Origin: Actinomycetota bacterium
GTDB lineage: Bacteria > Actinomycetota > Acidimicrobiia > IMCC26256 > PALSA-610
Length of the DNA: 64,000 nt
Assembly: GCA_052390615.1 (NCBI GenBank)
Contig: JBQTGT010000012.1
Span: 11,690-75,689 of the forward strand
Reading direction: 5' to 3'
Shown: positions 1-64,000 of the stretch, piece by piece
Numbering within the stretch: position 1 is the first letter of the stretch
Layout of the letters: each line of letters opens with the position of its first letter
The notes under the pieces: model-generated
Told to the model about the DNA's origin: nothing
Seen by the model: the letters and a program-made list of their open reading frames with translations, nothing else
Databases searched by the model: none
Translations under genes and position numbers: made by a program

Positions 1-1
1 A

Positions 2-208
2 ATCGAACGACTCGAGGCGCACAAGTTCTTCGATGCCGAGCTCCCCGCCGACGGCGGCCGGCCAACCCTGCCCCGCCAGATTGCGCGCAAGCGGGCGACG
101 GCCGCGCGCGCGGCATTGGCCGATCGGCCCGCACGCGCGCAGTGCCCAACCTGCTGGCTCGAGCTTCCCGCGACGGGCCAGTGCGATAACTGTCTCAGCC
201 ACCTCTGA
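2..208 (+). CDS. 3' end of a CDS entering from the left edge, with a C-terminal Cys4 zinc-ribbon-like tail (family not recognised)
   Basis: Frame 2 is open from the window edge to TGA 206-208 with G/C-rich third positions. It translates to ...IERLEAHKFFDAELPADGG...AQCPTCWLELPATGQCDNCLSHL*, giving a CxxC-x9-CxxC motif. Confidence 0.5.
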   Translation: MERLEAHKFFDAELPADGGRPTLPRQIARKRATAARAALADRPARAQCPTCWLELPATGQCDNCLSHL

Positions 209-386
209 GCGCGGACGCGCTTCGCGACGGCACCGATCAGGTGGTGCGGGTGCGAAAGCTGGCGAGCGACACTCATCGCACCGAGCCCGAGGGCGAGCGC
301 ACCGATGCCGGCGCCGATCCACAGTGAAGTCGCGTCGCCGCCGGTGACCGGCTACTCGGCCACGGCGACACCATGCCCGAAGCTCC

Positions 387-404
387 CCAGATCGGCCGAT
401 CTGG
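387..404. promoter_or_regulatory. Perfect 18-bp palindrome CCAGATCGG|CCGATCTGG in a 416-bp non-coding gap
   Basis: Read directly from the sequence. It lies about 220 nt upstream of the amidohydrolase start at 625. No convincing ORF covers 209-624. Confidence 0.3.
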
Positions 405-588
405 AGAAAATTACCGGTCGGCGAGTCCACCGAACTAGGTCCGAACGGCCCAGGAGACCAGCTACGGCTGGCGCAGCTCGTCGCGCATCACCTTGCCGTT
501 GCCGCCGCCGGCACCAGACGCGGTGAGAGGCTCGTGACGAGTCCCACGACCGCGTGCTTCGCTGTCGCGTCCCCACCCAGCCGGTACG

Positions 589-604
589 CTGACACGAGCG
601 TCAG
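589..604 (+). promoter_or_regulatory. Dyad CTGAC-ACGAGC-GTCAG (copy 1 of 3), candidate operator or 5'-UTR hairpin
   Basis: It ends exactly 20 nt before ATG 625. The same CTGAC-ANNAGC-GTCAG pattern occurs at 54427-54442 (also 20 nt before a start) and, in reverse complement, at 30713-30728. Confidence 0.45.
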
Positions 605-624
605 GTGCGGGCGGCGAGGGGTCC

Positions 625-1848
625 ATGGAACTGCCCAAGATCATCAGCGTCGACGACCACGTCGTCGAACCGCCGCATGTGTGGCAGACGTGGCTGGCGC
701 GCCAATACCGAGAGCGCGGCCCGCGCATCGAACGCAAGCGGTGGGGCGCGTTCCGCCACAGGGCCGGCGCCCGCTACGTCAATACCGAAGACCCCAAAGG
801 CCTGTGGGGCGACGCGTGGTACTTCGAGGACCGGTTGGTCTACGTGCACAAGCGGTTCGTGGCGATCCCACTCGAAGCGACCCCCGACGGCGACGTCACG
901 CGGTTCGACCGCACGAAGATGGTGATGGAAGCCCTCACCTACGACGAGATGCGCCCGGGGTGTTACGAGCGCGACGCACGAATCGAGGACTTCGAGCTCA
1001 ACTGGGTCGACGGTTCGCTGCCGTTCCCGACGTTTCCGCGCTTTTGCGGCCAGACGTTCTACGAAGCCGATGACAAGGAGCTCGGCCTCGCATGTGTACG
1101 CGCGTACAACGACTGGATGGTGGAGGAATGGTGTGGGCCGTCGCGCGGCATGAACATTCCGCTCTGCATCATGCCGCTCTGGGATGTCAACCTCGCGGCG
1201 GCCGAGATCCAGCGCAACGCCGACCGTGGCGTCCGCGCGTTTTGTTTCAGCGAGCTCCCGCACCACTTGAAGCTGCCAACGATTCATAGCGGCGAATGGG
1301 ATCCCGTCTTCCAGGTGTGCAACGACGCGGGCGTCACGTTGTGCATGCACATCGGGTCGTCGTCGACCAACCCGGCTGCGTCACCGGACGCACCGGGCGG
1401 AGTGGGTGGCACTCTCGCGTTCAACAACTCGATGGCATCGCTCGCGGACTGGCTGTTCTCCGGCAAGCTCATCCAGTTCCCGAAGCTCAAGCTCGCCTAT
1501 TCCGAGGGTCAGATCGGCTGGATTCCGTACGCACTGGAACGGGCCGACACCGTCTGGGATCAGCACGACAGCTGGCAGCACTCGAAGGCGCGCGTTCCCG
1601 AACCGCCCTCGACCTATTACTACGGACGCATCTTCGGTTGCTTCACGGCCGACCATCACGGCTTGCACTCGTTGCCCGAGGTCGGTGAGGACAACATCTG
1701 CTTCGAGACCGACTACCCGCACACCGACACGACATGGCCGAACTCTAAGGAGTACGTCGAGAAGATGCTGGCGGGGTTCGACGCGCGCATCGCCTACAAG
1801 GTGCTGCGCGGCAACGCGATCAAGATGCTGGAGCTCGATCGCGTCTAG
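625..1848 (+). CDS. Amidohydrolase-2 family metal-dependent hydrolase (ACMSD-like)
   Basis: 407-aa ORF. N-terminal IISVDDHVVEP (metal-binding DxH-type motif), later HIGSS and a C-terminal FETDYPH motif typical of amidohydrolase_2. High GC3. Confidence 0.9.
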   Translation: MELPKIISVDDHVVEPPHVWQTWLARQYRERGPRIERKRWGAFRHRAGARYVNTEDPKGLWGDAWYFEDRLVYVHKRFVAIPLEATPDGDVTRFDRTKMVMEALTYDEMRPGCYERDARIEDFELNWVDGSLPFPTFPRFCGQTFYEADDKELGLACVRAYNDWMVEEWCGPSRGMNIPLCIMPLWDVNLAAAEIQRNADRGVRAFCFSELPHHLKLPTIHSGEWDPVFQVCNDAGVTLCMHIGSSSTNPAASPDAPGGVGGTLAFNNSMASLADWLFSGKLIQFPKLKLAYSEGQIGWIPYALERADTVWDQHDSWQHSKARVPEPPSTYYYGRIFGCFTADHHGLHSLPEVGEDNICFETDYPHTDTTWPNSKEYVEKMLAGFDARIAYKVLRGNAIKMLELDRV

Positions 1849-1867
1849 GACGCTGCTGGGGTCCGCG

Positions 1868-1912
1868 TGTTTGTACCTGGCCGGCCGCTGTGCGGCCATC
1901 CAGGTACAAACA
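1868..1912. terminator. Bidirectional intrinsic-terminator-like hairpin between convergent genes
   Basis: TGTTTGTACCTGG (1868-1880) pairs perfectly with CCAGGTACAAACA (1900-1912). An inner GGCCGC/GCGGCC stem is present. The stem base is A/T-rich on both sides. Confidence 0.65.
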
Positions 1913-1931
1913 TCTCGGTGCCGGGTTCGCG

Positions 1932-2468
1932 CTATGGGACGGTCGTGGCGGCGGTCGTACTTAGTTTCACGAGCGCGTTCCACGACGACTCGGCCAACTT
2001 CCATTGGCCGTCTTCTTTGACCATCAGCCCGCTCGCCGCGGTGAGGACAACGGTGCCGCCGAAGCTCAGGTCGTAGATCACCTCGGCTTCGGCGTCGGGG
2101 AGCAGCGTGGCCTCGGTGGCTGCGGCGCCGAGCGCGTTCGCGCCCACGTTGAAGCTGTCGTACAGCGTTTGGAAACTCTCGCGGAACGTCTCGCCGTTCT
2201 CGAGCAGCGCCGCGGCGCCGTCGAAGTCCTGCTGGCTGTACAGCGTGAAGAACTGTTCGAGCGCGGCCATCGCCGCCGCTTGTTCCGCCGCGTCGTCGCC
2301 CGTCGCAGCGGTCGTGTCGACCTCGGGTGCGTCGGTCTGCTCGGTGGTCTCGTCGGGGGCGTCGGGCGCATCCGTCGTGTCGGTCCCGCCGGCGTCGTCG
2401 TCGCCGCCACACGCGCTCATTAGCGTCAGCGCCAGCACCGTCGCGAGCGCGATCTTCGTTCGCCGCAT
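1932..2468 (-). CDS. Lipoprotein of unknown function
   Basis: 178-aa ORF starting MRRTKIALATVLALTLMSAC (signal peptide plus lipobox). GGAGG lies 5-6 nt upstream of the ATG. An acidic/Thr-rich linker is followed by a globular part. Confidence 0.75.
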   Translation of the reverse strand: MRRTKIALATVLALTLMSACGGDDDAGGTDTTDAPDAPDETTEQTDAPEVDTTAATGDDAAEQAAAMAALEQFFTLYSQQDFDGAAALLENGETFRESFQTLYDSFNVGANALGAAATEATLLPDAEAEVIYDLSFGGTVVLTAASGLMVKEDGQWKLAESSWNALVKLSTTAATTVP

Positions 2469-2589
2469 CGAGACCTCCGTTCACCGACCAGGGGCGACCC
2501 CCGATGCGGAGCCGCACGTGCCAGGCTGATCCTATGTTGGTACGTTGACGCGCGTGTCAGGTGCGCCGGGACGAGGGATATCAAGGGGA

Positions 2590-2646
2590 ATGCCACAAGC
2601 GATGCCACGAGGGATGCCACGAGGGATGCCACGAGGGATGCCATGA
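2590..2646 (+). other. Candidate leader mini-ORF MPQAMPRGMPRGMPRGMP* encoded by the tandem repeat
   Basis: The ATGs at 2590/2602/2614/2626/2638 are all in one frame. The stop TGA 2644-2646 overlaps ATG 2643 of the substrate-binding protein gene (ATGA). Confidence 0.3.
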
Positions 2647-2649
2647 GGG
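2590..2649 (+). repeat. 12-bp tandem repeat, 5 units (ATGCCACGAGGG consensus; first and last units variant)
   Basis: Units at 2590, 2602, 2614, 2626 and 2638. The three central units are identical. The last unit carries a C-to-T change that creates ATG 2643. Confidence 0.9.
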
Positions 2650-3995
2650 CATCGATGGGGCGCGGCCGGTTCGCGATCACTTGTGTGTGCGTGCTCGCAT
2701 TGACGGCGTGCGCCAACGCTGGCGACGACGACGATGACGGCGTGGGCGAGAGTGGCGGCAACGGCGTCGGCAGTGACGGCACGACGACGGGCGTCACTGA
2801 CACCGAGATCCTGGTCGGCGGGCTCGTCTCGCTGACCGGGCCGCTCGCCCAGCAGTTCAAGGGCAGCGACGATGGCGCCGAGGCGTACTTCGCGCTCGTA
2901 AACGAGCGGGGCGGGGTCCACGGCCGGACGATCCGGCGAGTCGACACCCGCAACGACAACACCGACCCGGCCCGCAACGAGACCGAGGCCCGTGCCCTCG
3001 TCGAGGAAGACAAGGTGTTTGCGGTCGTCCCGCTGGCGACGCCTGTGTTCGAGTCGGCCGAATACCTCGGCGAGACCGGTATTCCTGTGTTCGGTTGGCG
3101 CATCCAGGACGAGTGGAACGATCACATGGCGTTCTTCGCACACTCGGGTACGTGGGCCCAAGTCGATGCCCCCGGCACGGCCGGTGGCGCGTACGGACCG
3201 AAGCGGCTCGGGTTCACGAAGGTCGGCGCGATCGGTTACACGATTCCGCAGTCGGCCGATTGTGTCGATCTCCAGGTACGCAATTTCGAAGCGGCCGGCC
3301 TCGACGTCGTGTACGAGAACAAGAGTCTACCGTTGGGAACGGCCGACTTCACGGCCGACGCGCAGCGCATGAAGGACGCCGGGATCGAGTACCTCGCGAC
3401 GTGTATCGACACGAACGGGAATCTCAACCTGACGCGCGCGCTGCAACGGGTCGACCACGAGGTTGCGATGTCATGGCCGACCGGGTACGAGCAAGAGGTG
3501 CTCGCCGAGTACGGCGACCTGATGGAGAACGTCTACTTCATTCTCCAGCACCTGCCGTTCGAGAGCGCCGAGGACTCGCCCGGCATGCAGGAGTACTTGA
3601 CCGAATTCCCGCGGCTTTCGCCCGACGGCACGATCGGTAACCAGAGCTTGATCGGTTGGGTCAACGCCAAGCTGTTCGTCGATGGGCTCGACGCGGTTGG
3701 GCCCGACCTGACGCGCGAGAATCTGGTTGAGACGATCAATACCGAGTTCACCGATTGGGACGCCGACGGCATCATGTGGCCGCTCGACTGGTCGGTGCAG
3801 CACACCGCCCAGAACCCGAACGGCTGCACCACCGCGGTGGTGTCGGTCGACAACGGCGAGTTCGTGCACGTATTCGGCAAGCCGTTCAACTGCGTGCTCA
3901 GGCTCGAGACCCCAGAACAGCTCGACTCGTACATCGCCGCCGAAGACGCCGGTCTCTCACCTGAGGAGGCGCGCGACGCCGCGCTGGGTTCGTGA
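2643..3995 (+). CDS. ABC transporter substrate-binding lipoprotein (LivJ / Peripla_BP_6-like, branched-chain amino acid type)
   Basis: 450-aa ORF. Signal peptide plus lipobox (VLALTAC), then the typical ...DTEILVGGLVSLTGPLAQ... start of the type-I periplasmic binding fold. An alternative start is ATG 2655, which also has GAGGG 5 nt upstream. Confidence 0.9.
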   Translation: MRASMGRGRFAITCVCVLALTACANAGDDDDDGVGESGGNGVGSDGTTTGVTDTEILVGGLVSLTGPLAQQFKGSDDGAEAYFALVNERGGVHGRTIRRVDTRNDNTDPARNETEARALVEEDKVFAVVPLATPVFESAEYLGETGIPVFGWRIQDEWNDHMAFFAHSGTWAQVDAPGTAGGAYGPKRLGFTKVGAIGYTIPQSADCVDLQVRNFEAAGLDVVYENKSLPLGTADFTADAQRMKDAGIEYLATCIDTNGNLNLTRALQRVDHEVAMSWPTGYEQEVLAEYGDLMENVYFILQHLPFESAEDSPGMQEYLTEFPRLSPDGTIGNQSLIGWVNAKLFVDGLDAVGPDLTRENLVETINTEFTDWDADGIMWPLDWSVQHTAQNPNGCTTAVVSVDNGEFVHVFGKPFNCVLRLETPEQLDSYIAAEDAGLSPEEARDAALGS

Positions 3996-5905
3996 GCGAC
4001 TACTGGCCGTACATCGTCGGCGGGGTCACCGAGGGCAGCATCTTTGCTCTCGTCGCCGCAGGACTGGTGCTGACCTTCCGGACCACCGGGACGTTCAACC
4101 TCGCATTCGGCGCCCAGGCGTACGTGAGCGCGGTGGTGTTCTACGACTTGCGCAAGGAAGCCGAGCTTCCTGTCTGGGTCGCGTTCGTGGTTGCCGTACT
4201 CGTCGTCGCGCCGCTGCTCGCGCTCGTGCTCGATCGGCTCGTGTTCCGGTTCCTGACCCGCGCGCCGGTGGTGACCAGGATTGGAGTCGCGCTCGGGCTC
4301 GCGGTTGCGCTGCCCGCGGTCGTGGCGCTGTACACCGCGGGCGAGCAGAAATTCGGTCCTCCCAGCTTGGGGCCGAGCCCGCCGCACTTCTATAGCGTCG
4401 GTTCACTGTCGATTGACTCCGACCAGGTCATCGCGATGGTGGCGACGGTCGTCGTTGTCGTGCTGATCGGATTGGTGCTGCGGTACACCGCGCTTGGGCT
4501 CCAGATGCGCGCCGTGGTCGAGAGCCACCGGCTCGTGGAGTTGGCGGGTGTCGACGCCAACCGCGCCAACCTCGCCGCGTGGGTACTTTCGTCGGTGGTC
4601 GCGGGCTTGGCCGGAGTGCTGCTCGCTCCGTTGAATCTCGGGTCGCTCGATGCGCGCAGGTACACGATCCTTGTCGTGGGCGCGATCGCGGCCGCAGTGT
4701 TCGCGCGGCTGCGCAGCCTCCCGCTCGCGATCGTCGGCGGGCTGCTGCTGGGCCTGTGTCAGTCGATGATCGTGAAGTTCCTCGAGCCGGAGTCGATCTT
4801 GGCCCAAGGGTTGCGGCCCGCGTTCCCCTTCGCCGCGATCGTGCTGCTGCTCTTGTTTCTGCCCGGTCTGCGCGACCGCCCCGAAGCGGTCGATCCGCTG
4901 GCCGGCGTCGATCCGCCCGCGCGCGTGACGGCGATCAGCGTGGGTGGGAACACGGGGCGCGCGCAGGTCGCGATCGCATTCGCATGTGGGATCGTCGCAT
5001 CGGCGGCGGCGATCATGCTGCTCTCCGACTTCTGGCTCGGCAAAACCGCGCAAGCGGTGATCCTGGCGACCATCTTCTTGTCATTCGTCGTGCTCACGGG
5101 TCTCGCCGGGCACCTGTCGCTCTGCCAGGCGGCGTTCGCGGGCATCGGCGCGTTCACGGCCGCGCAACTCGCGGCCGAGCAGGGCATGTCGGTCATCGGG
5201 GGGGCTGTCGTTGGGGCCATGGTTGCCGCCGCGGCCGGTGCGGTGGTGGCGCTTCCCTCGCTGCGGCTCTCTGGTCTGTTCCTCGCGCTCGCGACGCTCG
5301 CCTTCGGGCTCATGCTCGACAATGTGATCTTCCCGCAGCCATGGGCGTCGGGCAGCGGGACGCGCGGGCTCGACGTGCCGCGCCCACTCATCGGCACCAT
5401 CGACTTCACCTCCAACGCGTCGTTCCTCGTGCTGTCGGGAGTGGCGTTCGCGCTCGTCGCGATGTTGGTGTGGCTGCTGCGGCGGGGTACGACGGGCGCG
5501 TTTTTGGGTGCGTTGCGCGGCAGTCCGGTCGCGGCGGTATCTATTGGCATCGACGAACGGAGTGCTCGCGTGCTCGCGTTCACGATTGCGGCTGGAATCG
5601 CCGGCTTCGGCGGGGCGCTGCTCGCCGCGCAGCAGGGTTCGGCCGCGCCGGTGAATTTCATCACCGACCTGTCGCTGTACTGGACGGTCGTCGCGCTGGC
5701 CGTCGGTGTCGCGACGATCAGGAGTGCGTTCGCGGCCGGACTCCTGATCGTGTTTGTGCCGGAATTGCTCAATGAGCTGCCGGAACGCTGGATCGTGCTG
5801 CAGTTCGTGTTGTTCGGGTTGGGCGTGCTCGTGCTCGCGCGGCATCCCGAGGGTGCGTTCGAGTTCGTAGTGACCAAGTTCCATCGGCGCCGGCTGGCGG
5901 CGTGA
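3992..5905 (+). CDS. Fused LivH-LivM-type branched-chain amino acid ABC transporter permease
   Basis: 637-aa polytopic ORF. The N-terminal half begins like LivH (GVTEGSIFALVAAGLVLTFRTTGTFNLAFGAQ). The C-terminal half resembles LivM (GHLSLCQAAFAGIGAFTAA). The GTGA overlaps the upstream gene. Confidence 0.9.
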   Translation: MSDYWPYIVGGVTEGSIFALVAAGLVLTFRTTGTFNLAFGAQAYVSAVVFYDLRKEAELPVWVAFVVAVLVVAPLLALVLDRLVFRFLTRAPVVTRIGVALGLAVALPAVVALYTAGEQKFGPPSLGPSPPHFYSVGSLSIDSDQVIAMVATVVVVVLIGLVLRYTALGLQMRAVVESHRLVELAGVDANRANLAAWVLSSVVAGLAGVLLAPLNLGSLDARRYTILVVGAIAAAVFARLRSLPLAIVGGLLLGLCQSMIVKFLEPESILAQGLRPAFPFAAIVLLLLFLPGLRDRPEAVDPLAGVDPPARVTAISVGGNTGRAQVAIAFACGIVASAAAIMLLSDFWLGKTAQAVILATIFLSFVVLTGLAGHLSLCQAAFAGIGAFTAAQLAAEQGMSVIGGAVVGAMVAAAAGAVVALPSLRLSGLFLALATLAFGLMLDNVIFPQPWASGSGTRGLDVPRPLIGTIDFTSNASFLVLSGVAFALVAMLVWLLRRGTTGAFLGALRGSPVAAVSIGIDERSARVLAFTIAAGIAGFGGALLAAQQGSAAPVNFITDLSLYWTVVALAVGVATIRSAFAAGLLIVFVPELLNELPERWIVLQFVLFGLGVLVLARHPEGAFEFVVTKFHRRRLAA

Positions 5906-6276
5906 CGAGGCGCACGCTGGTCGGCGCCCTTCTCGTCGTCATGGCCGCCTCCGGGTGCGTCGACCACGATCTCAACGCGCGCCAGTTCTGCAATCGCCAC
6001 GCCGATCTCATCGTGGAGTCGAAGGACGAACGCGAGCTCGCCTCTGATCACGACACGCTCGGGGCGCGCGCCGACGAGATCGAAGAGACGATGAAGGATG
6101 CCGAGGACGGAACCCGTCCGGTGCGGCTTGCCGCGCGCGATCTTCTGGAGGGGTACATCGACCTCGAGCGCATGCTCGGCGCCGACGATGCGGAGCCGGA
6201 CGACGTCGCGGACACCGAGCACGAGCTGCGGGAGGCGCGCGCGGGGATTCGAGACGCGTGCGCGGAGGCCACCTAG
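5902..6276 (+). CDS. Small lipoprotein of unknown function
   Basis: 124-aa ORF starting MTRRTLVGALLVVMAASGC (lipobox). The GTGA overlaps the permease stop. Confidence 0.65.
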   Translation: MTRRTLVGALLVVMAASGCVDHDLNARQFCNRHADLIVESKDERELASDHDTLGARADEIEETMKDAEDGTRPVRLAARDLLEGYIDLERMLGADDAEPDDVADTEHELREARAGIRDACAEAT

Positions 6277-7712
6277 CCGTTCTCGAGCCGCTGCTGGCGC
6301 AACGCTTCGCCCTGCGCGTAGGCCATGTCGCGCGGGTACGTCCGCGCCGCGAGGAGCACGATGAGACCGGCGACCCCGAGCGTGGGCGCGATCTGCAGCA
6401 TCGCCGAACGCAAGCCGTACTGCTCGGACAAGTACCCGAACAAGATCGGGGCGGCGCCCACGGCGACGACGCGCATCACCGAACGGATGCCGGCGGCGCG
6501 ACCGCGCAGCTGCGGGACGATGATGTCGAGCTGGACCGCATTCAGGGGCGCCATCGGGAGTCCGATCAAGAATCCGGACACCAGGAAGAACGGCACGACG
6601 AGCGCCAGGCTGTCGAAGCCGAATGCGATCATCAACGACACGACCGCGCCGATGTACGCGGCGCCGGCCATGTTCATGCGCGCGGCCGGCGCGCCGCGCG
6701 CGAGTTGCCGGTCGCTGAGACGCGCGCCCGTGACGATGCCACCGACGACCGACAGCGCCAGCACGGCAACGATGGTGCCGGCGCCGCCCGCCGAGAAGCC
6801 GTGGTAGCGGCGGAAGAAGGCCGGCGCCCACGAACCGAGCGCGGAGAAGAAGAACTCGCCGGCGACGCCCGCAAGGAAGGTGATCCACATCGTCGGGACG
6901 CGCACGATCTCGCGGATCGCGGGCCACACCCGCAGGACCCGGTAGTCGACCGTCGGCGACTCGGACCCGAGCGCCTCGTCGTTCGGCGTCGGCGGCGCCG
7001 GGGCGGTGCTCGCGGCGAGGTGTTCCTCGGCTCGGTGCAACGCGTCGGGAAGCCCGCGCTGCGGTTCGGGCAACAGCTTCCACACGGCAGCGCCGCAGAG
7101 CAGCCCGGCCGCGCCCCACGCATAGAATGCCGCCCGCCAGTCGAACGCGTCCGCGAGGATCCCCGCGGCCGCGAACCCGAGCACGGCGCCGAGCAGCATG
7201 CCCAGGTTGTTGATCCCGAACGCGCGACTCCGTTCCTTGACCGGGTAGTAGTCGCCGAGCAGCGAGGGTGTGCTCGGTCCGTTCGTCGCTTCGATTGAAC
7301 CGAGAAATAGGCGCGCGGCGAACATCATGCCGAACGACTGGGCCGCGCCGGTCCAGAACATTGCGATCGACCACGGGAGGAAACCGAGCGCGATCAGCCG
7401 CACGCGGTTCCATCGATCGGCGATGAATCCGAACGGCAGCGCGCTCACCGCCGCGACGAGGGCGTACGCACCGAGCAGCAAACCGATTTCGTCGTCGCCA
7501 ACGTCAAAGGCGAGCCGCACGTCCTCGGAAACGGTTGCGAGGATCGTGCGGTCGGCGGCGTCGACCGCGCCGACCGCCATCAGGATGTACAGGTACCGCT
7601 TTGGGTAGCGGGGGAACCGCTCTCGCAGCCGGTCGACCTCCGCGACCAGTGCTTCGCGGTCGGCGGGCGCGACGCCTTCCGGCGCTGTGCCATCGCCGGG
7701 TCGGACCGCCAC
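6273..7712 (-). CDS. MFS transporter
   Basis: 479-aa ORF with about 12 hydrophobic segments and the MFS signature region GFIADRWNRVRLI between TM2 and TM3. Confidence 0.9.
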   Translation of the reverse strand: MAVRPGDGTAPEGVAPADREALVAEVDRLRERFPRYPKRYLYILMAVGAVDAADRTILATVSEDVRLAFDVGDDEIGLLLGAYALVAAVSALPFGFIADRWNRVRLIALGFLPWSIAMFWTGAAQSFGMMFAARLFLGSIEATNGPSTPSLLGDYYPVKERSRAFGINNLGMLLGAVLGFAAAGILADAFDWRAAFYAWGAAGLLCGAAVWKLLPEPQRGLPDALHRAEEHLAASTAPAPPTPNDEALGSESPTVDYRVLRVWPAIREIVRVPTMWITFLAGVAGEFFFSALGSWAPAFFRRYHGFSAGGAGTIVAVLALSVVGGIVTGARLSDRQLARGAPAARMNMAGAAYIGAVVSLMIAFGFDSLALVVPFFLVSGFLIGLPMAPLNAVQLDIIVPQLRGRAAGIRSVMRVVAVGAAPILFGYLSEQYGLRSAMLQIAPTLGVAGLIVLLAARTYPRDMAYAQGEALRQQRLENG

Positions 7713-7885
7713 GTCGTGAATCCTCGCAGGTCGCGGGCAGACTCGTCAGGAAGGCGAGCGAGTGCTCCGACCAGAAAGCTTCGCAGCGCGCTCCGAGACC
7801 TGTTTGGTCCGTCGCCGTTGCTATTGCACCGGCGGGTGACCAAATACGTGAGCGCGCGACGCACGAAACGCTGCCTGTCACGGCA

Positions 7886-8152
7886 CTAGGTCTCGTACTC
7901 GCGTACGCCGGGTCCGAGGCGATCGCGGAACCGCGCGAGCACCTCGCCCGGTTCCGCATGCCGACCCTCGGCGTGTTTCGAGAAGATCAACTCACCGTCG
8001 ACACGCACGTCGAACACACCCTTACTCCCCGTCACGACGCGCAGATCTTCGATCACGTGCTGGTACTTCGACAGCGAGTCCTTGGTCGCGCTCACGGCGG
8101 CGCGCTCCGAATAGTTTCAGGGGACGCAGTAGATGATCTCGATGCGGTGCAC
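7886..8152 (-). CDS. SelW/Rdx-family selenoprotein (Sec encoded by TGA, complement of 8117-8119)
   Basis: Extending the 69-aa track ORF upstream gives M-H-R-I-E-I-I-Y-C-V-P-U-N-Y-S-E-R-A-A-V-S... from GTG 8152. The hallmark N-terminal IEIxYCxxU is followed by TGSKGVFDVRVDGELIFSKHAEGR. The next upstream in-frame stop is TAG at 8162-8164. Confidence 0.8.
8087..8104 (-). promoter_or_regulatory. Candidate bacterial SECIS hairpin
   Basis: On the mRNA, CGCGC-CGCCGUGA-GCGCG starts 13 nt after the UGA and has GU in the apical loop. The stem is short (5 bp), so this is only a candidate. Confidence 0.4.
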
Positions 8153-8319
8153 GCATCGATTCTACGAGACGGCCCGGTCGATCCTTTCCAGGCGATTGCC
8201 ATGGCGGGCTGGCCCGCCTTGCCCGAATGCCGTTCACGCACTACGCAATGGGGTCATGCACGCGCCGGCCGTGGCGGGTGTCTGATGTGCCAATCGTGAA
8301 GAACGTGTAGGGGGACCGA

Positions 8320-8364
8320 ATGACGCTCACGTACGAGCTGTACGAGCTGTACGAGCTTCGATGA
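8320..8364 (+). other. Candidate leader mini-ORF MTLTYELYELYELR* encoded by the 9-bp repeat
   Basis: ATG 8320 is preceded by AGGGGGA with about 5 nt spacing. The stop TGA 8362-8364 overlaps ATG 8361 of the nitroreductase gene (ATGA). Confidence 0.35.
8332..8358 (+). repeat. 9-bp tandem repeat TACGAGCTG x3 (last unit TACGAGCTT)
   Basis: Read directly from the sequence. It lies immediately upstream of the nitroreductase start. Confidence 0.9.
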
Positions 8365-9029
8365 GCCCATCGCTCTTCGGTCTCGTGGAGACCGATCGCT
8401 TGCTCACGACGACACGCGCGGTCCGCAAGCGTCTCGACCTCACCCGTCCCGTCGAGCGCGATGTGATCCTCGAATGCGTGCGGTTGGCAACACAAGCACC
8501 GACCGGTGGCAACACACAGGGCTGGCGGTGGGTGATCGTCGATGACCCCGAGAAGCGCGCGGGCTTGGCCGAGTTGTACCGCCGCAGCGCGACGCCCTAT
8601 CTCGCCGCTCACCGAACGAGGCTTGGCGACGCGGCGACCGCACAAATGGGCGCGGTGCTCGACTCGTCCGACTATCTGGCCGAAGTTCTGCACGAGGTGC
8701 CCGTGCACGTCGTGCCGTGCTTGTTGGGAACGCTCCCCGAGACGGTGCACAACGTCGAAGCGTCCGGCTTCTACGGCTCGATCTTGCCCGCGGTGTGGAG
8801 CTTCATGCTTGCCCTGCGCAGCCGCGGCCTCGGCTCGGCGTACACGACATTGCACCTCGTGTTCGAGCAGGAGGCCCGCAGGTTGCTCGGCATACCCGAC
8901 ACCGTCACGCAGGTGGCGCTGATTCCGGTCGCGTACACGATCGGTTCCGACTTCAAGCCCGCGTCGCGGCGCCCGACCGAAGAGATCACCTACTGGAACG
9001 CGTGGAAGGCCACGAACCGACCGAGCTGA
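8361..9029 (+). CDS. Nitroreductase family protein
   Basis: 222-aa ORF. TRAVRKRLDLTRPVERDVILECVRLATQAPTGGNTQGWRWVIV matches the nitroreductase N-terminal FMN-binding signature. Confidence 0.9.
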   Translation: MSPSLFGLVETDRLLTTTRAVRKRLDLTRPVERDVILECVRLATQAPTGGNTQGWRWVIVDDPEKRAGLAELYRRSATPYLAAHRTRLGDAATAQMGAVLDSSDYLAEVLHEVPVHVVPCLLGTLPETVHNVEASGFYGSILPAVWSFMLALRSRGLGSAYTTLHLVFEQEARRLLGIPDTVTQVALIPVAYTIGSDFKPASRRPTEEITYWNAWKATNRPS

Positions 9030-9092
9030 TGGCCCGGCGATGGGCGCAATGTGCCTCAGTTCCGTGCCAACTGTTGGGACAGGGTGGGGGCG

Positions 9093-9722
9093 CTACTCGT
9101 CGGACTCGGTCGCGTCGGCGGCTTCGAGCTCCTCGGCGAGTTCTTCCGGCGTCTCGATCGGATGTTTGCCGCGCCGCATGCTGTTCGCGATCGTCAGCGC
9201 GACGATCGCGACGGTGATGCCCGTGATCCAGAGCCGGTTGGCGCCGATCCAGTCGTTGAAATCCAAGATCGCGTCCGAGAACTTGTCGCTGAGCCCGCGG
9301 ATGAGCGAGATGCGCACAATCGTGCCGGCGACGTTCACGACGATGAACGGGATCCACTTGATGCCGGTCGCACCCGCCATCAGGCAGATCCAGTTGTTCG
9401 GGAGGACCGCGATCATCACGTAGCCGGCCTTGCGGAACATGCGCTCGAACCACAGCACCGGTGCCGCACCCGGCCCGAGCTGGCGCTCCATCCAACGGAT
9501 CGCGACGTCGCCGTACCGCTTGCCGAAGAGGTAAAAGAGCGGGTCGGAGATGAGCAACCGGCCGGCTGCGACGAGCACGTACGGCACCACGGCCGTTTCG
9601 GGCCCGACGAGCACGAGATTGCGCAACTTCGGGCTGCACACGAGCAAGAGCAGCGGCGCGTCCTCGAGGAGTGTCGCGAAGAAGGCGTCGCCGATCCAGC
9701 CGAGGATTGTCAACACCGCCAT
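9093..9722 (-). CDS. DedA / VTT-domain membrane protein
   Basis: 209-aa ORF with several TM segments and an FGKRYG... motif typical of SNARE-associated/DedA proteins. Confidence 0.75.
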   Translation of the reverse strand: MAVLTILGWIGDAFFATLLEDAPLLLLVCSPKLRNLVLVGPETAVVPYVLVAAGRLLISDPLFYLFGKRYGDVAIRWMERQLGPGAAPVLWFERMFRKAGYVMIAVLPNNWICLMAGATGIKWIPFIVVNVAGTIVRISLIRGLSDKFSDAILDFNDWIGANRLWITGITVAIVALTIANSMRRGKHPIETPEELAEELEAADATESDE

Positions 9723-9811
9723 CGGGATCGCGAAGAGCGCAACACCCTTGGCGTCGATAGGTCGGTGCTGCGGAACCTCGTCGGTACTCAGGACGGCCGA
9801 CCGGAGCGGAT

Positions 9812-10093
9812 CTAATCGAGCGGAAGCGCGGCGAGCCGTTCGAGCAGCGCGCGCTTCTCCTCCTCGAAGGTCTCGAAGTCGATCTCGTTGTTGTCGAAGC
9901 GGTTATGCGCAGACTCGAGGCGCTCCATGAGCTCGCCGGCCGAGAGCCGCTCGGTGACGCCGACCACAGACACCTCGATGTCCTCGCCGCGCGCCGCGGC
10001 CCGCTCCTGGCGCTCCTCGCGCTTGGCCGACTGCTTGGCCCGCTTCGCGCGCTCGCGCTGGAGCTTGTCGAACGATGTGCGTCGTGTCGCCAT
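9812..10093 (-). CDS. Small charged hypothetical protein
   Basis: The ORF is open to 10105, but ATG 10093 has GGAGG 5 nt upstream. Product is MATRRTSFDKLQRERAKRAKQ...; GC3 is high. Confidence 0.6.
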   Translation of the reverse strand: MATRRTSFDKLQRERAKRAKQSAKREERQERAAARGEDIEVSVVGVTERLSAGELMERLESAHNRFDNNEIDFETFEEEKRALLERLAALPLD

Positions 10094-10196
10094 CCCGGCC
10101 TCCAAGGGTGTCGGGGCGGTCCGTCGCTCCTCAGGCTAGGGCGCGCGCCGACGGAACAAGGTACCGGGCGGCGCTGCGCCGGTAGCGTCGCCGGAG

Positions 10197-11186
10197 ATGG
10201 GAATTCCCGTGATCGACGTGTCGGCGCTGGTCAGCGGGCAGGCCGCGCTCGCCCGGGTTGCCGCCGAGATCGATGCCGCGTGCCGGGACGTCGGCTTCTT
10301 CGCGGTCGTCGGGCACGGCGTCGACGCGGCCCTGTGTGAGCGCCTCGACCGGACCGCGCGCGAGTTCTTCGCACTCGAGCCGGCCGAGAAGGAACAGATT
10401 GCGATGTCGCACGGGGGCCACGCGTGGCGCGGCTGGTTCCCGCTGGGCGGCGAGCTGACGTCGGGTGTGCCAGACCGCAAGGAGGGCATCTACTTCGGTG
10501 CCGAGGAAGCGGCCGACGGTCGCCCGTTGCGGGGGCCGAACCTGTTCCCGACTCGCCCCGCCCAGCTTCGGGACGCGGTGCTCGAGTTCTGCGCGGCGAT
10601 GACCGACCTCGGGCATGCGATCACGCGCGGGATGGCGCTCGGGCTCGGTCTGGATTCTGACTGGTTCGCACGCGAACTCACGGGCGATCCGACGATCCTG
10701 TTCCGCATCTTCCACTACCCACCGGAGCACGCCGGGGCCGGCTGGGGTGTCGCCGAACACACCGACTACGGCCTGCTCACGATCCTGATGCAGGACCGAG
10801 CGGGCGGGCTCGAGGTACGCGGGCGCGAGGGCTGGACCGACGTGGCACCGATTCCGGACGCCTTCGTCTGCAACCTCGGTGACATGCTCGAACGGATGAC
10901 CGGTGGTCGGTACCGGTCGACACCGCACCGAGTCCGAAATCGGAGCGACCGCGGCCGCCTGTCGTTCCCGTTCTTCTTCGATCCCGCGTGGGATGCGCGC
11001 GTGCGCCCGATCCCGCAGGCGGCGGTCCCGAGCGACACCGCCGCCGACCGCTGGGACGGCGCCAGCGTCCACGAGTTTGGCGGGACCTACGGGGAGTACC
11101 TGCTCGCCAAGGTCGCGAAGGTATTCCCGGGACTTGCCGATGAAGTCATTGCGGCGCCCGAGCGTGCGCCGGGGCGGCGAAACTGA
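10197..11186 (+). CDS. 2OG-Fe(II) oxygenase (isopenicillin-N-synthase-like)
   Basis: 329-aa ORF. N-terminal IPVIDVS...FFAVVGHGV (DIOX_N) and HxD...H region (EHTDYGLLTIL ... STPHRV). Confidence 0.9.
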   Translation: MGIPVIDVSALVSGQAALARVAAEIDAACRDVGFFAVVGHGVDAALCERLDRTAREFFALEPAEKEQIAMSHGGHAWRGWFPLGGELTSGVPDRKEGIYFGAEEAADGRPLRGPNLFPTRPAQLRDAVLEFCAAMTDLGHAITRGMALGLGLDSDWFARELTGDPTILFRIFHYPPEHAGAGWGVAEHTDYGLLTILMQDRAGGLEVRGREGWTDVAPIPDAFVCNLGDMLERMTGGRYRSTPHRVRNRSDRGRLSFPFFFDPAWDARVRPIPQAAVPSDTAADRWDGASVHEFGGTYGEYLLAKVAKVFPGLADEVIAAPERAPGRRN

Positions 11187-11250
11187 ACCTCCCGTCGTGG
11201 GCGCGTTTGGCAGCTCGACGAGGCAGGTATGGAGCAATCGTGTTGGTGAG

Positions 11251-11610
11251 GTGCGGGTGCTCGAGCTGACCGTGGCGCCCGAGCCTGCCCAACTCGCCCG
11301 AGTCCGGCATCAGCTGGCCGCGCGACTCGACGAGCTCGGACGTTCCGAAGTGCACATCTGGCGCGTGATGACCGTAGCGTCGGAACTGCTGACGCTCTCC
11401 ATCTCGCAAGGGAGCGTCGCGCCGGCGGTGGTGCGGCTCGAGGTGGAGTCCGAGGCGACGAGAATCGAGGTCGTCGACGCGCTCGACCACCTCCCGGTCT
11501 TCGATTCTGCGTCGGGACGCGTCGTCACGCGGATCGCGTCGATCTGGGGGGTCGTGCGCGACGCCGGCAGCACGCGCACAATCTGGTGCGATATCGACGT
11601 CGCCGGCTGA
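11251..11610 (+). CDS. HATPase_c_2-like ATP-binding protein (RsbW-type anti-sigma/regulatory kinase-like)
   Basis: Only the last ~120 codons of track ORF 10903-11610 lie outside the upstream gene. The pattern ASELLT...VVRLEVESEATRIEVVDA...GRVVTRIASIWGV...TIWCDI resembles RsbW-like proteins. The GTG start is inferred. Confidence 0.5.
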   Translation: MRVLELTVAPEPAQLARVRHQLAARLDELGRSEVHIWRVMTVASELLTLSISQGSVAPAVVRLEVESEATRIEVVDALDHLPVFDSASGRVVTRIASIWGVVRDAGSTRTIWCDIDVAG

Positions 11611-11637
11611 CCGCTCGGGGGTAGCGTCGGCGCCCGC

Positions 11638-12578
<941 letters not shown>

Positions 12579-12582
<4 letters not shown>

Positions 12583-13349
12583 ACGTCGCCGCGACGACGA
12601 AGGTCGTCGAGCGCGAGCTCCAGCTCTTCAAGCGGCTCTGGCGCGGATACGCGTTCTCGACGTTTCTGTCACCCATTCTCTACCTCGCGGCAATGGGAGT
12701 GGGGCTCGGCGATCTCATCGACGAGAACACGGCCAGCGTCGGCGGCCTGTCGTATCTCGATTTCGTTGCGCCCGGCTTGCTCGTTGCCAGCGCGGTGCAG
12801 CTCGCGGCGCCGGAATCGCTCTGGCCGGTCATGGGTGGGATGAAGTGGATGGGCCAGTTCCACGGGATGGTGGCGACGCCGATCACCCCGGCCGACGTGT
12901 ACACGGGGTTTGTCGCGTGGACCGTATTGCGGACGGTTGCCGGAAGCGCGGTCTTCCTGGTCACGGCCGCGTTTCTCGGCGGCGTCCCGTCGGGCTGGGG
13001 CGTCGTTGCGATACTGGCCGCGGGGCTGACGGCCGCCGCGTTCTCGGCCGTATTCGCCGCGTACGCCGCGACCTGCCGGGACGATCAGTCGTTCCCGCTC
13101 ATCATGCGGGTCGTCATCCTGCCGCTGTTCCTTTTCTCGGGGACGTTCTTCCCGGTCGAGCAACTGCCCGACGCGCTCGAGGCACTGGCGTTCCTCTCGC
13201 CCCTGTGGCACGGGGTCGAGTTTGCCCGCTCGGCCACCACGGGCGACTTCGATGCAGTCGTAGTCATCAACGTACTCGTGCTCGTCGCGTGCATCATTGG
13301 CGGCTACGCCTGGGGCATCAGGAGCTTCGCGAAACGGCTGGCGCCGTGA
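12579..13349 (+). CDS. ABC-2 type transporter permease
   Basis: 256-aa ORF with six hydrophobic segments. The GTGA overlaps the ATPase gene. Confidence 0.9.
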
Positions 13350-14110
13350 GCGCACCCCGCGCCTTCCGGCTCGTCGAGCGCAACCTCTACGCCTACCGGC
13401 GGAACTGGCCGGTGTTCGTATCGGCGTTCGTGGAGCCGTTGTTCTTCTTGCTGTCGATCGGTGTCGGAGTCGGTGAGCTCGCCGGACACATCAGCGTCGC
13501 CGGGCGCTTCGTCGACTACGAGCAGTTCGTCGCGCCCGGGCTGTTCGCCGTCGCCGCAATGAATGGCGCCTTGTTCGACTCCACCTTCAACTTCTTCATC
13601 AAGTACAAGTACTGGCACATCTACGACGGCATACTGGCGACGCCCGTGAATGCGTTCGAAGTCGCGACCGGCGAGATGTTGTGGTCGCTGCTCCGCGGCT
13701 CCGTCTACTCCATCGCCTTCCTCGGGATGATGGTCGCGCTCGGCCTCGTCGCGTCTTGGTGGGCGCTGCTGGCGATCCCTGTCGCGATGTTGATCGGTTT
13801 CGCATTCGCGAGTGCGGGCCTGGCCGCGACCACGTACATGCGCAGCTTCATCGACTTCGACTACGTGAATCTCGTGATGATCCCGTTGTTCTTGTTCTCG
13901 GCGACGTTCTTCCCGCTGAGCCAGTATCCCGACGTGCTCGCGTTCATCGTGCGCTGCACCCCGCTGTACCAGGGCGTCGTGCTGTGCCGCTCGTTGGTGT
14001 TGGGCGAGTTGCATTGGACGCTGTGCGCGAACGCCGCGTACCTCGCGGTGATGGGCGCGGTAGGGCTGCGCCTCGCCGGGCGACGTATTCGACAGCTGCT
14101 CCAGCCCTGA
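13346..14110 (+). CDS. ABC-2 type transporter permease (second subunit)
   Basis: These are the last 254 codons of track ORF 12443-14110. GTG 13346 overlaps TGA 13347-13349. The product starts VSAPRAFRLVERNLYAYRRNWPVF, paralogous to the preceding permease. Confidence 0.85.
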   Translation: MSAPRAFRLVERNLYAYRRNWPVFVSAFVEPLFFLLSIGVGVGELAGHISVAGRFVDYEQFVAPGLFAVAAMNGALFDSTFNFFIKYKYWHIYDGILATPVNAFEVATGEMLWSLLRGSVYSIAFLGMMVALGLVASWWALLAIPVAMLIGFAFASAGLAATTYMRSFIDFDYVNLVMIPLFLFSATFFPLSQYPDVLAFIVRCTPLYQGVVLCRSLVLGELHWTLCANAAYLAVMGAVGLRLAGRRIRQLLQP

Positions 14111-14123
14111 CGTTGTATCGCGT

Positions 14124-14200
14124 CGCCCAGTGCACAAACTGATGGGTATCTCACGCACCGGAGCGGTGCGTGAGATACCCATGTGATGGTGCACTGGGCG
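14124..14200 (+). terminator. Long two-tier hairpin after the ABC operon
   Basis: The outer stem CGCCCAGTGCAC (14124-14135) pairs with GTGCACTGGGCG (14189-14200). The inner stem is a perfect 19 bp, ATGGGTATCTCACGCACCG (14142-14160) with CGGTGCGTGAGATACCCAT (14164-14182), and the loop is GAG. Confidence 0.6.
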
Positions 14201-14289
14201 CAGGCGTCAAGGTCAACCTTGTCCATTCGAGCGCGGAGCGCAAGACTCTCGCGTCGAGGAACTCTCACGACAGGAATCGGGGGACTGCG

Positions 14290-14610
14290 ATGCCCAAGTA
14301 CCTGCTCATCGTCTCCTACACCGCCGACGGCACGAAAGGAATCCTGAAGGACGGCGGCGTCGCCCGGCGCGACGCGGTCGCCAAGATGCTCGCCGAGGTC
14401 GGCGGGCAGCTCGACAGCTTGCACTTCGCATTCGGCGAAGACGACGTGTACGCAATCTGCGATCTGCCCGACAACGCAACGGCGGCCGGCATCGGGCTCA
14501 AGCTCGGCGCGAGCGGCGCGGTCACGGCTCGCACCGTCGTCTTGCTCTCGCCTGAGGAGATCGACCGCGCCACCAAGGTCAACTTCAACTATCAACCGCC
14601 GGGCTCGTAG
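14290..14610 (+). CDS. GYD domain-containing protein
   Basis: ATG 14290 has a GGGGGA-type SD upstream. The product MPKYLLIVSYTADGTKGILKDGG...HFAFGEDDVYAICDLPDN matches the GYD family pattern. Confidence 0.75.
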   Translation: MPKYLLIVSYTADGTKGILKDGGVARRDAVAKMLAEVGGQLDSLHFAFGEDDVYAICDLPDNATAAGIGLKLGASGAVTARTVVLLSPEEIDRATKVNFNYQPPGS

Positions 14611-14613
14611 CCC

Positions 14614-16104
14614 ATGGGACTCGGGACGCGGTGGGGTGTTGCGCGCGCCCGAGACCTCACATTAGGAACGCTGCTCGACCGTCACGCGTCCGCGCGCGGC
14701 GCGCGCGTGCTCGCGGAGCAGCCCGACGGCACGCGACTCACCTACGCCGAGGCGGCGGACCTCGTTGCGCGCGCGTCGACCGCGCTGCGCACGCAGATTT
14801 CGCCCGGTGAACGCGTCGTCGTCCGGACGCCGAACGGCTACTCGTTGTTCCTCGCGTGCCTGGCCGTGAACCGCGCTGGTGGCGTCGCGGTGCCCGTGAA
14901 TCCCCGCATGACGGCGGGCGAGATCGACCACGTCGTGCGCGATGCCGACGCGGTGACCACCATCGACGAGCTCGAGGCGGCGGGCGGAACACCCGCGCCC
15001 GCGGTCGCGGTCGATCCCGACGCGACTGCCGTCATCTTCTACACGTCGGGTACGACCGGACGCCCGAAGGGTGCGCAGCTCAGCCACCGCTCGCTGCTCG
15101 CCCGCGCCGGCGCGGGCGCCCTCGCGCCCGAGGGCCTGTTCGACCGCGGCTGCGTCTCGGGGATGCCGGTCGCGCACATCGCGGGGTTCACCATGCTGAT
15201 CATGCTCGCGTCGCTCGGAATACCCGTCTATCTATTGGCGCACTTTCGGCCCACCGACGCGCTCGATGCAATCGAACAACGCCGGCCGATGATGTTCATC
15301 GGGGTTCCCGCGATGTACCGCATGATGCTCGAAGCCGGCGCCGAGGACCGCGACTTGACGTGCGTACGCATGTGGTCGTCGGGCGCGGACACGCTGCCCG
15401 ACGACATCGTGGAGGCGTACCAGCGTATGGGGTCGGGCGTGTCGCTGCCGTTGATCGGCAACGTCGGGCGGGCGACGTTCGTCGACGGGTACGGGATGGT
15501 CGAGCTCGCGGGCGGGGTCGCGATTCGTGTGTTCACGCCGTTTCCGACACCGGGGAGCGGATTGCTGCGTCCGATGCTCGGCCATAGGATTCGCGTCGTC
15601 GACGACACCGGAAACGACGTACCGCGCGGCACGGTGGGCGAACTGCTCGTGCAAGGCCCGGGTGTCATGCAGGGGTATCACAACCGTGCCGACGCGACGG
15701 CCGAGATCATTTCCGACGACGGGTGGCTGCGGACCGGCGACCTCGCGCGCACCCGCGGGTTGGGATTTTTCGAGCTGGTCGGGCGCAAGAAGGACGTGAT
15801 CAAACACGGCGGGTACTCCGTGTTCGCGGGCGAGGTCGAACGCGTCCTCGAGCAGCACCCGGCCGTCGCCGAAGCGGCCGTTGTCGGGTTGCCCGACGCG
15901 CGCAAGGGCGAGGTTCCGGGCGCGGCCGTGCGCGTGCACAGCGGCACAACCGTCACGCCCGAGCAACTACGGTCGTTCGCGGCGGCGCAGCTCAGCGACT
16001 ACAAGGTTCCGCAGCGGATCCTCGTGGTCGAGGGCCTGCCGCGTACCGGCACCGAGAAGGTGCAAAAGAAGCTGCTGCTCCCGCTGTTCGAACGCGGTGA
16101 ATGA
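14614..16104 (+). CDS. AMP-dependent acyl-CoA synthetase/ligase
   Basis: 496-aa ORF with the AMP-binding motif IFYTSGTTGRPKG and C-terminal GWLRTGDL...GRKKDVIKHGG. Confidence 0.9.
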   Translation: MGLGTRWGVARARDLTLGTLLDRHASARGARVLAEQPDGTRLTYAEAADLVARASTALRTQISPGERVVVRTPNGYSLFLACLAVNRAGGVAVPVNPRMTAGEIDHVVRDADAVTTIDELEAAGGTPAPAVAVDPDATAVIFYTSGTTGRPKGAQLSHRSLLARAGAGALAPEGLFDRGCVSGMPVAHIAGFTMLIMLASLGIPVYLLAHFRPTDALDAIEQRRPMMFIGVPAMYRMMLEAGAEDRDLTCVRMWSSGADTLPDDIVEAYQRMGSGVSLPLIGNVGRATFVDGYGMVELAGGVAIRVFTPFPTPGSGLLRPMLGHRIRVVDDTGNDVPRGTVGELLVQGPGVMQGYHNRADATAEIISDDGWLRTGDLARTRGLGFFELVGRKKDVIKHGGYSVFAGEVERVLEQHPAVAEAAVVGLPDARKGEVPGAAVRVHSGTTVTPEQLRSFAAAQLSDYKVPQRILVVEGLPRTGTEKVQKKLLLPLFERGE

Positions 16105-16135
16105 CGCCGCGTCGCGCGTCGCGTAGCCTGGCCCC

Positions 16136-16957
16136 GTGATCCGGCGCGTGCTGAAGAATCTCGGCGTCTACGAAGCTGAACCACCCGAAGCAGCGACCCA
16201 GCTCGAACGGGAAGGTTGGGTCGTATTGCGGGGTGTGTTCGACGCGCGGACCGTCGCCCGCCTGCGGGAGGAGACCGACGCCGTCTTCGACGAGTATCCG
16301 GCCGAGCGCTCGCGCGGCGACCGCGCCGAGTTCCGCTACGAGCTGTGCAACCGCAGCGCAGCCTGCCAGGCGGCGATCGGCCATCCTGCGATCCTTGCCG
16401 CCGTCGAGCCACTGCTCGGCGAGGACTGTCACATCATCGCGAACACTGCGTGGCGGAACCCGCCCGACTTCAAGGGCGGCCCGTGGCACTGCGACGCCGG
16501 CCCCCACATTCCCCGGCCAGAGGGCGTCGAGTGGGACGACCGCATCCCCTATCCGGTGTTCGCGATCGGCGGGCACATCTACCTGCACGACTGCTCGCTC
16601 GCGGACGGCCCGACCGCAATAGTTCCCCGCAGCCACCGCTCGGGTCGGTTGGCGCCGATCGACAAGATGTTCGAGGAAGACCTCACGTACGACGGGCGAC
16701 CGCCCGTACTCGTAGAAGCCGAGGCCGGTGACGTCGCGCTGTTCGCGTCCTACTGCTGGCACCGAGGGTTGCCCGCGCGCGAGGGGGGCCGCGGCCGCTA
16801 CTTCATCCAGGCGCACTACGCCCGTCGCGACATCGCCCAGCGCATTCGCACGACGGATGCCGTGAACCATCTCTCCAACGAGGCAATCAAGCGCGCCGAC
16901 ACCGATCGTGCCCGCACCCTCGTCGGTCTGCACGATCCGTTTTTCTACGACGGCTGA
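16136..16957 (+). CDS. Phytanoyl-CoA dioxygenase (PhyH) family protein
   Basis: 273-aa ORF. The pattern GWVVLRGVF...GPWHCD...VPRSHR...H is typical of PhyH-type Fe/2OG oxygenases. Confidence 0.85.
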   Translation: MIRRVLKNLGVYEAEPPEAATQLEREGWVVLRGVFDARTVARLREETDAVFDEYPAERSRGDRAEFRYELCNRSAACQAAIGHPAILAAVEPLLGEDCHIIANTAWRNPPDFKGGPWHCDAGPHIPRPEGVEWDDRIPYPVFAIGGHIYLHDCSLADGPTAIVPRSHRSGRLAPIDKMFEEDLTYDGRPPVLVEAEAGDVALFASYCWHRGLPAREGGRGRYFIQAHYARRDIAQRIRTTDAVNHLSNEAIKRADTDRARTLVGLHDPFFYDG

Positions 16958-16966
16958 GCCGCGTCG

Positions 16967-18649
16967 CTAGTTGCGCGTCGGCATCTTTCCGGGCGTGTGA
17001 TTGATCGTGAAGTGCCAACCGATGTCGACGGTCGCGCCCTGCTCGGAGACTTGGTGGTGGAGTTCCTTCGTCGCGACCGGCGAACCGCCTTGCGGCTGTT
17101 CCCAGTTCTCGAGCAGCAACCCGGACTCTGTCGCCTCGGGCAGGCCGGCTTCGCGCAGCAGCTCGAGGTCGGTGACGAACGGCGGCATCCCGAACGCACC
17201 GATCGGGTCGGGGCACGACACGGTTGCCTCGGCCAGCGTCGCGGGCGAGACGTTCACCGTCGGTCCCGTGTCTGCGAGTAGTGTGGTCGCGACCGCGCCG
17301 ATCTGCCCCTGTCCGGGTGTGATCCCGCAGTTGAAGTAGTCGTTCTGCGTGTAGTCATTCGGCACGTTGATACCGACGAACGCGCCGACGCCTTGGCCGA
17401 GCAGTTCGAGAAGCTCGGCGCCGCGGTCGTAGCCGACGCCGTCGACCGGTCCCTCCTGCGATCCTTCGTACCCCGCGCCCGCCATCAACAATGGGACCTT
17501 GACGGTGATCGAGTCACCCATCTTGATGACACCGCCGCCCATGTCGAACGCGAACTCGCCGTACGTGTCCAGCTCGAACTGGTTGCACGCTTCGAGGACC
17601 TGCTGTTGATATTCCGCTTCGCCGGGCTCGTTGTCGTAACCGATCAGCTGACCGATCGTTTGCCAATATAAGAGGTCCTTGAGCTTCGTGAGGTCTTTCT
17701 CGTCGATGCACGCACGCGCGAGCTCGTCGACGCGGCCGCGGATGCGGTCGCGCATCTCGTCCAGCTTCTTCTCGGCCGCCTGCTCGCCCTCCTCGTCGCC
17801 GGTGAGCTGGGCGTTGGCCAGCTCTTCGAGCGCGTCGCGGAGGTCGTCGCCGAGGTCGCCCCCGCCGTCGTCGCCCGCCGGCGTGTCGCCGTCGGCCAGC
17901 GAGTCCCGGTCCGGTTCGCCGCCACGCTCGTCGTCACCGCCGGGTCCGGGTGGTTCGCCCGGCGGGTTGTTCGGCGGAAACCCGTTGCCCGGCGCCGGCA
18001 CGTCGACGGGACCTCCGAGGTCGATGGCACCGCCTTGCAGTCCGCCGCTCGTCGGATTCGACGGGCCGCGATCGGGCCAGCCGCCGAAGCCGCCGGGCCC
18101 GGGGAAGCCGACGCCGCCGCGGCCGGAGAAGTGCGCGACGGCCAGGATATAGCGGTCGCCGTCGTAGCCGATCGGTCGCAGCGACGCTTCCTCGCCGTCG
18201 ACCGCGAGGCCGGCGCGCACGTCGACCGCCGCGCCGTCAGGGAGGTCGACGTACAACCACGCGGGCTTCGCGAACACGAGGCCTTCTGGTTCGAGCCCCA
18301 CGCCGAACGCCAACTCGGTGTCGTCGGGAAGGCCGTCGAGGCGCAGCAGTGGCGCGACGGTGATCTCGGTCGGTTCGGCCAGCGCGCCGGGTGGGATGTG
18401 CAGCTCGTAGACGGTGCCGTCGGGGCCGGTGCGCTGCACGGTCGCGCCACCGGGTCCGAGGATCTCGGGTGCCGGCCGCGGCTCGGCCGCCACCATCGTG
18501 ACCGTGACGGGATTAACCGGCGCGGTGTCGGGCTCGGCGGCGGCAGCGTCGCCGCTGTCGGGTTGGGTGGTGTCGGTTGCCCGATCGCTGCCGCCGCATC
18601 CGGCCACCAACAGGGCGGCGAGCAGGGCGGGCCCCAGGTTCCGTCGCAT
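16967..18649 (-). CDS. Large lipoprotein of unknown function
   Basis: 560-aa ORF. MRRNLGPALLAALLVAGCGG lipobox, a central Gly/Pro/Asp low-complexity linker and a C-terminal ~260-aa domain. No recognisable family. Confidence 0.8.
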   Translation of the reverse strand: MRRNLGPALLAALLVAGCGGSDRATDTTQPDSGDAAAAEPDTAPVNPVTVTMVAAEPRPAPEILGPGGATVQRTGPDGTVYELHIPPGALAEPTEITVAPLLRLDGLPDDTELAFGVGLEPEGLVFAKPAWLYVDLPDGAAVDVRAGLAVDGEEASLRPIGYDGDRYILAVAHFSGRGGVGFPGPGGFGGWPDRGPSNPTSGGLQGGAIDLGGPVDVPAPGNGFPPNNPPGEPPGPGGDDERGGEPDRDSLADGDTPAGDDGGGDLGDDLRDALEELANAQLTGDEEGEQAAEKKLDEMRDRIRGRVDELARACIDEKDLTKLKDLLYWQTIGQLIGYDNEPGEAEYQQQVLEACNQFELDTYGEFAFDMGGGVIKMGDSITVKVPLLMAGAGYEGSQEGPVDGVGYDRGAELLELLGQGVGAFVGINVPNDYTQNDYFNCGITPGQGQIGAVATTLLADTGPTVNVSPATLAEATVSCPDPIGAFGMPPFVTDLELLREAGLPEATESGLLLENWEQPQGGSPVATKELHHQVSEQGATVDIGWHFTINHTPGKMPTRN

Positions 18650-18695
18650 TCAGACTCACTCGGCCGATCTGCGTCCGAGCTGAACGACGGTGCCG

Positions 18696-19906
18696 TTACT
18701 GCTCGCACAGCGCCGCGCGCCGTTGGGCGGCCCGCATCGCGGCCCAATTGGCGGCGGCCGTACCGGTGGTGTCGTCGCCGCATCGAAGCGACGCACGCAG
18801 CGCAGTGCGCGTTCGGTGGTCGCCGCGCTCGATCGCGTCGGCGAGGCCGGGAACCGCGTCGTCGGACAGCGTCCCCAGATACGTGAGGTCGAGGGGCGCG
18901 CCCGCCTCGGCACGCGCCAGGTTGTGCCGCACGACGAACGCTTCGGGGTTGGCCACGTTCGCGACGACCACCAACGCGAGCGCCCACGCACCCCCGCCAC
19001 AGAGAAGCCAGTCACGCGACGCGCCGATGCCCGCGTTGCGCAATGCGATCATGATCAGGGTCCCGCCCATCCACAGCGCGGCGCCGACGACACACAGCCG
19101 CAGCATCGTGAGTCCGAATGCCTGGTCGTACAGCGCCATGCGGCGCAGGCTGACGACAACCAGTCCGAGTGCGAGCACGGGAACGATTGCGCCCAGCACG
19201 CGCACATTCGGGGTCGTGAGTACTTCGGGTGCAGCCAAGCCGCGCACGAGTGTGAGGAACGCGACGAGAACCGCGATCGCCCAACAGAGCTGGAAGAAAC
19301 CGCTGCGCGCGTACTCGGCGGGTGTCAGCCCCGATTCCTCGACGAGACGTCGTCCGGCATCGGTGAGTGCGATCAGCTGGGCAACGACGAAGAGGCCGAG
19401 CACTGTTGCGACAAGCCCCAGCATCGTGACGATCGAGCAACACGGGCGATGCGTCCACTCCCGTGACGCGGCACGAGCGATCGAAGGTATGCGGGTCCCG
19501 TGCCGATTCGACCGAACGTCGTCACGAAACGCCGATAGGCGTTGGCCAGCGTCGTCGATGACACCGAACCCGAATGCGAATAGCACGCGGCCGCGCTGAT
19601 GAGTGCGACGGACGCGATGAGGTTGGAGAGGGCCAGCCACGGGCTGGCGCGCACCGCCAGGAAAGTCGCGGGCACGGCCGCGGCCAGCGCCAGTCGCCGC
19701 GCGCCCGACCGTTGGAGTCGCTCGCTGGCGAACAGGGCCCACACCGCGAGCACAATCGCCGCCGCGACCAGCCCGTTGGCCGGACCTCCTCGTATTCCGA
19801 TGTCGAAGCACGCTCCCGCGCCAACGGCGATCAGTGCCAGCCGCACCGGTGAGCGACCAAACGCTGCAGTCTTAGGGAGCTCGTCGATCGTCGGCGTGTG
19901 CTGCAT
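18696..19906 (-). pseudogene. Polytopic membrane protein (DUF4153/DUF4173-like by recollection) split over two frames; either frameshifted or two overlapping genes
   Basis: The N-terminal TM-rich part is in ORF 19373-19906. The TM-rich continuation (from about 19490, ...IVTMLGLVATVLGLFVVAQLIAL...ALYDQAFGLTMLRL...) is in ORF 18696-19811. The frames overlap about 19373-19500. Confidence 0.45.
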
Positions 19907-20034
19907 CGTGGGTCACGATACGAAAGAGATGTATGGACGGTGTGCACACGATGTGGAGATTTCGACGAGGGAGGTGTCGGTCAGGAGATTCGCGCGGTTG
20001 CGACGTTCGTCGATATGCTGCACGCATGGTCACC

Positions 20035-20484
20035 AACGGAAGCGTCAGTCTCGAGATCAAGGCGGCACCCGAGGAGGTGTACGGATTGGTCACCGACGTC
20101 ACGCGCATGGGCGAGTGGAGCCCGGAGTGCCACAAGTGCGAGTGGCTCGACGGTGCGCCCGCGACGGTCGGCGCGACGTTCAAGGGACATAACAAGAACG
20201 GTTTGATGCGTTGGAGCACGACCGCGAAGGTGCTGTCGGCCGAGCCGGGGCGAGAGTTCAAGTTCGCGACGCAGTCCGGTGGAAAGGACTCGACCGTGTG
20301 GCGCTACCGGTTCGAGCCGACACCGGGCGGGACGTTGGTCACCGAGTCATACGAGGCTGTGTTCACGCCGAAGATGATCGCGCTCGCCGAGCGATTCCTT
20401 CTTCGGAATCGCGCGCAGCAGATCGAACGCGGGATGCACGCGACGCTCGAGCGGCTCAAGTCCGTGGCCGAATCCGCAAGCTAG
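20035..20484 (+). CDS. SRPBCC family protein (polyketide cyclase/dehydrase-like)
   Basis: ATG 20035 is within track ORF 19933-20484. MVTNGSVSLEIKAAPEEVYGLVTDVTRMGEWSPE is a typical SRPBCC N-terminus. Confidence 0.85.
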   Translation, partial: NGSVSLEIKAAPEEVYGLVTDVTRMGEWSPECHKCEWLDGAPATVGATFKGHNKNGLMRWSTTAKVLSAEPGREFKFATQSGGKDSTVWRYRFEPTPGGTLVTESYEAVFTPKMIALAERFLLRNRAQQIERGMHATLERLKSVAESAS

Positions 20485-21398
20485 GGGCCAACCGCGAGCG
20501 GGGCTTCACCGGCGACGGTCGTGCGGTGCATGTAACGGCGGTTCCCCGACACGTCCGCCATCACCATGTGTTGGACGCGGCGGTTGTCCCAGAACGCGAC
20601 GTCGCCCGCCTCCCAATGCCAGCGGCACGTGAATGACTCCTGCGTCGCGTGGCGGAACAGCCGTTCGAGCAGCGGCGACGACTCGTGCGGGTAGAAGCCA
20701 GCGAGGCCGACCGTGTACTGCTGGTTGACGAACAGCGCCTTGTGGCCCGATTCCGCATGCACGCGCACCGCCGGGTGCTCCTGCGACTTGTTCGCATCTT
20801 CGCTCGTGTGCACGGTCATGCCGACGAACGTGTCGTGGATCGCCTGCATCTTCGGTGAGTACGCGTTGACCGCGCTGTGCACGCCGCGCAGCGACGAGAC
20901 CATCGCGCGCATGCCCGGTGACAACGTGCGGTACGCGGCGTACTGATCGGCCCAGATCGTGTCGGAGCCGTACGGCGGGACCTCGATCGCATGGAGAATC
21001 GATCCCATCGGCGGCTCGGGAAGGAACGAGAAGTCCGAGTGCCAGATGCCGCCGAAGACAAAGCCTTGTTGTTCTTGGGGCTCGCGTACTACGGCGATGA
21101 CCTCAGGATGATCGGCGACCGACTCGACGAACGGCACCGGGCTGTACGGGCCGAACCGGCGGCTGAACGCGACCTGCTGATCGGGTGTGAGCGATTGGCC
21201 ACGAAAGAAGATCACCCCGTTGTCGAGTAGCGCGCGGCGAACCTCGGCGATCGCGTCGTCATCGAGATCGGACGCGAGGTCCACGCCTCCGACGACCGCG
21301 CCGCACGCGCCCGCGTGCTTGGTCACCGTGACACTTCGGTACTCGTGCCCGACCGGCGCGGCCGGAACCGGAATCAGCGGAACGTCAGTCGCCGTCAC
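20481..21398 (-). CDS. TauD/TfdA family Fe(II)/2OG dioxygenase
   Basis: WHSDFSF (HxD), ...TIWAD..., and ...WDNRRVQH motifs. GTG 21398 is chosen because ATG 21491 would run into the divergent gene's start region. Confidence 0.88.
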   Translation of the reverse strand: MTATDVPLIPVPAAPVGHEYRSVTVTKHAGACGAVVGGVDLASDLDDDAIAEVRRALLDNGVIFFRGQSLTPDQQVAFSRRFGPYSPVPFVESVADHPEVIAVVREPQEQQGFVFGGIWHSDFSFLPEPPMGSILHAIEVPPYGSDTIWADQYAAYRTLSPGMRAMVSSLRGVHSAVNAYSPKMQAIHDTFVGMTVHTSEDANKSQEHPAVRVHAESGHKALFVNQQYTVGLAGFYPHESSPLLERLFRHATQESFTCRWHWEAGDVAFWDNRRVQHMVMADVSGNRRYMHRTTVAGEAPLAVGP

Positions 21399-21502
21399 GG
21401 CTACCAGCCTGCCAGACTGCCGGGAAATCCGGGATCGGGGTTGATCCGGCCCCCGACCGCACGGCGAACATGCGGTGGGACCGCTCGGCATCAGGAGGAA
21501 TC

Positions 21503-22072
21503 ATGGACAGCGTTGCCCTGCTCCAAAAGGTGATCGACGAGACAACGAGGGTCGTCGACAACATTTCGCCGGCGCAGCTCATGCAGCCGTCGCCGTGCGC
21601 GGGGTGGGCGGTCCGCGATGTGATCAACCACATCACGGGCGGCGCCACGATGTTCGCGATCTCCGCCGAACAAGGCGCTGTTCCGGACGAAATGATCGGC
21701 CAGCTCATGGGCGGTGACAACATCGGCGACGACCCGCAAGGCGCGTTCAAGAAGGCTGCCGACCACGCGTTGGCCGCGTTCCACGAGCCTGGTGTCCTCG
21801 ACAAGATGGTCACGCTGCCGTTCGGGACGATGCCCGCGGGTATCGCGTTGAACATCGCCGTCTTCGACGTCGCGGTGCACGCGTGCGACATCGCGCACGC
21901 GTCGGGCCAGAAGATCACCGACGACGCCACCTTCACGATGGCGCTCGGAATCGGTCAGGAGATGGTCGGCCCCGACCTGCGCCAGCCGGGTGTGTTCGAC
22001 GCCGAGCAATCCGTGCCGGCGGGGGCGACGATCCAGGAACGCCTGCTCGCGTTCGCGGGCCGCAAGATCTGA
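21503..22072 (+). CDS. DinB-like / mycothiol-dependent maleylpyruvate isomerase N-terminal domain protein (TIGR03086-like)
   Basis: AGGAGG lies 5 nt upstream of ATG 21503. The product contains PCAGWAVRDVINHITGG and a C-terminal ...IQERLLAFAGRKI. Confidence 0.8.
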   Translation: MDSVALLQKVIDETTRVVDNISPAQLMQPSPCAGWAVRDVINHITGGATMFAISAEQGAVPDEMIGQLMGGDNIGDDPQGAFKKAADHALAAFHEPGVLDKMVTLPFGTMPAGIALNIAVFDVAVHACDIAHASGQKITDDATFTMALGIGQEMVGPDLRQPGVFDAEQSVPAGATIQERLLAFAGRKI

Positions 22073-22093
22073 TCGGGTCCGGTCCGCAACGCA

Positions 22094-22138
22094 ACCTGCG
22101 CCGCAAAACCCGGATAGTTCCCGGCTTGCGGCGCAGGT
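22094..22138 (+). repeat. Conserved hairpin element, copy A
   Basis: ACCTGCGCCGC-AAAACCCGGATAGTTCCCGGCTT-GCGGCGCAGGT has a perfect 11-bp outer stem. It lies 22 nt after the stop at 22072 and 12 nt from the cspA stop. Near-identical copies are at 46688-46730 and 53144-53184. Confidence 0.85.
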
Positions 22139-22150
22139 ATGCGATGACTC

Positions 22151-22351
22151 TCAGACCACGCGGACGTTCTGGGCCTCGTCGCCCTTGCGTCCCGGGGCAA
22201 CGTCGAACTCGACGGCCTGCCCCTCTTCCAGGGTCTTGTATCCGTTGCCCTGGATGTTCGAGTAGTGCACGAAAATGTCCTTGTCTCCCTCGCGCGAGAT
22301 GAAGCCGTACCCCTTCTCGGCGTTGAAGAACTTCACAGTGCCTTGTGCCAA
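22151..22351 (-). CDS. cspA: Cold-shock protein
   Basis: The 66-aa product [18 protein letters not shown]...DIFVHYS contains RNP1 and RNP2 motifs. Confidence 0.97.
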
Positions 22352-22473
22352 TTGACTAGCTTCTTCCTTACCTTCGAGCGTCTCCGAACGTCCGCTCGTC
22401 CGGCTTCCAAGGGTAGCCGCGGCCAGAGTGGGGGCGGAATGGGACCGCCCGGACCCTCCAGTAGCCTGAACCG

Positions 22474-24271
<1,798 letters not shown>

Positions 24272-24294
<23 letters not shown>

Positions 24295-26293
24295 GCCAGA
24301 ACTCCGCCTGCGTGAGCGCGTCGCGGTAGTACGACTCGCTTGTGTAGTTCGAGTGTCCTTCGAGCGGCGTGAGCAGCGGCACCTCCCAGTCGAGGGCTGC
24401 GTGCTGCACCGCGCCGCCAATCGGATCGGTGACGCGGAACAGGTTCACCCATCTTCCGTCGAGGCGGCGCGCGAGCGCAGCTGTCGTCGCGGGTGCGAAG
24501 TACGCCGGAAAGTATCGGCGATAGAGGCGATCGATCGGTGCGCCGTACGTCACGAGGACGACGCGGTCGACGGCTTGGCCTTGTCGGAGCAGCGCCGCCG
24601 CCGCGATCACGGATCCTTGGCTGTGCGAAGAGACGATGACGGCATGGGCGCGGAATGTCGGGTCATCACGTCGCGGGTCACCACTCGTGAGATACGCAAT
24701 CCGCTGCCCGAGCTCGGGGACGGCCCGTTCGGCATAGCACGGCGGCGCGAGCGGATGGGCGTGGCGCGGCCAGAACGTCGCGACGTCCCAGACGATGCCG
24801 ACCCGCCGCCGCAGCGCGCGGTTGCGGTAGGACGCGCGCGCGAGCAGCACGAGCCCGATTGCGAACAGCGCGATCAGGCGGCTGCCGACGACCGTGAGCC
24901 CGCGCCACGCGGGCCCGGACGTATCGGAACGCAGGTCGTCGGCCCAGCCCTGGTCGATCGCGACCACGATTGCGACGCCACCCACGAGGAGCGGCACGAG
25001 CGCGGCCATGACGATAGCGGCGTAGACGGAGATGCGGTCGGTGCGGCGCGCGGCGCGGGTACGCCGCGCGACCGGGTCGGGCGGTTCCGGGTTCCACAGT
25101 CGTCGCGCGGCGAACACGAGCGCGGCCGCGGCCGCAGTCGCGATCGCGATGCCCAGCACGACCGCGGTTCCGCGTGCTGCCCACGCGATCCCCTCCGGCA
25201 GCACGAGCGCCCGCGTGTCGGGTTCGCCGAGGAGATCCGCCCCCTGCACGACGACGCCGGCGGAGAACGCGGCACCCAACGCGAGCGCGAGCAATGCCAC
25301 CGACGCGGCGGTCCACCGCGAAACGAGCAGGAGTACGCCGACACCGAGCACTTGGAAGGCGAACAGATATGTCACCGAACGGTCGATTCCCGGGAGCTGC
25401 GCGGGGAGGCTGCGGAAATCTGGTTCGGACCATGCGTACCACGCGGTCGCCAACAACGCGAACCACGCGAGCCCGAGCGCGATCCAACTCATCGTGACGC
25501 GGATGGGGTCGACGCGCGCGGGAATGTCTTCGAGCGAGAGCACGGCGACGCCGACAAGCACCGCGACTGACATCGCGAGCTGAAATTCCGCGTCGCCGGT
25601 CGTGCGAACCAGCGCGAACGACAGCAGCGCCGCCACCGTCGCGACCGCGATCGAGACGTGTAGGTGACGAAGCAGCCGTCCCCGTGCGCGGCCGTCCCAC
25701 AGCTCCGGATCGTCGAATGGCGTCTCTTTCACCAACGGCATCACGGTCACGTCCGGTACGAACGCCTCCGCGCGTTGCCACGTCGTACGGGCGAGCGCCC
25801 ACAGCACGGCGATGACGGCGACCGGAAGGAGCAGCGAGATGGCGAGGCGGCGCCCCGGCGAGTCGAGCCACTGCCACGCGAGGAAGCGCGTATACGCGTG
25901 GCGCTCGACGCACGCGGCGTCGCTGCCGCACTGCCACGCGAGGAGATCAGCGCTGACGATGTACGCGGAGCCGACGAGCGTCCCGGTCATCGACAGCGCG
26001 AACAGCCGCGTGAGTGGGCATGCGAAGCGAGCGCCGGGACGGTGCATTGCGGCCGCCGCGTTGACCAGCGCGAACGGCGTGAGCAGCACCCAGGCTGCGC
26101 GCATGGGCGAACCTGATGTGAGCCCACCCCACGCGTACGCCTCTTCGGTGTCGCGATCACCGTCGTCGGTGCGCGGTCGGTAGAAGCCCGATGCGTCGTC
26201 GCCCGCAACGCGACGTGGATGGGGGTCGTCGAGCATCTGCTCGGGCGCCGTCCCGCTCACCCCGTGCACACGCAGCTCGATCACTCGCTCCAC
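24272..26293 (-). CDS. Polytopic membrane protein with a C-terminal Ser-Asp-His hydrolase-like domain
   Basis: 673-aa ORF. GTG start with GAGGAAG upstream. N-terminal ELRVHGVSG, about 10-11 TM segments, then SSHSQGS (nucleophile elbow), RVTDPIG and EGHSNY. Confidence 0.8.
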
Positions 26294-26391
26294 TCTTCCT
26301 CATCAGAGTCGCAATTGCGCGCACCAGCGGCACTTTTCTGACTTTGATGTGGGAATCCGACTGGCCCGGGTAGCGTTCCCACCGACGTGAT

Positions 26392-26429
26392 GCGTCGATA
26401 GACTCAAAGAACTTAGGGTCTATCGACGC
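26392..26429. promoter_or_regulatory. Perfect 12-bp inverted repeat GCGTCGATAGAC-N14-GTCTATCGACGC
   Basis: It sits in the 155-bp divergent intergenic region and ends 19 nt before ATG 26449. The spacer TCAAAGAACTTAGG is AT-rich in an otherwise GC-rich context. Confidence 0.4.
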
Positions 26430-26448
26430 CCGACGGACTGGGAGTGGA

Positions 26449-27618
26449 ATGACGGACGTGCAGGGCTGGACGGCGAAGGGTTTCGCGGACGTGCGCGACG
26501 CCTTCGCGAACAACTTCCGCGAGGGGCGCGAGATCGGCGCGTCGTTCAGCGCGTACCACCGCGGCCAGAAGGTCGTCGACCTCTGGGGCGGCGTCGCCGA
26601 GCCGAAGACGGGCCGCCCGTGGGAAGAGGACACGATCGTCCTTGTGTTCTCGACGACGAAGGGCGTCACCGCGGCGTGCGCGAACCGACTCGCGCAGCAA
26701 GGCGCGCTCGATGTTGACGCGCCGGTTGCGCGGTACTGGCCCGAGTTCGCGGCTGAGGGCAAGGCCGACATCCCCGTCTCGTACCTCCTGTCGCACCAAG
26801 CGGGCCTCGCCTGGGTCGACGGCGCGATGACGGTCGACGACGCGCTCGCGTGGGGGCCGGTCGTCGAACGCCTCGCGGCGCAGGCGCCGCACTGGGTGCC
26901 GGGCACCAGCCACGGCTATCACGCCACGACCTACGGCTGGCTGGTCGGAGAGGTGATCCGCCGAGTGACTGGCCGCAGCGTCGGCGCCTACCTGCGCGAC
27001 GAGATCGCGCAGCCCCTCGGCCTCGACTTCTGGATTGGTCTGCCCGTCGAACACGAGCCGCGCGTGGCGCCGCTGGTGTCATGGCGCACGCCCGAGTTCC
27101 TGGCGAACCAGGATATTCAGAACGCAATCGAGATGTTCATGGGACCGGAGACGGTGCTCGGGAAGGCGCTGAGCGCGCCCGGAGGCGCGTTCTCCGTCAA
27201 CGACGACGCGTTCTGGAACTCGCGCCGGGTGCGCGCGGCCGAGATTCCCGCCGCGAACGGCGTGGGTGATGCGCGTTCGCTAGCGCGTCTGTACGCGGCC
27301 TGCATCGGCGAGGTCGACGGTATGCGCGTGCTCACGCCCGATCAGTTGAAACGGGCGACTACGCAGCAGACCGACGGCCCGAACACCGTGCTGATGAACC
27401 TCGACATCCAGTTCGGCCTCGGGTTCATGGTCCGCTCGAGCATCATCCCGATCGGCGGCCCGCAATCGTTCGGTCACTTCGGTCTCGGCGGCTCCATGGG
27501 CTGGGCCGACCCCGACGCGGAGGTCGCATTCGGCTACACGATGAACAAGCTCGACATCGGGTTGGCGGGCGACGTGCGCAGCTCGTCGCTGGTCCAGGCC
27601 TGCTACTCGTCCGTGTAG
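26449..27618 (+). CDS. Serine hydrolase, beta-lactamase/esterase (class C-like) family
   Basis: 389-aa ORF with SxxK motif FSTTKG and a Tyr-containing YHATTYG region. Confidence 0.9.
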   Translation: MTDVQGWTAKGFADVRDAFANNFREGREIGASFSAYHRGQKVVDLWGGVAEPKTGRPWEEDTIVLVFSTTKGVTAACANRLAQQGALDVDAPVARYWPEFAAEGKADIPVSYLLSHQAGLAWVDGAMTVDDALAWGPVVERLAAQAPHWVPGTSHGYHATTYGWLVGEVIRRVTGRSVGAYLRDEIAQPLGLDFWIGLPVEHEPRVAPLVSWRTPEFLANQDIQNAIEMFMGPETVLGKALSAPGGAFSVNDDAFWNSRRVRAAEIPAANGVGDARSLARLYAACIGEVDGMRVLTPDQLKRATTQQTDGPNTVLMNLDIQFGLGFMVRSSIIPIGGPQSFGHFGLGGSMGWADPDAEVAFGYTMNKLDIGLAGDVRSSSLVQACYSSV

Positions 27619-28286
27619 GGGGGACGGATCGACGCGGCCTCCACTCGGCGGCGCACAGTCCAGCCCAGGCGTTCGTACAGGCGAATCGCGGGCGCGTTCT
27701 CTACGAGGACGTGCAAGAACGGCTGTGCACCGCGCGCGCGAATGTCCTCGACCAACGCGTGCACCAACGTCGCCGCGTGGCCGCGGCCGCGAAATGCAGG
27801 ATCGGTGCACACCGCGCTGATCTCCGTGTAGCCGTCGAGCTGCATGCGTTCGCCGGCCATCGCGACCAGGGCGTCGCCTTCCCGGATCCCGACGTAGGTT
27901 CCGAGCTCGGCCGTGCGCGCTTGGAACGGGCCGGGGCGCGTGCGCGCCACGAGACCGAGCATGGCCGGCACGTCGTCGGGGCCCAGTCGTTCGACGGGTT
28001 CGTGCGTGGGCGCAGGGTTGGGCGGCGGCACCATCTGCAGCGTCGGCATCCGTACCTCGATCGACCAGCCCGCAGGATCGGGGACCGACGCGCGAAACAG
28101 CAACGCGACACCGGTCGGTCCCACCAGCGTCGCCAGCGCGGCCCACGCGTCCTCGTCGGGCTCGTCGTGCACGGCGGCGAACGGCGCGACGTCGGGCACG
28201 TACCGGAAGGCCAGGTCGGTCCCCTCGGCTACCGTTGCCTGCGGACCCGTGAGCGCGCGCCATACCGCGTTGTCGAGCGGGTGCAT
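27603..28286 (-). CDS. GNAT family N-acetyltransferase
   Basis: 227-aa ORF. The acetyl-CoA binding motif FRGRGHAATLV is followed by ...AIRLYERLGW. Confidence 0.85.
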   Translation of the reverse strand: MHPLDNAVWRALTGPQATVAEGTDLAFRYVPDVAPFAAVHDEPDEDAWAALATLVGPTGVALLFRASVPDPAGWSIEVRMPTLQMVPPPNPAPTHEPVERLGPDDVPAMLGLVARTRPGPFQARTAELGTYVGIREGDALVAMAGERMQLDGYTEISAVCTDPAFRGRGHAATLVHALVEDIRARGAQPFLHVLVENAPAIRLYERLGWTVRRRVEAASIRPPYTDE

Positions 28287-28310
28287 CGCTCAATGCTCGC
28301 AGGAGAAACG

Positions 28311-29174
28311 ATGGCTGTCCTGCTCGACGACGCCGAACTAGCCGGACACCTCACGCGCATCGACGACGAGGGGTACACGATCGTCGAGGGGGCGATCGAA
28401 CCCGCGCTCGTGACCGAGCTTCGGGACACGATCCGCCACCTCCAAGTCGAGCTCGACCTGCGACCGCGCGCGACCGCCGCCGAGGGCCATTCGACGCTGC
28501 GCATGTACAACCTCCTGGCCAAGGCGCCCGTGTTCGCGGCCATGCCGACGCATAGTTCGGTGCTCCCGATCGTCGAGAAGCTGCTCGACCGCGGCTGCCT
28601 CCTCTCCGGCATGACGGCGATCGACATCGGTCCTGGTGAGGACGCGCAGCCGATGCACGGCGACGACATCGTGATGTCGCGTCACCTCCAGCGGCCGCAT
28701 GCACCCATGATGGTCACCAGTATGTGGGCGTTGACCGACTTCACGGCCGCGAACGGCGGTACTCGGTTCGTTCCCGGCTCGCACCGGGACCCGCACTCGG
28801 CGGACGATCCAGCTGCCCGTCGCGACGTCGAGGTCCGCGCGCTCGAGATGCCGGCGGGTGCGGTGATGATCTTCCACGGCAGCTTGTGGCACGGCGGCGG
28901 TGCGAACACTACGACCGACACGCGCCGGCTCGGTGTCAATGTCCAGTACTGCCCGGGCTTCGTCCGCCAACAGCAGAACCCGTATCTCGGCATCCCGCCG
29001 GAGATCGCGGCGGAGTTCCCTGATCGCTTGCTCGAGCTGCTCGGCTACCGGTTGTACAAGGGGATCATGGGTCACGTCGACGGCAAGAGCCCGGGTGAGA
29101 TCGTGTTCGGCGATCGCTTCAAAGAGACCGCGTACAGCGACGCCGAGCAACGGAGCGCCAACCGTCAACCGTGA
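28311..29174 (+). CDS. Phytanoyl-CoA dioxygenase (PhyH) family protein
   Basis: AGGAG lies 5 nt upstream of ATG 28311 (track ORF 27711-29174 is over-extended). The product contains EGYTIVEGAI...PMHGDD...GGTRFVPGSHR...HGGGAN. Confidence 0.85.
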   Translation: MAVLLDDAELAGHLTRIDDEGYTIVEGAIEPALVTELRDTIRHLQVELDLRPRATAAEGHSTLRMYNLLAKAPVFAAMPTHSSVLPIVEKLLDRGCLLSGMTAIDIGPGEDAQPMHGDDIVMSRHLQRPHAPMMVTSMWALTDFTAANGGTRFVPGSHRDPHSADDPAARRDVEVRALEMPAGAVMIFHGSLWHGGGANTTTDTRRLGVNVQYCPGFVRQQQNPYLGIPPEIAAEFPDRLLELLGYRLYKGIMGHVDGKSPGEIVFGDRFKETAYSDAEQRSANRQP

Positions 29175-30130
29175 GTGCCGCACTGACGCCCCGAGTCGAG
29201 GGGGTCGTGACGCTCGCGGACGGGCGTGATCTCGGCTACGCCGAATACGGCGCGCCCGACGGGCGCGCCGTATTCTGGTTCCACGGCACGCCCGGCGCCC
29301 GCCGTCAGGTGCCCCCGGGTGCGCGCCTCGGCGCGACGGAGCGCGATCTTCGGATCATTGCGGTCGAGCGACCGGGTATTGGCGCGTCAACGCCGCATCT
29401 CTATGACGACGTGCGCGGCTTCGCGCGCGACATCGCGGTCGTTGCCGACCGTCTCGAGGTCGACGAGTTCGCCTGCATCGGGCTGTCGGGCGGCGGGCCG
29501 TACGTCCTGGCGTGTGCGCACGCGCATCCCAAGCGGATGCGGGTGGGTGTGGTGCTGGGCGGTGTCGCGCCGACGACCGGCCCGGAAGCGGCGCCCGGTG
29601 GCGTTGTCGGAATGCTGAGGCGCTTCGCGCCGGTGCTCGGGATCGCGCGCGCGCCCCTCGGGCGGGCGGCAGGACTGCTCGTGCGGGCGTTGGTGCCGCT
29701 GCGGTCGCCGCTGTTCGAGCTGTACCGGCGGACGTCGCCGCCCGGCGACCGCGAGCTGTTCGCGAAGCCGGAGATGAAGGCGATGTTCGTCGACGACCTT
29801 GTGCGCGGCAGCCGCACGCAGCTGCATGCACCGTTCCTCGACCTCGTGCTGTTCACACGCGACTGGGGATTCTCGGTGCGAGAGATCCGGGTGCCGATCC
29901 GCTTCTACCACGGCACCGGCGATCACATCGTCCCGTTTCACCACGCGCGACACCTCGCGGCGCTCGTTCCTGATTCGGTGTTGCGGGTGCGATCAGGCGA
30001 GAGTCACATGGGCACGCTCGACGCGGCCGACGAGATTCTCGACACTGTCCTCGGCCTCTGGGAGCTCCCGACGCGAAAAGGACCGCGGCGCCGAGTGCGA
30101 ACCACCGACTTCGGGGCGACCGGTATCTGA
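29171..30130 (+). CDS. Alpha/beta hydrolase
   Basis: 319-aa ORF with FWFHGTPG (HG oxyanion motif), nucleophile elbow IGLSGGG and C-terminal GESHMG. GTGA overlap. Confidence 0.9.
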   Translation: MSAALTPRVEGVVTLADGRDLGYAEYGAPDGRAVFWFHGTPGARRQVPPGARLGATERDLRIIAVERPGIGASTPHLYDDVRGFARDIAVVADRLEVDEFACIGLSGGGPYVLACAHAHPKRMRVGVVLGGVAPTTGPEAAPGGVVGMLRRFAPVLGIARAPLGRAAGLLVRALVPLRSPLFELYRRTSPPGDRELFAKPEMKAMFVDDLVRGSRTQLHAPFLDLVLFTRDWGFSVREIRVPIRFYHGTGDHIVPFHHARHLAALVPDSVLRVRSGESHMGTLDAADEILDTVLGLWELPTRKGPRRRVRTTDFGATGI

Positions 30131-30158
30131 CCCACCCAATACCGACAAGAATGCGGCC

Positions 30159-30635
30159 GTGGAACACGCGATGGTCGTCGAGATCCCGCAAGGCTCGCGC
30201 AACAAGTACGAGATGGACCACGAGTCGGAAGCCATCTGGCTCGACCGGACGCTGTTCACGGCGATGGCGTACCCCGCCGACTACGGCTTCTTCCCGGACA
30301 CGCTCGGCGAGGATGGCGACCCGCTCGACGCGCTCGTGCTGCTCCCGCAGCCGACGTTTCCCGGGTGCCACGTGATGGTGCGCGCGGTTGCAGTGTTCTG
30401 GATGGCCGACGAGAAGGGCCCCGATGCGAAGGTCCTGTGCGTTCCTGCGCACGACCCGCGTTGGGAGCACGTACGCGACATCGCCGACGTTCCCGCGCAC
30501 CTGCTCGCCGAGATCGAGCACTTCTTCGACTTCTACAAGACGATCGAGCCCGGCAAGGCGACGAGCACGCGCGGCTGGGAAGGCGCGGAGGTCGCCGAGC
30601 GCGAGATCCAAGCCGCGCTCGCGCGCCACGCCTGA
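30159..30635 (+). CDS. ppa: Inorganic pyrophosphatase
   Basis: GTG 30159 gives M-EHAMVVEIPQGSRNKYEMDH..., aligning with the canonical Ppa N-terminus. DGDPLDALVL and YKT motifs are present. Track ORF 29799-30635 is over-extended. Confidence 0.93.
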   Translation: MEHAMVVEIPQGSRNKYEMDHESEAIWLDRTLFTAMAYPADYGFFPDTLGEDGDPLDALVLLPQPTFPGCHVMVRAVAVFWMADEKGPDAKVLCVPAHDPRWEHVRDIADVPAHLLAEIEHFFDFYKTIEPGKATSTRGWEGAEVAEREIQAALARHA

Positions 30636-30712
30636 CGCAGTCGGATCTAGGCGCGGGTGAGCAGACGGCGCGCGGTGCCGCCGAGGTGCCGTCGGGAGGA
30701 CCCGCCACGAAG

Positions 30713-30728
30713 CTGACGCTACTGTCAG
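30713..30728 (-). promoter_or_regulatory. Dyad CTGAC-AGTAGC-GTCAG (copy 2 of 3; read on the minus strand)
   Basis: The plus strand reads CTGACGCTACTGTCAG. It lies 40 nt upstream of ATG 30769 of the ParD-like RHH protein. Confidence 0.45.
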
Positions 30729-30768
30729 GCTCATTGCGACCGCTACCACCCGGTTGCGGGGAGGGACC

Positions 30769-31260
30769 ATGGAAATCGCGGTGCCGGCCAAGCTCGAACA
30801 GTTCGTGCACGCGCAGGTGCGCGCCGGCAAGTACGTCGACGCGAACGATGTCGTCCGAGACGCGTTGCGGCGATTGCAAGAAACCGAGGCACCGGACACG
30901 CCCGCTGGCCTTGTGCGCGAGGCCATCAACATCGCGACACAAGCGCAGCGCGACGTCCTTGGTTTGCTGCAACGCGCGGACCGCGAGACCGACTTCCTGC
31001 ACCAATTGCTCGGTGCTGCGAGCCATGCCGTCGACTCGTCGCTCGACGTCGCGCGCAAGATCCCCGTCGCGCGCGAAGTTGAGAAGGTCGTGCGCGGCTC
31101 GCTCGAGGGCGTCACGACCGCGGCGGAGCGCGGGGAGCAAGAAGCGCGCGCGCTGCGCCAGGGCCTAGAAGGAACCGCCAAAATGTTGGGCGCGCTCGCG
31201 AGCGTGCTCGAGCGTGTGAACCAGACCACGGCTGCGATCGGCCGGGTCGGCACCGGCTAG
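30769..31260 (+). CDS. ParD-like ribbon-helix-helix protein with a ~115-aa helical C-terminal extension
   Basis: GGGGAGGGA precedes ATG 30769. MEIAVPAKLEQFVHAQVRAGKYVDANDVVRDALRRLQE matches the ParD/CC2985 antitoxin pattern (...V.sG.Y.sasEVvReaLR.L). The remainder is predicted helical with no recognised family. Confidence 0.7.
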   Translation: MEIAVPAKLEQFVHAQVRAGKYVDANDVVRDALRRLQETEAPDTPAGLVREAINIATQAQRDVLGLLQRADRETDFLHQLLGAASHAVDSSLDVARKIPVAREVEKVVRGSLEGVTTAAERGEQEARALRQGLEGTAKMLGALASVLERVNQTTAAIGRVGTG

Positions 31261-31323
31261 TCCTTCGAACTTCCACGATTTGCGGTCTGGGCCATTGGAC
31301 CCAGGCGCGCGCGCGTCGCTACC

Positions 31324-33003
31324 GTGCGTACCGACGGCCATTGCGCCGGCCGGTGGGGAAGGATCACTTTGTTGGCACGGACGCTCGCGCTCGCTTCGGC
31401 GACCCTCGTGTTCGGCCTCGCCGCCGCCGCGCCCGTGGCGGCCGAGGAGGCCGTTGTCGGCGAAGTCCTCGCTGCGGACACCTTCAGTGGCGGTGACCCC
31501 GTCGTTTCCGACCCGGTGCCGACGGCGCCCGAACCTGCCGGCGGGACCGAGTTCGGCGGCGGTGAGCAGGTCGTTGGCGACCCGGCACCGACCGCGCCCG
31601 CCGCAGCCGCGGACTCGGTCGTGATCCAAATCATCGGCGGCGATCCGGTTGATCCGGCGACCGCACCGTGGACAGCGGCGATCCTTGCCGCCGAGACCGA
31701 GGACGCGTGGGCGGCCCAGTTCTGTGGCGGCACGGTCATCGACGACGAGTGGGTGCTCACGGCCGCGCACTGCGTCAGCGGGGAGTCACCGGCCACGATC
31801 GAAGTGGCCTGGGGAGAGGTGTCGCTCGACGCGATCGGGCCGGAGGATCGCCACGCGATCTCGCAGGTCGTGGTGCACCCGGCCTTCAACGCGTTCAAGG
31901 TGACGTCGGATGTCGCGCTGTTGCGGTTGGCAACTCCTGATCCCACCGCACCGATCCTGCCGATCAACACCGATTCGCTCGTTCCCGCTCCCGGCGAGTC
32001 GATGGACACATTCGGGTGGGGCGCCACCGGCTCCGGATACCCGGATCTCTTGCAGGGTGTCACCGTGGAGGAACTCGCGGGCGCGGCCACAGAGTGCGGC
32101 CTGTACGGCGCCGAGTACATCGCGCAGCATCACGTGTGCGCGGGCGCGCTCGAGGGTGGACGTGACGCCTGCCAGGGCGACAGTGGCGGCCCGCTCGTCG
32201 CCACGACGCCCGCGGGGCCGGTGCTCGCCGGCGTGACAAGTTGGGGCGAGGGCTGCGCCCAGGCCGACTATCCCGGCATCTGGTCGCGCGTGTCGTCGTA
32301 CACGGCGTTCTTCGCGGGGTACGTGAACGCGCCGCCGCTCGCAGTCTCGATCGGCGACGCGACCGTCGTGGAAGGCGACAAGGCGAAACGGTCCTTGCGC
32401 TTTCCCGTGACCCTGTCGCGGTCCGCCTTCGAGCAGGTCGCCGTTCGGTTCGCGACCGTGGAAGGCGGCGCGACGACGAGCAGGGACTACACCCGTCGGC
32501 GCAACGGTCAGGTCGTGTTCCGTCCAGGTGCGACGTACGCGTTTATCGATGTCGACGTACGCGCCGACCGTGTCGTGGAGGGCGACGAGCAGTTCACGGT
32601 CGTCCTGCGCGAACCCACCAACGCGACGCTCGACCGAGCCACCGGCACGGGCACGATCGTCGACGACGATCCCGGCGCGCTGCCGACCCGGGTGTCGATC
32701 GGCACGACGCTCGTCCCCGCATCAGACGGTGCCGCGACAGTCGTGGCTCCGTTCGCGATCAGCGCCTCGCAGAACTCGAAGCAGGCGCCCGACGTCGGAT
32801 ACGAGGTGCGCGCCGGCGACGGCAGCGTCGTGGTGGCCGGCGTCGCCCGTCTCGATCACCGGCGGGCGTCGACGATCGTCGAGGTCACGCTGCCCAATCC
32901 CGGGGGCGGTGCAACCACACGTTATGACGTCGTGCTGACGAGTGTGCCGGCGGGGTTCGCCGCCGCCCACACCGGGTTCGTCGACGTCGCCAGTTCGCCC
33001 TAG
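31324..33003 (+). CDS. Secreted trypsin-like (S1) serine protease with C-terminal Calx-beta domains
   Basis: IIGG...WVLTAAHC (His), DVALLRL (Asp) and DACQGDSGGPLV (Ser). These are followed by ...SIGDATVVEGDK...DYTRR...FTVVL...GTIVDDD Calx-beta-type repeats. N-terminal signal-like LLARTLALASATLVFGLAAAAPVAA. Confidence 0.9.
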   Translation: MRTDGHCAGRWGRITLLARTLALASATLVFGLAAAAPVAAEEAVVGEVLAADTFSGGDPVVSDPVPTAPEPAGGTEFGGGEQVVGDPAPTAPAAAADSVVIQIIGGDPVDPATAPWTAAILAAETEDAWAAQFCGGTVIDDEWVLTAAHCVSGESPATIEVAWGEVSLDAIGPEDRHAISQVVVHPAFNAFKVTSDVALLRLATPDPTAPILPINTDSLVPAPGESMDTFGWGATGSGYPDLLQGVTVEELAGAATECGLYGAEYIAQHHVCAGALEGGRDACQGDSGGPLVATTPAGPVLAGVTSWGEGCAQADYPGIWSRVSSYTAFFAGYVNAPPLAVSIGDATVVEGDKAKRSLRFPVTLSRSAFEQVAVRFATVEGGATTSRDYTRRRNGQVVFRPGATYAFIDVDVRADRVVEGDEQFTVVLREPTNATLDRATGTGTIVDDDPGALPTRVSIGTTLVPASDGAATVVAPFAISASQNSKQAPDVGYEVRAGDGSVVVAGVARLDHRRASTIVEVTLPNPGGGATTRYDVVLTSVPAGFAAAHTGFVDVASSP

Positions 33004-33029
33004 GAATCGACGCAGTAGCGTCGGCACCC

Positions 33030-34136
33030 ATGCGCGCCGCCCTGCTCGAATCGTCCGCGACACCGCTCACCGTCGTGGACGACATTGTTGTCGCCGATCC
33101 TCGTCCGGGTGAAGTGCTCGTGCGGGTGACGCACTGCGGCGTGTGCCACTCCGACCTTTCAGTGGTCAACGGCACCTTCCCGCTGACTGGGCCCACCGTG
33201 CTCGGTCACGAGGCCGCCGGCGTCGTCGAAGCCGTCGGCGACGGCGTCGCCGGTCTGGCGTCCGGCAACAAGGTCGTGCTCACACCCATCGCCGCCTGCG
33301 ACGAGTGCTACTGGTGCTTGCGCGGCGAATACGGCTGCTGTGTGCGCGGCTCGGAGCTGATGACGGGAACGTTCATCGACGGGCATACGCCGCTGTCGCG
33401 ATCGGATGCGCCGGTCCTGCGGGGCCTCGGCGTCGGCGGCTTTGCCGAGTATGCTGTCACGAGCGCGTCGGCGGCGGTGCGGGTGCCCGACGACACTCCG
33501 CTCGAGATCGCGTGCGTACTCGGATGCGCGGTGCAGACCGGCGTCGGCGCCGTGCTCAATACCGCTCGCGTCGAGAGCGGCGCGTCGGTCCTCGTGGCTG
33601 GGGCTGGCGGAATTGGAATCGCGATCGTCCAGGGCGCGCGCGTTGCCGGCGCGACGACGGTCATCGTGTCGGATCCCGTCGCCGAACGCCGCGAGAACGC
33701 CCGCCGCTTCGGCGCCACCCACGTCCTCGACCCGAATGAAACCGACGTTCCTGCCGCCGCCCACGACCTCACTGGTGGTGTCGGTGTCGACTACGCGTTC
33801 GAAGCGGTCGGGCTCGGTGCACTGGTGGAGGCCTGTCTTTGGGCGACGCGCAACGGTGGAACCACCATCATGGTCGGGGCCGGTGGTCTCGACCAGCAGG
33901 TGACGCTGGCCCCCGCCGTCGTGTTCATGGCGACGGAGCGCAAGGTCGTCGGCTCGTACCTGGGGTCTTGCAACGGGCGCCGCGACATTCCTCGACTCAT
34001 CTCGCTCTGGCGCGCGGGGCGGCTCGACCTCGAGGGCATGATCACCGCCCGCCGACCTCTGTCCGAGATCAACGACGCATTCGCGGACATGACCGCCACG
34101 CGCGGGATCCGGACCGTCCTCGAACCCGGGAAGTAG
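33030..34136 (+). CDS. Zinc-dependent alcohol dehydrogenase family protein
   Basis: GEVLVRVTHCGVCHSDL, GHEAAGVVEAVG and Rossmann motif VAGAGGIG. Confidence 0.9.
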   Translation: MRAALLESSATPLTVVDDIVVADPRPGEVLVRVTHCGVCHSDLSVVNGTFPLTGPTVLGHEAAGVVEAVGDGVAGLASGNKVVLTPIAACDECYWCLRGEYGCCVRGSELMTGTFIDGHTPLSRSDAPVLRGLGVGGFAEYAVTSASAAVRVPDDTPLEIACVLGCAVQTGVGAVLNTARVESGASVLVAGAGGIGIAIVQGARVAGATTVIVSDPVAERRENARRFGATHVLDPNETDVPAAAHDLTGGVGVDYAFEAVGLGALVEACLWATRNGGTTIMVGAGGLDQQVTLAPAVVFMATERKVVGSYLGSCNGRRDIPRLISLWRAGRLDLEGMITARRPLSEINDAFADMTATRGIRTVLEPGK

Positions 34137-34145
34137 CGCGGCGCG

Positions 34146-34895
34146 TCAAGCGAAGGCAGGCTGCAGCTCGTCGCGCTGGACCCACGCCGGTCGGTACAGC
34201 CACCAGACCGCGCCGCCGACCAACGCGGCCGCCACGAGCCCATCGAGCCAGTAGTGATTGGCGGTCAGCACCACCGCGAGGGACGTGAGCGCGGGGTGGG
34301 CGAGGATCAGCCATCTCGCGCGCGTGCGCGAGATCCTGATGACTCCATAGGCGACGATCAACGCCCAGCCGACGTGCAGCGATGGCATGGCCGCGAATTG
34401 GTTCGCGAACGAGCGCACAGCCTCCGACCGATAGGGGTTGGGTCCGTACAACACCATCGTGTCGATGAAACCCGGCATCATTCGCGGTGGCGCGAGCGGG
34501 AACACGAGGTGGATGACGAGCGAGCTCGCGGTGACCGCGAGGAGCACACGCCGCACTTGCCGGTAGTCCCGCAGCGAGCGGACGAACGCCCACACCAGGA
34601 AGGCGACCGTCCCGACGAAATGTAACGACACGTAGTAGCGGTTCATCGCGACGACGAGATCCTTGTGCGGGAGGACAAGTCGCTGAAACGTCGATTCGGA
34701 ATCGAGCTCGAACCAGTGTTCCCACTGAATTACGCGGTACGCGTTCGAGAAGGCGGCATGGACCTGATCGCGTCCGAGGTAACGGACGAACTTGTAGACC
34801 CACACCATGAACGTGAGCAGCAGGAATTCGCGCACGAGTACGCCGCCGTACTGTGCACGCCAGAACCGAGCCACGTTGTCGCGTAGCTGTTCCAC
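34146..34895 (-). CDS. PAP2-superfamily membrane protein (PAP2_C / AUR1-like)
   Basis: 249-aa polytopic ORF with FAAMPSLHVGWA and LTANHYWLDG motifs. Confidence 0.8.
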   Translation of the reverse strand: MEQLRDNVARFWRAQYGGVLVREFLLLTFMVWVYKFVRYLGRDQVHAAFSNAYRVIQWEHWFELDSESTFQRLVLPHKDLVVAMNRYYVSLHFVGTVAFLVWAFVRSLRDYRQVRRVLLAVTASSLVIHLVFPLAPPRMMPGFIDTMVLYGPNPYRSEAVRSFANQFAAMPSLHVGWALIVAYGVIRISRTRARWLILAHPALTSLAVVLTANHYWLDGLVAAALVGGAVWWLYRPAWVQRDELQPAFA

Positions 34896-35115
34896 GCCTC
34901 GCGTCCTACCCCGAATCGAAACCGCAGCATTATGCGTCCGCGCCGGCCGTTCAAACGGAATGCGCGGCCGCGTGGCGACCGGCTGCGCTCACAGCCACAC
35001 CGTGCGCAGCGGCCCGCGTGGAAGCGGCGAGCGTCGCGGGACACACCTACCCCGGCCGCCCGCGGGCGCGACCCGGAATTAAGGCAATCGGCGGCCGGCG
35101 CCGACAATCACAACG

Positions 35116-37110
35116 ATGGCCGCCGCACCGTCTCCGCCGCCCGACTCTGGGGTTCATACCGGCGCCGCCAAGCGGGTGCTGCTCGACGACCTCGTGGTGG
35201 ACCGAACGGCCGAGGCCGTGCCGCCCGCGCCGATCCTCCACGTCGAGCCGGTGCCCGTCGAAGCGTTGGTGAGCAAGGGGCGGCGGCGAGTCCAAGAACT
35301 CGAGGATGCCGCCCGGCGCAACCTGCGCGCGGCCGAGGAGGCCCGGCGCGCGCTCGCGGGAGAGCACGACCGGCTCGAGGCCGAAGCCGCCATTCGGCGG
35401 AAGGTCGAAAAGGAAGCGGCCCGCTTGCGGCGCGAGCTCGAGCGCATGCGGGAGAACGAGGCGCTTCGGGTCGCGCAGGCGCGATACGCCGCCGAGCGCG
35501 CCGCGCAAGCGGAAGTGTGCTCGGAAGTCGAAAAACGCGAGGACGAGTTCGCGCGGACACTGCAGGAGATCGAGCGGCTCCGCGGCGCGGTCGACGACGA
35601 CCGCGCGATGATGTCCGATTTCTCCGATCGGCTCCGCGAGGAGCAGCACGCCAAGGCCAAAGCTCGCGCCGAAGCCGATCGTGCCCGCGACGCCTGCCAG
35701 CAGGCCGAGCGCAGCCTCGAGCTCGCGACGGAAGCGGCCCGGCGTCGAGCCGAGGACGAGCTCGAGCGCCTCGCTGCGGCGGAGCAGTCTGTGCGCGATG
35801 CGCTGGCCGACCGCGACCGCATGGCCACCGAAATTGCCGCGATGACCGACGAGAACCGCCTGCGGGAACTCGTGGAGTCGGTCGAGCGGCTCGAACGGAC
35901 CGTGCGCGAGCGAGACGCGCAGCTCCTGGCCGAGCGGGAACGCACCGACGCCGCCGCGCACGCGGCCGCGGATCTCGAGCGCCGACTGGCACGCGTGGCG
36001 ACCGAGGTCGACGAGGGTCACCAGGCGATCGCGCGCGTGACGGAACTCGACGCTGCAGTTCGCGACGCCACCGAAGAGATCGAACGATCGCGTGCCGAGC
36101 TCGCGGCTGTGGCCACGGAACGGGAGGCGCTCGCGGGCCGCGTTGCGCCGCTCGAAAACCAGGTGAAGCGCGTCCGCAAGGAGGCGACGAGCGCCCACAA
36201 CCGCGTGGAAAAGCTCACGCGCGAGCTGCAAACAGCGACCGAGGACCGCGACGCGGCGCACGTGCGCGCGACTCGACTCGAAGGTGAACTCGAGCAAGCG
36301 GCGACCGATCTCGACGCGGCGATCGCCGCGCGCGACGCGAACGGGCTTCAGGTGTCCGAGCTCGCGGAGCGCTTGGGCGCCGCCGAGGTGCAGCGCGATG
36401 CCAATCAGGCGCGGGCGACCGAGCTGCAGGAGAAGGTCGCCGAGCAGGCTGCCGTGCGCGAGGTGTTGGCCGCCCAGGCCAGCGAGCTCGAGTCGCACCT
36501 GGCGGACGCGATGTCGGCCGGGGCGGGGGCAACGAGCCGGGTCGAGGAGCTCGAGGCGACCGTGGCCGCCTTCGAACACGCGGACGGGACCGATCACACG
36601 ACGCGGCGAGTCGCCGAGCTCGAGCGCGCCCTGTCCGACGAGCAGACGCGAATGCGTGAAGCCGAGACGGAGCTGCGGCGGCTCCGCAAGACGGCCTCCG
36701 CGGACGCGCACGCCGTCGTGACAGGGCGCGCCGAAGTCGAGCAACTGCGGGTGCAGGTCGCGTCGATGGACGAGGAGTCCGTCGCAGCACAGGCCGCAGC
36801 CACCGACGAAGTGCAGCGGTTGCGCGCGCAGTTGGTCGCGCTCGATGAGCGCCTGGCGGCCGCGCAAGCCGAAGTGTTCGAGCTGCGCGTCCACGCGCAG
36901 CCACCCGAGGTCGACGCGTCGTCCGCGCCGACGGTGTCAACCGACACGGTCTCCGAGGAGCCCGGAGCTGAGGTGGCCACGCCCGAGCCGGTGTCCGAGT
37001 ACGCGCCCGAACCGGCGCGCGTCGACGAGTCGACGCGACGCTCGGCCATGGCTGAACTGACCGCGCTCGCGTACGTCGACGGTGAGGATCTCGTTCCGCG
37101 TCGGCGCTAA
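35116..37110 (+). CDS. 664-aa coiled-coil protein of unknown function
   Basis: About 500 residues of uninterrupted E/A/R/L-rich heptad-like sequence sit between a Pro-rich N-terminus and an acidic/Pro-rich C-terminal tail. It has the best GC3 and the most protein-like composition of the overlapping ORFs in this region. Confidence 0.75.
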   Translation: MAAAPSPPPDSGVHTGAAKRVLLDDLVVDRTAEAVPPAPILHVEPVPVEALVSKGRRRVQELEDAARRNLRAAEEARRALAGEHDRLEAEAAIRRKVEKEAARLRRELERMRENEALRVAQARYAAERAAQAEVCSEVEKREDEFARTLQEIERLRGAVDDDRAMMSDFSDRLREEQHAKAKARAEADRARDACQQAERSLELATEAARRRAEDELERLAAAEQSVRDALADRDRMATEIAAMTDENRLRELVESVERLERTVRERDAQLLAERERTDAAAHAAADLERRLARVATEVDEGHQAIARVTELDAAVRDATEEIERSRAELAAVATEREALAGRVAPLENQVKRVRKEATSAHNRVEKLTRELQTATEDRDAAHVRATRLEGELEQAATDLDAAIAARDANGLQVSELAERLGAAEVQRDANQARATELQEKVAEQAAVREVLAAQASELESHLADAMSAGAGATSRVEELEATVAAFEHADGTDHTTRRVAELERALSDEQTRMREAETELRRLRKTASADAHAVVTGRAEVEQLRVQVASMDEESVAAQAAATDEVQRLRAQLVALDERLAAAQAEVFELRVHAQPPEVDASSAPTVSTDTVSEEPGAEVATPEPVSEYAPEPARVDESTRRSAMAELTALAYVDGEDLVPRRR

Positions 37111-37423
37111 CCGCGGCACCGTCGGTGCGCCGGGGGTCGAGTGTGGAACCATGTGAGCAGTGTCCGAAGCGCCGCCCGCCGCCGTCCCCACGCCCGGCCT
37201 GCGTTTCGGTACGCCGGCCGCGCGAATGGTCATCGCGGCGACGGTGCTGGGGTCGGGCATCGCGTTCGTGCGGTCGACGGAGCGATGTCTTGGTCGGCCG
37301 TCCTGGCCGCCGCCGGTGCGATCGTCGCCTTCCTGACCGTACGGGAGAGCGCGAGACCGCCCCGAGTGTGGTTGCCGACGCTGCGCACCCGTGCCAGCCC
37401 GCGGTGTGCGCGAAGATCGCGTC

Positions 37424-37777
37424 ATGAGTATCCCGGTAGACCTCACCGCGCTCACCGACGCGATCGACAGTCAAGCGGCGTTTGCGTACCTTTTCACCGT
37501 GTCTGACGATTCGACCCCACACCTCATCGCAGTGACTCCCAGGCTGACCCACGACACGCTCGACTGTGCGGTCGGAAGGACATCGCTGCACAACGCCAGC
37601 GCGCGGTCGCGGATCTCGCTGGTGTGGCCGCCGCTCGAGCCCGGGGGCTACAGCCTGATCGTCGATGGCGACGCGACGACCGGTGACGGCACGGTCGCGC
37701 TCCGGCCGACGCGCGCCGTACTGCACCGACCGGCGCCGGGTGGCGGCAACGATTGCGCACCCATAACCCCCGAGTAG
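37424..37777 (+). CDS. Small pyridoxamine 5'-phosphate oxidase-like (PPOX/FMN-binding split-barrel) family protein
   Basis: ATG 37424 is within track ORF 37391-37777. ...AFAYLFTVSDDSTPHLIAVTP...SLVWPP...GYSLIVDGDA... resembles PPOX-class proteins. The assignment is tentative. Confidence 0.55.
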   Translation: MSIPVDLTALTDAIDSQAAFAYLFTVSDDSTPHLIAVTPRLTHDTLDCAVGRTSLHNASARSRISLVWPPLEPGGYSLIVDGDATTGDGTVALRPTRAVLHRPAPGGGNDCAPITPE

Positions 37778-37814
37778 TACCCCCGAGTAGATCGAGTCGT
37801 GGCAACCGCCGTGA

Positions 37815-38104
37815 CTTTCGGCGGTCCCCGCCCCGGAAGTCACGCAAGAAGGCATCCGGGTCGAAGAGCACGGCGAATGCCTATCGCGTTGGGCGGGTGC
37901 GTCGATCGAACCGGAACCGGGCGCGACGGACGTGGCCGCGTTCGTGCGGGAGCAGGCCGAAACGCTGTACCACCCGGTCGGGACGTGTGCGATCGGTGTG
38001 CGCGTCGTCGACGCGTCGGTGATGCCGAGCATCACTCGTGGCCGCACGATGCGCCGACGATTGCGATCGTCGAACGGGCGGCCGAATTGGTGCTCGGACG
38101 CTGA
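37815..38104 (+). pseudogene. Remnant of the C-terminus of a GMC-family oxidoreductase (truncated, internally deleted, frameshifted)
   Basis: One frame reads ...EPEPGATDVAAFVREQAETLYHPVGTCAIG-VRVVDASVMPSIT. The signature continues in another frame as ...DAPTIAIVERAAELVLGR* (stop 38102-38104). The N-terminal ~450 aa of a normal GMC enzyme are absent. Confidence 0.6.
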
Positions 38105-38121
38105 CGCGCCAAGCTGGGGCC

Positions 38122-39057
38122 ATGGAGACACGCACCATTGGGTCACTGAAAGTGTCGGCCGTTGGGCTGGGCTGCAACAACTTCGGCATGCGCATCGACG
38201 AGCGGGCGACTGCTGCGGTTGTCGGTGCCGCGTTCGACGCCGGCGTCAACTTCTTCGATACCGCGGACATCTACGGCGCCACGTTGAGCGAGGAGTACCT
38301 CGGGCGCGCGCTCGGGCGCCGGCGGAGTGAGGCGATCGTCGCGACGAAGTTTGGCGCGCAGGTCGACGAGGTGCGCAAGGGCGCGCGACCCGAGTATATC
38401 ACGCGGGCGGTGGAGGACAGCCTGCGCCGGCTCGCCACCGACCGCATCGACCTGTATCAGCTGCACGTCCCCGACGCCGACGTCCCGCTCGCGGACACGC
38501 TCGGCGCGCTCGACGAGCTGGTGCGCGTGGGCAAGGTGGTCGAGATCGGATGCAGCAACTTCTCTTCCGATCAGCTCGACGAGGCGGAGTCGACGAGCCG
38601 CGCGCAAGGGTGGGCGCGGTTCGCGAGCGTGCAGAACGAGTACAGCCTGTTGCGACGCGGGCCCGAGCGGTGGGGAGTGCTGGAGGCGTGTGAACGCAAC
38701 GATGTCGGCTTCCTGCCGTACTTCCCGCTCGCGAGTGGTGTGCTCACGGGAAAGTACACGCGGGACGCGCCGCCACCCGAGGGCACACGCTTGGCCGCGA
38801 TGGGCGACCGGCTCGGCGATGCCCTGTCGGAGAAGGTGTTCAACCGGGTCGAAGCGCTCTCGCAATGGTCCGCCGAGCAGGGCCACTCGCTGCTCGAGCT
38901 CGCGATGTCGTGGCTGCTGACTCGACCCGCGGTCGCGAGTGTGATCGCGGGCGCGACGAAACCTGAACAGGTGCGCGCCAACGTCGACGCGGCCGGCTGG
39001 AAGCTCACGGACGCCGACCTCGCGACCGTCGACTCACTCCTGGCAGCGGCGGGCTAG
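38122..39057 (+). CDS. Aldo/keto reductase
   Basis: The product from ATG 38122 contains METRTIGSLKVSAVGLGCNNFG...FFDTADIYG...IDLYQLH.... Confidence 0.9.
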   Translation: METRTIGSLKVSAVGLGCNNFGMRIDERATAAVVGAAFDAGVNFFDTADIYGATLSEEYLGRALGRRRSEAIVATKFGAQVDEVRKGARPEYITRAVEDSLRRLATDRIDLYQLHVPDADVPLADTLGALDELVRVGKVVEIGCSNFSSDQLDEAESTSRAQGWARFASVQNEYSLLRRGPERWGVLEACERNDVGFLPYFPLASGVLTGKYTRDAPPPEGTRLAAMGDRLGDALSEKVFNRVEALSQWSAEQGHSLLELAMSWLLTRPAVASVIAGATKPEQVRANVDAAGWKLTDADLATVDSLLAAAG

Positions 39058-39515
39058 AAGATTCCGGCGTCGAGGCCGGCGGCGAGCGTGAGGCCGAGTT
39101 CGTGGGCGGCTTCGAGGTGGCCGTCGGCGAGCGCGCCGACGACCACCAATGGCGGGAGCACCTGGCGCCACTTCAGTCCCGCGACGATGCGCTCGACGCT
39201 GCGGACCGCGCCGCTCCCGTCGGTCGAGGCCTTGACGTACAGGCCGTAGGGCATGCCCGCGGTCTCCTCGAGCAACACGTAGTAGATGCGCTCGAAGAAG
39301 TCCTTCAGCGCGCCGCTCATGTACCCGAAGTTCTCCGGAGTGCCCAGCAGGATCGCGTCGGCCTGACGAACATCGTCGGCGTCGGCGTCGAACGCGCGTC
39401 GCACCGCGACTTCGACGCCATCGACATCGTCGCTCGATGCCCCCGCGACAACTGCGTCGGTGAGGGCTTGCGTGCCGCCCGACCGGGAGTGCGAGACGAC
39501 CAGCAGGCGCGACAC
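39054..39515 (-). CDS. Flavodoxin-like fold protein (NAD(P)H-dependent FMN reductase/WrbA-like)
   Basis: 153-aa ORF with LLVVSHSRSGGT (FMN phosphate loop-like) and ...ILLGTPENFGYMSGALKDFFE. Confidence 0.8.
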   Translation of the reverse strand: MSRLLVVSHSRSGGTQALTDAVVAGASSDDVDGVEVAVRRAFDADADDVRQADAILLGTPENFGYMSGALKDFFERIYYVLLEETAGMPYGLYVKASTDGSGAVRSVERIVAGLKWRQVLPPLVVVGALADGHLEAAHELGLTLAAGLDAGIF

Positions 39516-39842
39516 CGACCGCAGGCTACCGGCGTCCCCTCAGCCGGCCGCGCGAGCGCGCAAGAGGTCGGCCGTGAACGCGTCAGCCGGATAGAAGGCT
39601 TCGATCGCAAGCTCGGACAGCGTGACGTCGAGGGGAGCGCCGAACGTCGCGATCGTCGTGAACATCGACAGCTCACCCGAGGGTGTGCGGACGCGCAAGG
39701 CGAGTACGACGCCGGGATCCGAGGACATCCCTTCGGGCAGCAGCTCGACGCTCGGATACGAACAGATCTCGTCGAACAGCTCGATGAGGATCCGCTCGCG
39801 GTTGCGATCGCGATCGCCCGCGAGGCATGGTTCTTCGCGCTG

Positions 39843-40100
39843 GTGCTCGCATTCGTCGCGATCGATGCGGCGCTGTTCGGGTTCGCCCGCCCGTCCATCA
39901 TGGCGCTCGGCGCGCGCCTTCTCTGCATCGGCAACTTCGTGTGGGCGGCCGCCGTCGCACTCGCGCTCGCCGCGGGCGCGGCCGACGGCGTCGATGCGTG
40001 GCTGCTCGCGGCCACGATTCCCTACACGCTGGCCTTGGGCGCGCTCCAGTGGCGTGCGCTCGCCCGCGAGGATCTGCGCTCCGCGCTGCTCGTTTCGTAG
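39843..40100 (+). CDS. Possible small membrane protein (2-3 TM)
   Basis: The plus frame gives clean hydrophobic helices (...VLAFVAIDAALFGF...LLCIGNFVWAAAVALALAAG...LLAATIPYTLALGAL), whereas the opposite-strand ORF is Arg/Glu-rich here. The start is uncertain: GTG 39843 or ATG 39900. Confidence 0.35.
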   Translation: MLAFVAIDAALFGFARPSIMALGARLLCIGNFVWAAAVALALAAGAADGVDAWLLAATIPYTLALGALQWRALAREDLRSALLVS

Positions 40101-40109
40101 CATCTGGCT

Positions 40110-40517
40110 GTGACCGGCGTTTCTCCAACTGATCCGCGCATTTCGATCGAAGACAGCTTCATCGGCGTGCTGAACCTTTCCGTCGACCCGCCCGAGGAGA
40201 TTGGTCGGTTGCGGGGCCGGTTGCCGGTTGTTCCCGCCCTTCTACAGCCGATGGGGATCGTGCATGGCGGGGTGTACGCGTCGATCGCGGAGACGCTCGC
40301 GTCGATGGGCACTGCGCGCGCAGTCGTGCCCGACGGTCACGTCTGCATGGGCATGTCGAACAACACGAGCTTCCTCCGTCCCGTCAGTGAGGGCACGATC
40401 CACGGCGATGCCACGGCGCTCCACCGCGGGCGAACGACATGGGTCTGGGACATCGATATGCGTGACGACGCGGGCCGCCTCTGCGCGACATCGCGCGTCA
40501 CAATGGCAGTGCGATAG
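40110..40517 (+). CDS. PaaI-family hotdog-fold thioesterase
   Basis: 135-aa ORF containing ...GIVHGGVYASIAETLAS... and ...GRTTWVWDIDMRDDAGRLCA.... Confidence 0.9.
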   Translation: MTGVSPTDPRISIEDSFIGVLNLSVDPPEEIGRLRGRLPVVPALLQPMGIVHGGVYASIAETLASMGTARAVVPDGHVCMGMSNNTSFLRPVSEGTIHGDATALHRGRTTWVWDIDMRDDAGRLCATSRVTMAVR

Positions 40518-40519
40518 CA

Positions 40520-41197
40520 GTGGCGAAGATCGCCGTAGGGTTCTTCTCATTCACCGAAGTCACAGACCCCGCGGAGCACCGCTCGTACAACGAGTGGCAT
40601 GCGCTCGACCACATGCCCGAGCAGTTCCCGATGAACGGCATGGCCGCCGGGAATCGATGGGTGTCCACACCCGCGTGCATGGCCGCGCGCGCGGCCGGTG
40701 GCCCGCCGTACGAATCAGTGCACTACATCACGATGTACCTGATGACCGAGCCGGTGGAACGCACGCTGCGCGCGTTTTACCAGCGCGGCGTCGAGCTCGG
40801 TCGGCTCGGCCGATTCCACAAGCACCGCACCTCGCACCTCACCGGCGGGTGGCGCGTCGATGCGATGGCGGCGGCGCCGCGCGTGTTGGTGAGTCCCGAA
40901 GCAGTGCCGTACCGGCCCCACCGAGGTGTGTACGTGATCGTCGAACCCGCGGCCGCCGCGTGGGATCCGTCCGTACTCGTCGACGAACCGGAGGTCGCCG
41001 GCGTGTGGACATTCCGGAAGCCGGTGGTCGTCGACGGACTCCCCTGGCAGCCCGGCGACCGACGCGTGACCGTGTGCTGGTGCGACGACGATCCACTCGG
41101 CGCCGCGCCCGGTATCGGTGCTCGCATCGGCGGTGCACCCGAGTACGCGGGACCGCTGCTCACGATCACACCCGGGCGGTGGGACTGGTTCGACTGA
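40520..41197 (+). CDS. Hypothetical protein
   Basis: 225-aa ORF with high GC3 starting 3 nt after the upstream stop. No recognised family. Confidence 0.7.
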   Translation: MAKIAVGFFSFTEVTDPAEHRSYNEWHALDHMPEQFPMNGMAAGNRWVSTPACMAARAAGGPPYESVHYITMYLMTEPVERTLRAFYQRGVELGRLGRFHKHRTSHLTGGWRVDAMAAAPRVLVSPEAVPYRPHRGVYVIVEPAAAAWDPSVLVDEPEVAGVWTFRKPVVVDGLPWQPGDRRVTVCWCDDDPLGAAPGIGARIGGAPEYAGPLLTITPGRWDWFD

Positions 41198-41252
41198 GCC
41201 GCCTGCCCATCCGGCCTCGAACCGATCGCGGCGCGCCCCGTAGTCTCCGGGT

Positions 41253-41852
41253 ATGGGGGAACGAGGGTGGGTGTGGGGGAGTGCAGTCGTGGTCGCGGGC
41301 GTGCTGTTCGCTGCGTGCGGTGGCGGCGGCGACGACGCCGCGCCCGAGTCGAGCCGGTCGACCGCATCGGAACCGCCGGCCGATCCGACGACCTCCACGA
41401 CCGAGGTGGTCGAAGACATCGAGATGCAGGCCGCCGACTTCCCCAACATCAACACGTTGACCAAGGTGGGCAACCACTTCGTGGGCAACATGCTCGGCCA
41501 CCTGGACGAGGCGTTGGCGGTTGCCAACTCGCCCGACGGCGGCACCTATCCGGTCGGCACGCTGATCCAACTCGTGCCCCAAGAGGCGATGGTCAAACGC
41601 GCCGAGGGCTGGAGCCCGGGAACGGGGGACTGGGAGTTCTTCTCGCTCGACGCCACACCCGAGGGCACGACGATTCTGACGCGGGGAAAGACGCCGGTCC
41701 TCAATCGGTTCGACATGGACTGCGCGGCGTGTCACGGCCAGGCGGAGGCGCAGTGGGACTTCGTGTGCGACGAGGGCCACGGCTGCGATCCGCTCGGTCT
41801 CGATCAGGCGATGATCGCGGGGTTGCAGCAAGCCGACCCGCGGCCCCGTTGA
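41253..41852 (+). CDS. Lipoprotein with a single CxxCH heme-c motif, cytochrome P460-like
   Basis: Lipobox VLFAACGG, ...YPVGTLIQLVPQEAMVKR...GDWEFFSL... and C-proximal DCAACHG. The layout resembles cytochrome P460 family proteins. Confidence 0.65.
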   Translation: MGERGWVWGSAVVVAGVLFAACGGGGDDAAPESSRSTASEPPADPTTSTTEVVEDIEMQAADFPNINTLTKVGNHFVGNMLGHLDEALAVANSPDGGTYPVGTLIQLVPQEAMVKRAEGWSPGTGDWEFFSLDATPEGTTILTRGKTPVLNRFDMDCAACHGQAEAQWDFVCDEGHGCDPLGLDQAMIAGLQQADPRPR

Positions 41853-41992
41853 GCCATACGGTCGCCTCGCCAACGTGCAGCTCGGCATGTAGTCACGCGG
41901 GTGCGACGACGTGTGGTCGAACCCTCGCCAAGCGGGCAACATTCTCCAGATGCATCACGCGATCGACCGCTACCTGACGGAGGTGCCCCGCG

Positions 41993-42223
41993 ATGGCAGA
42001 TGACGACCGCCGAGACCGACGGGAGACGAGCGAGACGATCCGTCTCGTTGTCATCGGGCTCCTCGTCGTCGCCCTCGTCGGGTTTGTGCTCGACAACACC
42101 GACGACGTCGCGATCGAGTATGTGTTCGGTGACACGGACGCACCATTGATCGTGGTGCTGGTCGCCACGGCGGTCATCGGCGCGGTCATCGGCTGGCTCA
42201 TTCGGCGGGCGCGTCGCAACTGA
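41993..42223 (+). CDS. LapA/DUF1049-like small membrane protein
   Basis: 76-aa ORF with two TM segments flanking a short loop and a basic C-terminus RRARRN. Confidence 0.7.
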   Translation: MADDDRRDRRETSETIRLVVIGLLVVALVGFVLDNTDDVAIEYVFGDTDAPLIVVLVATAVIGAVIGWLIRRARRN

Positions 42224-42255
42224 CGTTCACCGACGCCTTCGCGTAACCTCCAAGC

Positions 42256-43344
42256 ATGGCCCACCACGTACGCGGCGTTGTCGCCAAGGGACGCAAGGAA
42301 GCAGTCCGAATCGAGACGATCACAGTTCCGGATCCGGGACCCGGTGAAGCACTCGTGCGCGTGCAAGCGTGCGGCGTCTGTCACACAGACCTGCACTACC
42401 GCGAGGGAGGCATCAGCGACGACTTCCCGTTCCTGCTCGGGCACGAAGCTGCCGGGATCGTCGAAGCCGTCGGCGACGACGTCTCGAGCGTCGCGTCCGG
42501 CGACTTCGTGATCCTCAACTGGCGCGCGGTGTGCGGCGAGTGCCGGTCGTGTCGGCGCGGCCGCCCGTGGTACTGCTTCACGACGCGCAATGCGACCCAG
42601 AAAATGACGCTCGCAGACGGCACGGCCGTGTCGCCCGCGCTCGGCATCGGCGCGTTCGCGGAGAAGACGCTCGTCGCCGCGGGCCAGGCCACCAAGGTCA
42701 ATCCGGCGGCGCGTCCGGAGGCGGCAGGGCTGCTCGGCTGCGGGGTGATGGCGGGGTTTGGTGCGGCCGCGTACACAGGCAACGTGGGTCGCGGCGACAC
42801 CGTGGCCGTGTTCGGATGCGGCGGTGTCGGCGACGCGGCGATCGCGGCGTCGGCGATGGCTGGTGCCCGCACGATCATCGCCGTCGACCGCGATGCCCGC
42901 AAGCTCGAGTGGGCGAAGGAGTTCGGCGCGACGCATACCGTCGACGCGTCGAAGGAAGACGCGGTCGCGCGTATCCACGAGCTCACCGACGGCAACGGCG
43001 CCGACGTGTGCATCGAAGCGGTCGGCCGGCCGGAGGTCCTGAAGCAGGCGTTCTACGCACGCGACCTCGCGGGCACGGTCGTGCAGGTCGGTGTGCCGAC
43101 GCCCGATATGGCGCTGCCCGACATTCCGATGATCGACTTCTTCGGACGCGGCGGCCAGCTCAGGCCGTCCTGGTACGGCGACTGCCTGCCGTCGAGAGAT
43201 TTCCCGATGCTGATCGAGGCGTACCTGCAAGGACGCCTCGATCTCGATCGTTTCGTGTCCGAAACGATCGCGCTCGACGAGGTGGAGGACGCGTTTCACA
43301 AGATCGAGCGCGGCGAGGTTCTGCGCTCCGTCGTCGTGCTGTGA
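42256..43344 (+). CDS. S-(hydroxymethyl)mycothiol dehydrogenase-type class III Zn-ADH
   Basis: [31 protein letters not shown] and [15 protein letters not shown], plus Rossmann VFGCGGVG. Confidence 0.88.
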
Positions 43345-43373
43345 TCCCAGGGAATCGACTTGCGGGAACGGGT

Positions 43374-44474
43374 CTACCGGGGCGCGATGACGCCGTGGAC
43401 TGGTGGCGGCGGGCCGTCGCCGCACATGGAGCGCAGCAAGTCGTCCGCCCCGTCGAGGCCGACGACGCGGCGCGGTAAGGACTCGAACGGGTAGCGGCCG
43501 GACGCGAGCAGCCCGAGCGCGGCGCGGTACGCGGGCGCGTCCACGCCGAGTGCGCCGAGCAGGCGCAGTTCCTTGTAGACGACCAGATCCGGCGCGAACC
43601 CCGGCGTGTCCGTGCTGCCGCGCGTTCCCGCCAGGACGATGGTGGCGCCCGCACGCGCGAGCGCGACCGCCTGCCCGAGTGCCGCCGGCGCTTTCGCGGT
43701 CACGTCGACCACGATGTCGGCGAGCACCCCGCCGGTCGCGTCGCGCAGCGCACGCACGGGATCGTCACGTGTGACGTCGACGACGAGATCGGCGCCGAAC
43801 ACCGGCGCAGCCGCCAGCCGCCCGTCGTCGCGCGGTCCCACTCCGGTCAGCATCACGAGTGAGGCACCGGCGTCTTTCGCGGCCGCGCACGCGCTCAGAC
43901 CGCGAATACCGGGACCGAGCACGGCGACGACGTCGCCCGGGCGTGTCCCCGGCACCGTAACCGCCCACCGTATGCCGGCGCCGAGCGGGTTGAACGCCGT
44001 TGCGAGCACCGGATCGAGCGCCGCAGGCACGGGGAGCACCAGTGAGTCCGGTGCGAGGTACTGGTACTGCGCGTAGCCACCCCAGAGACTCGGCGGCCGC
44101 GCCGTCGGAACGAAGCCATACATGTCGCGGATCCCGTGCCGCGCGCAGCGGCGGTACTCGCCGGCTGCGCACGCATCGCACTCTCGACACGACAGGAACA
44201 CTTCGACCGCGATGCGTTCGCCTTCGCGTACGCCCCACCGCGCGGACGCCCCCGTTCCGATCGCAGCGATGACTCCCACCGTTTCGTGGCCGGGGACAAA
44301 CGGGTAGCCGGGATGCAATTCGCCGGTGTACTGCTCGTGGTCGGTGCCGCACAGGCCGCATGCCTCGACGCGCAGGAGTGCGTCGTCGACGCCGATCTCG
44401 GGAAGCGGGAACTCGCGTTCGACCAACGACCGCGGCGCGTCGAGCACCAATGCGCGCGCCGCTGTCGCGCTCAC
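43374..44474 (-). CDS. Zinc-dependent alcohol dehydrogenase family protein
   Basis: LLRVEACGLCGTDHE, GHETVGVIAAIG, CRECDACAAGEYRRC and VLGPGIRG. Confidence 0.9.
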   Translation of the reverse strand: MSATAARALVLDAPRSLVEREFPLPEIGVDDALLRVEACGLCGTDHEQYTGELHPGYPFVPGHETVGVIAAIGTGASARWGVREGERIAVEVFLSCRECDACAAGEYRRCARHGIRDMYGFVPTARPPSLWGGYAQYQYLAPDSLVLPVPAALDPVLATAFNPLGAGIRWAVTVPGTRPGDVVAVLGPGIRGLSACAAAKDAGASLVMLTGVGPRDDGRLAAAPVFGADLVVDVTRDDPVRALRDATGGVLADIVVDVTAKAPAALGQAVALARAGATIVLAGTRGSTDTPGFAPDLVVYKELRLLGALGVDAPAYRAALGLLASGRYPFESLPRRVVGLDGADDLLRSMCGDGPPPPVHGVIAPR

Positions 44475-46132
44475 GCGTGCCCCAATAAGTGCTCGCGACC
44501 GCGTGCGACGAACTGGGCCCGCAGGTCGAGCGCGTCAGCGGCCGTCATACGGCGGTGGCGCACACCGCGGGCGGGGATCCACCACACCGGATCTTCGGTG
44601 TCCCAGCCTTCCTGGCGGAGCACGCGGGTCACGACCTTCTGCGTCGCGGTCGACGGCAATTCGGTCGTAATCCGCACGTACTTCGGTACCCACTTCGGCG
44701 ATAGGTCCGACTGCGCGGCGAGGAACGCGGCGAACTCGTCGGGATCGAACTCGGCGACATCGCGAACGTGCAACGCGGCCATCACCTCGTCACCGACGGC
44801 GACCGACGGCACCGCGTACACGGCCGCGAGCACGACATTCGGGTGCCGAGCGAGGATCGTCTCGACCGGCGCGGCCGCAAAGTTCTCACCGTCGACACGC
44901 AACCAGTCGGAGTTGCGGCCCGCGAAGTAGAAGAACCCAGCTTCGTCGCGGTACCCGAGATCGCCGGTCCAATACATGCCGCCGCGCATCCGTTCGGCGT
45001 TGGCCTCGTCGTTGTTGTAGTAGCCCTCGAACGCGCCGGGACCTTCCGTGTTGACGATCTCGCCGATCGCGAGCTCGGCGTCGCAGAACCGTCCGTGCTC
45101 GTCGAACCGAGCGGCCGGGCACTCCTCGCCGGTTTCGGGGTCGAGGATCTTGGCGACGACGTTGGTCGGCAGCCCGAGCGAGCCCAGCGGCGTGTCCGGC
45201 GTCTTGGCCATGGTGACGCCGCCCTCCGTCGAGCCGTAGCCGTCCGCGACGATGCAGCCGAACCGTCGTGCGAACCGATCGACGTCGAGCGGCGCCGCTT
45301 CGTTGCCGAACGCGATTCGCAAGGTCGTCGCCGCGTCGTCCGGACGTTCCGGAGTCGCGAGGATGTACGTGAGGGGCTTGCCGACGTAGTTGAAGAACGT
45401 CACGCCGTAGCGGCGCACGTCGGGCAGGAACGCGCTCGCCGAGAACCGCCGGCGCAACACGGCGGTCGCACCGGCCTTCCAGATGTTCGTGAACCCTGCC
45501 ACTTGCGCGTTCGAATGGAACAGCGGCATGACCGAGTAGCACACGTCGTGCGGTCCGAGCCCGAATCCGGCGGCGAGACCGGAACCCCAGCCCGCGAGCT
45601 TCCCGTGGCTGATCCGCACCGCTTTCGGCGCACCGGTGGTTCCCGACGTGAATATCAGCATGAAGACGTCGCTCGGCGCGACGTCGACATCCGGTAGCAG
45701 CGCATTCCTGTACGGCGCCAGCGCTGCGGCCCACTCGGGCGAGTCGACGACGAAACAACGGTCGGCGGTTACGACAGGCCCGGCCGCGTCAAGCAGTGGC
45801 AGATGGGCCGACTCGGTCAGTAACAACGTGCAGTGCGTGTGCTCGATATCGCGCGCGAGCTCGGCGCCGCGCCGCGTCGGGTTGATGCCGACCAGCGTCG
45901 CACCTGAGATCGCGCACGCGCCCAGCAGGAACCAGAACTCGGGGATGTTGTCGAGGAGAACCCCGACGTGAAACGGTGCGTTCCGCGGTTTGTGGTCGAG
46001 GAGAAAGGCGGCGCGCGGGGCGACGGCGTCGAGCACCTCGGCGTAGGTCCAGGCATCGTCCTCGTAACGCAACGCGATGTTGTCGTCACCGGCGCGCGCG
46101 GTCAGGAGTGCGGCGATGGTGTCGGCATCCAT
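44471..46132 (-). CDS. AMP-dependent acyl-CoA synthetase
   Basis: 553-aa ORF with LIFTSGTTGAPKA and YWTGDLGYRDEAGFFYFAGR. Its stop overlaps the downstream ADH start by 4 nt. Confidence 0.9.
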   Translation of the reverse strand: MDADTIAALLTARAGDDNIALRYEDDAWTYAEVLDAVAPRAAFLLDHKPRNAPFHVGVLLDNIPEFWFLLGACAISGATLVGINPTRRGAELARDIEHTHCTLLLTESAHLPLLDAAGPVVTADRCFVVDSPEWAAALAPYRNALLPDVDVAPSDVFMLIFTSGTTGAPKAVRISHGKLAGWGSGLAAGFGLGPHDVCYSVMPLFHSNAQVAGFTNIWKAGATAVLRRRFSASAFLPDVRRYGVTFFNYVGKPLTYILATPERPDDAATTLRIAFGNEAAPLDVDRFARRFGCIVADGYGSTEGGVTMAKTPDTPLGSLGLPTNVVAKILDPETGEECPAARFDEHGRFCDAELAIGEIVNTEGPGAFEGYYNNDEANAERMRGGMYWTGDLGYRDEAGFFYFAGRNSDWLRVDGENFAAAPVETILARHPNVVLAAVYAVPSVAVGDEVMAALHVRDVAEFDPDEFAAFLAAQSDLSPKWVPKYVRITTELPSTATQKVVTRVLRQEGWDTEDPVWWIPARGVRHRRMTAADALDLRAQFVARGREHLLGHA

Positions 46133-46655
46133 GAGACGCCCAGTCTCGCACCCGCGCGTTCGACCGGGAACAACGACGCGAACGCGACGCCGCTGAGGTG
46201 GTACGGGAAACTAATCGCCATCAGCGCGAGCACGCCGAGGTGGAACAGCCAGGCCGCGACCGCCCATGCGCGCCTCCGCCCGAACCCGAGCACGATGACC
46301 AGGGCCCGAGCTCGACGGCCAGAGTCGCCCACGAGATCGGGGCGAACAGCCATCCGTGGTCCAGCACGGCGCCCGCGATCGGCGACGAATCGGCGCCGAG
46401 CGCGGCCTTGCGAACGTTGTCGTACGCGACGTGGTTGCGGAGGATGTCGCCGTCGAGCCATCCGAGCCCGGCGTCGCGCAGTTTGGTGATCCCCGCGAGC
46501 ACGTACGTCGCGCCAACCGAGCACGCCGACGGGCTCCCACCGGCGCGACTCGAGACCGAAGATCGTCCAGAAGTGCTGCGCGCGCACGACAGATATCCGA
46601 GCGCGAAGCCGCCGACGAGGATGCGCAATGCGGCGGGTCGCGTCCGCGAACGCAT
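46102..46655 (-). pseudogene. Frameshifted polytopic membrane protein gene (family not recognised)
   Basis: Protein-like sequence alternates between ORF 46221-46655 (MRSRTRPAALRILVGGFALGYL..., ...ATYVLAGITKLRDAGLGWLDGD...ISWATLAVELG) and ORF 46102-46686 (...ALVIVLGFGRRRAWAVAAWLFHLGVLALMAISFPYHLSGVAFASLFPVER). There is a clear frame switch at the GGGCCC run at 46302-46307. Confidence 0.5.
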
Positions 46656-46687
46656 GCGCGCATAGTACGTGCGCGCCGCTCCTCATA

Positions 46688-46730
46688 CTTGCGCCGCGAA
46701 CCCGGAACTATTCAGGTTTTGCGGCGCAGG
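46688..46730 (-). repeat. Conserved hairpin element, copy B
   Basis: The minus strand reads CCTGCGCCGC-AAAACCTGAATAGTTCCGGGTTC-GCGGCGCAAG. It starts 21 nt after the sodA stop. The flanks GCAA (5') and GTATG (3') are shared with copy A. Confidence 0.85.
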
Positions 46731-46751
46731 TTGCCGGGAAGGCGGGGTTCG

Positions 46752-47369
46752 CTAGGCGAGCTGGAGGTCGAAGGTGCGGGCGCGGTCGAAGCGGCCGGCG
46801 ATGTCGGACCAGTTGACGACGTTCCAGATCGCTTCGACGTAGTCGGCGCGGCGGTTCTCGTACTGCAGGTAGTACGCGTGCTCCCACGCGTCGAGCACCA
46901 ACAGCAACACGCCACCCTGACCGACGTTGCCCTGGTGGTCATAGATCTGTTCTACGAGCAGGCGTTGCCCGAGCGGTTCCCACGACAGCGCGCCCCACCC
47001 CGACCCCTGCACGGTGGTGGTCGCTTCGGTGAGGAGCCGTCGGAACCCGTCGAAGCCGCCAAAGCTGTCGTCGATCGCGGCGGCCAGCTCACCGGTTGGG
47101 CGGCCGCCGCCATCGGGTGAGAGGTTCTGCCAAAACAGCGTGTGCAAGACATGACCCGACAGATTGAACGCCAAGGTCTTCTCCAGACCGACGATCGCGC
47201 TCAGATCGCCGGATTCGCGCGCCGCGGCCAGCTTGTCGACCGCCGCGTTGAGGCCCTTCACGTACGCGGCGTGGTGTTTGGCGTGGTGCAGCTCGAGCAC
47301 GCGCGCCGAATAGTGGGGCTCGAGCGCGGCGTAGTCGTAGGTGAGGTCGGGGAGTTCGTAGGGCTTCAT
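46752..47369 (-). CDS. sodA: Fe/Mn superoxide dismutase
   Basis: 205-aa ORF with [24 protein letters not shown] and DAWEHAYYL motifs. Confidence 0.97.
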
Positions 47370-47452
47370 GAGACTCCAATCACGGTGCGATCCAGTGGTG
47401 TTGTACCCGCCCGGCTTGACCGGGACGCCTGCGCCGCCTACATACCGGCTCC

Positions 47453-48826
47453 ATGGCCGATCTCGCGAGCAGGCTGGCGGAGGTAGTCGGCGCAGAGCAC
47501 GTGCTCGTCGGTGACGCCATCTCCGAGGACTACACGCACGACGAAGCGCTCACCGCGCGGCCGGTGCGACCGCGGGCGGTCGTCCGGCCTGCCGACGCGC
47601 GGCAGGTCGCGGCGCTGCTGCGAGTCGCCGACGAGCTGCGCGTGCCCGTCACCGCCCGAGGAGCGGGCACGGGACTGTCGGGCGCGTGCATCCCGCTCGC
47701 CGACGGCATCGTCTGCTCGCTCGAACGGATGAACCACATTCTCGAGATCGACATCGAGAACTACGTCGCGGTAGTACAGCCGGGCGTGACGCTCGACCAG
47801 CTCGACGAGGCGCTCGCGCCGTTCGGTCTCGTCTATCCCGTGTGTCCCGGCGAGAACAGCGCGTCGCTCGGTGGCAACGTGGCGACGAACGCGGGCGGGA
47901 TGCGGGCAGTGAAGTACGGCGTGACCCGTCACCAAGTGCTCAGCATCGAGGCCGCGCTCGCGACGGGTGAGGTGATCCGCAGCGGCGGCAAGTTCGTCAA
48001 GGCGACGACCGGTTACGACTTGACCCAACTCGTGATCGGCTCCGAAGGCACACTCGCGATCGTCACCGAAGCCATCCTCAAGCTGTACCCGCGTCCACCC
48101 TACGACGCGACGGTGCTCGTTCCGTTCCTGTCGCTCGAAAACGTCTCGGCCGCGGTGCCAAGGATTGTGCGCAGCGGCGTGAATCCGCTGATCCTCGAGT
48201 ACGTCGACGGCACGGGCATGTCGCTGCTCGCTGCCAACGTCGGGTTGGACCTCGGGATCCCCGAGGCCGTGCAACAGGCCGCGGCCGCGTACTTGATCGT
48301 CGTGCTCGAAGGCCACCACGAGTCGCGAGTCGAAGACGATCTCGCCGCCCTTGCCGCGCTGCTCGCCGAGCTGGGCGCACTCGACGTGTACGTGCTGCCC
48401 TCGCGGCAGGGCGCGTTGCTCATCGAAGCGCGCGAGAAGGCGTTCTGGGTCGTCAAGCAGATGGGCGCCAACGACATCGTCGATGTCGTCGTGCCCCGCG
48501 CCTCCGTGCCCGACTACCTCGCCAAGGTGCGCGCGATCGGCGAGGAGCACGGCACGTTCATCGGCGCCGCCGGTCATGCCGGTGACGGCAACATTCACCT
48601 TTCGGTGTTCCAGGCCGACGATGCGGTCCGCAAGACTGTGATGCGCGCCATCCTCCACGCCGGCATCGCGCTGGGCGGCGCCATCTCGGCCGAACACGGC
48701 ATCGGCACCGAGAAGAAGGAGTATTTCCTCGAACTCGAGGATCCGGCCAAGATCGCGTTGATGCGCCGGATCAAGACCGCCTTCGACCCCAACGGCATTC
48801 TTAACCCCGGCACCCTGCTCGACTGA
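47453..48826 (+). CDS. FAD-linked oxidase (GlcD/D-lactate dehydrogenase-like)
   Basis: 457-aa ORF containing [12 protein letters not shown] (FAD_binding_4) and C-terminal ISAEHGIG...[10 protein letters not shown]. Confidence 0.9.
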
Positions 48827-48835
48827 GGAGCTCCG

Positions 48836-50392
48836 ATGAATGGCGCCCACGCGCTGATCCGCACACTCGTGGCCAACGGCGTCGACGTCTGCTTCGCGAA
48901 CCCGGGGACGTCCGAAATGCAGTTCGTCGCCGCCCTCGACGACGTCCCCCAGATGCGCGCCGTGCTCGCGTTGTTCGAGGGGGTCGCAACGGGCGCGGCC
49001 GACGGCTACGCGCGCATGGCCGACCGGCCCGCGGCGACGCTGTTGCACCTCGGCCCCGGACTCGGCAACGGCATCGCCAACCTGCACAACGCCCGCCGCG
49101 CGCGGACGCCGATCGTCAACATCGTGGGCGATCACGCGACGTATCACCGCGGGTTCGACGCGCCCCTCGGTTCGGACATCGAGACGCTGGCGCGCAACGT
49201 CTCGGGATGGATCCGCGACACGACGCGACCTGCAGACGTGAGACGGGATGCCGCGGATGCGGTCGCGGCCGCGCTCGGCCCGCCCGGTCAGGTCGCGACC
49301 ATGATCCTGCCCGCGGACACGACCTGGCTCGAAGCGGGCGACGCCGCCCCGGCGCGCGCGCCGACCGTGGTGCGCCGCGAGGTGAGCGCTGACGTCGTCG
49401 ACGTCATTGCCAAGGCGCTGCGCAGTGGCGAGCCGACTGCGCTGCTGCTCGGTGGCAGCGCGTTGCGGGAACGTGGGCTGCGGGCGGCGAGTCGCGTCGC
49501 GCAGGCCGCGGCCGCGAAGTTGTTGTGCGAGGTGTTCCCGGCGCGCCTCGAGCGCGGCGCGGGACTGCCGACGGTCGAACGGCTCGGTTACTTCGCCGAG
49601 TTCGCGATGGCGCAACTCGCGGGAATCCGCCACCTTGTGCTCATTGACACCAAGGCCCCGGTCTCGTTCTTCGCGTACCCCGACAAGCCCAGCCTCCTTG
49701 TCCCCGACGACTGCGAAGTTCACGTGCTTGCGGCCGACGCGGACGACGCGCCGCTGGCGATGGAGCATCTCGCCGACGCGCTCGGCGCGGACGCGGACGC
49801 GATCCTCCAGCCCGCCGTCCGACCCGAGCGCCCGACGGGCGCGCTGAGCGCGCAGACGGTCGCCGAAGCCATCGGCGCGGTGTTGCCCGAGGGAGTGATC
49901 GTCGCGGACGAAGCGCAGACCGGCGGTCTGTTCGTCTCGGGCGCGACCGCGGGCGTGCCCCGACACGATTGGCTCACGCTCACGGGTGGGTCGATCGGCC
50001 TCGGCCTTCCGCTCGCGACCGGCGCCGCGGTCGCCTGTCCGGACCGGCCGGTGCTGTGCCTGCAAGCCGACGGCAGCGCGATGTACACGCTGCAAGCGCT
50101 GTGGACGCAAGCACGCGAAGGACTCGACGTGACCACCGTTCTCTTCGACAATCGTTCGTACGCAATCTTGCACATCGAGCTCGGGCGGGTCGGCGCCGGC
50201 GCCGGTGGGCCACGCGCCCGATCGCTGCTCGACCTGTCGAATCCCGACCTCGACTTCGTTGCCCTCGCGCGTGGGATGGGTGTCGACGCGGCGCGCGCAC
50301 AGGATTCCGAGGACTTGGCCGCGCGGATCGAGCGGGCGTTCGTCGAACCCGGGCCGCACGTGATCGTGGTGCCGCTGTCGCCTCGACTCTAG
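48836..50392 (+). CDS. Thiamine-pyrophosphate-binding enzyme (acetolactate synthase large subunit-like)
   Basis: 518-aa ORF with N-terminal ...GVDVCFANPGTSEM...GYARM... and a C-terminal TPP motif GSIGLGLPLATGAA...DGSAMYT. Confidence 0.9.
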   Translation: MNGAHALIRTLVANGVDVCFANPGTSEMQFVAALDDVPQMRAVLALFEGVATGAADGYARMADRPAATLLHLGPGLGNGIANLHNARRARTPIVNIVGDHATYHRGFDAPLGSDIETLARNVSGWIRDTTRPADVRRDAADAVAAALGPPGQVATMILPADTTWLEAGDAAPARAPTVVRREVSADVVDVIAKALRSGEPTALLLGGSALRERGLRAASRVAQAAAAKLLCEVFPARLERGAGLPTVERLGYFAEFAMAQLAGIRHLVLIDTKAPVSFFAYPDKPSLLVPDDCEVHVLAADADDAPLAMEHLADALGADADAILQPAVRPERPTGALSAQTVAEAIGAVLPEGVIVADEAQTGGLFVSGATAGVPRHDWLTLTGGSIGLGLPLATGAAVACPDRPVLCLQADGSAMYTLQALWTQAREGLDVTTVLFDNRSYAILHIELGRVGAGAGGPRARSLLDLSNPDLDFVALARGMGVDAARAQDSEDLAARIERAFVEPGPHVIVVPLSPRL

Positions 50393-51291
50393 GCGGGCGG
50401 CGGTGTGGGAGCGGGCGCGGCGTCGAACCGCGAGATCCGGCGCACGACCGGGATCACCAGGATCGAACCGACCGCGAGCGCGACCGCGCCGATGGCGATG
50501 AACGTGGCGCCGCTCCGGACTTGGGAAGCGTCGGCGAACTCGTCGCCGTATTGCGCACCGCCCGCCAGGAGCATGACCTGACCCGAGACGACGAGCACCC
50601 ACCAAAGATTGCTGGTCAGCGGGAGCGGTGCGTGCGGCCACATCGGGATCCGCCCGACCGCGGCCGAGTGCGCGATCTTCTCGTTCTCGCGAAAGACCAA
50701 CCACGGAATGACCATGTTCGCGAGCGGGATGAACCAGCCGCCGACGGCCCAACCCGGCGACCACCGGCGACCGACCGCGTTGTGCCGCGCGGCAGAACGT
50801 GCGACTTGGTACAACCAGACGATGAGCAAGATGACGAGCGTCGAGACGCTGAGGAACGCCAGCACCCGCGTCGCGCTCAGCACATCGTCGGCGTCTTGGA
50901 ACTCCTGGTCGTCGGTGAAGAGGTTGCCGCCGACCAAGTCGTCGAACGCGGACCGCGCCGCGATCGACGCGAGTAGGACAAATGCGTAGAGTGCCGCCGC
51001 GATCCCTGCCATCACTTGGATCCACTGCGCCAGGGTTCGACTCGCGGGTGGCACGACGGGCGCCGCGTACATCGCGGGTGGCGACCACGCGTACACCGGC
51101 GGTTGGTGCGACGCGTCGGGCGAACCCGTCGGTGGGGGCGGGGGCGGCGCGCCCGGCGCACTCCACGACGACGCCGGTGTCGGTGCGGGCGCGGGCTCGG
51201 TCCAGCCGCCCAGCGCGCGCCCACAGTTCCCGCAGAAGGAGGCCCCCTCGGGGCGTGGTGTCCCGCATTGGGGGCAGAAGTTCGGCACCAA
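50389..51291 (-). CDS. Zinc-ribbon plus DUF4328-like membrane protein
   Basis: N-terminal CPQCG...CGNCG, a Pro-rich linker, then a TM domain with ...WAVGGWFIPLANMVIPW... typical of DUF4328. The start is TTG 51291 or GTG 51288. Confidence 0.8.
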   Translation of the reverse strand: MVPNFCPQCGTPRPEGASFCGNCGRALGGWTEPAPAPTPASSWSAPGAPPPPPPTGSPDASHQPPVYAWSPPAMYAAPVVPPASRTLAQWIQVMAGIAAALYAFVLLASIAARSAFDDLVGGNLFTDDQEFQDADDVLSATRVLAFLSVSTLVILLIVWLYQVARSAARHNAVGRRWSPGWAVGGWFIPLANMVIPWLVFRENEKIAHSAAVGRIPMWPHAPLPLTSNLWWVLVVSGQVMLLAGGAQYGDEFADASQVRSGATFIAIGAVALAVGSILVIPVVRRISRFDAAPAPTPPPA

Positions 51292-51350
51292 CGCCGATTG
51301 TACGGCGACGGCGGTTCGTGAGTAGGAGCGCCCGAGGCTCGCCTCGTGCC

Positions 51351-52367
51351 CTACGGCAACAGCAGGTGGACGTCACCGAACTCGTGCCAGAGGTAGTCCC
51401 GCGCAGCCGCGGCCGCGTACGAAACGTCGAGGACGTCACGCCCACTGACGGCCTCGAGCATAAGGAGGTGCGGCCCCTCCGACTCGTGCCAACCGGTGAG
51501 CATCCCGTCGACGGCGCGCACGCCGCGCTCGGCTGTCACGACGAGGTCGGTCCAGCCGTCGCCGGGATGTACCGCACCGTCGACGTCGGCGACGGTCTCG
51601 AGCGCTCGTACGACCGTCGTCCCCACGGCGATGACGCGACCGCCGTCACGGCGGGTCTGGTTCAGGCGTGACGCCGTCGAGCGGGGAACGCGGTACCACT
51701 CGGGGTACGGCTGCTCGTGCGCCTCGAGCGAGGAGACGCCGGTATGGAGCACGACCGGCGCGACACCGACACCCTTGGCGACGAGCCGGGTCATCAGCTC
51801 CGGTGTGAACGGCCGCCCTGCGCTCGGCATCTCCGCACTGCCGGGCTCGCGCGCGTACACGTTCTGGTACACAGCGAGCGGCCAATCGCGCGTGACGTAG
51901 CCGTAGCGAATCGGCCGTCCGTGCACGGTGAGGAACGTCAGAAGCGGCGCGGGAACATCCAATGTCGCGAGCCACAGCCGCCGTGACTTCGCGTACCGCG
52001 TGACGAGTTGGATCGTACCGCCGCCGACGAGCCGCAGCCGCGTGCCGGGCGGGTCCTCGAACCAGGGTTCGGTCGCGCCGGCGTTCGGTCGTCGCAGCTC
52101 GACCAACCACAGGTCTGCCGGTAGCCGCTGCGACAGATGGACGACGAGCGGAGAACCGTCCTCACCGAGCGCGTCGAGTGCCGCCGCCAACGTGCCGGAA
52201 GTGTTCACGACGACGAGGTCGCCTTCGTCGAGGTACTGCGGCAAGTCGTGGGCGTGCGCGTGGACGACGCAAAGATCGTGCCGGTACGCGACCATCATGC
52301 GGACGGCGTCGCGCGTGATGCCGCGCGCCTCGGCCGGTGCGCTCGCCTCGCGCACCGCCGTGATCAC
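51351..52367 (-). CDS. queA: S-adenosylmethionine:tRNA ribosyltransferase-isomerase
   Basis: 338-aa ORF containing ...GDLVVVNTS..., ...GSAEMPSAGRPFT..., ...LHTGVSS... and ...VIAVGTTVVRALE.... Confidence 0.85.
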   Translation of the reverse strand: MITAVREASAPAEARGITRDAVRMMVAYRHDLCVVHAHAHDLPQYLDEGDLVVVNTSGTLAAALDALGEDGSPLVVHLSQRLPADLWLVELRRPNAGATEPWFEDPPGTRLRLVGGGTIQLVTRYAKSRRLWLATLDVPAPLLTFLTVHGRPIRYGYVTRDWPLAVYQNVYAREPGSAEMPSAGRPFTPELMTRLVAKGVGVAPVVLHTGVSSLEAHEQPYPEWYRVPRSTASRLNQTRRDGGRVIAVGTTVVRALETVADVDGAVHPGDGWTDLVVTAERGVRAVDGMLTGWHESEGPHLLMLEAVSGRDVLDVSYAAAAARDYLWHEFGDVHLLLP

Positions 52368-53059
52368 CGGACCAGCTCCGCGGACTTGAAGCGGCCACTC
52401 GGTGGTCGCTCGTCGATGAGCGCCACGAGCGACGGAACCACGGACTCAGGTGCGGGGCGGTCGGAGATGTCCTCGCCCGGGAACGCATCCTGGTGCATCT
52501 GCGTGCGCATGTCACCGGGATCGAACGTGTACACCCGGACATCTGGTTCCTCGGCGCCGAGCACGATGCCCCACTGCTCGAGCGCGGCCTTCGAGGACCC
52601 GTAGCCGCCCCAGCCTTCGTACGGCTCGACCGCGGCATCCGACGTCACGTTGACGATCGTGCCGCGGGTGCGACGCAGGAGGGGGAGCGCGCGTTGCACG
52701 AGCGCGAGCGGTGCGACGACGTTGACGTCGTAGACGGCGCGCAGCACGTCGATCGGGTAGTACGCCAACGGCGGCTGCGGCGACGGGCCGAGCACGCTCG
52801 CGTTGTTGACGAGGAGATCGAGCCGCCCGAACTCCTCGGCCTCCTGCACGAGGGCCTCGCGGTGCTCGGCATCGGCGACGTCGCCCGCGATCGCGCGCAC
52901 GGTCGTTGTGGTCGCGAGCTCGGCGGCGACATCGGCGAGGGGGAGCCCGCCCCGAGCGTCGAGCACGAGCGTGCATCCCGTGCGGGCCAGCTCGCGTGCG
53001 ATCGCGAGGCCGAGGCCGCGGGAGGCGCCGGTGATGAGGGCAACCGGGCTGGTGGTCAT
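52364..53059 (-). CDS. SDR family oxidoreductase
   Basis: ATG 53059 has GGAAGGAAGGAGG upstream. Contains ALITGASRGLG, NNASV and a YGSSK catalytic motif. Track ORF 52364-53155 is over-extended. Confidence 0.9.
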   Translation of the reverse strand: MTTSPVALITGASRGLGLAIARELARTGCTLVLDARGGLPLADVAAELATTTTVRAIAGDVADAEHREALVQEAEEFGRLDLLVNNASVLGPSPQPPLAYYPIDVLRAVYDVNVVAPLALVQRALPLLRRTRGTIVNVTSDAAVEPYEGWGGYGSSKAALEQWGIVLGAEEPDVRVYTFDPGDMRTQMHQDAFPGEDISDRPAPESVVPSLVALIDERPPSGRFKSAELVR

Positions 53060-53143
53060 GACGGCCTCCTTCCTTCCCCGCAGTATCGCCCCGCCGCCCG
53101 AATAACGCAAGTAAGACCTTGCGATATTGAGATGGCCCCAAAC

Positions 53144-53184
53144 CTGCGCCGCCAACCGGGAACTATCCGGGTTTCGCGGCGCAG
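53144..53184 (-). repeat. Conserved hairpin element, copy C
   Basis: The minus strand reads CTGCGCCGC-GAAACCCGGATAGTTCCCGGTTG-GCGGCGCAG. It starts 29 nt after the acyl-CoA dehydrogenase stop (53214). Confidence 0.85.
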
Positions 53185-53213
53185 CTATGAGCGGCGACGG
53201 CGCGGGAAGCGTG

Positions 53214-54419
53214 TCAGCGCTCGAGCTTGAGGGCGCGGTCGGCGATGATGTTCTTTTGGACCTCGGTCGGGCCCGCGCCGATCGTCGTGTAGCGCTGCCA
53301 CACGTAGTTGCGGGCCCAGACGCCGCCGTCGATCGCGCCCGGCGCGCCCTTCAACAACGTGCCCGTCGGGCCGAGGATGTCGAGCGCGAGCTCGGCGAGC
53401 CACAGCGAGATGTAGCCCCACTGCAGCTTGGCGAGCGGAACCTCGGGCCAGCCCTTCTCGCCCTTCAGCACCTTGGACAGAGCGCGCGCGAGCAACAAGC
53501 GCGTGTACTCGATCTGCGTGTGCAGCCGCGCCACTCGCTCGCGGATCGCCGGGTCGCGCAGCGCGTCAGGGTTCTCGGCCTTCGCGGTTTGCAGCAGTCG
53601 GCGAAGATCCTGCGCCATCGAGATCGCCTGGCCGGCGCTGCCGACACGCTCCTGACCGAGCGCGCCCATCGACACCAACCAGCCGTTGCCCTCGTCGCCG
53701 AGCCGATCGCCGGCCGACACCTCGACATCGGTGAAGAACACCTCGCAAAACAGCGAGTCGCCCGTGATCTCGCGAATCGGCCGGATGTCGATGCCGGGCA
53801 GCTTCATGTCCACGATGAATGCGGTGATCCCCTCGTGCTTCACGCCGCGCGAGATCGCAGTCGGGTCGGTGCGGAACAGGAACAGGCCCCACTTCGCGAT
53901 CTGCGCGGAGGAGATCCAGATCTTCTGACCGTTGACGACGTAGCGCGAACCGTCGTCGGAGAGGAGCGCGATGGTGCGCAGGTTGGCGAGGTCGGAGCCG
54001 GCCTGCGGCTCGCTGAACCCTTGGCACCAGTGCTCGCTCGCGTCGAGGATCCCCGGAAGCCAACGCGCTTTTTGGTCGTCGGTCCCCCAACCGATGATCG
54101 ACGGTCCGATCTGCACGATGCCGTTGGCGTTGTAGATGCCGGGCGTGCGGTACTTCGCCATCACCTGGGTATAGATGACTTGCTGCGCCGTCGTCGCGGC
54201 GCGGCCGCCCCACCCCTCGGGCCACAGGATCGCGGCCCACCGACCTTCGTTCAGTTTGTGTTGCCACGCCTTGCGCTTGTCCATCACGCCCATGACACCG
54301 CGCGACGGCTCGAGATCGTCGTCGGACCACTGCTCGACGAAGGCGGGCAGCTCCTTGTCGAGGAACGCTTCGAGTTCGTCCTTGAACGCGACGTCCGCGG
54401 TCGACCACGAGAAGTCCAT
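53214..54419 (-). CDS. Acyl-CoA dehydrogenase family protein
   Basis: 401 codons from ATG 54419 (MDFSWSTADVAFKDELEAFL...). ...CQGFSEPQAGSD... and ...GQKIWIS... motifs are present. Track ORF 53214-55070 is over-extended. Confidence 0.93.
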   Translation of the reverse strand: MDFSWSTADVAFKDELEAFLDKELPAFVEQWSDDDLEPSRGVMGVMDKRKAWQHKLNEGRWAAILWPEGWGGRAATTAQQVIYTQVMAKYRTPGIYNANGIVQIGPSIIGWGTDDQKARWLPGILDASEHWCQGFSEPQAGSDLANLRTIALLSDDGSRYVVNGQKIWISSAQIAKWGLFLFRTDPTAISRGVKHEGITAFIVDMKLPGIDIRPIREITGDSLFCEVFFTDVEVSAGDRLGDEGNGWLVSMGALGQERVGSAGQAISMAQDLRRLLQTAKAENPDALRDPAIRERVARLHTQIEYTRLLLARALSKVLKGEKGWPEVPLAKLQWGYISLWLAELALDILGPTGTLLKGAPGAIDGGVWARNYVWQRYTTIGAGPTEVQKNIIADRALKLER

Positions 54420-54426
54420 AGTGAAA

Positions 54427-54442
54427 CTGACATTAGCGTCAG
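54427..54442 (+). promoter_or_regulatory. Dyad CTGAC-ATTAGC-GTCAG (copy 3 of 3)
   Basis: It occupies the centre of the 43-bp gap between the divergent acyl-CoA dehydrogenase genes. It ends exactly 20 nt before ATG 54463 and starts 7 nt after the minus-strand ATG (54419). Confidence 0.5.
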
Positions 54443-54462
54443 GTCGAGATACCGTTTTCCCG

Positions 54463-55560
54463 ATGGACTTCGTCTTTTCCGCCGACCAGGACGCGCTGCG
54501 CGCCGCCGTCCGCAGCTTCCTCGCCGCGGAGTCGCCCAAGGCGTACGTGCGCCGGATGGCGGAGCACGACGACGCCGGCATCACGCCTGCCGTGTGGGGC
54601 CAGATCGTGGACCTGGGGTGGACGGGCGTGCTCGTGCCCGAGGAGCACGGCGGGCTCGGCCTCGGTTTGGTCGACGCCGTCGTCGTGCAAGAGGAGATGG
54701 GCCGGGCGACGTTCCCAGGGCCGTACTTCTCTTGCGCGATCCTCGCGACGCTCGCCGCGCGCGCGCTCGGGTTGTCCGACCGGCTCGTCGCGCTCGCGGC
54801 AGGACGCGAGCGGGGCGCGGTCGCGCTCGAAGAGGCGGGAAGCGGCGATCCCGTCGATCGCGTGCGCGTCCGCGCCGAGGGGCGTGGTGCGCGCCACCGT
54901 ATCGAAGGAGTGAAGCCGATCGTGCTCGATGGGCACACGGCGGATTGGGTGCTCGTGCCCGCGCGCACGCGCGAGGGACTCCAGACCTTCCTCGTAGAAG
55001 CGCCCCCAGCCGAACTGGTACCGAGTCTCGACATCACGCGCAAGTTCGCGCGCTGCTCGTTCGACGGCACACCCGCGCTGCTGGTGGGGCCACCCGGCGA
55101 TCACACCGCGACGTGGCGGCGCATCGTCGACGACGCGGCCGTGCTCCTCGCTGCCGAACTCACGGGCGTGAGCGAAGCGGCGAACAAGAGCGCGCTCGAC
55201 TACGCGCAAGCGCGCGAAGTGTTCGGCCAGCCCCTGTCGAAGTTCCAGGTGACGCGCCACAAGGCCGTCGACATGCTGCACAAGATCGAGCTGGCCAAGG
55301 TCGGCGTGCACTACGCGGCGTGGGCCTCCGACGTCGACGCGCCCGACCGCGCGGCCGCGGCCGCCATGGCGAAGTCATACGCGGCCGAAGCGGCGAACTA
55401 CATCGCGGCCGAGTGCATCCAAGTGCACGGCGGCGTGGGGTTCACGTGGGACTGTGACGCGCACGTATACCTCCGCCGGGCGAAGGTCAATGACCTGCTG
55501 TTGGGCGACCAGGCGTGGCACCGCACCCGCGTTGCGGACGAGTATTTCGCGGCGTTGTAG
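54463..55560 (+). CDS. Acyl-CoA dehydrogenase family protein
   Basis: 365 aa from ATG 54463 (MDFVFSADQDALRAAVRSFL...), with C-terminal ...ECIQVHGGVGFTWD.... Track ORF 54175-55560 is over-extended. Confidence 0.9.
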   Translation: MDFVFSADQDALRAAVRSFLAAESPKAYVRRMAEHDDAGITPAVWGQIVDLGWTGVLVPEEHGGLGLGLVDAVVVQEEMGRATFPGPYFSCAILATLAARALGLSDRLVALAAGRERGAVALEEAGSGDPVDRVRVRAEGRGARHRIEGVKPIVLDGHTADWVLVPARTREGLQTFLVEAPPAELVPSLDITRKFARCSFDGTPALLVGPPGDHTATWRRIVDDAAVLLAAELTGVSEAANKSALDYAQAREVFGQPLSKFQVTRHKAVDMLHKIELAKVGVHYAAWASDVDAPDRAAAAAMAKSYAAEAANYIAAECIQVHGGVGFTWDCDAHVYLRRAKVNDLLLGDQAWHRTRVADEYFAAL

Positions 55561-56232
55561 TCAGCGGTGGCGTAGCCGTGCCGCCACGATCGCGAGCATC
55601 GAGCAACCGAACAGAACGCCGCCGAGGAACGGCACGTTCGACTCCGATGGGTCGCGGCGAGCGGTCGCGACCTGGGCGTCGTCGAGCGCGATGGTCGGCG
55701 GAGCCGGAGTCGTCGCTGTCGTCGTCGAGAGCTCGGTGATCGGCGGCGCCGGCGGGATCGTCGTAGTCGTCGGGACGGACCCGTCGGGATGAAGCACGGG
55801 AAACACGCCGAACGTGATGTCCGCCAGCTTGGTCGTGCACGGGTCGTTGCAATGCAGTAGCTCGTACCAGCCCGGTTCGAGGTTGGGCAGCACGAACTCG
55901 ACGCGGGCACCGTGCGGACCGGTCACCCAGCCGGGTGACTCTTCGATCGGTTCGAGTTGCGTCGCGATCTGCCCCACCGGCTCTGCGTTGGCCGGAATAT
56001 TCATCCAAGGACCGAGGTAGGGCCACGGGACGATGTACGCGAAGTACGGGCCGTCATCGGGCGTTCCGAGCTGCGGGTTGTGCTCCCACGAGATGCCGGT
56101 GCGCGCGATGACGACGTCGCCCGGCCGATAGCCGTCACGGTCGAACGACCAAGTCGCGCCGCCGGCGGCCGCGGGCGGGGCCGACGATACAACTGCGTAC
56201 ACGACGACAAGGACTGTGAGGATGCGCTTCAT
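55561..56232 (-). CDS. Exported protein with a Thr/Pro linker and C-terminal TM anchor, unknown function
   Basis: 223-aa ORF with signal peptide MKRILTVLVVVYAVVSSAPPAAA, a globular ~140-aa domain, a TTTTIPPAPP linker and a terminal hydrophobic helix plus RLRHR. Confidence 0.7.
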   Translation of the reverse strand: MKRILTVLVVVYAVVSSAPPAAAGGATWSFDRDGYRPGDVVIARTGISWEHNPQLGTPDDGPYFAYIVPWPYLGPWMNIPANAEPVGQIATQLEPIEESPGWVTGPHGARVEFVLPNLEPGWYELLHCNDPCTTKLADITFGVFPVLHPDGSVPTTTTIPPAPPITELSTTTATTPAPPTIALDDAQVATARRDPSESNVPFLGGVLFGCSMLAIVAARLRHR

Positions 56233-56301
56233 CGCGAAGTTGGACGACCGCCGCCGCGAAACGGTTCAGTCGTGGAGGCCCACCGCTCGGGATGATGCAG
56301 T

Positions 56302-56352
56302 CCCGTTTGGTCACCGGGGTGCGGATTTCGAGGGGTCGCGTGACCAAACGGG
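56302..56352 (-). terminator. Hairpin immediately after the amidohydrolase stop
   Basis: CCCGTTTGGTCAC (56302-56314) pairs perfectly with GTGACCAAACGGG (56340-56352). The hairpin begins 4 nt after the stop codon at 56357 on the minus strand. Confidence 0.55.
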
Positions 56353-56356
56353 GGAG

Positions 56357-57547
56357 TTACGCGGGTCGGAGGGTGTTGAGCTCCATCGCGTTGTCGCGCA
56401 GGATCCGGCGTCGGGTCTCGTCGTCGAATGCCTTGAGCTCGGCGGCGTAGTCGAGCGGACGCGGCATGCCCTCGATGTGGGGCCAGTCGGAGCCGAAGAT
56501 CACGCGGTCCGCGCCCATCAGGTCGACGACCTCGTGCACGTCGTCTTCCCAGAACGGGTTGATCCACACGTTGCGACGGAACGACTCGACCGGATCTTCG
56601 GTGAAGTAGCCGGGCATCTTGCGGTCGGTCGAGCGCAGCTTCTTGTGCAGCTCGGCGAGGAACTCCGACCCGTTCTCGACCGACGCGATACGAACACTGG
56701 GAAACCGCTCGAACAACTTGTCGAACGCGAGTGTGATCAAGAAGTCGAACGCGGCCCGCTCGATGTGGAACGCCTTGATCGACGGCGCCCACCGTCCGCC
56801 GGTGCCCGAGAACCCGGCCGCGAAACCGTCTCGTGCGTAGCCGTTGCTCGTGTAGCCGCTGTCACCGGCGTGCGCGACCACGGTGATGCCGGCTTCGTTG
56901 ACGCGTGCCCAGAACGGATCGTTGCGGGGATCGCTCACGGGTACCTGGCCGTCAGGTGTGTGCGGCGCGGCCGGCCGCATCACGACGACGCGCGCGCCGC
57001 GGTCGAGGGCCCATTCGAGCTCGGCGACCGCCCAGTCGAGGTCGCACAGCGAGATGTACGGCGCCGCGAACACGCGGTGCTCGTACGCGCAGCCCCAGTC
57101 CTCGTCGAGCCATCGATTGAACGCGCGGAACAGGGTCGTGACCGCTTCGCCGTCGTGCTTCAGCAATTCCTCGTAGAGCACGCCAAGCGTGGGGAACAGC
57201 CACACCGCTTCGAGCCCGAACTCGTCGAGCCGGGCGATCCGTGCGTCGGGGCGGCGGTACTCGGCGGGAATCGGCTCCCGTTCGGTCAGGAACTCCCACG
57301 GCTGCTTCCCATCGGGGTTGCCGCGGAAGTAGTCGTGCATCGCGCCGGCCTTGGCGATCGGATCGAACGTCGGGTTCACCACCGCGTGGCTGATCTGGCC
57401 GCCCACCAGGTGGTACTTGCGGCCGTTCAGCTCGACCCACTGCACGCAGCGGGGCTGCATCTTGGGGTCGACGTGGCGGGTGAAGGCGTCCAGAGCCTCG
57501 TAGTAGTGGTTGTCCGCGTCGAACGCCAGGTATCCGAGTTCACCCAC
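56357..57547 (-). CDS. Amidohydrolase-2 family protein
   Basis: 396-aa ORF with AFDADNHYYE (metal-binding), ...VVAHAGDSG... and ...IFGSDWPH... motifs. Confidence 0.88.
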   Translation of the reverse strand: MGELGYLAFDADNHYYEALDAFTRHVDPKMQPRCVQWVELNGRKYHLVGGQISHAVVNPTFDPIAKAGAMHDYFRGNPDGKQPWEFLTEREPIPAEYRRPDARIARLDEFGLEAVWLFPTLGVLYEELLKHDGEAVTTLFRAFNRWLDEDWGCAYEHRVFAAPYISLCDLDWAVAELEWALDRGARVVVMRPAAPHTPDGQVPVSDPRNDPFWARVNEAGITVVAHAGDSGYTSNGYARDGFAAGFSGTGGRWAPSIKAFHIERAAFDFLITLAFDKLFERFPSVRIASVENGSEFLAELHKKLRSTDRKMPGYFTEDPVESFRRNVWINPFWEDDVHEVVDLMGADRVIFGSDWPHIEGMPRPLDYAAELKAFDDETRRRILRDNAMELNTLRPA

Positions 57548-57600
57548 GAGAAAAGCGTACCGGTGTCACCCGCGGCCCCGGATCGGTCGTCTGTCCGAGC

Positions 57601-58530
57601 ATGGCTGAAGTCATCGAAGTGCACGGGCTTCGCAAGGACTACCGACGATTCCGAGGCGGGCGCACCGTCGCCGTCGATGGGCTCGACCTCGCGGTACCGG
57701 AGGGCGGCGTGTTCGGCTTCCTCGGCCCGAACGGGTCGGGCAAGACGACAACGATCCGATGCTTGCTCGGTCTCGTCCGGCCGACCGCGGGTACCGCTCG
57801 TGTGCTCGGGCGCCCGACGCCGGACGCGCTGGGCGAAGTGCTGCCGCGTGTCGGCGCCATCGTCGAGACGCCCGCCCTGTTCCCGACGATGACCGGACGC
57901 GAGAACCTCCGGCTGCTCGGCGCGCTCGACCGCATCGGACCGAGGCGAGTGGACGAAACGCTCGACTTCGTAGGGCTCGGCGCCCGCGCCGACGACAAGG
58001 TCCGCAAGTACTCGCTCGGGATGAAGCAGCGCCTCGGTCTCGCGGCCGCGCTGCTCAAGGACCCGGCGCTGCTCATCCTCGACGAACCGGCCAACGGCCT
58101 CGATCCCGCCGGCATCCGAGAGATCCGCGAGCTGTTGCGCAATCTCGGAGCCGAGGGTCGCACCGTATTCGTATCGAGCCACCTGCTCGCCGAAGTCGAA
58201 CAAACCTGTGATCGCGTCGCGATCATCGATGGTGGCCGGTGCATCCTCACGGGGCGCGTCGCCGACGTGCTCGCGTCCGCGGCACGCCCGTCGTTGCTGG
58301 TCGGCCTCGACGACGAGGATGGAGGGCAGCGAGTGCTCGGCGCCGCCGGCTTCCCCGTCGAACGTACCGACGGTGACCTGCTGCGCGTGGCCATCCCCAA
58401 GGCCGACGCGGCGCTGCTGACCAAGACGCTCGCCGACGCCGGCCTCTACGTGACCGAGCTGCGCCCGGAGACCGTTTCGCTCGAGGAGCTCTTCCTCGAG
58501 ATGACGTCGCACCTCGAGGTGGCATCGTGA
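57601..58530 (+). CDS. ABC transporter ATP-binding protein
   Basis: Walker A GPNGSGKTT, signature YSLGMKQRL and Walker B LLILDEP. Confidence 0.95.
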   Translation: MAEVIEVHGLRKDYRRFRGGRTVAVDGLDLAVPEGGVFGFLGPNGSGKTTTIRCLLGLVRPTAGTARVLGRPTPDALGEVLPRVGAIVETPALFPTMTGRENLRLLGALDRIGPRRVDETLDFVGLGARADDKVRKYSLGMKQRLGLAAALLKDPALLILDEPANGLDPAGIREIRELLRNLGAEGRTVFVSSHLLAEVEQTCDRVAIIDGGRCILTGRVADVLASAARPSLLVGLDDEDGGQRVLGAAGFPVERTDGDLLRVAIPKADAALLTKTLADAGLYVTELRPETVSLEELFLEMTSHLEVAS

Positions 58531-59333
58531 ACCTGCTGATCGTGGAGATGCGCCGGGCGCTGCACCGGCGGCTCGTGCGCTGGATGATCGTGCTCGCGCT
58601 CGTCGGCTGCGCGTTCCTCGGCGTGGTCGCGCTCGTCTCGAGTGGTGACCTTTCGGCGCTCGACCGCGCCTACGGTCACCCCGCGCTGATGGAGAGTTGG
58701 TACCGAGCCGGAACGGGCGACGGCATGAACGGCATCGCCGCGAGCTTCTTGGCGATCGGTGCGGTCGTCTGCGCGGCCTCGGTCGCGGGCGCGGAGTGGA
58801 AGGCGGGGACGGTGACGACGGTGCTGACGTGGGTGCCGTCACGCGTGCGGTTGCACGCAGCCCGCACCGTGTCTGCGGCGATCCTTGCGTTCGTGATTTC
58901 TCTCGCGCTGCAAGTCGTGCTGATGCTCGCGGCCACTCCCGCCGTGGTCGTGAACGGCGAGACGACGGGTACGGACCAGCACTGGTGGTTCGGACTCCTG
59001 GCCGCGACGCTGCGGGTGTCGCTCATCACGGCATTGATCGCGGTCCTCGCGCTCAGCATCGCGACGATCGGGCGCAATACCGGTGCCGCGCTGGTTGCGC
59101 TCGCCGCTTGGGCACTTGTGATCGAAGGCCTCATCCGCGGTCTGAAGCCGGGTCTGGCGCGGTTCCTGATCGGCGAGAACGTCGTGATCGTCGTTCCCTG
59201 GGCACCGTTGGAGGATGCCGAGTTCCAGCGCGGTCCAGTCCTCGCGCTAGTGACGCTCCTCGTGTATCTCACGGTGATCTGCTTCGCGGCGGGCCTGAGT
59301 TTCACTCGCCGCGACATCGTCGCCAGCGCCTGA
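58527..59333 (+). CDS. ABC transporter permease (ABC-2-like)
   Basis: 268-aa ORF with six hydrophobic segments. The GTGA overlaps the ATPase gene. Confidence 0.8.
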   Translation: MNLLIVEMRRALHRRLVRWMIVLALVGCAFLGVVALVSSGDLSALDRAYGHPALMESWYRAGTGDGMNGIAASFLAIGAVVCAASVAGAEWKAGTVTTVLTWVPSRVRLHAARTVSAAILAFVISLALQVVLMLAATPAVVVNGETTGTDQHWWFGLLAATLRVSLITALIAVLALSIATIGRNTGAALVALAAWALVIEGLIRGLKPGLARFLIGENVVIVVPWAPLEDAEFQRGPVLALVTLLVYLTVICFAAGLSFTRRDIVASA

Positions 59334-59460
59334 CCTCTCCTCCGGGGCGGCGCGGTGGAAGGATGCGCCGGTGACGGGGGGCGATACCGGCGAACGCCTA
59401 CGCGAAGCGTTGTGGGCCTGGTGTCACCCGCGCGCGGCGTACGAGACGTCAGTCGGGGTG

Positions 59461-60033
59461 ATGGATGCCTCGACCCTTGCGCTGGCGGCGAGTGACGCGC
59501 CGTCTCTGCGCGCCGGCGCGCCCGCGGTGGCGGCATTGGACACCGACCAGTTCGTCGTGGCGATGTTCCGCGCCGAAGGCCCGTCGCTCGTGCGCCTCGC
59601 CCGGCTGTTCGTCGATGACCGCAACGCCGCCGAGGACCTCGTCCAAGAGGCGTTCATTCGCCTGGCCCGCTCCGCGCACCGGATCACCGACCTCGACCGC
59701 GCGCCCGCCTACCTACGGTCGATCGTGCTCAACCTCGCGCGTGATCACAACCGTCGCGGGCTCGTGTCGCTCCGTCACCACCTGCCGTTCGACGACGCGC
59801 GCGCGTCCGTCGAAGACGAGATCGATCTGCGCGAGGACCAGCGCGAGATGCTCGAAGCGCTCCGGGACCTCCCGCGCCGCCAGCGCGACTGTCTCGTGCT
59901 GCGCTACTACGACGAGCTCGGCATCGAAGGGATCGCCGAGACGCTCGGCGTGTCGGCCAACTCGGTCAAGACGCACCTCAAGCGCGGCCTCGCGGCGCTC
60001 GAACGGCGCCTCGGCGAACGGGCCGCGTCATGA
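59461..60033 (+). CDS. ECF-type RNA polymerase sigma-70 family factor
   Basis: Region 2 (AEDLVQEAFIRL...YLRSIVLNLARD) and region 4 (LPRRQRDCLVLRYYDELGIEGIAETLGVSANSVKTHLKRG). The start is ATG 59461 or upstream GTG 59371. Confidence 0.85.
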   Translation: MDASTLALAASDAPSLRAGAPAVAALDTDQFVVAMFRAEGPSLVRLARLFVDDRNAAEDLVQEAFIRLARSAHRITDLDRAPAYLRSIVLNLARDHNRRGLVSLRHHLPFDDARASVEDEIDLREDQREMLEALRDLPRRQRDCLVLRYYDELGIEGIAETLGVSANSVKTHLKRGLAALERRLGERAAS

Positions 60034-60656
60034 CGATGCTCGAAGAACGCCTCCGCGACGCGCTCCTCACGGGCGCGGCCGGCGTCGACGAAAGCCCCGA
60101 TCTGTTCGCGCGTGTGCAACTCAGCATCGACGACGATCGCCGACGCCGTCGCCAATGGCGGCGGGCGGTCGCGGTTGGAATGTGTGTCCTCGGCGCGCTG
60201 ACGGCGCTGTTCGTCGCGTTGTCCGATATCCGCGAAGGGAAGGTTCTCATGGACTGGTGGGTGCTCGAATTGATCACGAACGGCGTCCTGATCGTCGTCG
60301 CGTTCTGGCTCGGGCCGTTGATCAAGCGCTTCGGTCGAAGCTACGCGGCCGATGTGTTTCGCGCGAATCCGCGCACGGGCAAGAGCTTTATCGTGCTGAC
60401 GGACTTCGCGTACTACTTGATCTTCTTCTCGTACATCCTGTTCACCGTGAGCTTCGAAGCCGGCGGGGACTGGGAGCAGACGGTCAACGCGGCGCAACTG
60501 AAGACGGAAACCGCGCGTCTCGGCGGCATCCTCTTGATCATCGGAATCCTGCATGGGGTGAACCTGCTCGCGTTGCCGGTGATGGGGCGTCTGCTGACGT
60601 TGAACCGCCAGCTCGACGAGACGGCCGGTCCGGCAAGTCCAGAGCGGCCGGCGTGA
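60030..60656 (+). CDS. Membrane protein co-translated with the ECF sigma (candidate anti-sigma factor)
   Basis: ATGA overlap with the sigma gene. A cytoplasmic N-terminal ~45 aa is followed by an RRRRRQWRR stop-transfer and about 4 TM segments. No zf-HC2 motif was seen. Confidence 0.65.
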   Translation: MTMLEERLRDALLTGAAGVDESPDLFARVQLSIDDDRRRRRQWRRAVAVGMCVLGALTALFVALSDIREGKVLMDWWVLELITNGVLIVVAFWLGPLIKRFGRSYAADVFRANPRTGKSFIVLTDFAYYLIFFSYILFTVSFEAGGDWEQTVNAAQLKTETARLGGILLIIGILHGVNLLALPVMGRLLTLNRQLDETAGPASPERPA

Positions 60657-61438
60657 TCTTGTTTGCCGTCGCGCTCGCCGCCGTGGGGCCCACGGTCGAC
60701 GTCGACGCGAAGCCGATTGGCGATCCGCCGGCAGTGGTGGTCGCCGACAATCTTGGCGACGGCGACGTGCTCCGTGTGCAGGTGCACGGGCTTTCCCAGC
60801 ACGCGCGCGCCGAGGTGCGGCAGTGCCCACGCGATGGTGACGCCAACACGGTGACCGGTTGTCACAACGAGTTTCCCGTGCAGGCCGACGTCAATGGCGA
60901 CGCGCAATTTCAATACCAGATCCTCGGAGACGGCCGTACGTGCGGGCCGACGGCGTCCTGCGTGCTCGTTGTGACCGATGGCGCCAAGGTCGCCGTCGTG
61001 TACACGGTGTTCGGTGGCGCCGCGCCGCCTGCCGCGACGATCCGGCTCGAACCGGACGGGCCCTACCGAGTTGGCGCGCGCGTCGCCGTGCACATCGACG
61101 GGCTCGCAACGGGCGCGCGGGTCGGCGTTTCGCTCTGCCTCCCCGACTGCCGCGGCGCCGTCACGAGCGAGGGCGAACCGATCACCTTCGAATTGGACGA
61201 GCGCTGCCCGCGACGCGAGCGGTGTCGGGTGTTCGTGACCGGGCTCGGGGCGCGCGACTCGGTGCGGCCTCTGCGGTTCATCGCGCCCGCCGGCGCGGAC
61301 TATGACGCGCCACGAGTCGCCGTCGGGCTGCTGGTCGCAGCTGCATTCGCGATGGCCGCGGTCGCGCTGGTGCGCCGCACTGACTGGCAACCGCCGACCG
61401 AAGCCGCGACACCGGCGATGGACGCCGCCGAGCTGTAA
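60653..61438 (+). CDS. Exported Cys-containing two-domain protein with C-terminal TM anchor
   Basis: GTG 60653 overlaps TGA 60654-60656. It comprises the last 261 codons of track ORF 59465-61438. Signal-like VILFAVALAAVG, two similar Cys-containing beta-rich segments and a C-terminal helix VAVGLLVAAAFAMAAVALV. Confidence 0.65.
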   Translation: MILFAVALAAVGPTVDVDAKPIGDPPAVVVADNLGDGDVLRVQVHGLSQHARAEVRQCPRDGDANTVTGCHNEFPVQADVNGDAQFQYQILGDGRTCGPTASCVLVVTDGAKVAVVYTVFGGAAPPAATIRLEPDGPYRVGARVAVHIDGLATGARVGVSLCLPDCRGAVTSEGEPITFELDERCPRRERCRVFVTGLGARDSVRPLRFIAPAGADYDAPRVAVGLLVAAAFAMAAVALVRRTDWQPPTEAATPAMDAAEL

Positions 61439-61520
61439 CCGCGTACGATTCGCGCCCATGACTCCCGAGTAGGCCGCGCACGACACCGCCCGCGAGGTCG
61501 ACCGGATCGGCGGGGGGTTC

Positions 61521-62072
61521 ATGGTCGATCCCGCGACGTTCGCACGCGGCGGCGAGCTCGGCTTCGACGGCTACGACTTCTACGTCGCCGGTCGAGGTGG
61601 CGCGCTCGGCGATGTCCCCGGTGCGGTCGTCGCGGCGGCTCTCGTGTTCTTCGCGCCCGATGTCGTGATCCCGGCATGGGAGAGCACCGCTGGAATCATG
61701 GATCGGCGTCGCACGGCCGGGCACTTTGCCGAATGCGGGCACGAGTGGGCGCGAGCGCACCTCACCGGCAACTGCGAGCGGGTGGCTGCGTTGCTCGGCG
61801 CGGTTGTGTCCCGAGCCGCACTGGCCGGCTCGCCCTTGTTCGCAGGTTGGCGGCTGCTGCCCGAGCCCACCGACGTGCTCGCGCTCGCGCAGCACCGTGT
61901 CAACCTCGTGCGCGAGTCGCGCGGCGGCCTCCACGGCGCCGCGGTGCTCACCGTCGGCGTCACGCCGCACGAAGCGGTCGCGTTCCGCACGCCTGACTGG
62001 GTCTCGGTATTCGGGTGGCCGGAACCGCATCCCGAACCCGAACTGATCAAAGAACGGTGGCAGCTCGCCTAA
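61521..62072 (+). CDS. Conserved hypothetical protein; the ORF is bracketed by in-frame stops (possible pseudogene of a longer gene, 61458-62165)
   Basis: 183-aa ORF with high GC3. The same frame stays coding-like upstream to ATG 61458 (interrupted by TAG 61470-61472) and downstream to TAA 62163-62165 (interrupted by TAA 62070-62072). Confidence 0.65.
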   Translation: MVDPATFARGGELGFDGYDFYVAGRGGALGDVPGAVVAAALVFFAPDVVIPAWESTAGIMDRRRTAGHFAECGHEWARAHLTGNCERVAALLGAVVSRAALAGSPLFAGWRLLPEPTDVLALAQHRVNLVRESRGGLHGAAVLTVGVTPHEAVAFRTPDWVSVFGWPEPHPEPELIKERWQLA

Positions 62073-62148
62073 GCGCGCACCGACCGCATGCTCGGCCGCC
62101 ACCTCGCGGTGCTGACGGCCGACGAGCGCGCCGAGCTCGTCGCCCTGC

Positions 62149-63039
62149 TCAACGAGATGGCCTAAGCGCGAGGCCGATGCGCTCGAGTGTCTCCTCGGGG
62201 TGCTTCGTCACGTCGTCCCAAGTGACGAACATGACGCGCCAGCCGCGCGCTTCGAGATAGGCAGTGCGGCGCTTGTCGCGCTTCCATCGAAGGCGATTCC
62301 CATGGAATTCGTATCCCTCAGCCTCTAGATCGAACCTGTTGTCGCACCACGCGAAGTCGAGACGGTAGGGCCCGACCGGGAATTGGCGATGGGGGAGCGT
62401 CAGCCCGCTCGCGCGCAGCAGCCGCCACGCCTTGACCTCGAGCCGCGATTCGAGCGCGCGGTTCCCCAGTTGCTGGACGGCCACGAGTCGGTGGATCGCA
62501 CGTGATCCTGGTCGGCCTCGCCCGCACAGCTCCGCGGCTCGATGGGCCAACATGTCCGGGGATGCCAACCCCATACGTCGCGCTGATTCGAATACCGTTT
62601 CGAGCGCTTCGCTGTCAAGTAGATGCGCGCAGTCGATCAGCGCGCGCGTGGCCGTCGTGCACCGAATCCCGTCGACCCACGTACGGTCGATCAGCGGTAT
62701 CGGACCGTGGTGCACAGTCACGCGCGGCGAGCGGCGCGTCGAACCGTACGGCAGCGTGAGGTGCACGCTCGTCGTCCGGATGCCGTCCAGTCGCAGGAGC
62801 CGACCCGCGGTGGTATGCGAGATCAGCGACTCTTCGCCACCCCAGATCGACGCCGCGATCGCGAGCTGTCGACCAGTGCGAGGCGTGCCCGGCATGCGGT
62901 ATACCGCCGGGAAGAGCTGCTCCCAACCGCGCCGGTTCAACGTGCGCGGTTTCATGCCGTATGCGATCGCAGTCGCGCGATCGACAACGCCGTGCTGCTT
63001 CTCGGCGACCGCGGCGATGCGACGCTCCACCTCGTTCAT
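62149..63039 (-). CDS. DUF559 (Vsr-like endonuclease fold) protein with an AbiEi_4-like N-terminal domain
   Basis: ATG 63039 has CAGGAGGA upstream. N-terminal ...AEKQHGVVDRATAIAYGM...; C-terminal ...YRLDFAW...LEAEGYEFHG...RDKRRTAYLEARGWRVMFVTWDDV typical of DUF559. Confidence 0.85.
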   Translation of the reverse strand: MNEVERRIAAVAEKQHGVVDRATAIAYGMKPRTLNRRGWEQLFPAVYRMPGTPRTGRQLAIAASIWGGEESLISHTTAGRLLRLDGIRTTSVHLTLPYGSTRRSPRVTVHHGPIPLIDRTWVDGIRCTTATRALIDCAHLLDSEALETVFESARRMGLASPDMLAHRAAELCGRGRPGSRAIHRLVAVQQLGNRALESRLEVKAWRLLRASGLTLPHRQFPVGPYRLDFAWCDNRFDLEAEGYEFHGNRLRWKRDKRRTAYLEARGWRVMFVTWDDVTKHPEETLERIGLALRPSR

Positions 63040-63123
63040 TTGTCCTCCTGCGCCAAATGTGGCGTGTTGGGATAAAAGAACGGGGAAGAGCCCGGGGAAG
63101 TGCCGCGAGAGTACCCTTGGCCC

Positions 63124-63588
63124 ATGACGATGCTCGAGCTGCCTACCGCCATTCACCGCGGCGACGACGAGCTGCCGTGGGTCGACATCGGCGAGGGATC
63201 ACTCCTCAAGGTGCTCCAGATCAAAGAGCGCGAAGGGCTGTGGGTGATCCGCAATCGCTTCCAACCCGGATACCGAGTGCAGAAACACAAGCACACGGGA
63301 CCGGTGTATGCGTTCACGACGAGCGGCGCGTGGCGCTATGAAGAATCCGAGTTCGTCAACCGCGCCGGTTCGTTCCTCTACGAACCGGCGGGTTCGGTTC
63401 ACACGCTGGTCGTCCCCCGGGACAACACCGAGTCGACGGACGTGTTCTTCGCGATCTGGGGTGCCAACCTCAATCTCGACGCCAGCGGGAACGTCGAGAG
63501 CATCGTCGACGCGGGCTTGATCCTGCAGGCCTATTACGCGTTGTGCGAAGCCGAAGGGCTTCCGAAGCCGGATGTCGTGCTCGATTGA
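63124..63588 (+). CDS. Cupin-fold protein, 2,4'-dihydroxyacetophenone dioxygenase-like
   Basis: Contains ...GYRVQKHKHTGPVYAFTTSGAWRYEE...GSFLYEPAGSVHTL.... The start is ATG 63124 or 63130. Confidence 0.85.
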   Translation: MTMLELPTAIHRGDDELPWVDIGEGSLLKVLQIKEREGLWVIRNRFQPGYRVQKHKHTGPVYAFTTSGAWRYEESEFVNRAGSFLYEPAGSVHTLVVPRDNTESTDVFFAIWGANLNLDASGNVESIVDAGLILQAYYALCEAEGLPKPDVVLD

Positions 63589-64000
63589 GCATCCTAGGAA
63601 CTCGGGTTCTTCGTAGCGAAGACCCCCGTTTTCTCACGAGCGGCGGCGACTACATCGAGAGCATCGACATCCCCGCTGCCCTCCACGTCGTCTATGTGCA
63701 GTCGACGGCCGCGCACGCACGGATCACGGCCATCGACTCGCGTGACGCGGCAGCGATGCCCGGTGTGGTCGCGGTGGTCACCGCCGCCGACGTCGACCTC
63801 GCCGACCAGGATGTCCCACACACACGCGTTCCCGCGTCGATGGCACGCCCGTTACTCGCGCGGGATCAGGTGCGGTTCGTCGGCGAGCTCGTCGCGGCCG
63901 TGGTGGCGCAGACGCGGACGCAGGCGGTGGACGCGGCCGAACGCGTCGTAGTCGACTACGAATCTCTGCCGGCCGTCATCGATGTCGAAGCGGCCCGCCA
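63585..64000 (+). CDS. 5' part of a xanthine dehydrogenase/CO dehydrogenase-family molybdopterin-binding large subunit (runs off the right edge)
   Basis: Not in the ORF track because it has no stop in the window. TTG 63585 overlaps TGA 63586-63588. It translates to M-SILGTRVLRSEDPRFLTSGGDYIESIDIPAALHVVYVQSTAAHARITAIDSRDAAAMPGVVAVVTAADV.... Confidence 0.8.
   Translation, partial: MSILGTRVLRSEDPRFLTSGGDYIESIDIPAALHVVYVQSTAAHARITAIDSRDAAAMPGVVAVVTAADVDLADQDVPHTRVPASMARPLLARDQVRFVGELVAAVVAQTRTQAVDAAERVVVDYESLPAVIDVEAAR

Follow-up and report, generated by a model that had tools for sequence, protein, structure and literature searches.

The TetR-family repressors KstR and KstR2 control cholesterol side-chain and ring catabolism in Mycobacterium and Rhodococcus through the operators TnnAACnnGTTnnA and AnCAAGnnCTTGnT, and the inducer of KstR2 is a CoA thioester. 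RutR of Escherichia coli, also a member of the TetR family, has the operator TTGACCAnnTGGTCAA and a regulon devoted to pyrimidine use. For the TetR protein TTHB023 of Thermus thermophilus HB8, the consensus CTGACCGATCGGTCAG was described, and the named targets are fatty-acid synthesis genes (PMC7022988). The consensus of T. thermophilus SbtR (TTHA0167) is TGACYrnnyRGTCA (PMC4948773). A C6-to-G exchange in the TTHB023 site raised the KD from 2.1 nM to 279 nM, that is, binding became about 130-fold weaker (PMC7022988, Table 1). Mce3R, going by the title of the paper that describes it, binds a non-palindromic sequence.

The motif described here, CTGACR-N4-YGTCAG, was found in a 64,000-nt window (the whole stretch of DNA analysed) from an acidimicrobial genome. 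A TetR-family repressor quite probably uses it as its operator, and the likeliest such repressor is the product of the gene at C33:18909-19538 of the same genome (hereafter the C33 TetR). The predicted system resembles KstR and KstR2 in that a single autoregulated TetR repressor would act through a short palindromic operator on many actinobacterial promoters, and in its targets, which are acyl-CoA dehydrogenase, hydratase, thiolase, CoA-transferase and oxygenase genes; by analogy, the inducer is likely to be a CoA thioester here too. The operators, however, differ (TnnAACnnGTTnnA and AnCAAGnnCTTGnT versus CTGACR-N4-YGTCAG), and the C33 TetR is not a KstR ortholog (19.3 bits against NCBIfam NF033703, cut-off 280). 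With RutR, the likeness consists of a 16-bp palindrome with TGAC/GTCA half-sites and a TetR dimer, whereas the inner bases, the regulon and the protein are different (C33 TetR against TIGR03613, 32.9 bits, cut-off 368). TTHB023 and SbtR have the nearest characterized operators in sequence, with the same CTGAC/GTCAG outer arms in the same 16-bp frame, located at lipid-metabolism promoters, bidirectional ones included, and at the regulator's own gene. Both, however, depart from the present motif at positions 6/11, which are critical for TTHB023 (C/G there, against R/Y in all 12 sites of the present genome), the phylum is different, and solved TetR structures all score 46 bits or less against the C33 protein. 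The mechanism proposed below would be textbook TetR repression. The operator itself was not found in the papers searched, which were mostly from outside subscription journals, in agreement with the sequence-only reading of this DNA that had recognized no published consensus. The same literature held no paper joining Acidimicrobiia, TetR, regulon and operator, and a mycobacterial TetR survey contained no CTGAC or GTCAG motif.

The motif and its conservation

Three 16-mers had been picked out in the sequence-only reading, and all three were confirmed by direct reading of the window. They are given below with a possible fourth site and the adjoining genes (PWM, position weight matrix).

589..604, no strand assigned: predicted operator site 1, CTGACACGAGCGTCAG, PWM score 24.6 bits
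30713..30728, no strand assigned: predicted operator site 2, plus strand CTGACGCTACTGTCAG, minus strand CTGACAGTAGCGTCAG, PWM score 24.9 bits
54427..54442, no strand assigned: predicted operator site 3, CTGACATTAGCGTCAG, 31.0 bits, the top PWM score of the genome
2545..2560, no strand assigned: possible site 4, TTGACGCGCGTGTCAG, one mismatch
625..1848, plus strand: Amidohydro_2-fold protein (Pfam PF04909), predicted target of site 1
30769..31260, plus strand: ParD-like RHH protein (Pfam PF03693, TIGR02606)
54463..55560, plus strand: acyl-CoA dehydrogenase, PimD/IpdE2-like small subunit (Pfam; NCBIfam scores below the curated cut-offs)
53214..54419, minus strand: acyl-CoA dehydrogenase, PimC-like large subunit (Pfam; NCBIfam scores below the curated cut-offs)

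The rarity estimated by hand in the earlier reading was borne out: CTGAC-N6-GTCAG occurs three times in the window against 0.08 expected, and three or more copies were obtained in 0 of 100 shuffles. The genome-wide search that it had proposed was carried out on the window's own genome (G000; 3.41 Mb, 68% G+C, 101 contigs, the window being C12:11690-75689) and returned 12 exact copies versus 0 for the reversed control. Placement outside genes also held genome-wide: all but one of the 12 copies are intergenic, and the exception lies 21 nt from a start codon on the minus strand. The binomial probability of 11/12 is about 5e-11, given 9.4% non-coding DNA according to our own simple codon-usage gene caller (3264 genes, 90.6% coding). 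A PWM scan of the genome gave about 15 sites scoring at least 18 bits. The shorter form CTGAC-N5-GTCAG is present in one copy only; in a relative (L072, G029:C20), such an N5 variant, CTGACGACCCGTCAG, precedes a paralog that shares 62% identity with gene 625-1848, at the place where orthologs have the N6 site.

CTGACR-N4-YGTCAG fits all 12 genome copies, and the consensus of 57 exact sites from related genomes is the 20-bp palindrome ACCTGACRcTAgYGTCAGGT, in which R/Y at positions 6/11 of these PWM training sites is by selection. The arms are thus 6 bp (CTGACR/YGTCAG) around a 4-nt spacer, and not 5 bp around 6 nt as had been read at first. That reading had also described the spacer as conserved and asymmetric. 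The consensus spacer is itself palindromic (cTAg, or RcTAgY), and A-NN-AGC represents a match of each window site to RcTAgY at five of six positions. The GGT that follows both site 1 and site 3 is real as well and is a flank of the 20-bp palindrome, which extends beyond the 16-mer.

Conservation was examined in about 40 genomes of the same family and order (41 in the counts). Thirty-four of the 41 carry 7-30 exact copies, with 0-5 for the reversed control. Conservation upstream of orthologous genes, which the sequence-only reading had named as a test, holds for sites 1 and 3. An exact or one-mismatch copy of site 1 precedes 27 of 29 orthologs of gene 625-1848, although the surrounding DNA is unalignable, and a copy of site 3 with no more than one mismatch precedes 22 of 29 orthologs of gene 54463-55560. 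Site 3 occupies the 43-bp gap separating the divergent acyl-CoA dehydrogenase genes, and its counterparts in relatives usually lie within a short gap common to the divergent partner gene.

Site 2 is kept before the RHH gene in G009, G023 and, weakly, G007 only; in these genomes it is shared with a divergent gene for a 270-aa amidohydrolase-like protein, a gene with no ortholog in G000. It may still control the RHH gene, which is then a possible lineage-specific target, or it may be a relic. In the minus direction, site 2 contains an embedded TAGCGT, and 7 nt further on stands a GTG that opens nothing but an antisense frame across ppa; this GTG position is the start of the 270-aa gene in the three relatives. 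A relic promoter at site 2 may fire antisense into ppa.

Site 4 lies between divergent genes, for a lipoprotein and an ABC substrate-binding protein. It was absent from the syntenic place in the relatives examined and is thus unsupported by conservation. Sites 1 and 4 have common flanks (ggtacg-site-gtgcg, 581-609 versus 2537-2565; 5-6 nt on each side), and the identity of these flanks hints that some 30 bp of promoter DNA were duplicated locally.

The candidate regulator

The window contains no TetR gene, and the genome has about 22. Four candidate regulators were compared by co-occurrence with the motif, among them the RHH protein 30769-31260 that the sequence-only reading had put forward. 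Its orthologs were found in 12 of 41 genomes versus 34 of 41 for the motif, and it was rejected as the regulator. The best candidate lies outside the window:

G000:C33:18909-19538, minus strand: candidate TetR repressor, divergent from a MaoC-dehydratase gene

This protein has an N-terminal TetR_N domain (PF00440, 61.3 bits against a cut-off of 24). Orthologs at E<=1e-20 were present in 34/34 genomes with at least seven motif copies and in 0/7 genomes with none or one (G004, G012, G022, G032, G033, G035 and G036), counts that come from related, not independent, genomes and are partly trivial because several motif-less genomes are also without the target pathway. In a class-wide sample of 121 genomes, the C33 TetR was present at E<=1e-49 in all 20 with at least seven copies; among the other 101, a strong homolog was present in four only (family f24, 45-48% identity, two or three motif copies each). 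Its best solved relatives, 3F1B and EthR, reach only 44-46 bits, and it matched none of the curated NCBIfam equivalogs (FadR, 51 versus 200 bits; FasR, 43 versus 330).

The motif is also found upstream of the C33 TetR gene itself. In G000, this site ends 19 nt before the GTG start, and a hexamer, TACCCT, stands 7 nt after the site and 6 nt before the GTG. One or two motif-like sites, often 62-63 bp apart, precede 27 of the 29 orthologs with enough upstream sequence. Moreover, in G012, one of the genomes without this TetR, a -10 hexamer, TAGATT, and the right operator half are still in place before the ortholog of gene 625-1848, and the left half is gone (L069), whereas the operator is intact upstream of the ortholog in its congener G024 (L068). 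The pair represents a natural case of operator loss. The predicted target DNA of the C33 TetR comprises ACCTGACGCTAGCGTCAGGT and the three window sites.

It is unlikely that the operator is read by some other regulator, either a further factor with the same phyletic pattern or several TetR paralogs sharing the site. Such a reading gains from the scope of the co-occurrence comparison, which covered four candidates, from the one or two further C33 TetR homologs (41-53% identity) that relatives carry, and from a perfect site that separates the C17 TetR gene from a thiolase gene. Against it stand the complete agreement between the C33 TetR and the motif and the conserved sites upstream of its own gene, while the other three candidates failed and a separate palindrome, TAATCGCACGATTA, belongs to the C17-type TetRs.

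The two other TetR candidates were rejected on their distribution. Orthologs of the TetR at G000:C50:11956-12603, whose gene has a site with two mismatches 72 nt before it, occur in 10 of 41 genomes. The TetR at G000:C17:26516-27178, with a perfect 26-bp palindrome nearby, has strong matches in about 7 of 41 (about six relatives), and a different palindrome stands by its own start. The C17 TetR and a paralog at C33:73226-73864 are 75% identical, and each is near a thiolase gene. The palindromes by these two starts, TAATCGCACGATTA and TAATCACGCGATTA (G000:C17:27178-27215 and G000:C33:73864-73900), are probably these TetRs' own operator. Because the two thiolase promoters also have the CTGAC motif, the arrangement suggests dual control. 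The C17-adjacent thiolase is without the ATG of its C33 paralog (ATGGCTGAC changed to AGGACCTGAC, G000:C17:27390-27520) and may be a pseudogene or use another start.

Promoter architecture and proposed repression

An E. coli-type sigma-70 consensus scan around sites 1, 2, 3 and 4 gave no promoters, as expected because the host is a high-G+C actinobacterium, so the putative -10 assignments below rest on TAnnnT statistics. Across the genome, TAnnnT shows a sharp peak 6-9 nt ahead of predicted starts (216 of 1543 genes whose upstream gap is 60 nt or longer), followed by a broad shoulder at 25-45 nt. A sharp peak at this distance is characteristic of leaderless mRNAs, and leaderless genes probably make up a large part of the genome's total.

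Around 70 distinct exact sites, TAnnnT was nearly confined to fixed offsets: embedded at positions 8-13, overlapping the left arm (TAnnCT), 1 nt after the site, or 7-9 nt after it. The embedded form, TAnYGT, which contains the central TA, was found in 27 of the 70 sites, and TAnnCT over the left arm in 11. A flanking hexamer was present in 38/43 sites without a central TA versus 12/27 with one (Fisher 1.2e-4), so the two tend to exclude each other, a test that is indicative only because the offsets were picked after seeing the data and the sites are related. In the window, the following elements were assigned by reading the sequence.

585..590, plus strand: putative -10 hexamer TACGCT, overlapping the left arm of site 1
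616-621, gene 625-1848: Shine-Dalgarno sequence GAGGGG
30720..30725, plus strand: predicted -10-like hexamer TACTGT, embedded in site 2, toward the RHH gene
54450..54455, plus strand: putative -10 hexamer TACCGT, 7 nt after site 3 and 7 nt before ATG 54463, predicted leaderless
54430..54435, minus strand: putative, predicted -10 hexamer TAATGT, embedded in site 3, 10 nt before the ATG at 54419

For gene 625-1848, transcription is predicted to start within the operator and to give a leader of about 27-30 nt. At site 3, the orthologs of the divergent gene have the same embedded hexamer 7-9 nt before their start, and the site-bearing orthologs of gene 54463-55560 show the leaderless signature in 16 of 22 cases.

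Sites 1 and 3 indeed end 20 nt before ATG 625 and ATG 54463, as had been pointed out. A fixed distance applies to the acyl-CoA dehydrogenase gene, where the spacing is 19-24 nt in 9 of 22 site-bearing orthologs, but not to site 1. The 20 nt of site 3 would follow from the order of operator, 7 nt, -10 hexamer, 7 nt and leaderless start, which places the operator at about -36 to -21. The 20 nt of site 1 is a coincidence, because the distance varies from 4 to 84 nt among its orthologs.

The sequence-only reading had left two options, a dimeric transcription-factor operator or, in the 5' UTR, an RNA hairpin with a 5-bp stem and a 6-nt loop that would steer translation or mRNA stability. The former is retained and the latter is very improbable. 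The hairpin can fold, and the equal distance of sites 1 and 3 from their ATGs would suit it, but the folding z-scores are unremarkable (-1.0 to -1.9) and an Rfam scan of the whole window returned no matches. Across 85 distinct orthologous sites, it is the sequence of the arms that is conserved, and departures from it are uncompensated: the outer pair is impossible in 25, positions 6/11 are A and C and hence unpairable in 37, and the only two two-sided changes (GTGAC...GTCAC) are equally expected of a symmetric DNA site. Moreover, the motif serves genes on both strands, and its distance from the start ranges from 3 to 134 nt among orthologs overall. Many sites would not be transcribed at all, because they lie upstream of a -10 hexamer that itself precedes a leaderless start by 6-9 nt. 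That the motif recurs by chance, or is a small REP- or MITE-like element, mobile or repetitive, without regulatory role, has a negligible probability: the flanks common to sites 1 and 4 would suit it, but the copies exceed expectation, are nearly all intergenic, co-occur with one TetR gene and are kept at orthologous positions across families while their flanks diverge.

The motif was found at non-random places, conserved, in company with a TetR gene and overlapping -10-like hexamers. From this we infer binding and repression by the C33 TetR, and likewise the ligand and the substrate. One or two dimers, once bound, would cover the core promoter and block RNA polymerase. Three layouts are proposed. 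In the first, the operator would sit 7-9 nt upstream of the -10 hexamer, over the -35 region of a leaderless gene (site 3, plus-strand gene). In the second, the -10 hexamer would overlap the left arm of the operator (site 1). In the third, the -10, as TAnYGT, would lie within the operator itself, across its spacer and right arm (site 2, and the minus-strand gene at site 3). Release would be brought about by a ligand, probably an acyl-CoA intermediate, and the repressor gene would itself belong to the regulon and be autoregulated.

The predicted regulon and its meaning

The product of gene 625-1848 had been called an amidohydrolase. Amidohydrolase-related dinuclear oxygenases (ARO), among them DitZ and PtmU3, are defined by two metal-binding motifs on an amidohydrolase fold, D-x-H near the N terminus and D-x-P-H-x-D/E toward the C terminus (PMC13154177). 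D10-D11-H12 and D-Y-P-H-T-D were read from the translation, and the best PDB match is DitZ (8UYR, E 1.6e-50; PtmU3, 2.8e-30). Because the ARO-defining motifs are present, the protein is probably a DitZ/PtmU3-like dinuclear oxygenase rather than a hydrolase. The gene is unusually conserved, with 85-92% identity across genera of the family. DitZ, its nearest match, is a diterpenoid hydroxylase. Three further Amidohydro_2 proteins behind motif sites (C50:19247, C54:921 and C96:14637) have D-x-H by reading, and two of the three also have D-x-P-H-x-D/E.

Genes behind strong sites in G000 encode acyl-CoA dehydrogenases (the divergent PimC/PimD-like pair at site 3 among them), enoyl-CoA hydratase, MaoC dehydratase, acyl-CoA synthetase, SDRs, an alpha/beta hydrolase and four Amidohydro_2-fold proteins; thiolases, a family III CoA-transferase and a hydantoinase-B-like protein were assigned by reading. 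The regulon predicted from these sites comprises about 15 operons that would degrade fat and ring compounds, including the repressor's own gene. Acyl-CoA dehydrogenases, enoyl-CoA hydratase, thiolase, MaoC dehydratase, acyl-CoA synthetase, CoA-transferase, SDRs and several DitZ/PtmU3-like oxygenases would come under the C33 TetR.

Two orthologs of gene 54463-55560 have very compact upstream regions. In one relative (L102, G001), the two acyl-CoA dehydrogenase genes diverge across only 24 bp, CAT-gaac-CTGACGATAGCGTCAG-gttc-ATG, and each start has a TAnYGT hexamer 7 nt ahead of it. In another (L104, G019), the same operator lies 4 nt before a start, with no adjoining divergent start.

We would suggest, as a tentative idea held at somewhat less than even confidence, that the operator is also a minimal bidirectional promoter, in which the central TA and the T of each GTCAG arm make up a -10 hexamer, TAnYGT, on both strands, and that the regulon, in which diiron oxygenases of the DitZ/PtmU3 type and heteromeric acyl-CoA dehydrogenases abound, is a widespread acidimicrobial pathway for terpenoid, sterol-like or alicyclic acids as CoA esters. 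If so, the 24-bp gap in some relatives would hold two divergent leaderless promoters together with a common repressor site.

Few members of the Acidimicrobiia have been cultured, although the group is abundant in soils and waters. With the consensus and the candidate repressor, a catabolic regulon of about 15-30 operons could be read from metagenome-assembled genomes, and its membership would hint at which oxygenases, acyl-CoA dehydrogenases and transporters work together. One protein and a 20-bp DNA would also offer a simple handle on the inducing substrate. An operator that contains or abuts the -10 of leaderless genes would represent promoter economy.

Follow-up and report, generated by a model that had tools for sequence, protein, structure and literature searches.

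An in-frame TGA in the genome of an uncultured Actinomycetota bacterium most likely encodes selenocysteine, and the gene that contains it is very probably a genuine SelW-like (Rdx family) selenoprotein gene with a product of 88 amino acids. The coding sequence occupies positions 7886..8152 of the minus strand in a stretch of 64,000 nucleotides (64 kb) from a metagenome-assembled genome (MAG), referred to here as the window. The 69-aa ORF annotated at this place is an artefact, namely the cut-off tail of the 88-aa protein. We consider the gene an ordinary member of a long-known selenoprotein family; what is mildly new about it is a clade-specific, minimal selenocysteine insertion element (SECIS) and a likely leaderless transcript. 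Judged from sequence comparison, it fits both the features by which the family is defined and the comparative-genomic criteria for selenoproteins.

Reading frame, family and relatives

On the minus strand, a frame of 88 codons runs from 8152 to 7886, opened by a GTG (8150..8152) and closed by a TAG (7888-7886). Its 5´ part reads GTG(8152) CAC CGC ATC GAG ATC ATC TAC TGC GTC CCC TGA(8119-8117). The TGA is followed by AAC TAT TCG GAG CGC GCC GCC GTG(8095) AGC GCG ACC AAG, and the 3´ end of the frame is GAG ACC TAG. If the TGA, the presumed selenocysteine codon (8117..8119), is read as codon 12, the long product has 88 amino acids and begins MHRIEIIYCVP-U-NYSERAAVSATK... Here the TGA provides the last residue of a CxxU redox motif, TGC GTC CCC TGA (8117..8128; C9-V10-P11-U12), located near the N-terminus directly after IEIIY. 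The first in-frame stop upstream of the GTG is a TAG (8164-8162), and between this stop and the TGA the GTG at 8152 is the sole ATG, GTG or TTG. An earlier note on this DNA had proposed that the listed ORF is truncated, that the frame continues upstream through a TGA in a CxxU motif and that GTG 8152 is the only start available after the TAG; inspection of the sequence confirmed this gene model.

The same note had assigned the protein to the Rdx (SelW/SelT/SelH) family. For scoring against HMMs, U was replaced by C in the 88-aa sequence. The long form then matches Pfam Rdx (PF10262) over the entire profile (positions 1-74 of 74) with 58.2 bits (cut-off 22.6), which upholds the assignment, while the match of the 69-aa form is limited to profile positions 24-74, with 36.6 bits. 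Likewise, the NCBIfam model TIGR02174 (CXXU_selWTH) gives 44.6 bits for the long form (cut-off 34.2; profile positions 1-71 of 74) and 29.0 bits for the 69-aa form, which falls under the cut-off. The protein is related to, and not a member of, the equivalog family NF041051 (SelTWH_Campy; 66.1 bits vs a cut-off of 88). Rdx proteins in the PDB align over residues 2-81, among them SAV_2001 (3DEX, E=2e-9) and Atu0228 (2FA8, E=1e-7), and the CTQC motif of both lies over CVPU; from this homology the protein is predicted to have a thioredoxin-like fold. As far as alignments to the profiles and to PDB sequences can tell, the 19 codons upstream of the annotated start belong to the Rdx protein.

The truncated version is what databases contain. 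The mechanical ORF list for the window has the 69-aa ORF (7886-8095) only, which starts at the GTG of Val20 (8093..8095, minus strand), and the same start is used in public annotation, where the identical protein (P0001) is the NCBI entry 'Rdx family protein [Actinomycetota bacterium]' of 69 aa. A protein search with the product gave 627 homologues, the best 120 of which are all called at 63-74 aa with a query coverage of at most 80%; several among these 120 carry the JGI label 'selenoprotein W-related'. Gene callers would stop at the TGA and then restart at the first start-like codon, a conserved GUG in the loop of the putative SECIS described below. Since GTG 8095 is this conserved GUG, the whole clade would be cut at the identical residue.

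The DNA of relatives was taken from genomes and metagenomes and translated through the motif, by which 68 loci were placed in register. At the codon aligned with the TGA of the window, 47 of the 68 have TGA, 20 have TGC or TGT and one (L050) has TAA; CxxC or CxxU is thus found in 67 of the 68, the TAA of L050 being the exception. The 47 TGA loci comprise 18 from the window's own clade, which share the motif CVP-U-(N/D)Y..RAVSA at an amino-acid identity of 54-91%, and 29 from MAGs labelled Chloroflexi, Planctomycetota, Thermoanaerobaculia, Holophagae, Delta- and Gammaproteobacteria, and others. The named members of the clade are mostly Acidimicrobiia MAGs, and the SelW-like genes nearest to that of the source MAG come from MAGs carrying this label. 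The TGC/TGT loci include an orthologue from Candidatus Microthrix (L005; 68% identical), in which CVP-TGT encodes CVPC, and the widespread CTQC-RW type.

Among the 68 related loci, the peptide is conserved on both flanks of the TGA with synonymous variation. On the 5´ side, the sequence I-x-I/L-T-Y-C-V-P is kept in 18/18 close relatives while its codons vary synonymously; in the clade, the Val codon before the TGA is GTC in 10 cases, GTG in 4, GTT in 2 and GTA in 1, and the Pro codon is CCC in 14 and CCT in 4. That residues are kept while codons vary among the 18 clade members points to purifying selection on the peptide spanning the TGA, which argues against decay of the gene as well as against a true start at Val20. 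The earlier note had named homologues that begin at the position of V(8095), with no conservation of the codons upstream, as evidence that would speak against its proposal; the close relatives all conserve these codons.

Transcript start and downstream hairpin

Upstream of the start codon, the minus strand has a -10-like hexamer, TAGAAT (8159..8164), which conforms to TANNNT, ends 6 nt before the GTG and includes the upstream TAG stop. In actinobacterial promoters, a TANNNT element at such a short distance before the start codon is typical of leaderless mRNAs. This -10-only pattern was first spotted by reading the sequence and was then counted: TANNNT is found 6-7 nt before the start codon in 14 of the 19 clade loci vs 0.4% of start-like triplets in the window. 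No Shine-Dalgarno sequence precedes GTG 8152, and a strict scan of 7700-8450 for sigma-70 promoters and terminators found nothing. Three loci (L007, L045 and L046) have an SD-like GGGAGG or GGTGG instead. The closest relative (L041, 85% identical) begins at the same GTG (V-HRIEITYCVP). The position of the hexamer at 6-7 nt and the lack of a Shine-Dalgarno sequence support GTG 8152 as the start and suggest a distance of 33 nt between the 5´ end of the mRNA and the UGA; the mRNA is probably leaderless and starts at or very near this GTG.

Downstream of the TGA, positions 8087..8104 of the minus strand can form a hairpin, the putative bacterial SECIS, consisting of a 5´ arm CGCGC (8104-8100), a loop CGCCGUGA (8099-8092) and a 3´ arm GCGCG (8091-8087). 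It begins at the 13th nt after the UGA, i.e. after a 12-nt spacer, where the earlier note had described a CGCGC/GCGCG hairpin; this element is not only present in the window but also conserved throughout the clade. It is the minimum free energy (MFE) element directly after the UGA and the sole consensus helix returned by RNAalifold for the clade. Among the 18 members, 98.9% of the cells of the stem are paired and the stem never varies; being invariant, it yields no covariation within the window's own clade.

The hairpin is under constraint at the level of RNA beyond that imposed by the encoded peptide. Averaged over the five codons of the hairpin, codon entropy in the window's clade is 0.20 bits, compared with a mean of 1.57 bits and a minimum of 0.96 in the other 24 conserved four- and six-fold columns; the ranges of the two sets are separate (Mann-Whitney p=3e-4). 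Thus, Arg is encoded by CGC or CGT, the first Ala by GCC in 18/18, Val by GTG in 17/17, Ser, a six-fold residue, by AGC in 14/14, and the second Ala by GCG in 17/18.

Sequences from the other phyla have an equivalent hairpin, GCCGCC-(A/G)GUyU-GGCGGC, which occupies nt 19-35 counted after the U of UGA and lies 3 nt further downstream. In this element, two Ala codons contribute their third positions to the pair 21-33, which is CG in 13 sequences, GC in 7, GU in 4 and UA in 1 (paired in 25/25), and changes from GC to AU are seen at the pair 22-32 too. The covariation score is 0.286 compared with 0.114 in shuffled alignments, where it was reached by 0/500, and shifting the partner by 1-3 columns reduces it to 0.02-0.10.

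Thermodynamic stability was dropped as support for the hairpin. Stretches of 50-111 nt that contain it are less stable than dinucleotide shuffles (z = +1.2 to +2.1), and in this region homologues of the Cys type are about equal in folding stability to those of the Sec type. With stability unremarkable, the evidence for the hairpin is evolutionary.

The bSECIS model (PMC13188914) specifies a loop of 3-9 nt, a stem of 4-16 bp, a G in the first two loop positions, a distance from UGA to loop of 16-37 nt and an MFE <= -7.5 kcal/mol. The hairpin in the window agrees with four of these five criteria (a loop of 8 nt with G as its second nucleotide, a 5-bp stem and 17 nt from UGA to loop), and its bare stem, at -7.1 kcal/mol, is slightly short of the fifth. 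All five criteria are passed by 20/47 Sec-type relatives in a simple MFE fold. Compared with all relatives, the window has one extra GCC (Ala) codon, which changes the loop from CGUGA to CGCCGUGA; an alternative fold with a 3-nt bulge could keep the 5-nt loop. The Microthrix Cys orthologue retains the hairpin, reminiscent of the SECIS remnants that have been described in genes recently converted from Sec to Cys (PMC1794560). A scan of the window against Rfam at gathering thresholds gave no match, and a permissive scan of 7800-8400 gave matches at the level of chance only (E = 2.8-8.7).

Decoding of the TGA codon

Pfam scans of 40 large ORFs of the window revealed no selA, selB or selD. One EF-Tu-like GTPase (22465-24291) was considered as SelB and rejected, as it is TypA/BipA. 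The window is without any tRNA, tRNA-Sec was absent from it as well as from 46 related loci, and none of the fetched loci of relatives contains selA, selB, selD or tRNA-Sec. A scan of the window for in-frame TGA with flanks of high GC3 returned the present gene and six ordinary gene ends, and no second selenoprotein candidate. As noted before from the sequence, TGA is also the commonest ordinary stop in the window, where it ends 24 of the 49 ORFs with high GC3 and at least 150 codons (TAG 22, TAA 3). With TGA serving as a regular stop in the rest of the window, the recoding must be local. Actinomarina, another lineage of Acidimicrobiia, universally carries selA, selB, selC and selD (bioRxiv 10.64898/2026.04.03.716425), and together with the local TGA context this gives indirect support for decoding as selenocysteine.

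The best surviving alternative is read-through in which near-cognate or suppressor decoding places one of the standard amino acids (Cys, Trp or Gly) at the UGA, with the hairpin acting as a generic stimulator. Such a reading would agree with the failure to find the Sec machinery in the window or the fetched loci, and with a hairpin that is small and slightly below the bSECIS energy threshold. We nevertheless regard it as very improbable, because the codon pairs only with Cys, at the second redox position of CxxC, which is the classical signature of selenocysteine, and because roughly every second gene elsewhere in the window ends in TGA. Moreover, the spacing of the hairpin and its G-containing loop fit the SelB-dependent bSECIS model (PMC13188914), and the family to which the protein belongs is an established selenoprotein family (PMC1088965, PMC1794560).

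A single transition turns TGC into TGA, and the locus could in principle be a pseudogene, i.e. a Cys-type Rdx gene struck by a nonsense mutation and left with neither a long nor a short functional product; the TAA at the aligned codon of L050 is a possible event of decay of this kind. For the gene in the window, this is less probable again than read-through. The TGA has been kept in the 18 clade members, at identities down to 54%, and in 29 sequences of other phyla, both flanks are under protein-level constraint with no frameshifts, and neither the constraint on synonymous sites in the hairpin nor the covariation in the other phyla is expected of a dead gene.

Scarcely credible, finally, is the 69-aa protein from GTG 8095 as the real product, with the upstream codons as a regulatory uORF or leader peptide: it has a GGAG 9 nt upstream as a possible Shine-Dalgarno sequence and the start shared by every public annotation among the best 120 of 627 homologues, but it would be without the first beta-strand and the entire CxxU/CxxC motif (TIGR02174 29.0 vs 34.2), the GGAG is not conserved (no SD-like sequence in L001, L006, L007, L008, L009 and L010), and the upstream codons match positions 1-23 of the Rdx profile, unlike a leader peptide.

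With selenocysteine as the preferred reading, expression of the gene may be pictured as follows. Transcription would start at or very near GTG 8152, directed by the TAGAAT -10 box 6 nt upstream, and yield a leaderless mRNA. By the time the ribosome arrives at the UGA in codon 12, the downstream hairpin with its 5-bp GC stem and G/U loop would have recruited SelB-GTP-Sec-tRNASec, selenocysteine would be inserted in place of termination, and translation would proceed to the TAG at 7888-7886. The protein would be a small thiol/selenol oxidoreductase, with the U12 selenolate as the nucleophile towards an oxidised substrate and C9 as the residue that resolves the selenenylsulfide formed. SelB-dependent insertion, the leaderless transcript and the redox chemistry are inferred here.

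The gene neighbourhood adds little to this picture. The earlier note had seen a redox flavour in the neighbours, a divergent nitroreductase (8361-9029, plus strand) and a downstream MFS transporter (7712-6273, minus strand). These neighbours are indeed there, along with a VTT-domain membrane protein, and the idea that they form a conserved association did not hold. The nitroreductase and the VTT-domain protein recur only on two identical Logan contigs with the same gene (L002 and L003), and the MFS gene had no match in any fetched locus. One sub-clade (L001, L074 and the contig of P0019) has the order Lactamase_B - Rdx - F420H2-dependent quinone reductase (F420H2_quin_red) - P450, where the quinone reductase was not called in L074, and the neighbourhood of L075 differs again. 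A conserved partner gene or gene neighbourhood was thus rejected, the neighbours not being shared beyond L002 and L003, and no functional link follows from the redox flavour.

Implications and comparison with known systems

The immediate consequence is a correction of the gene model, in that the NCBI entry of 69 aa named 'Rdx family protein' is without the active site, and the same truncation extends across the entire environmental clade (63-74 aa in the best 120 of 627 homologues). It is well known that annotation pipelines tend to truncate Sec genes, as the Actinomarina preprint notes too (bioRxiv 10.64898/2026.04.03.716425). This group may be under-represented in surveys of selenoproteomes that start from annotated proteins or apply the standard SECIS energy threshold. 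The source organism, an uncultured Actinomycetota known from a MAG, would by implication decode selenocysteine.

It is conceivable, if somewhat short of an even chance in our estimate, that the SelW-like genes of the Acidimicrobiia type constitute a distinct sub-class of Sec recoding that combines a minimal SECIS with a leaderless mRNA. The minimal SECIS may be defined by an all-GC stem of 5 bp and an invariant loop of the CGUGA type, at or just under the bSECIS energy threshold. If so, predictors based on SECIS may miss the hairpin. If the mRNA is leaderless, its 5´ end would be separated from the Sec-UGA by only 33 nt and from the SECIS stem by 48 nt, and ribosomes that initiated as 70S particles would carry out SelB-dependent recoding before leaving the first dozen codons; in a text search of a paper library, no account of a bacterial selenoprotein translated from a leaderless mRNA turned up. 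The gene is also a small natural case in which a putative SECIS of very short length is clearly constrained at synonymous sites. No concept is changed by these observations, as both SelW-like CxxU selenoproteins and SECIS elements in coding regions are already well established.

Since 2004-2005, SelW-like CxxU proteins have been recognised as a family of selenoproteins in bacteria. With 48 genes, no other family was as abundant in the selenoproteome of the Sargasso Sea (PMC1088965), and members are found in Geobacter sulfurreducens, Desulfotalea psychrophila, Desulfotomaculum and Symbiobacterium thermophilum as well (PMC1088965, PMC1794560). Their SECIS, located within the coding sequence and bearing a small apical loop that contains G, is of the type standard in bacteria. 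The gene described here shares with them a length of ~80-90 aa, the Rdx/thioredoxin-like character, a CxxU within the first ~12 residues, a small G-containing hairpin in the coding region after the UGA, and the coexistence of Sec and Cys forms. It differs in the SECIS of its clade, a 5-bp CGCGC/GCGCG stem with a CGUGA loop 12 nt after the UGA, whereas bacterial SelW-like genes of the other phyla in our alignment have GCCGCC-(A/G)GUyU-GGCGGC 15 nt after the UGA. Further differences are the extra Ala codon with the resulting 8-nt loop, seen in the window alone, and an mRNA that is probably leaderless.

The Cys-containing Rdx proteins of solved structure (3DEX, 2FA8, 2OJL, 2OKA, 2OBK and 2P0G) are homologous over residues 2-81 (E = 2e-9 to 9e-4), with CxxC at the equivalent N-terminal position and the core GG(V/I)F(D/E)V in common. 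They have Cys at the second redox position (CTQC vs CVPU), are ~15-20 residues longer and need no recoding signal. The eukaryotic selenoproteins W, SelT, SelH and SelV belong to the same Pfam family (PF10262) and share the N-terminal CxxU and a presumed redox role. Their genes rely on a SECIS in the 3´-UTR together with SBP2 and eEFSec, in contrast to the signal here, which follows the UGA closely within the coding sequence, as it does in bacteria.

A further bacterial counterpart is the SECIS of E. coli fdhF, whose minimal element is found 11 nt after the UGA and has the apical loop GGUC. As in the present case, it is a hairpin in the coding region, located shortly after the UGA and exposing G and U in its apical loop. 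With its 5 bp, the hairpin described here is far shorter than that of fdhF and shows no evident bulged U, and its binding by SelB is a prediction. The GGUCU loops of five of the related loci (L015, L018, L019, L057 and L066) resemble the apical loop of fdhF.

A promoter-like hexamer ahead of the start codon

In 14 of the 19 loci of the window's own Acidimicrobiia-type clade, a -10-like hexamer of the form TANNNT lies 6-7 nt 5´ of the start codon, against a background frequency of 0.4%. It is found at window 8159-8164 upstream of the SelW-like Rdx gene (window 7886-8152, minus strand) and at the equivalent positions in the related loci L001, L004, L005, L006, L009, L041-L044 and L048-L051. The window hexamer reads TAGAAT, and its TAG doubles as the in-frame stop upstream of the Rdx gene. 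This placement suggests that the selenoprotein mRNAs of the clade may be leaderless.

Other codons at the probable Sec position in related loci

An orthologue from a Candidatus Microthrix MAG, L005 (CAYFOV010000016.1, match 3001-3258), is 68% identical and has TGT (Cys) where the window has TGA. The hairpin CCGCGC-CGUGA-GCGCGG is kept in L005 although the codon specifies Cys, and it looks like a fossil SECIS, a remnant of a recent Sec-to-Cys switch. A close marine relative, L050 (Ga0310342_100110759), has TAA rather than TGA at the codon aligned with window 8119-8117. Its hairpin and the remaining ORF are intact despite the stop, which could reflect a recent inactivation or else a sequencing or assembly error.

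Gene order in one sub-clade

Two related loci, L001 and L074, and the contig carrying the database homologue P0019 form one sub-clade with the common order Lactamase_B - Rdx - (F420H2-dependent quinone reductase) - P450 - acyl-CoA dehydrogenase; on L074 and the P0019 contig this series continues with AMP-ligase - MerB. The quinone reductase gene, which overlaps the Rdx stop by 4 nt, was called in L001 and the P0019 contig and not in L074. The window lacks this gene order. In L074 (ERZ25039489:contig_76646), molybdopterin oxidoreductase and Zn-ADH genes are in fragments (1844-3551 and 5034-6180); they are unbroken at the syntenic position of the P0019 contig, and the fragments likely result from frameshift errors in a long-read assembly.

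Gene content of the window

Three large ORFs gave no Pfam match. Those at 16970-18649 (560 codons) and 24275-26299 (675 codons), both on the minus strand, have high GC3 and no match at E <= 1e-5. The third (35083-37107, plus strand, 675 codons) encodes an Ala/Glu/Arg-rich, coiled-coil-looking product and contains no tandem DNA repeat; its skewed composition (GC1 about 0.85) leaves the antisense frame open as well (35050-36936). At 53217-55557, two acyl-CoA dehydrogenase genes are transcribed divergently, and their stop-to-stop ORFs overlap in antisense, so both ORF lengths are inflated. Three zinc-type alcohol dehydrogenase paralogues fall inside 12 kb (32928-34133 and 42247-43341, plus strand; 43377-44534, minus strand). 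Also present in the window are AMP-binding ligases and Amidohydro_2 genes, two of each, and TauD, PhyH and 2OG-Fe(II) dioxygenases; the whole set is suggestive of a catabolic, oxidoreductase-rich region.

Follow-up and report, generated by a model that had tools for sequence, protein, structure and literature searches.

A palindromic repeat found mostly behind stop codons in a genome of the Acidimicrobiia, and its likeness to REP and TRIT elements

INTRODUCTION

Short hairpins that recur almost unchanged behind the stop codons of different genes raise the question of what they are: terminators, sites recognized by a protein, or copies of a dispersed repeat. Canonical terminators are scarce in Actinomycetota, and neither the means by which REPs, TRITs and Rickettsia palindromic elements (RPEs) spread nor their action at mRNA 3′ ends has been settled, least of all in that group. 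REPINs are mobilized by RAYTs (PMC3116915). REPs lie mostly behind ORFs, in gaps that separate convergent or co-directional genes, and also inside DnaE2 and repair genes, and the CGTC super-family of REPs has no dedicated transposase (PMC3733652). TRIT is a palindromic, bidirectional element found at gene ends in Mycobacterium in 147 copies (Gardner et al. 2011, PMC3152330). Few Term-seq ends coincide with it (bioRxiv 10.1101/2022.06.01.494293), and its two-site cleavage pattern is suggestive of RNase III, of which it is a probable substrate (PMC13714241).

The repeat described here adds a further example to a known class of small bacterial repeats and is not a new type of signal.

THREE HAIRPINS IN THE WINDOW

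The window, the whole 64,000 nt stretch of DNA that was analysed (G000:C12:11690-75689), is part of a draft genome (G000) of an uncultured soil actinobacterium, of 3.41 Mb and 68 % GC, which is in 101 contigs and is 100 % complete by markers. The pattern CTGCGCCGC-N18-28-GCGGCGCA has exactly three matches in the window, with 0 expected from 100 shuffles. No strand is assigned to any of the three, and the genes around them were identified using Pfam. Copy A (22094-22138; 45 nt core ACCTGCGCCGC...GCGGCGCAGGT) lies 21 nt past the stop codon of an MDMPI_N-domain (MDMPI-like) gene (21470-22072, plus strand) and 12 nt past that of a cspA-type cold-shock gene (22151-22351, minus strand). These genes are convergent, and the copy almost fills the 78 nt gap between them. 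Copy B (46687-46731) is 20 nt past the stop codon of sodA, the gene for a Fe/Mn superoxide dismutase (46752-47369, minus strand), and its loop is ATAGTT on the minus strand. Copy C (53142-53186) is 27 nt past the stop codon of an acyl-CoA dehydrogenase gene (53214-55070, minus strand) and approximately 82 nt ahead of the next co-directional gene, which encodes a short-chain dehydrogenase (SDR; start at 53059). The first-pass annotation had reported three such copies behind stop codons, with copy A between convergent genes and 12 nt from the cspA stop. The pattern search found the same three, with the sequences quoted, 12-27 nt past the stops, and the distance from copy A to the cspA stop agrees.

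The three copies are near-identical to one another. Folded on either strand, copies of the repeat give dG values of -27 to -41 kcal/mol (z of -2.7 to -7.4 relative to shuffles). The stem had been proposed to be 9-11 bp long and to enclose an interior with a second small stem of its own, but folding gives one almost unbroken stem of 17-20 bp. It consists of a 14 bp outer part (ACCTGCGCCGCAAA/TTTGCGGCGCAGGT), a 1-2 nt bulge, an inner CCGG/CCGG and a 7 nt loop, which reads AUAGUUC or GAACUAU depending on the strand. The two strands of the repeat differ only in the loop and the bulge.

COPIES OF THE REPEAT IN THE GENOME

An iterative nhmmer search of G000 found 34 loci, a number that is a lower bound, as are all repeat copy numbers given here and the absence of transposases reported below, because the genome is a draft in 101 contigs. 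Scores were nearly equal on both strands, and a covariance model (R1) built from the alignment of the 34 loci (A1) recovers the same set. The possibility, raised in the first-pass annotation, that the window holds the only three copies is thereby removed. The repeat is 45-51 bp long, its core has a mean pairwise identity of 88 % (range 69-100 %), and the consensus of the 34 aligned copies is nCnAACCTGCGCC...GGCGCAGGTTnGn. All copies are singletons except for one direct tandem pair (G000:C10:5871-5982), which has a 61 bp period and fills a convergent gap.

Stem positions are paired in 84.5 % of cases, compared with 85.5 % after partner shuffling, and double changes are not in excess. As changes in the stem are uncompensated, the conservation reflects copying of a master sequence and not selection on the pairing of each copy. 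The 34 copies derive from a common master sequence. An RNA motif under selection was rejected for the copies within this genome, as covariation is absent among them. The search of Rfam, which does not contain the TRIT model, returned nothing at gathering scores for the repeat, and the matches by E-value were to miRNA-precursor models that fit any long hairpin and were discarded as meaningless.

POSITION AND ORIENTATION RELATIVE TO GENES

Gene context was assigned with our own GC3-based gene caller (3,035 genes, 88 % coding coverage), which is crude though dependable at this GC content and was the sole basis outside the window. On that basis, 30 of the 34 cores start no more than 40 nt past the stop of an ORF that was judged convincing, 16 of them within 15 nt, and the starts range from +1 to +37 nt. 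The 40 nt zone behind stop codons makes up approximately 15 % of the intergenic bases. The claim that the element always follows a stop thus holds for these 30 copies but not for two that are intragenic, one in a 5′/divergent position and one without clear context. One further exceptional copy is listed at 68 nt past a stop. Many of the intergenic gaps that carry the repeat are scarcely longer than the repeat itself.

The tabulation of position and orientation that had been proposed gave a clear preference for stops, with only 2/34 copies intragenic, and random orientation. In co-directional gaps, the loop is oriented with the gene nine times and against it nine times. That the three window copies all point the same way is therefore due to chance and does not hold in general. 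Overall, the ~40 nt that follow the stop codons of convergent and co-directional genes are almost the only place where the repeat persists, and it does so in both orientations.

In the 34-copy alignment, the 3′ flank is GGT(T/A)(C/T)G and includes at most 2-3 T, so the lack of a U-tract remarked on for the window copies extends to the whole family. The GC-rich hairpin of a canonical intrinsic terminator is present, and the 7-9 nt U-tract is missing. In about eight co-directional cases, a plausible next start codon is found 16-50 nt beyond the hairpin. This short spacing fits a hairpin inside a transcription unit better than a full terminator, though leaderless promoters may be present.

A dedicated, family-specific bidirectional terminator that needs no U-tract, as first proposed for TRIT (PMC3152330) and for I-shaped actinobacterial terminators, would account for a hairpin that is very stable on both strands and for its enrichment between convergent genes. 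Canonical sites are also not enriched in this region of the genome, as a 20 kb stretch of the window contains 8 hairpin-plus-T matches, and shuffles contain 8.1. However, we consider such a terminator improbable. PMC3993855 reports that mycobacterial RNA polymerase needs a U-tract in vitro, and the overlap of TRIT with Term-seq ends is small, as noted above. The start codons 16-50 nt past the hairpin leave scant room for a new promoter, two copies are in ORFs of an essential type that require read-through, the orientation is random, and most gene ends are without such an element.

OTHER PALINDROMIC FAMILIES IN THE SAME GENOME

When hairpins of at least 13 pairs were sought in G000, five further palindromic families, 42-56 nt long and unrelated in sequence, were found. 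They account for 100 copies, and with the present repeat the genome contains at least six families. The further families are F2 (arm CCGAACTGGCGTGACA..., 32 copies), F3 (arm GATGCGTCGATAGACCCTAAG..., 26 copies), F4 (arm ...GGGTATCTCACGCACCG..., 17 copies), F5 (arm GTGTTTGTACC..., 13 copies) and F6 (arm GCGTGGTCACGATTTCGCGCG..., 12 copies), and 82 of the 100 copies are within 40 nt of a stop codon. Three of these families are represented in the window, again with no strand assigned. The F5 copy (GTGTTTGTACC...GGTACAAACA; window 1867-1913, C12:13556-13602) lies 18 nt after the stops of convergent genes, and the F4 copy (...GGGTATCTCACGCACCG-loop-CGGTGCGTGAGATACCC...; window 14134-14189, C12:25823-25878) lies 23 nt after a stop. 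For the F3 copy (GATGCGTCGATAGAC...GTCTATCGACGC; window 26389-26430, C12:38078-38119), the gene caller placed no stop close by. Among F5 copies, the inner stem varies with compensation.

Pooled over the six families, convergent gaps contain 48 copies, tandem gaps 75 and divergent gaps 9, where 23, 73 and 36, respectively, are expected from the intergenic bases (chi-square P = 3e-11). Of the 38 pooled copies in long co-directional gaps, 21 are within 40 nt of the upstream stop, compared with 3.3 expected under uniform placement, a count reached in 0 of 200,000 simulations. Structures with dG <= -45 occur in 5.6 % of the windows downstream of genes and in 1.3 % of intragenic windows, and the present repeat is a minority of the stable 3′ structures in G000.

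Because unrelated families share size, symmetry and niche, the factor common to them is structure together with position, and a sequence-specific factor is not needed. The conserved interior and flanks had been thought to imply a recognition site. That argument is weakened by the common descent of the copies, by their uncompensated stems and by the five unrelated families in the same niche.

COPIES WITHIN dnaE2 AND priA

The repeat has been written into DNA at new places, twice in frame in coding DNA, where it adds 15-17 residues. One of the intragenic copies (C4:123914-123958; peptide QPAPQNPVYSRSAAQV) is in dnaE2, which encodes an error-prone DNA polymerase, and the other (C48:67236-67280; peptide VPAPPTGNYPGLAAQV) is in a priA-like gene, identified with Pfam, downstream of metK. 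The QPAPQNPVYSRSAAQV peptide is absent from 119 DnaE2 homologues, in which the site is a hypervariable linker. In the out-group families represented by G026, G029 and G030, the linker consists of 1-3 codons between two conserved flanks. In the family to which the window belongs it is 130-190 nt long and rich in hairpins, and in G000 its first 45 nt are the present repeat. These represent an empty site in the out-groups and a filled site in G000. The linker as a whole (G000:C4:123142-124200; loci L233-L253) has apparently been built up from palindrome insertions across the window's family.

At the priA site, G000 has the present repeat, G009 has an F2-type palindrome (CCGAACTGGCGTCG...CGACGCCGGTTCGG), and G017 and G011 have F5-type palindromes. 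There is no clear palindrome at this site in G015 and G003. In the closest PriA (79 % identity), the orthologous site is CAACCTGCGCCGAAGACTTCCCTTACAGGGAACAATTCGGCGCATGTTCGG, which has the same outer arm and a wholly different interior that is still self-complementary. Many metagenomic PriA homologues read E-P/L-A-W/S...T-P-V-R here, which, going by the genetic code, would be the in-frame translation of F2-type arms, and this was confirmed at the DNA level for G009 only. What is most unusual about these repeats is that different families recur at identical positions in priA and dnaE2.

The priA linker, which lies between the 3′-DNA-binding domain and the helicase core (G000:C48:66916-68634; loci L133-L158), is a recurrent landing site across the Acidimicrobiia, and in homologues it reads EPAW...TPVR, ELAS...TPVR or TVWT...VQTV. 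In three draft genomes (G010, G030 and G028), the contig carrying priA breaks near the linker, which may represent assembly failure at a repeat.

DISTRIBUTION IN RELATED GENERA AND IN DATABASES

Model R1 gave few and weak matches in 40 relatives from the same family and order. These are variant hairpins, TGCG(C/T)C...CCCGG-loop-CCGGG...G(G/A)CGCA, in which the middle of the stem is altered on both sides. An exact pattern for the outer stem found no copy in 185,579 species, each represented by one genome, and the 32 matches were single unrelated hairpins or coding matches. A stem-plus-loop pattern found no copy in 241 million metagenome records, where none of the 46 matches was palindromic and no strain-level filled/empty polymorphism was seen; records of G000 or of a very near genome may have been left out of both scans. 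On the sequences searched, the repeat family is thus restricted to this lineage, but elements of this kind, and some of the outer arms, are common across the bacterial family.

Related genera carry families of their own, some of which have the same outer arms (CGAAC-CTGCG-YC) and an interior that differs yet stays self-complementary. In 400 kb of G019, which is from another genus, such families are at stop codons, one with the arm GAACCTGCGTCAG... and one that is related to F3. The outer arm CGAAC(C/T)(T/G)GCG(C/T)C is common to the present repeat, F2, elements in G019 and G009 and the element in the closest relative, whose interiors differ.

Shared outer arms of this kind could be read as the half-sites at which a dimeric protein binds DNA, be it at a palindromic operator or at a site for a nucleoid protein, gyrase or a recombinase. 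In favour of this, the element has perfect dyad symmetry, its outer arm is common to several families and genera though the interiors are not, and E. coli REPs bind gyrase and IHF (background in PMC3733652). We think this very improbable, as five families with unrelated arms occupy the same niche, the copies lie at the 3′ ends of genes instead of at promoters, the continuous 20 bp arms are far above the length of an operator half-site, and no candidate protein is linked to the copies.

Outer arms that are kept across genera while interiors are swapped, and different families that are repeatedly at the very same nucleotide positions, including the linkers of PriA (replication-restart helicase) and DnaE2 (translesion polymerase), allow a more speculative suggestion. 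The Acidimicrobiia may, though we think it rather unlikely, have a RAYT-independent way of writing or overwriting long palindromes. If so, this would point to an unrecognized enzyme or to hairpin-templated copying that is coupled to replication or repair.

The 3′ ends of three genes were compared between genera. Behind recR (22 genera), a long palindrome was found in G000 and one relative, and behind purC (19 genera) it was found in G000 only. These are lineage-specific gains that reflect no conserved need. Behind sodA, palindromes of different families are present in about 7 of 15 genera, namely the present repeat in G000, an F2-type in G009, an F3-type in G015 and others in G004, G026, G013 and G031. 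The hairpin finder misses bulged stems, so that these ortholog counts are under-reported, and the sodA hairpins of G000, G009, G015 and G004 were read by eye. Some sites are thus occupied time and again, as would be expected if insertion favours them or if a palindrome is beneficial behind highly expressed monocistronic genes.

MOBILIZATION AND RELATION TO KNOWN REPEATS

Six-frame searches of the whole of G000 found no match to the RAYT/Y1 transposase (PF01797), with positive controls in six genomes, and no match to TnpB (PF07282), with positive controls in eight reference genomes. A classical REP with its RAYT and a derivative of IS200/IS605 were rejected on the absence of both. The flanks of the 34 aligned copies contain no direct repeat, and the A/T that adjoins the core on one side is independent of that on the other. 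In G000, the only solo arm outside the copies is a probable truncated left half copy (ACCTGCGCCACAAACCCGAAT...; G000:C4:240537-240560). A MITE of a resident IS was discarded, as there are no solo arms that would delimit a larger element. As no mobilizing enzyme, target-site duplication or polymorphism between close strains was found, active mobility is putative.

Like REPs and REPINs (PMC3116915, PMC3337134), the elements described here are short palindromes in tens to hundreds of copies, extragenic and behind ORFs, mostly between convergent or co-directional genes, and they are vertically inherited and lineage-specific, with several families per genome. However, the stems of the present repeat are 17-20 bp and those of REPs 5-13 bp, and the repeat has no unpaired GTAG or CGTC tag, with neither motif at either end of the 34-copy consensus, and no inverted doublets, and G000 has no RAYT. 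CGTC-type and intragenic REPs also occur in frame in linkers of DnaE2 and of other replication and repair genes (Di Nocera et al. 2013, PMC3733652) and, like the present repeat, have no known dedicated transposase. The stems of CGTC REPs, though, are 8-9 bp and their loops 4-5 nt; they end in an unpaired CGTC tag and a CCA tail, and most are from Alphaproteobacteria. The present repeat shares none of these features, and in the related variants found here CGTC sits within the paired stem.

TRIT is likewise actinobacterial, approximately 50 nt long, a conserved palindrome that is the same in both directions, present in tens to ~150 copies and tied to gene ends, and it has neither a U-tract nor a known mobilizing enzyme. 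It has been reported in Mycobacterium alone, and it lies around -8, overlapping the stop codon, whereas the cores of the present repeat lie at +1 to +37. The arms of the present repeat were found as a hairpin in no Mycobacterium among the 185,579 species genomes, and on the published description of TRIT the two elements differ in position and taxon.

RPEs (PMC10969869) are similar in behaviour, as they insert in frame and the gene survives with a conserved peptide added to its product, which is what was seen in dnaE2 and priA. They differ in size (~100-150 bp), taxon and sequence, and nearly half of RPE copies are intragenic, compared with 2/34 here. Neisseria DUS terminators, Correia elements and the SPRITE of S. 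pneumoniae (PMC13714241, PMC10969869) are also repeats that double as 3′-end hairpins or RNase III substrates. None of them shares sequence with the present repeat. DUS pairs have a short U-tract and spread via transformation, and Correia elements are MITEs of 100-160 bp with TA duplications.

POSSIBLE ROLE AT GENE 3′ ENDS

The reading we favour, and consider reasonably probable, is that the repeat is a lineage-specific, REP/TRIT-like, non-autonomous element that spread at the DNA level and that probably serves as a barrier or processing site at mRNA 3′ ends and not as a canonical terminator. The original suggestion of a dispersed REP-like element is upheld by the 34 copies, the bias to gene 3′ ends, the lack of a U-tract and the presence of six families. 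As it is located in a 3′ UTR, or separates two genes that belong to the same transcription unit, the repeat would be transcribed, and transcripts of either strand would fold into the 17-20 bp hairpin, which would act most likely via its structure and not its sequence. Such a hairpin could block 3′-exonucleases, or it could be a substrate for RNase III, the cleavage setting the 3′ end. Where it is no more than 15 nt from the stop, it could also hinder ribosomes or polymerases, and REPs within this distance of a stop stall ribosomes (cited in PMC12306157). Genes for RNase III and Rho are present in G000, so mechanisms at the RNA level are at least possible.

It is equally conceivable that the repeat is a passenger tolerated by the host. 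Where the 3′ ends of recR and purC orthologues have no long palindrome, this argues against a needed function at those genes, and a neutral passenger fits it equally well. More generally, the repeat could be selfish or neutral, with its location behind stops arising from an insertion preference, for existing hairpins or for DNA exposed in replication, or from purging elsewhere. Uncompensated stem changes, random orientation, the absence from the recR and purC ends of other genera, insertions in coding linkers and the rapid turnover of families between genera are all in keeping with this, and the 9 of 132 pooled copies in divergent, promoter-bearing gaps are what purifying selection alone would give. 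However, selection against promoter damage is insufficient to explain why 21 of 38 copies, and not 3.3, hug the upstream stop in long co-directional gaps. In addition, a palindrome trails sodA in roughly half of the genera examined, its family differing between them, and the orthologous priA site keeps its palindromy though the interior has been replaced. E. coli REP hairpins in 3′ UTRs influence RNA decay, and by analogy a 3′ UTR hairpin of -30 to -40 kcal/mol would hardly be without effect on decay. On balance we regard a purely selfish or neutral repeat as unlikely, though with a real chance of being correct.

If the favoured RNA-level role is correct, the question posed by TRIT, namely whether it is a terminator, a stabilizer or an RNase III site, extends beyond Mycobacterium. 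G000 is a compact natural experiment for this, with six families in one niche and no known mobilizing transposase, a clean pair of empty and filled sites in dnaE2 and one codon-level site in priA that is held by different families across genera. For annotation, such repeats explain many stable 3′ hairpins and contig breaks in the Acidimicrobiia, as well as odd low-complexity inserts in proteins (EPAW...TPVR, QPAP...AAQV).

OTHER HAIRPINS

Two further sequences in G000 and one in a relative were recorded. A 40 nt unit, GGACAATCCGCGCCCGTTGCGGGCGCGCACTGTCCCCAAA, is arranged head to tail at two contig ends (G000:C42:48504-48578 and C92:2-76). Each unit is itself a hairpin, and as the units have no spacers this is not a CRISPR array. 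Just past the dnaE2 stop codon of a relative (L163:13324-13356), the hairpin GCGGCGCACG-TAT-CGTGCGCCGC contains the octamers of the repeat arms in swapped order, which may be due to chance or may identify a distant relative of the repeat. Finally, a 34 nt mini-hairpin (G000:C7:28935-28968; GAACCTGCGCCGGC-AACA-ATGCCGGCGCAGGTTC) has the same outer arm as the repeat and a short unrelated loop.
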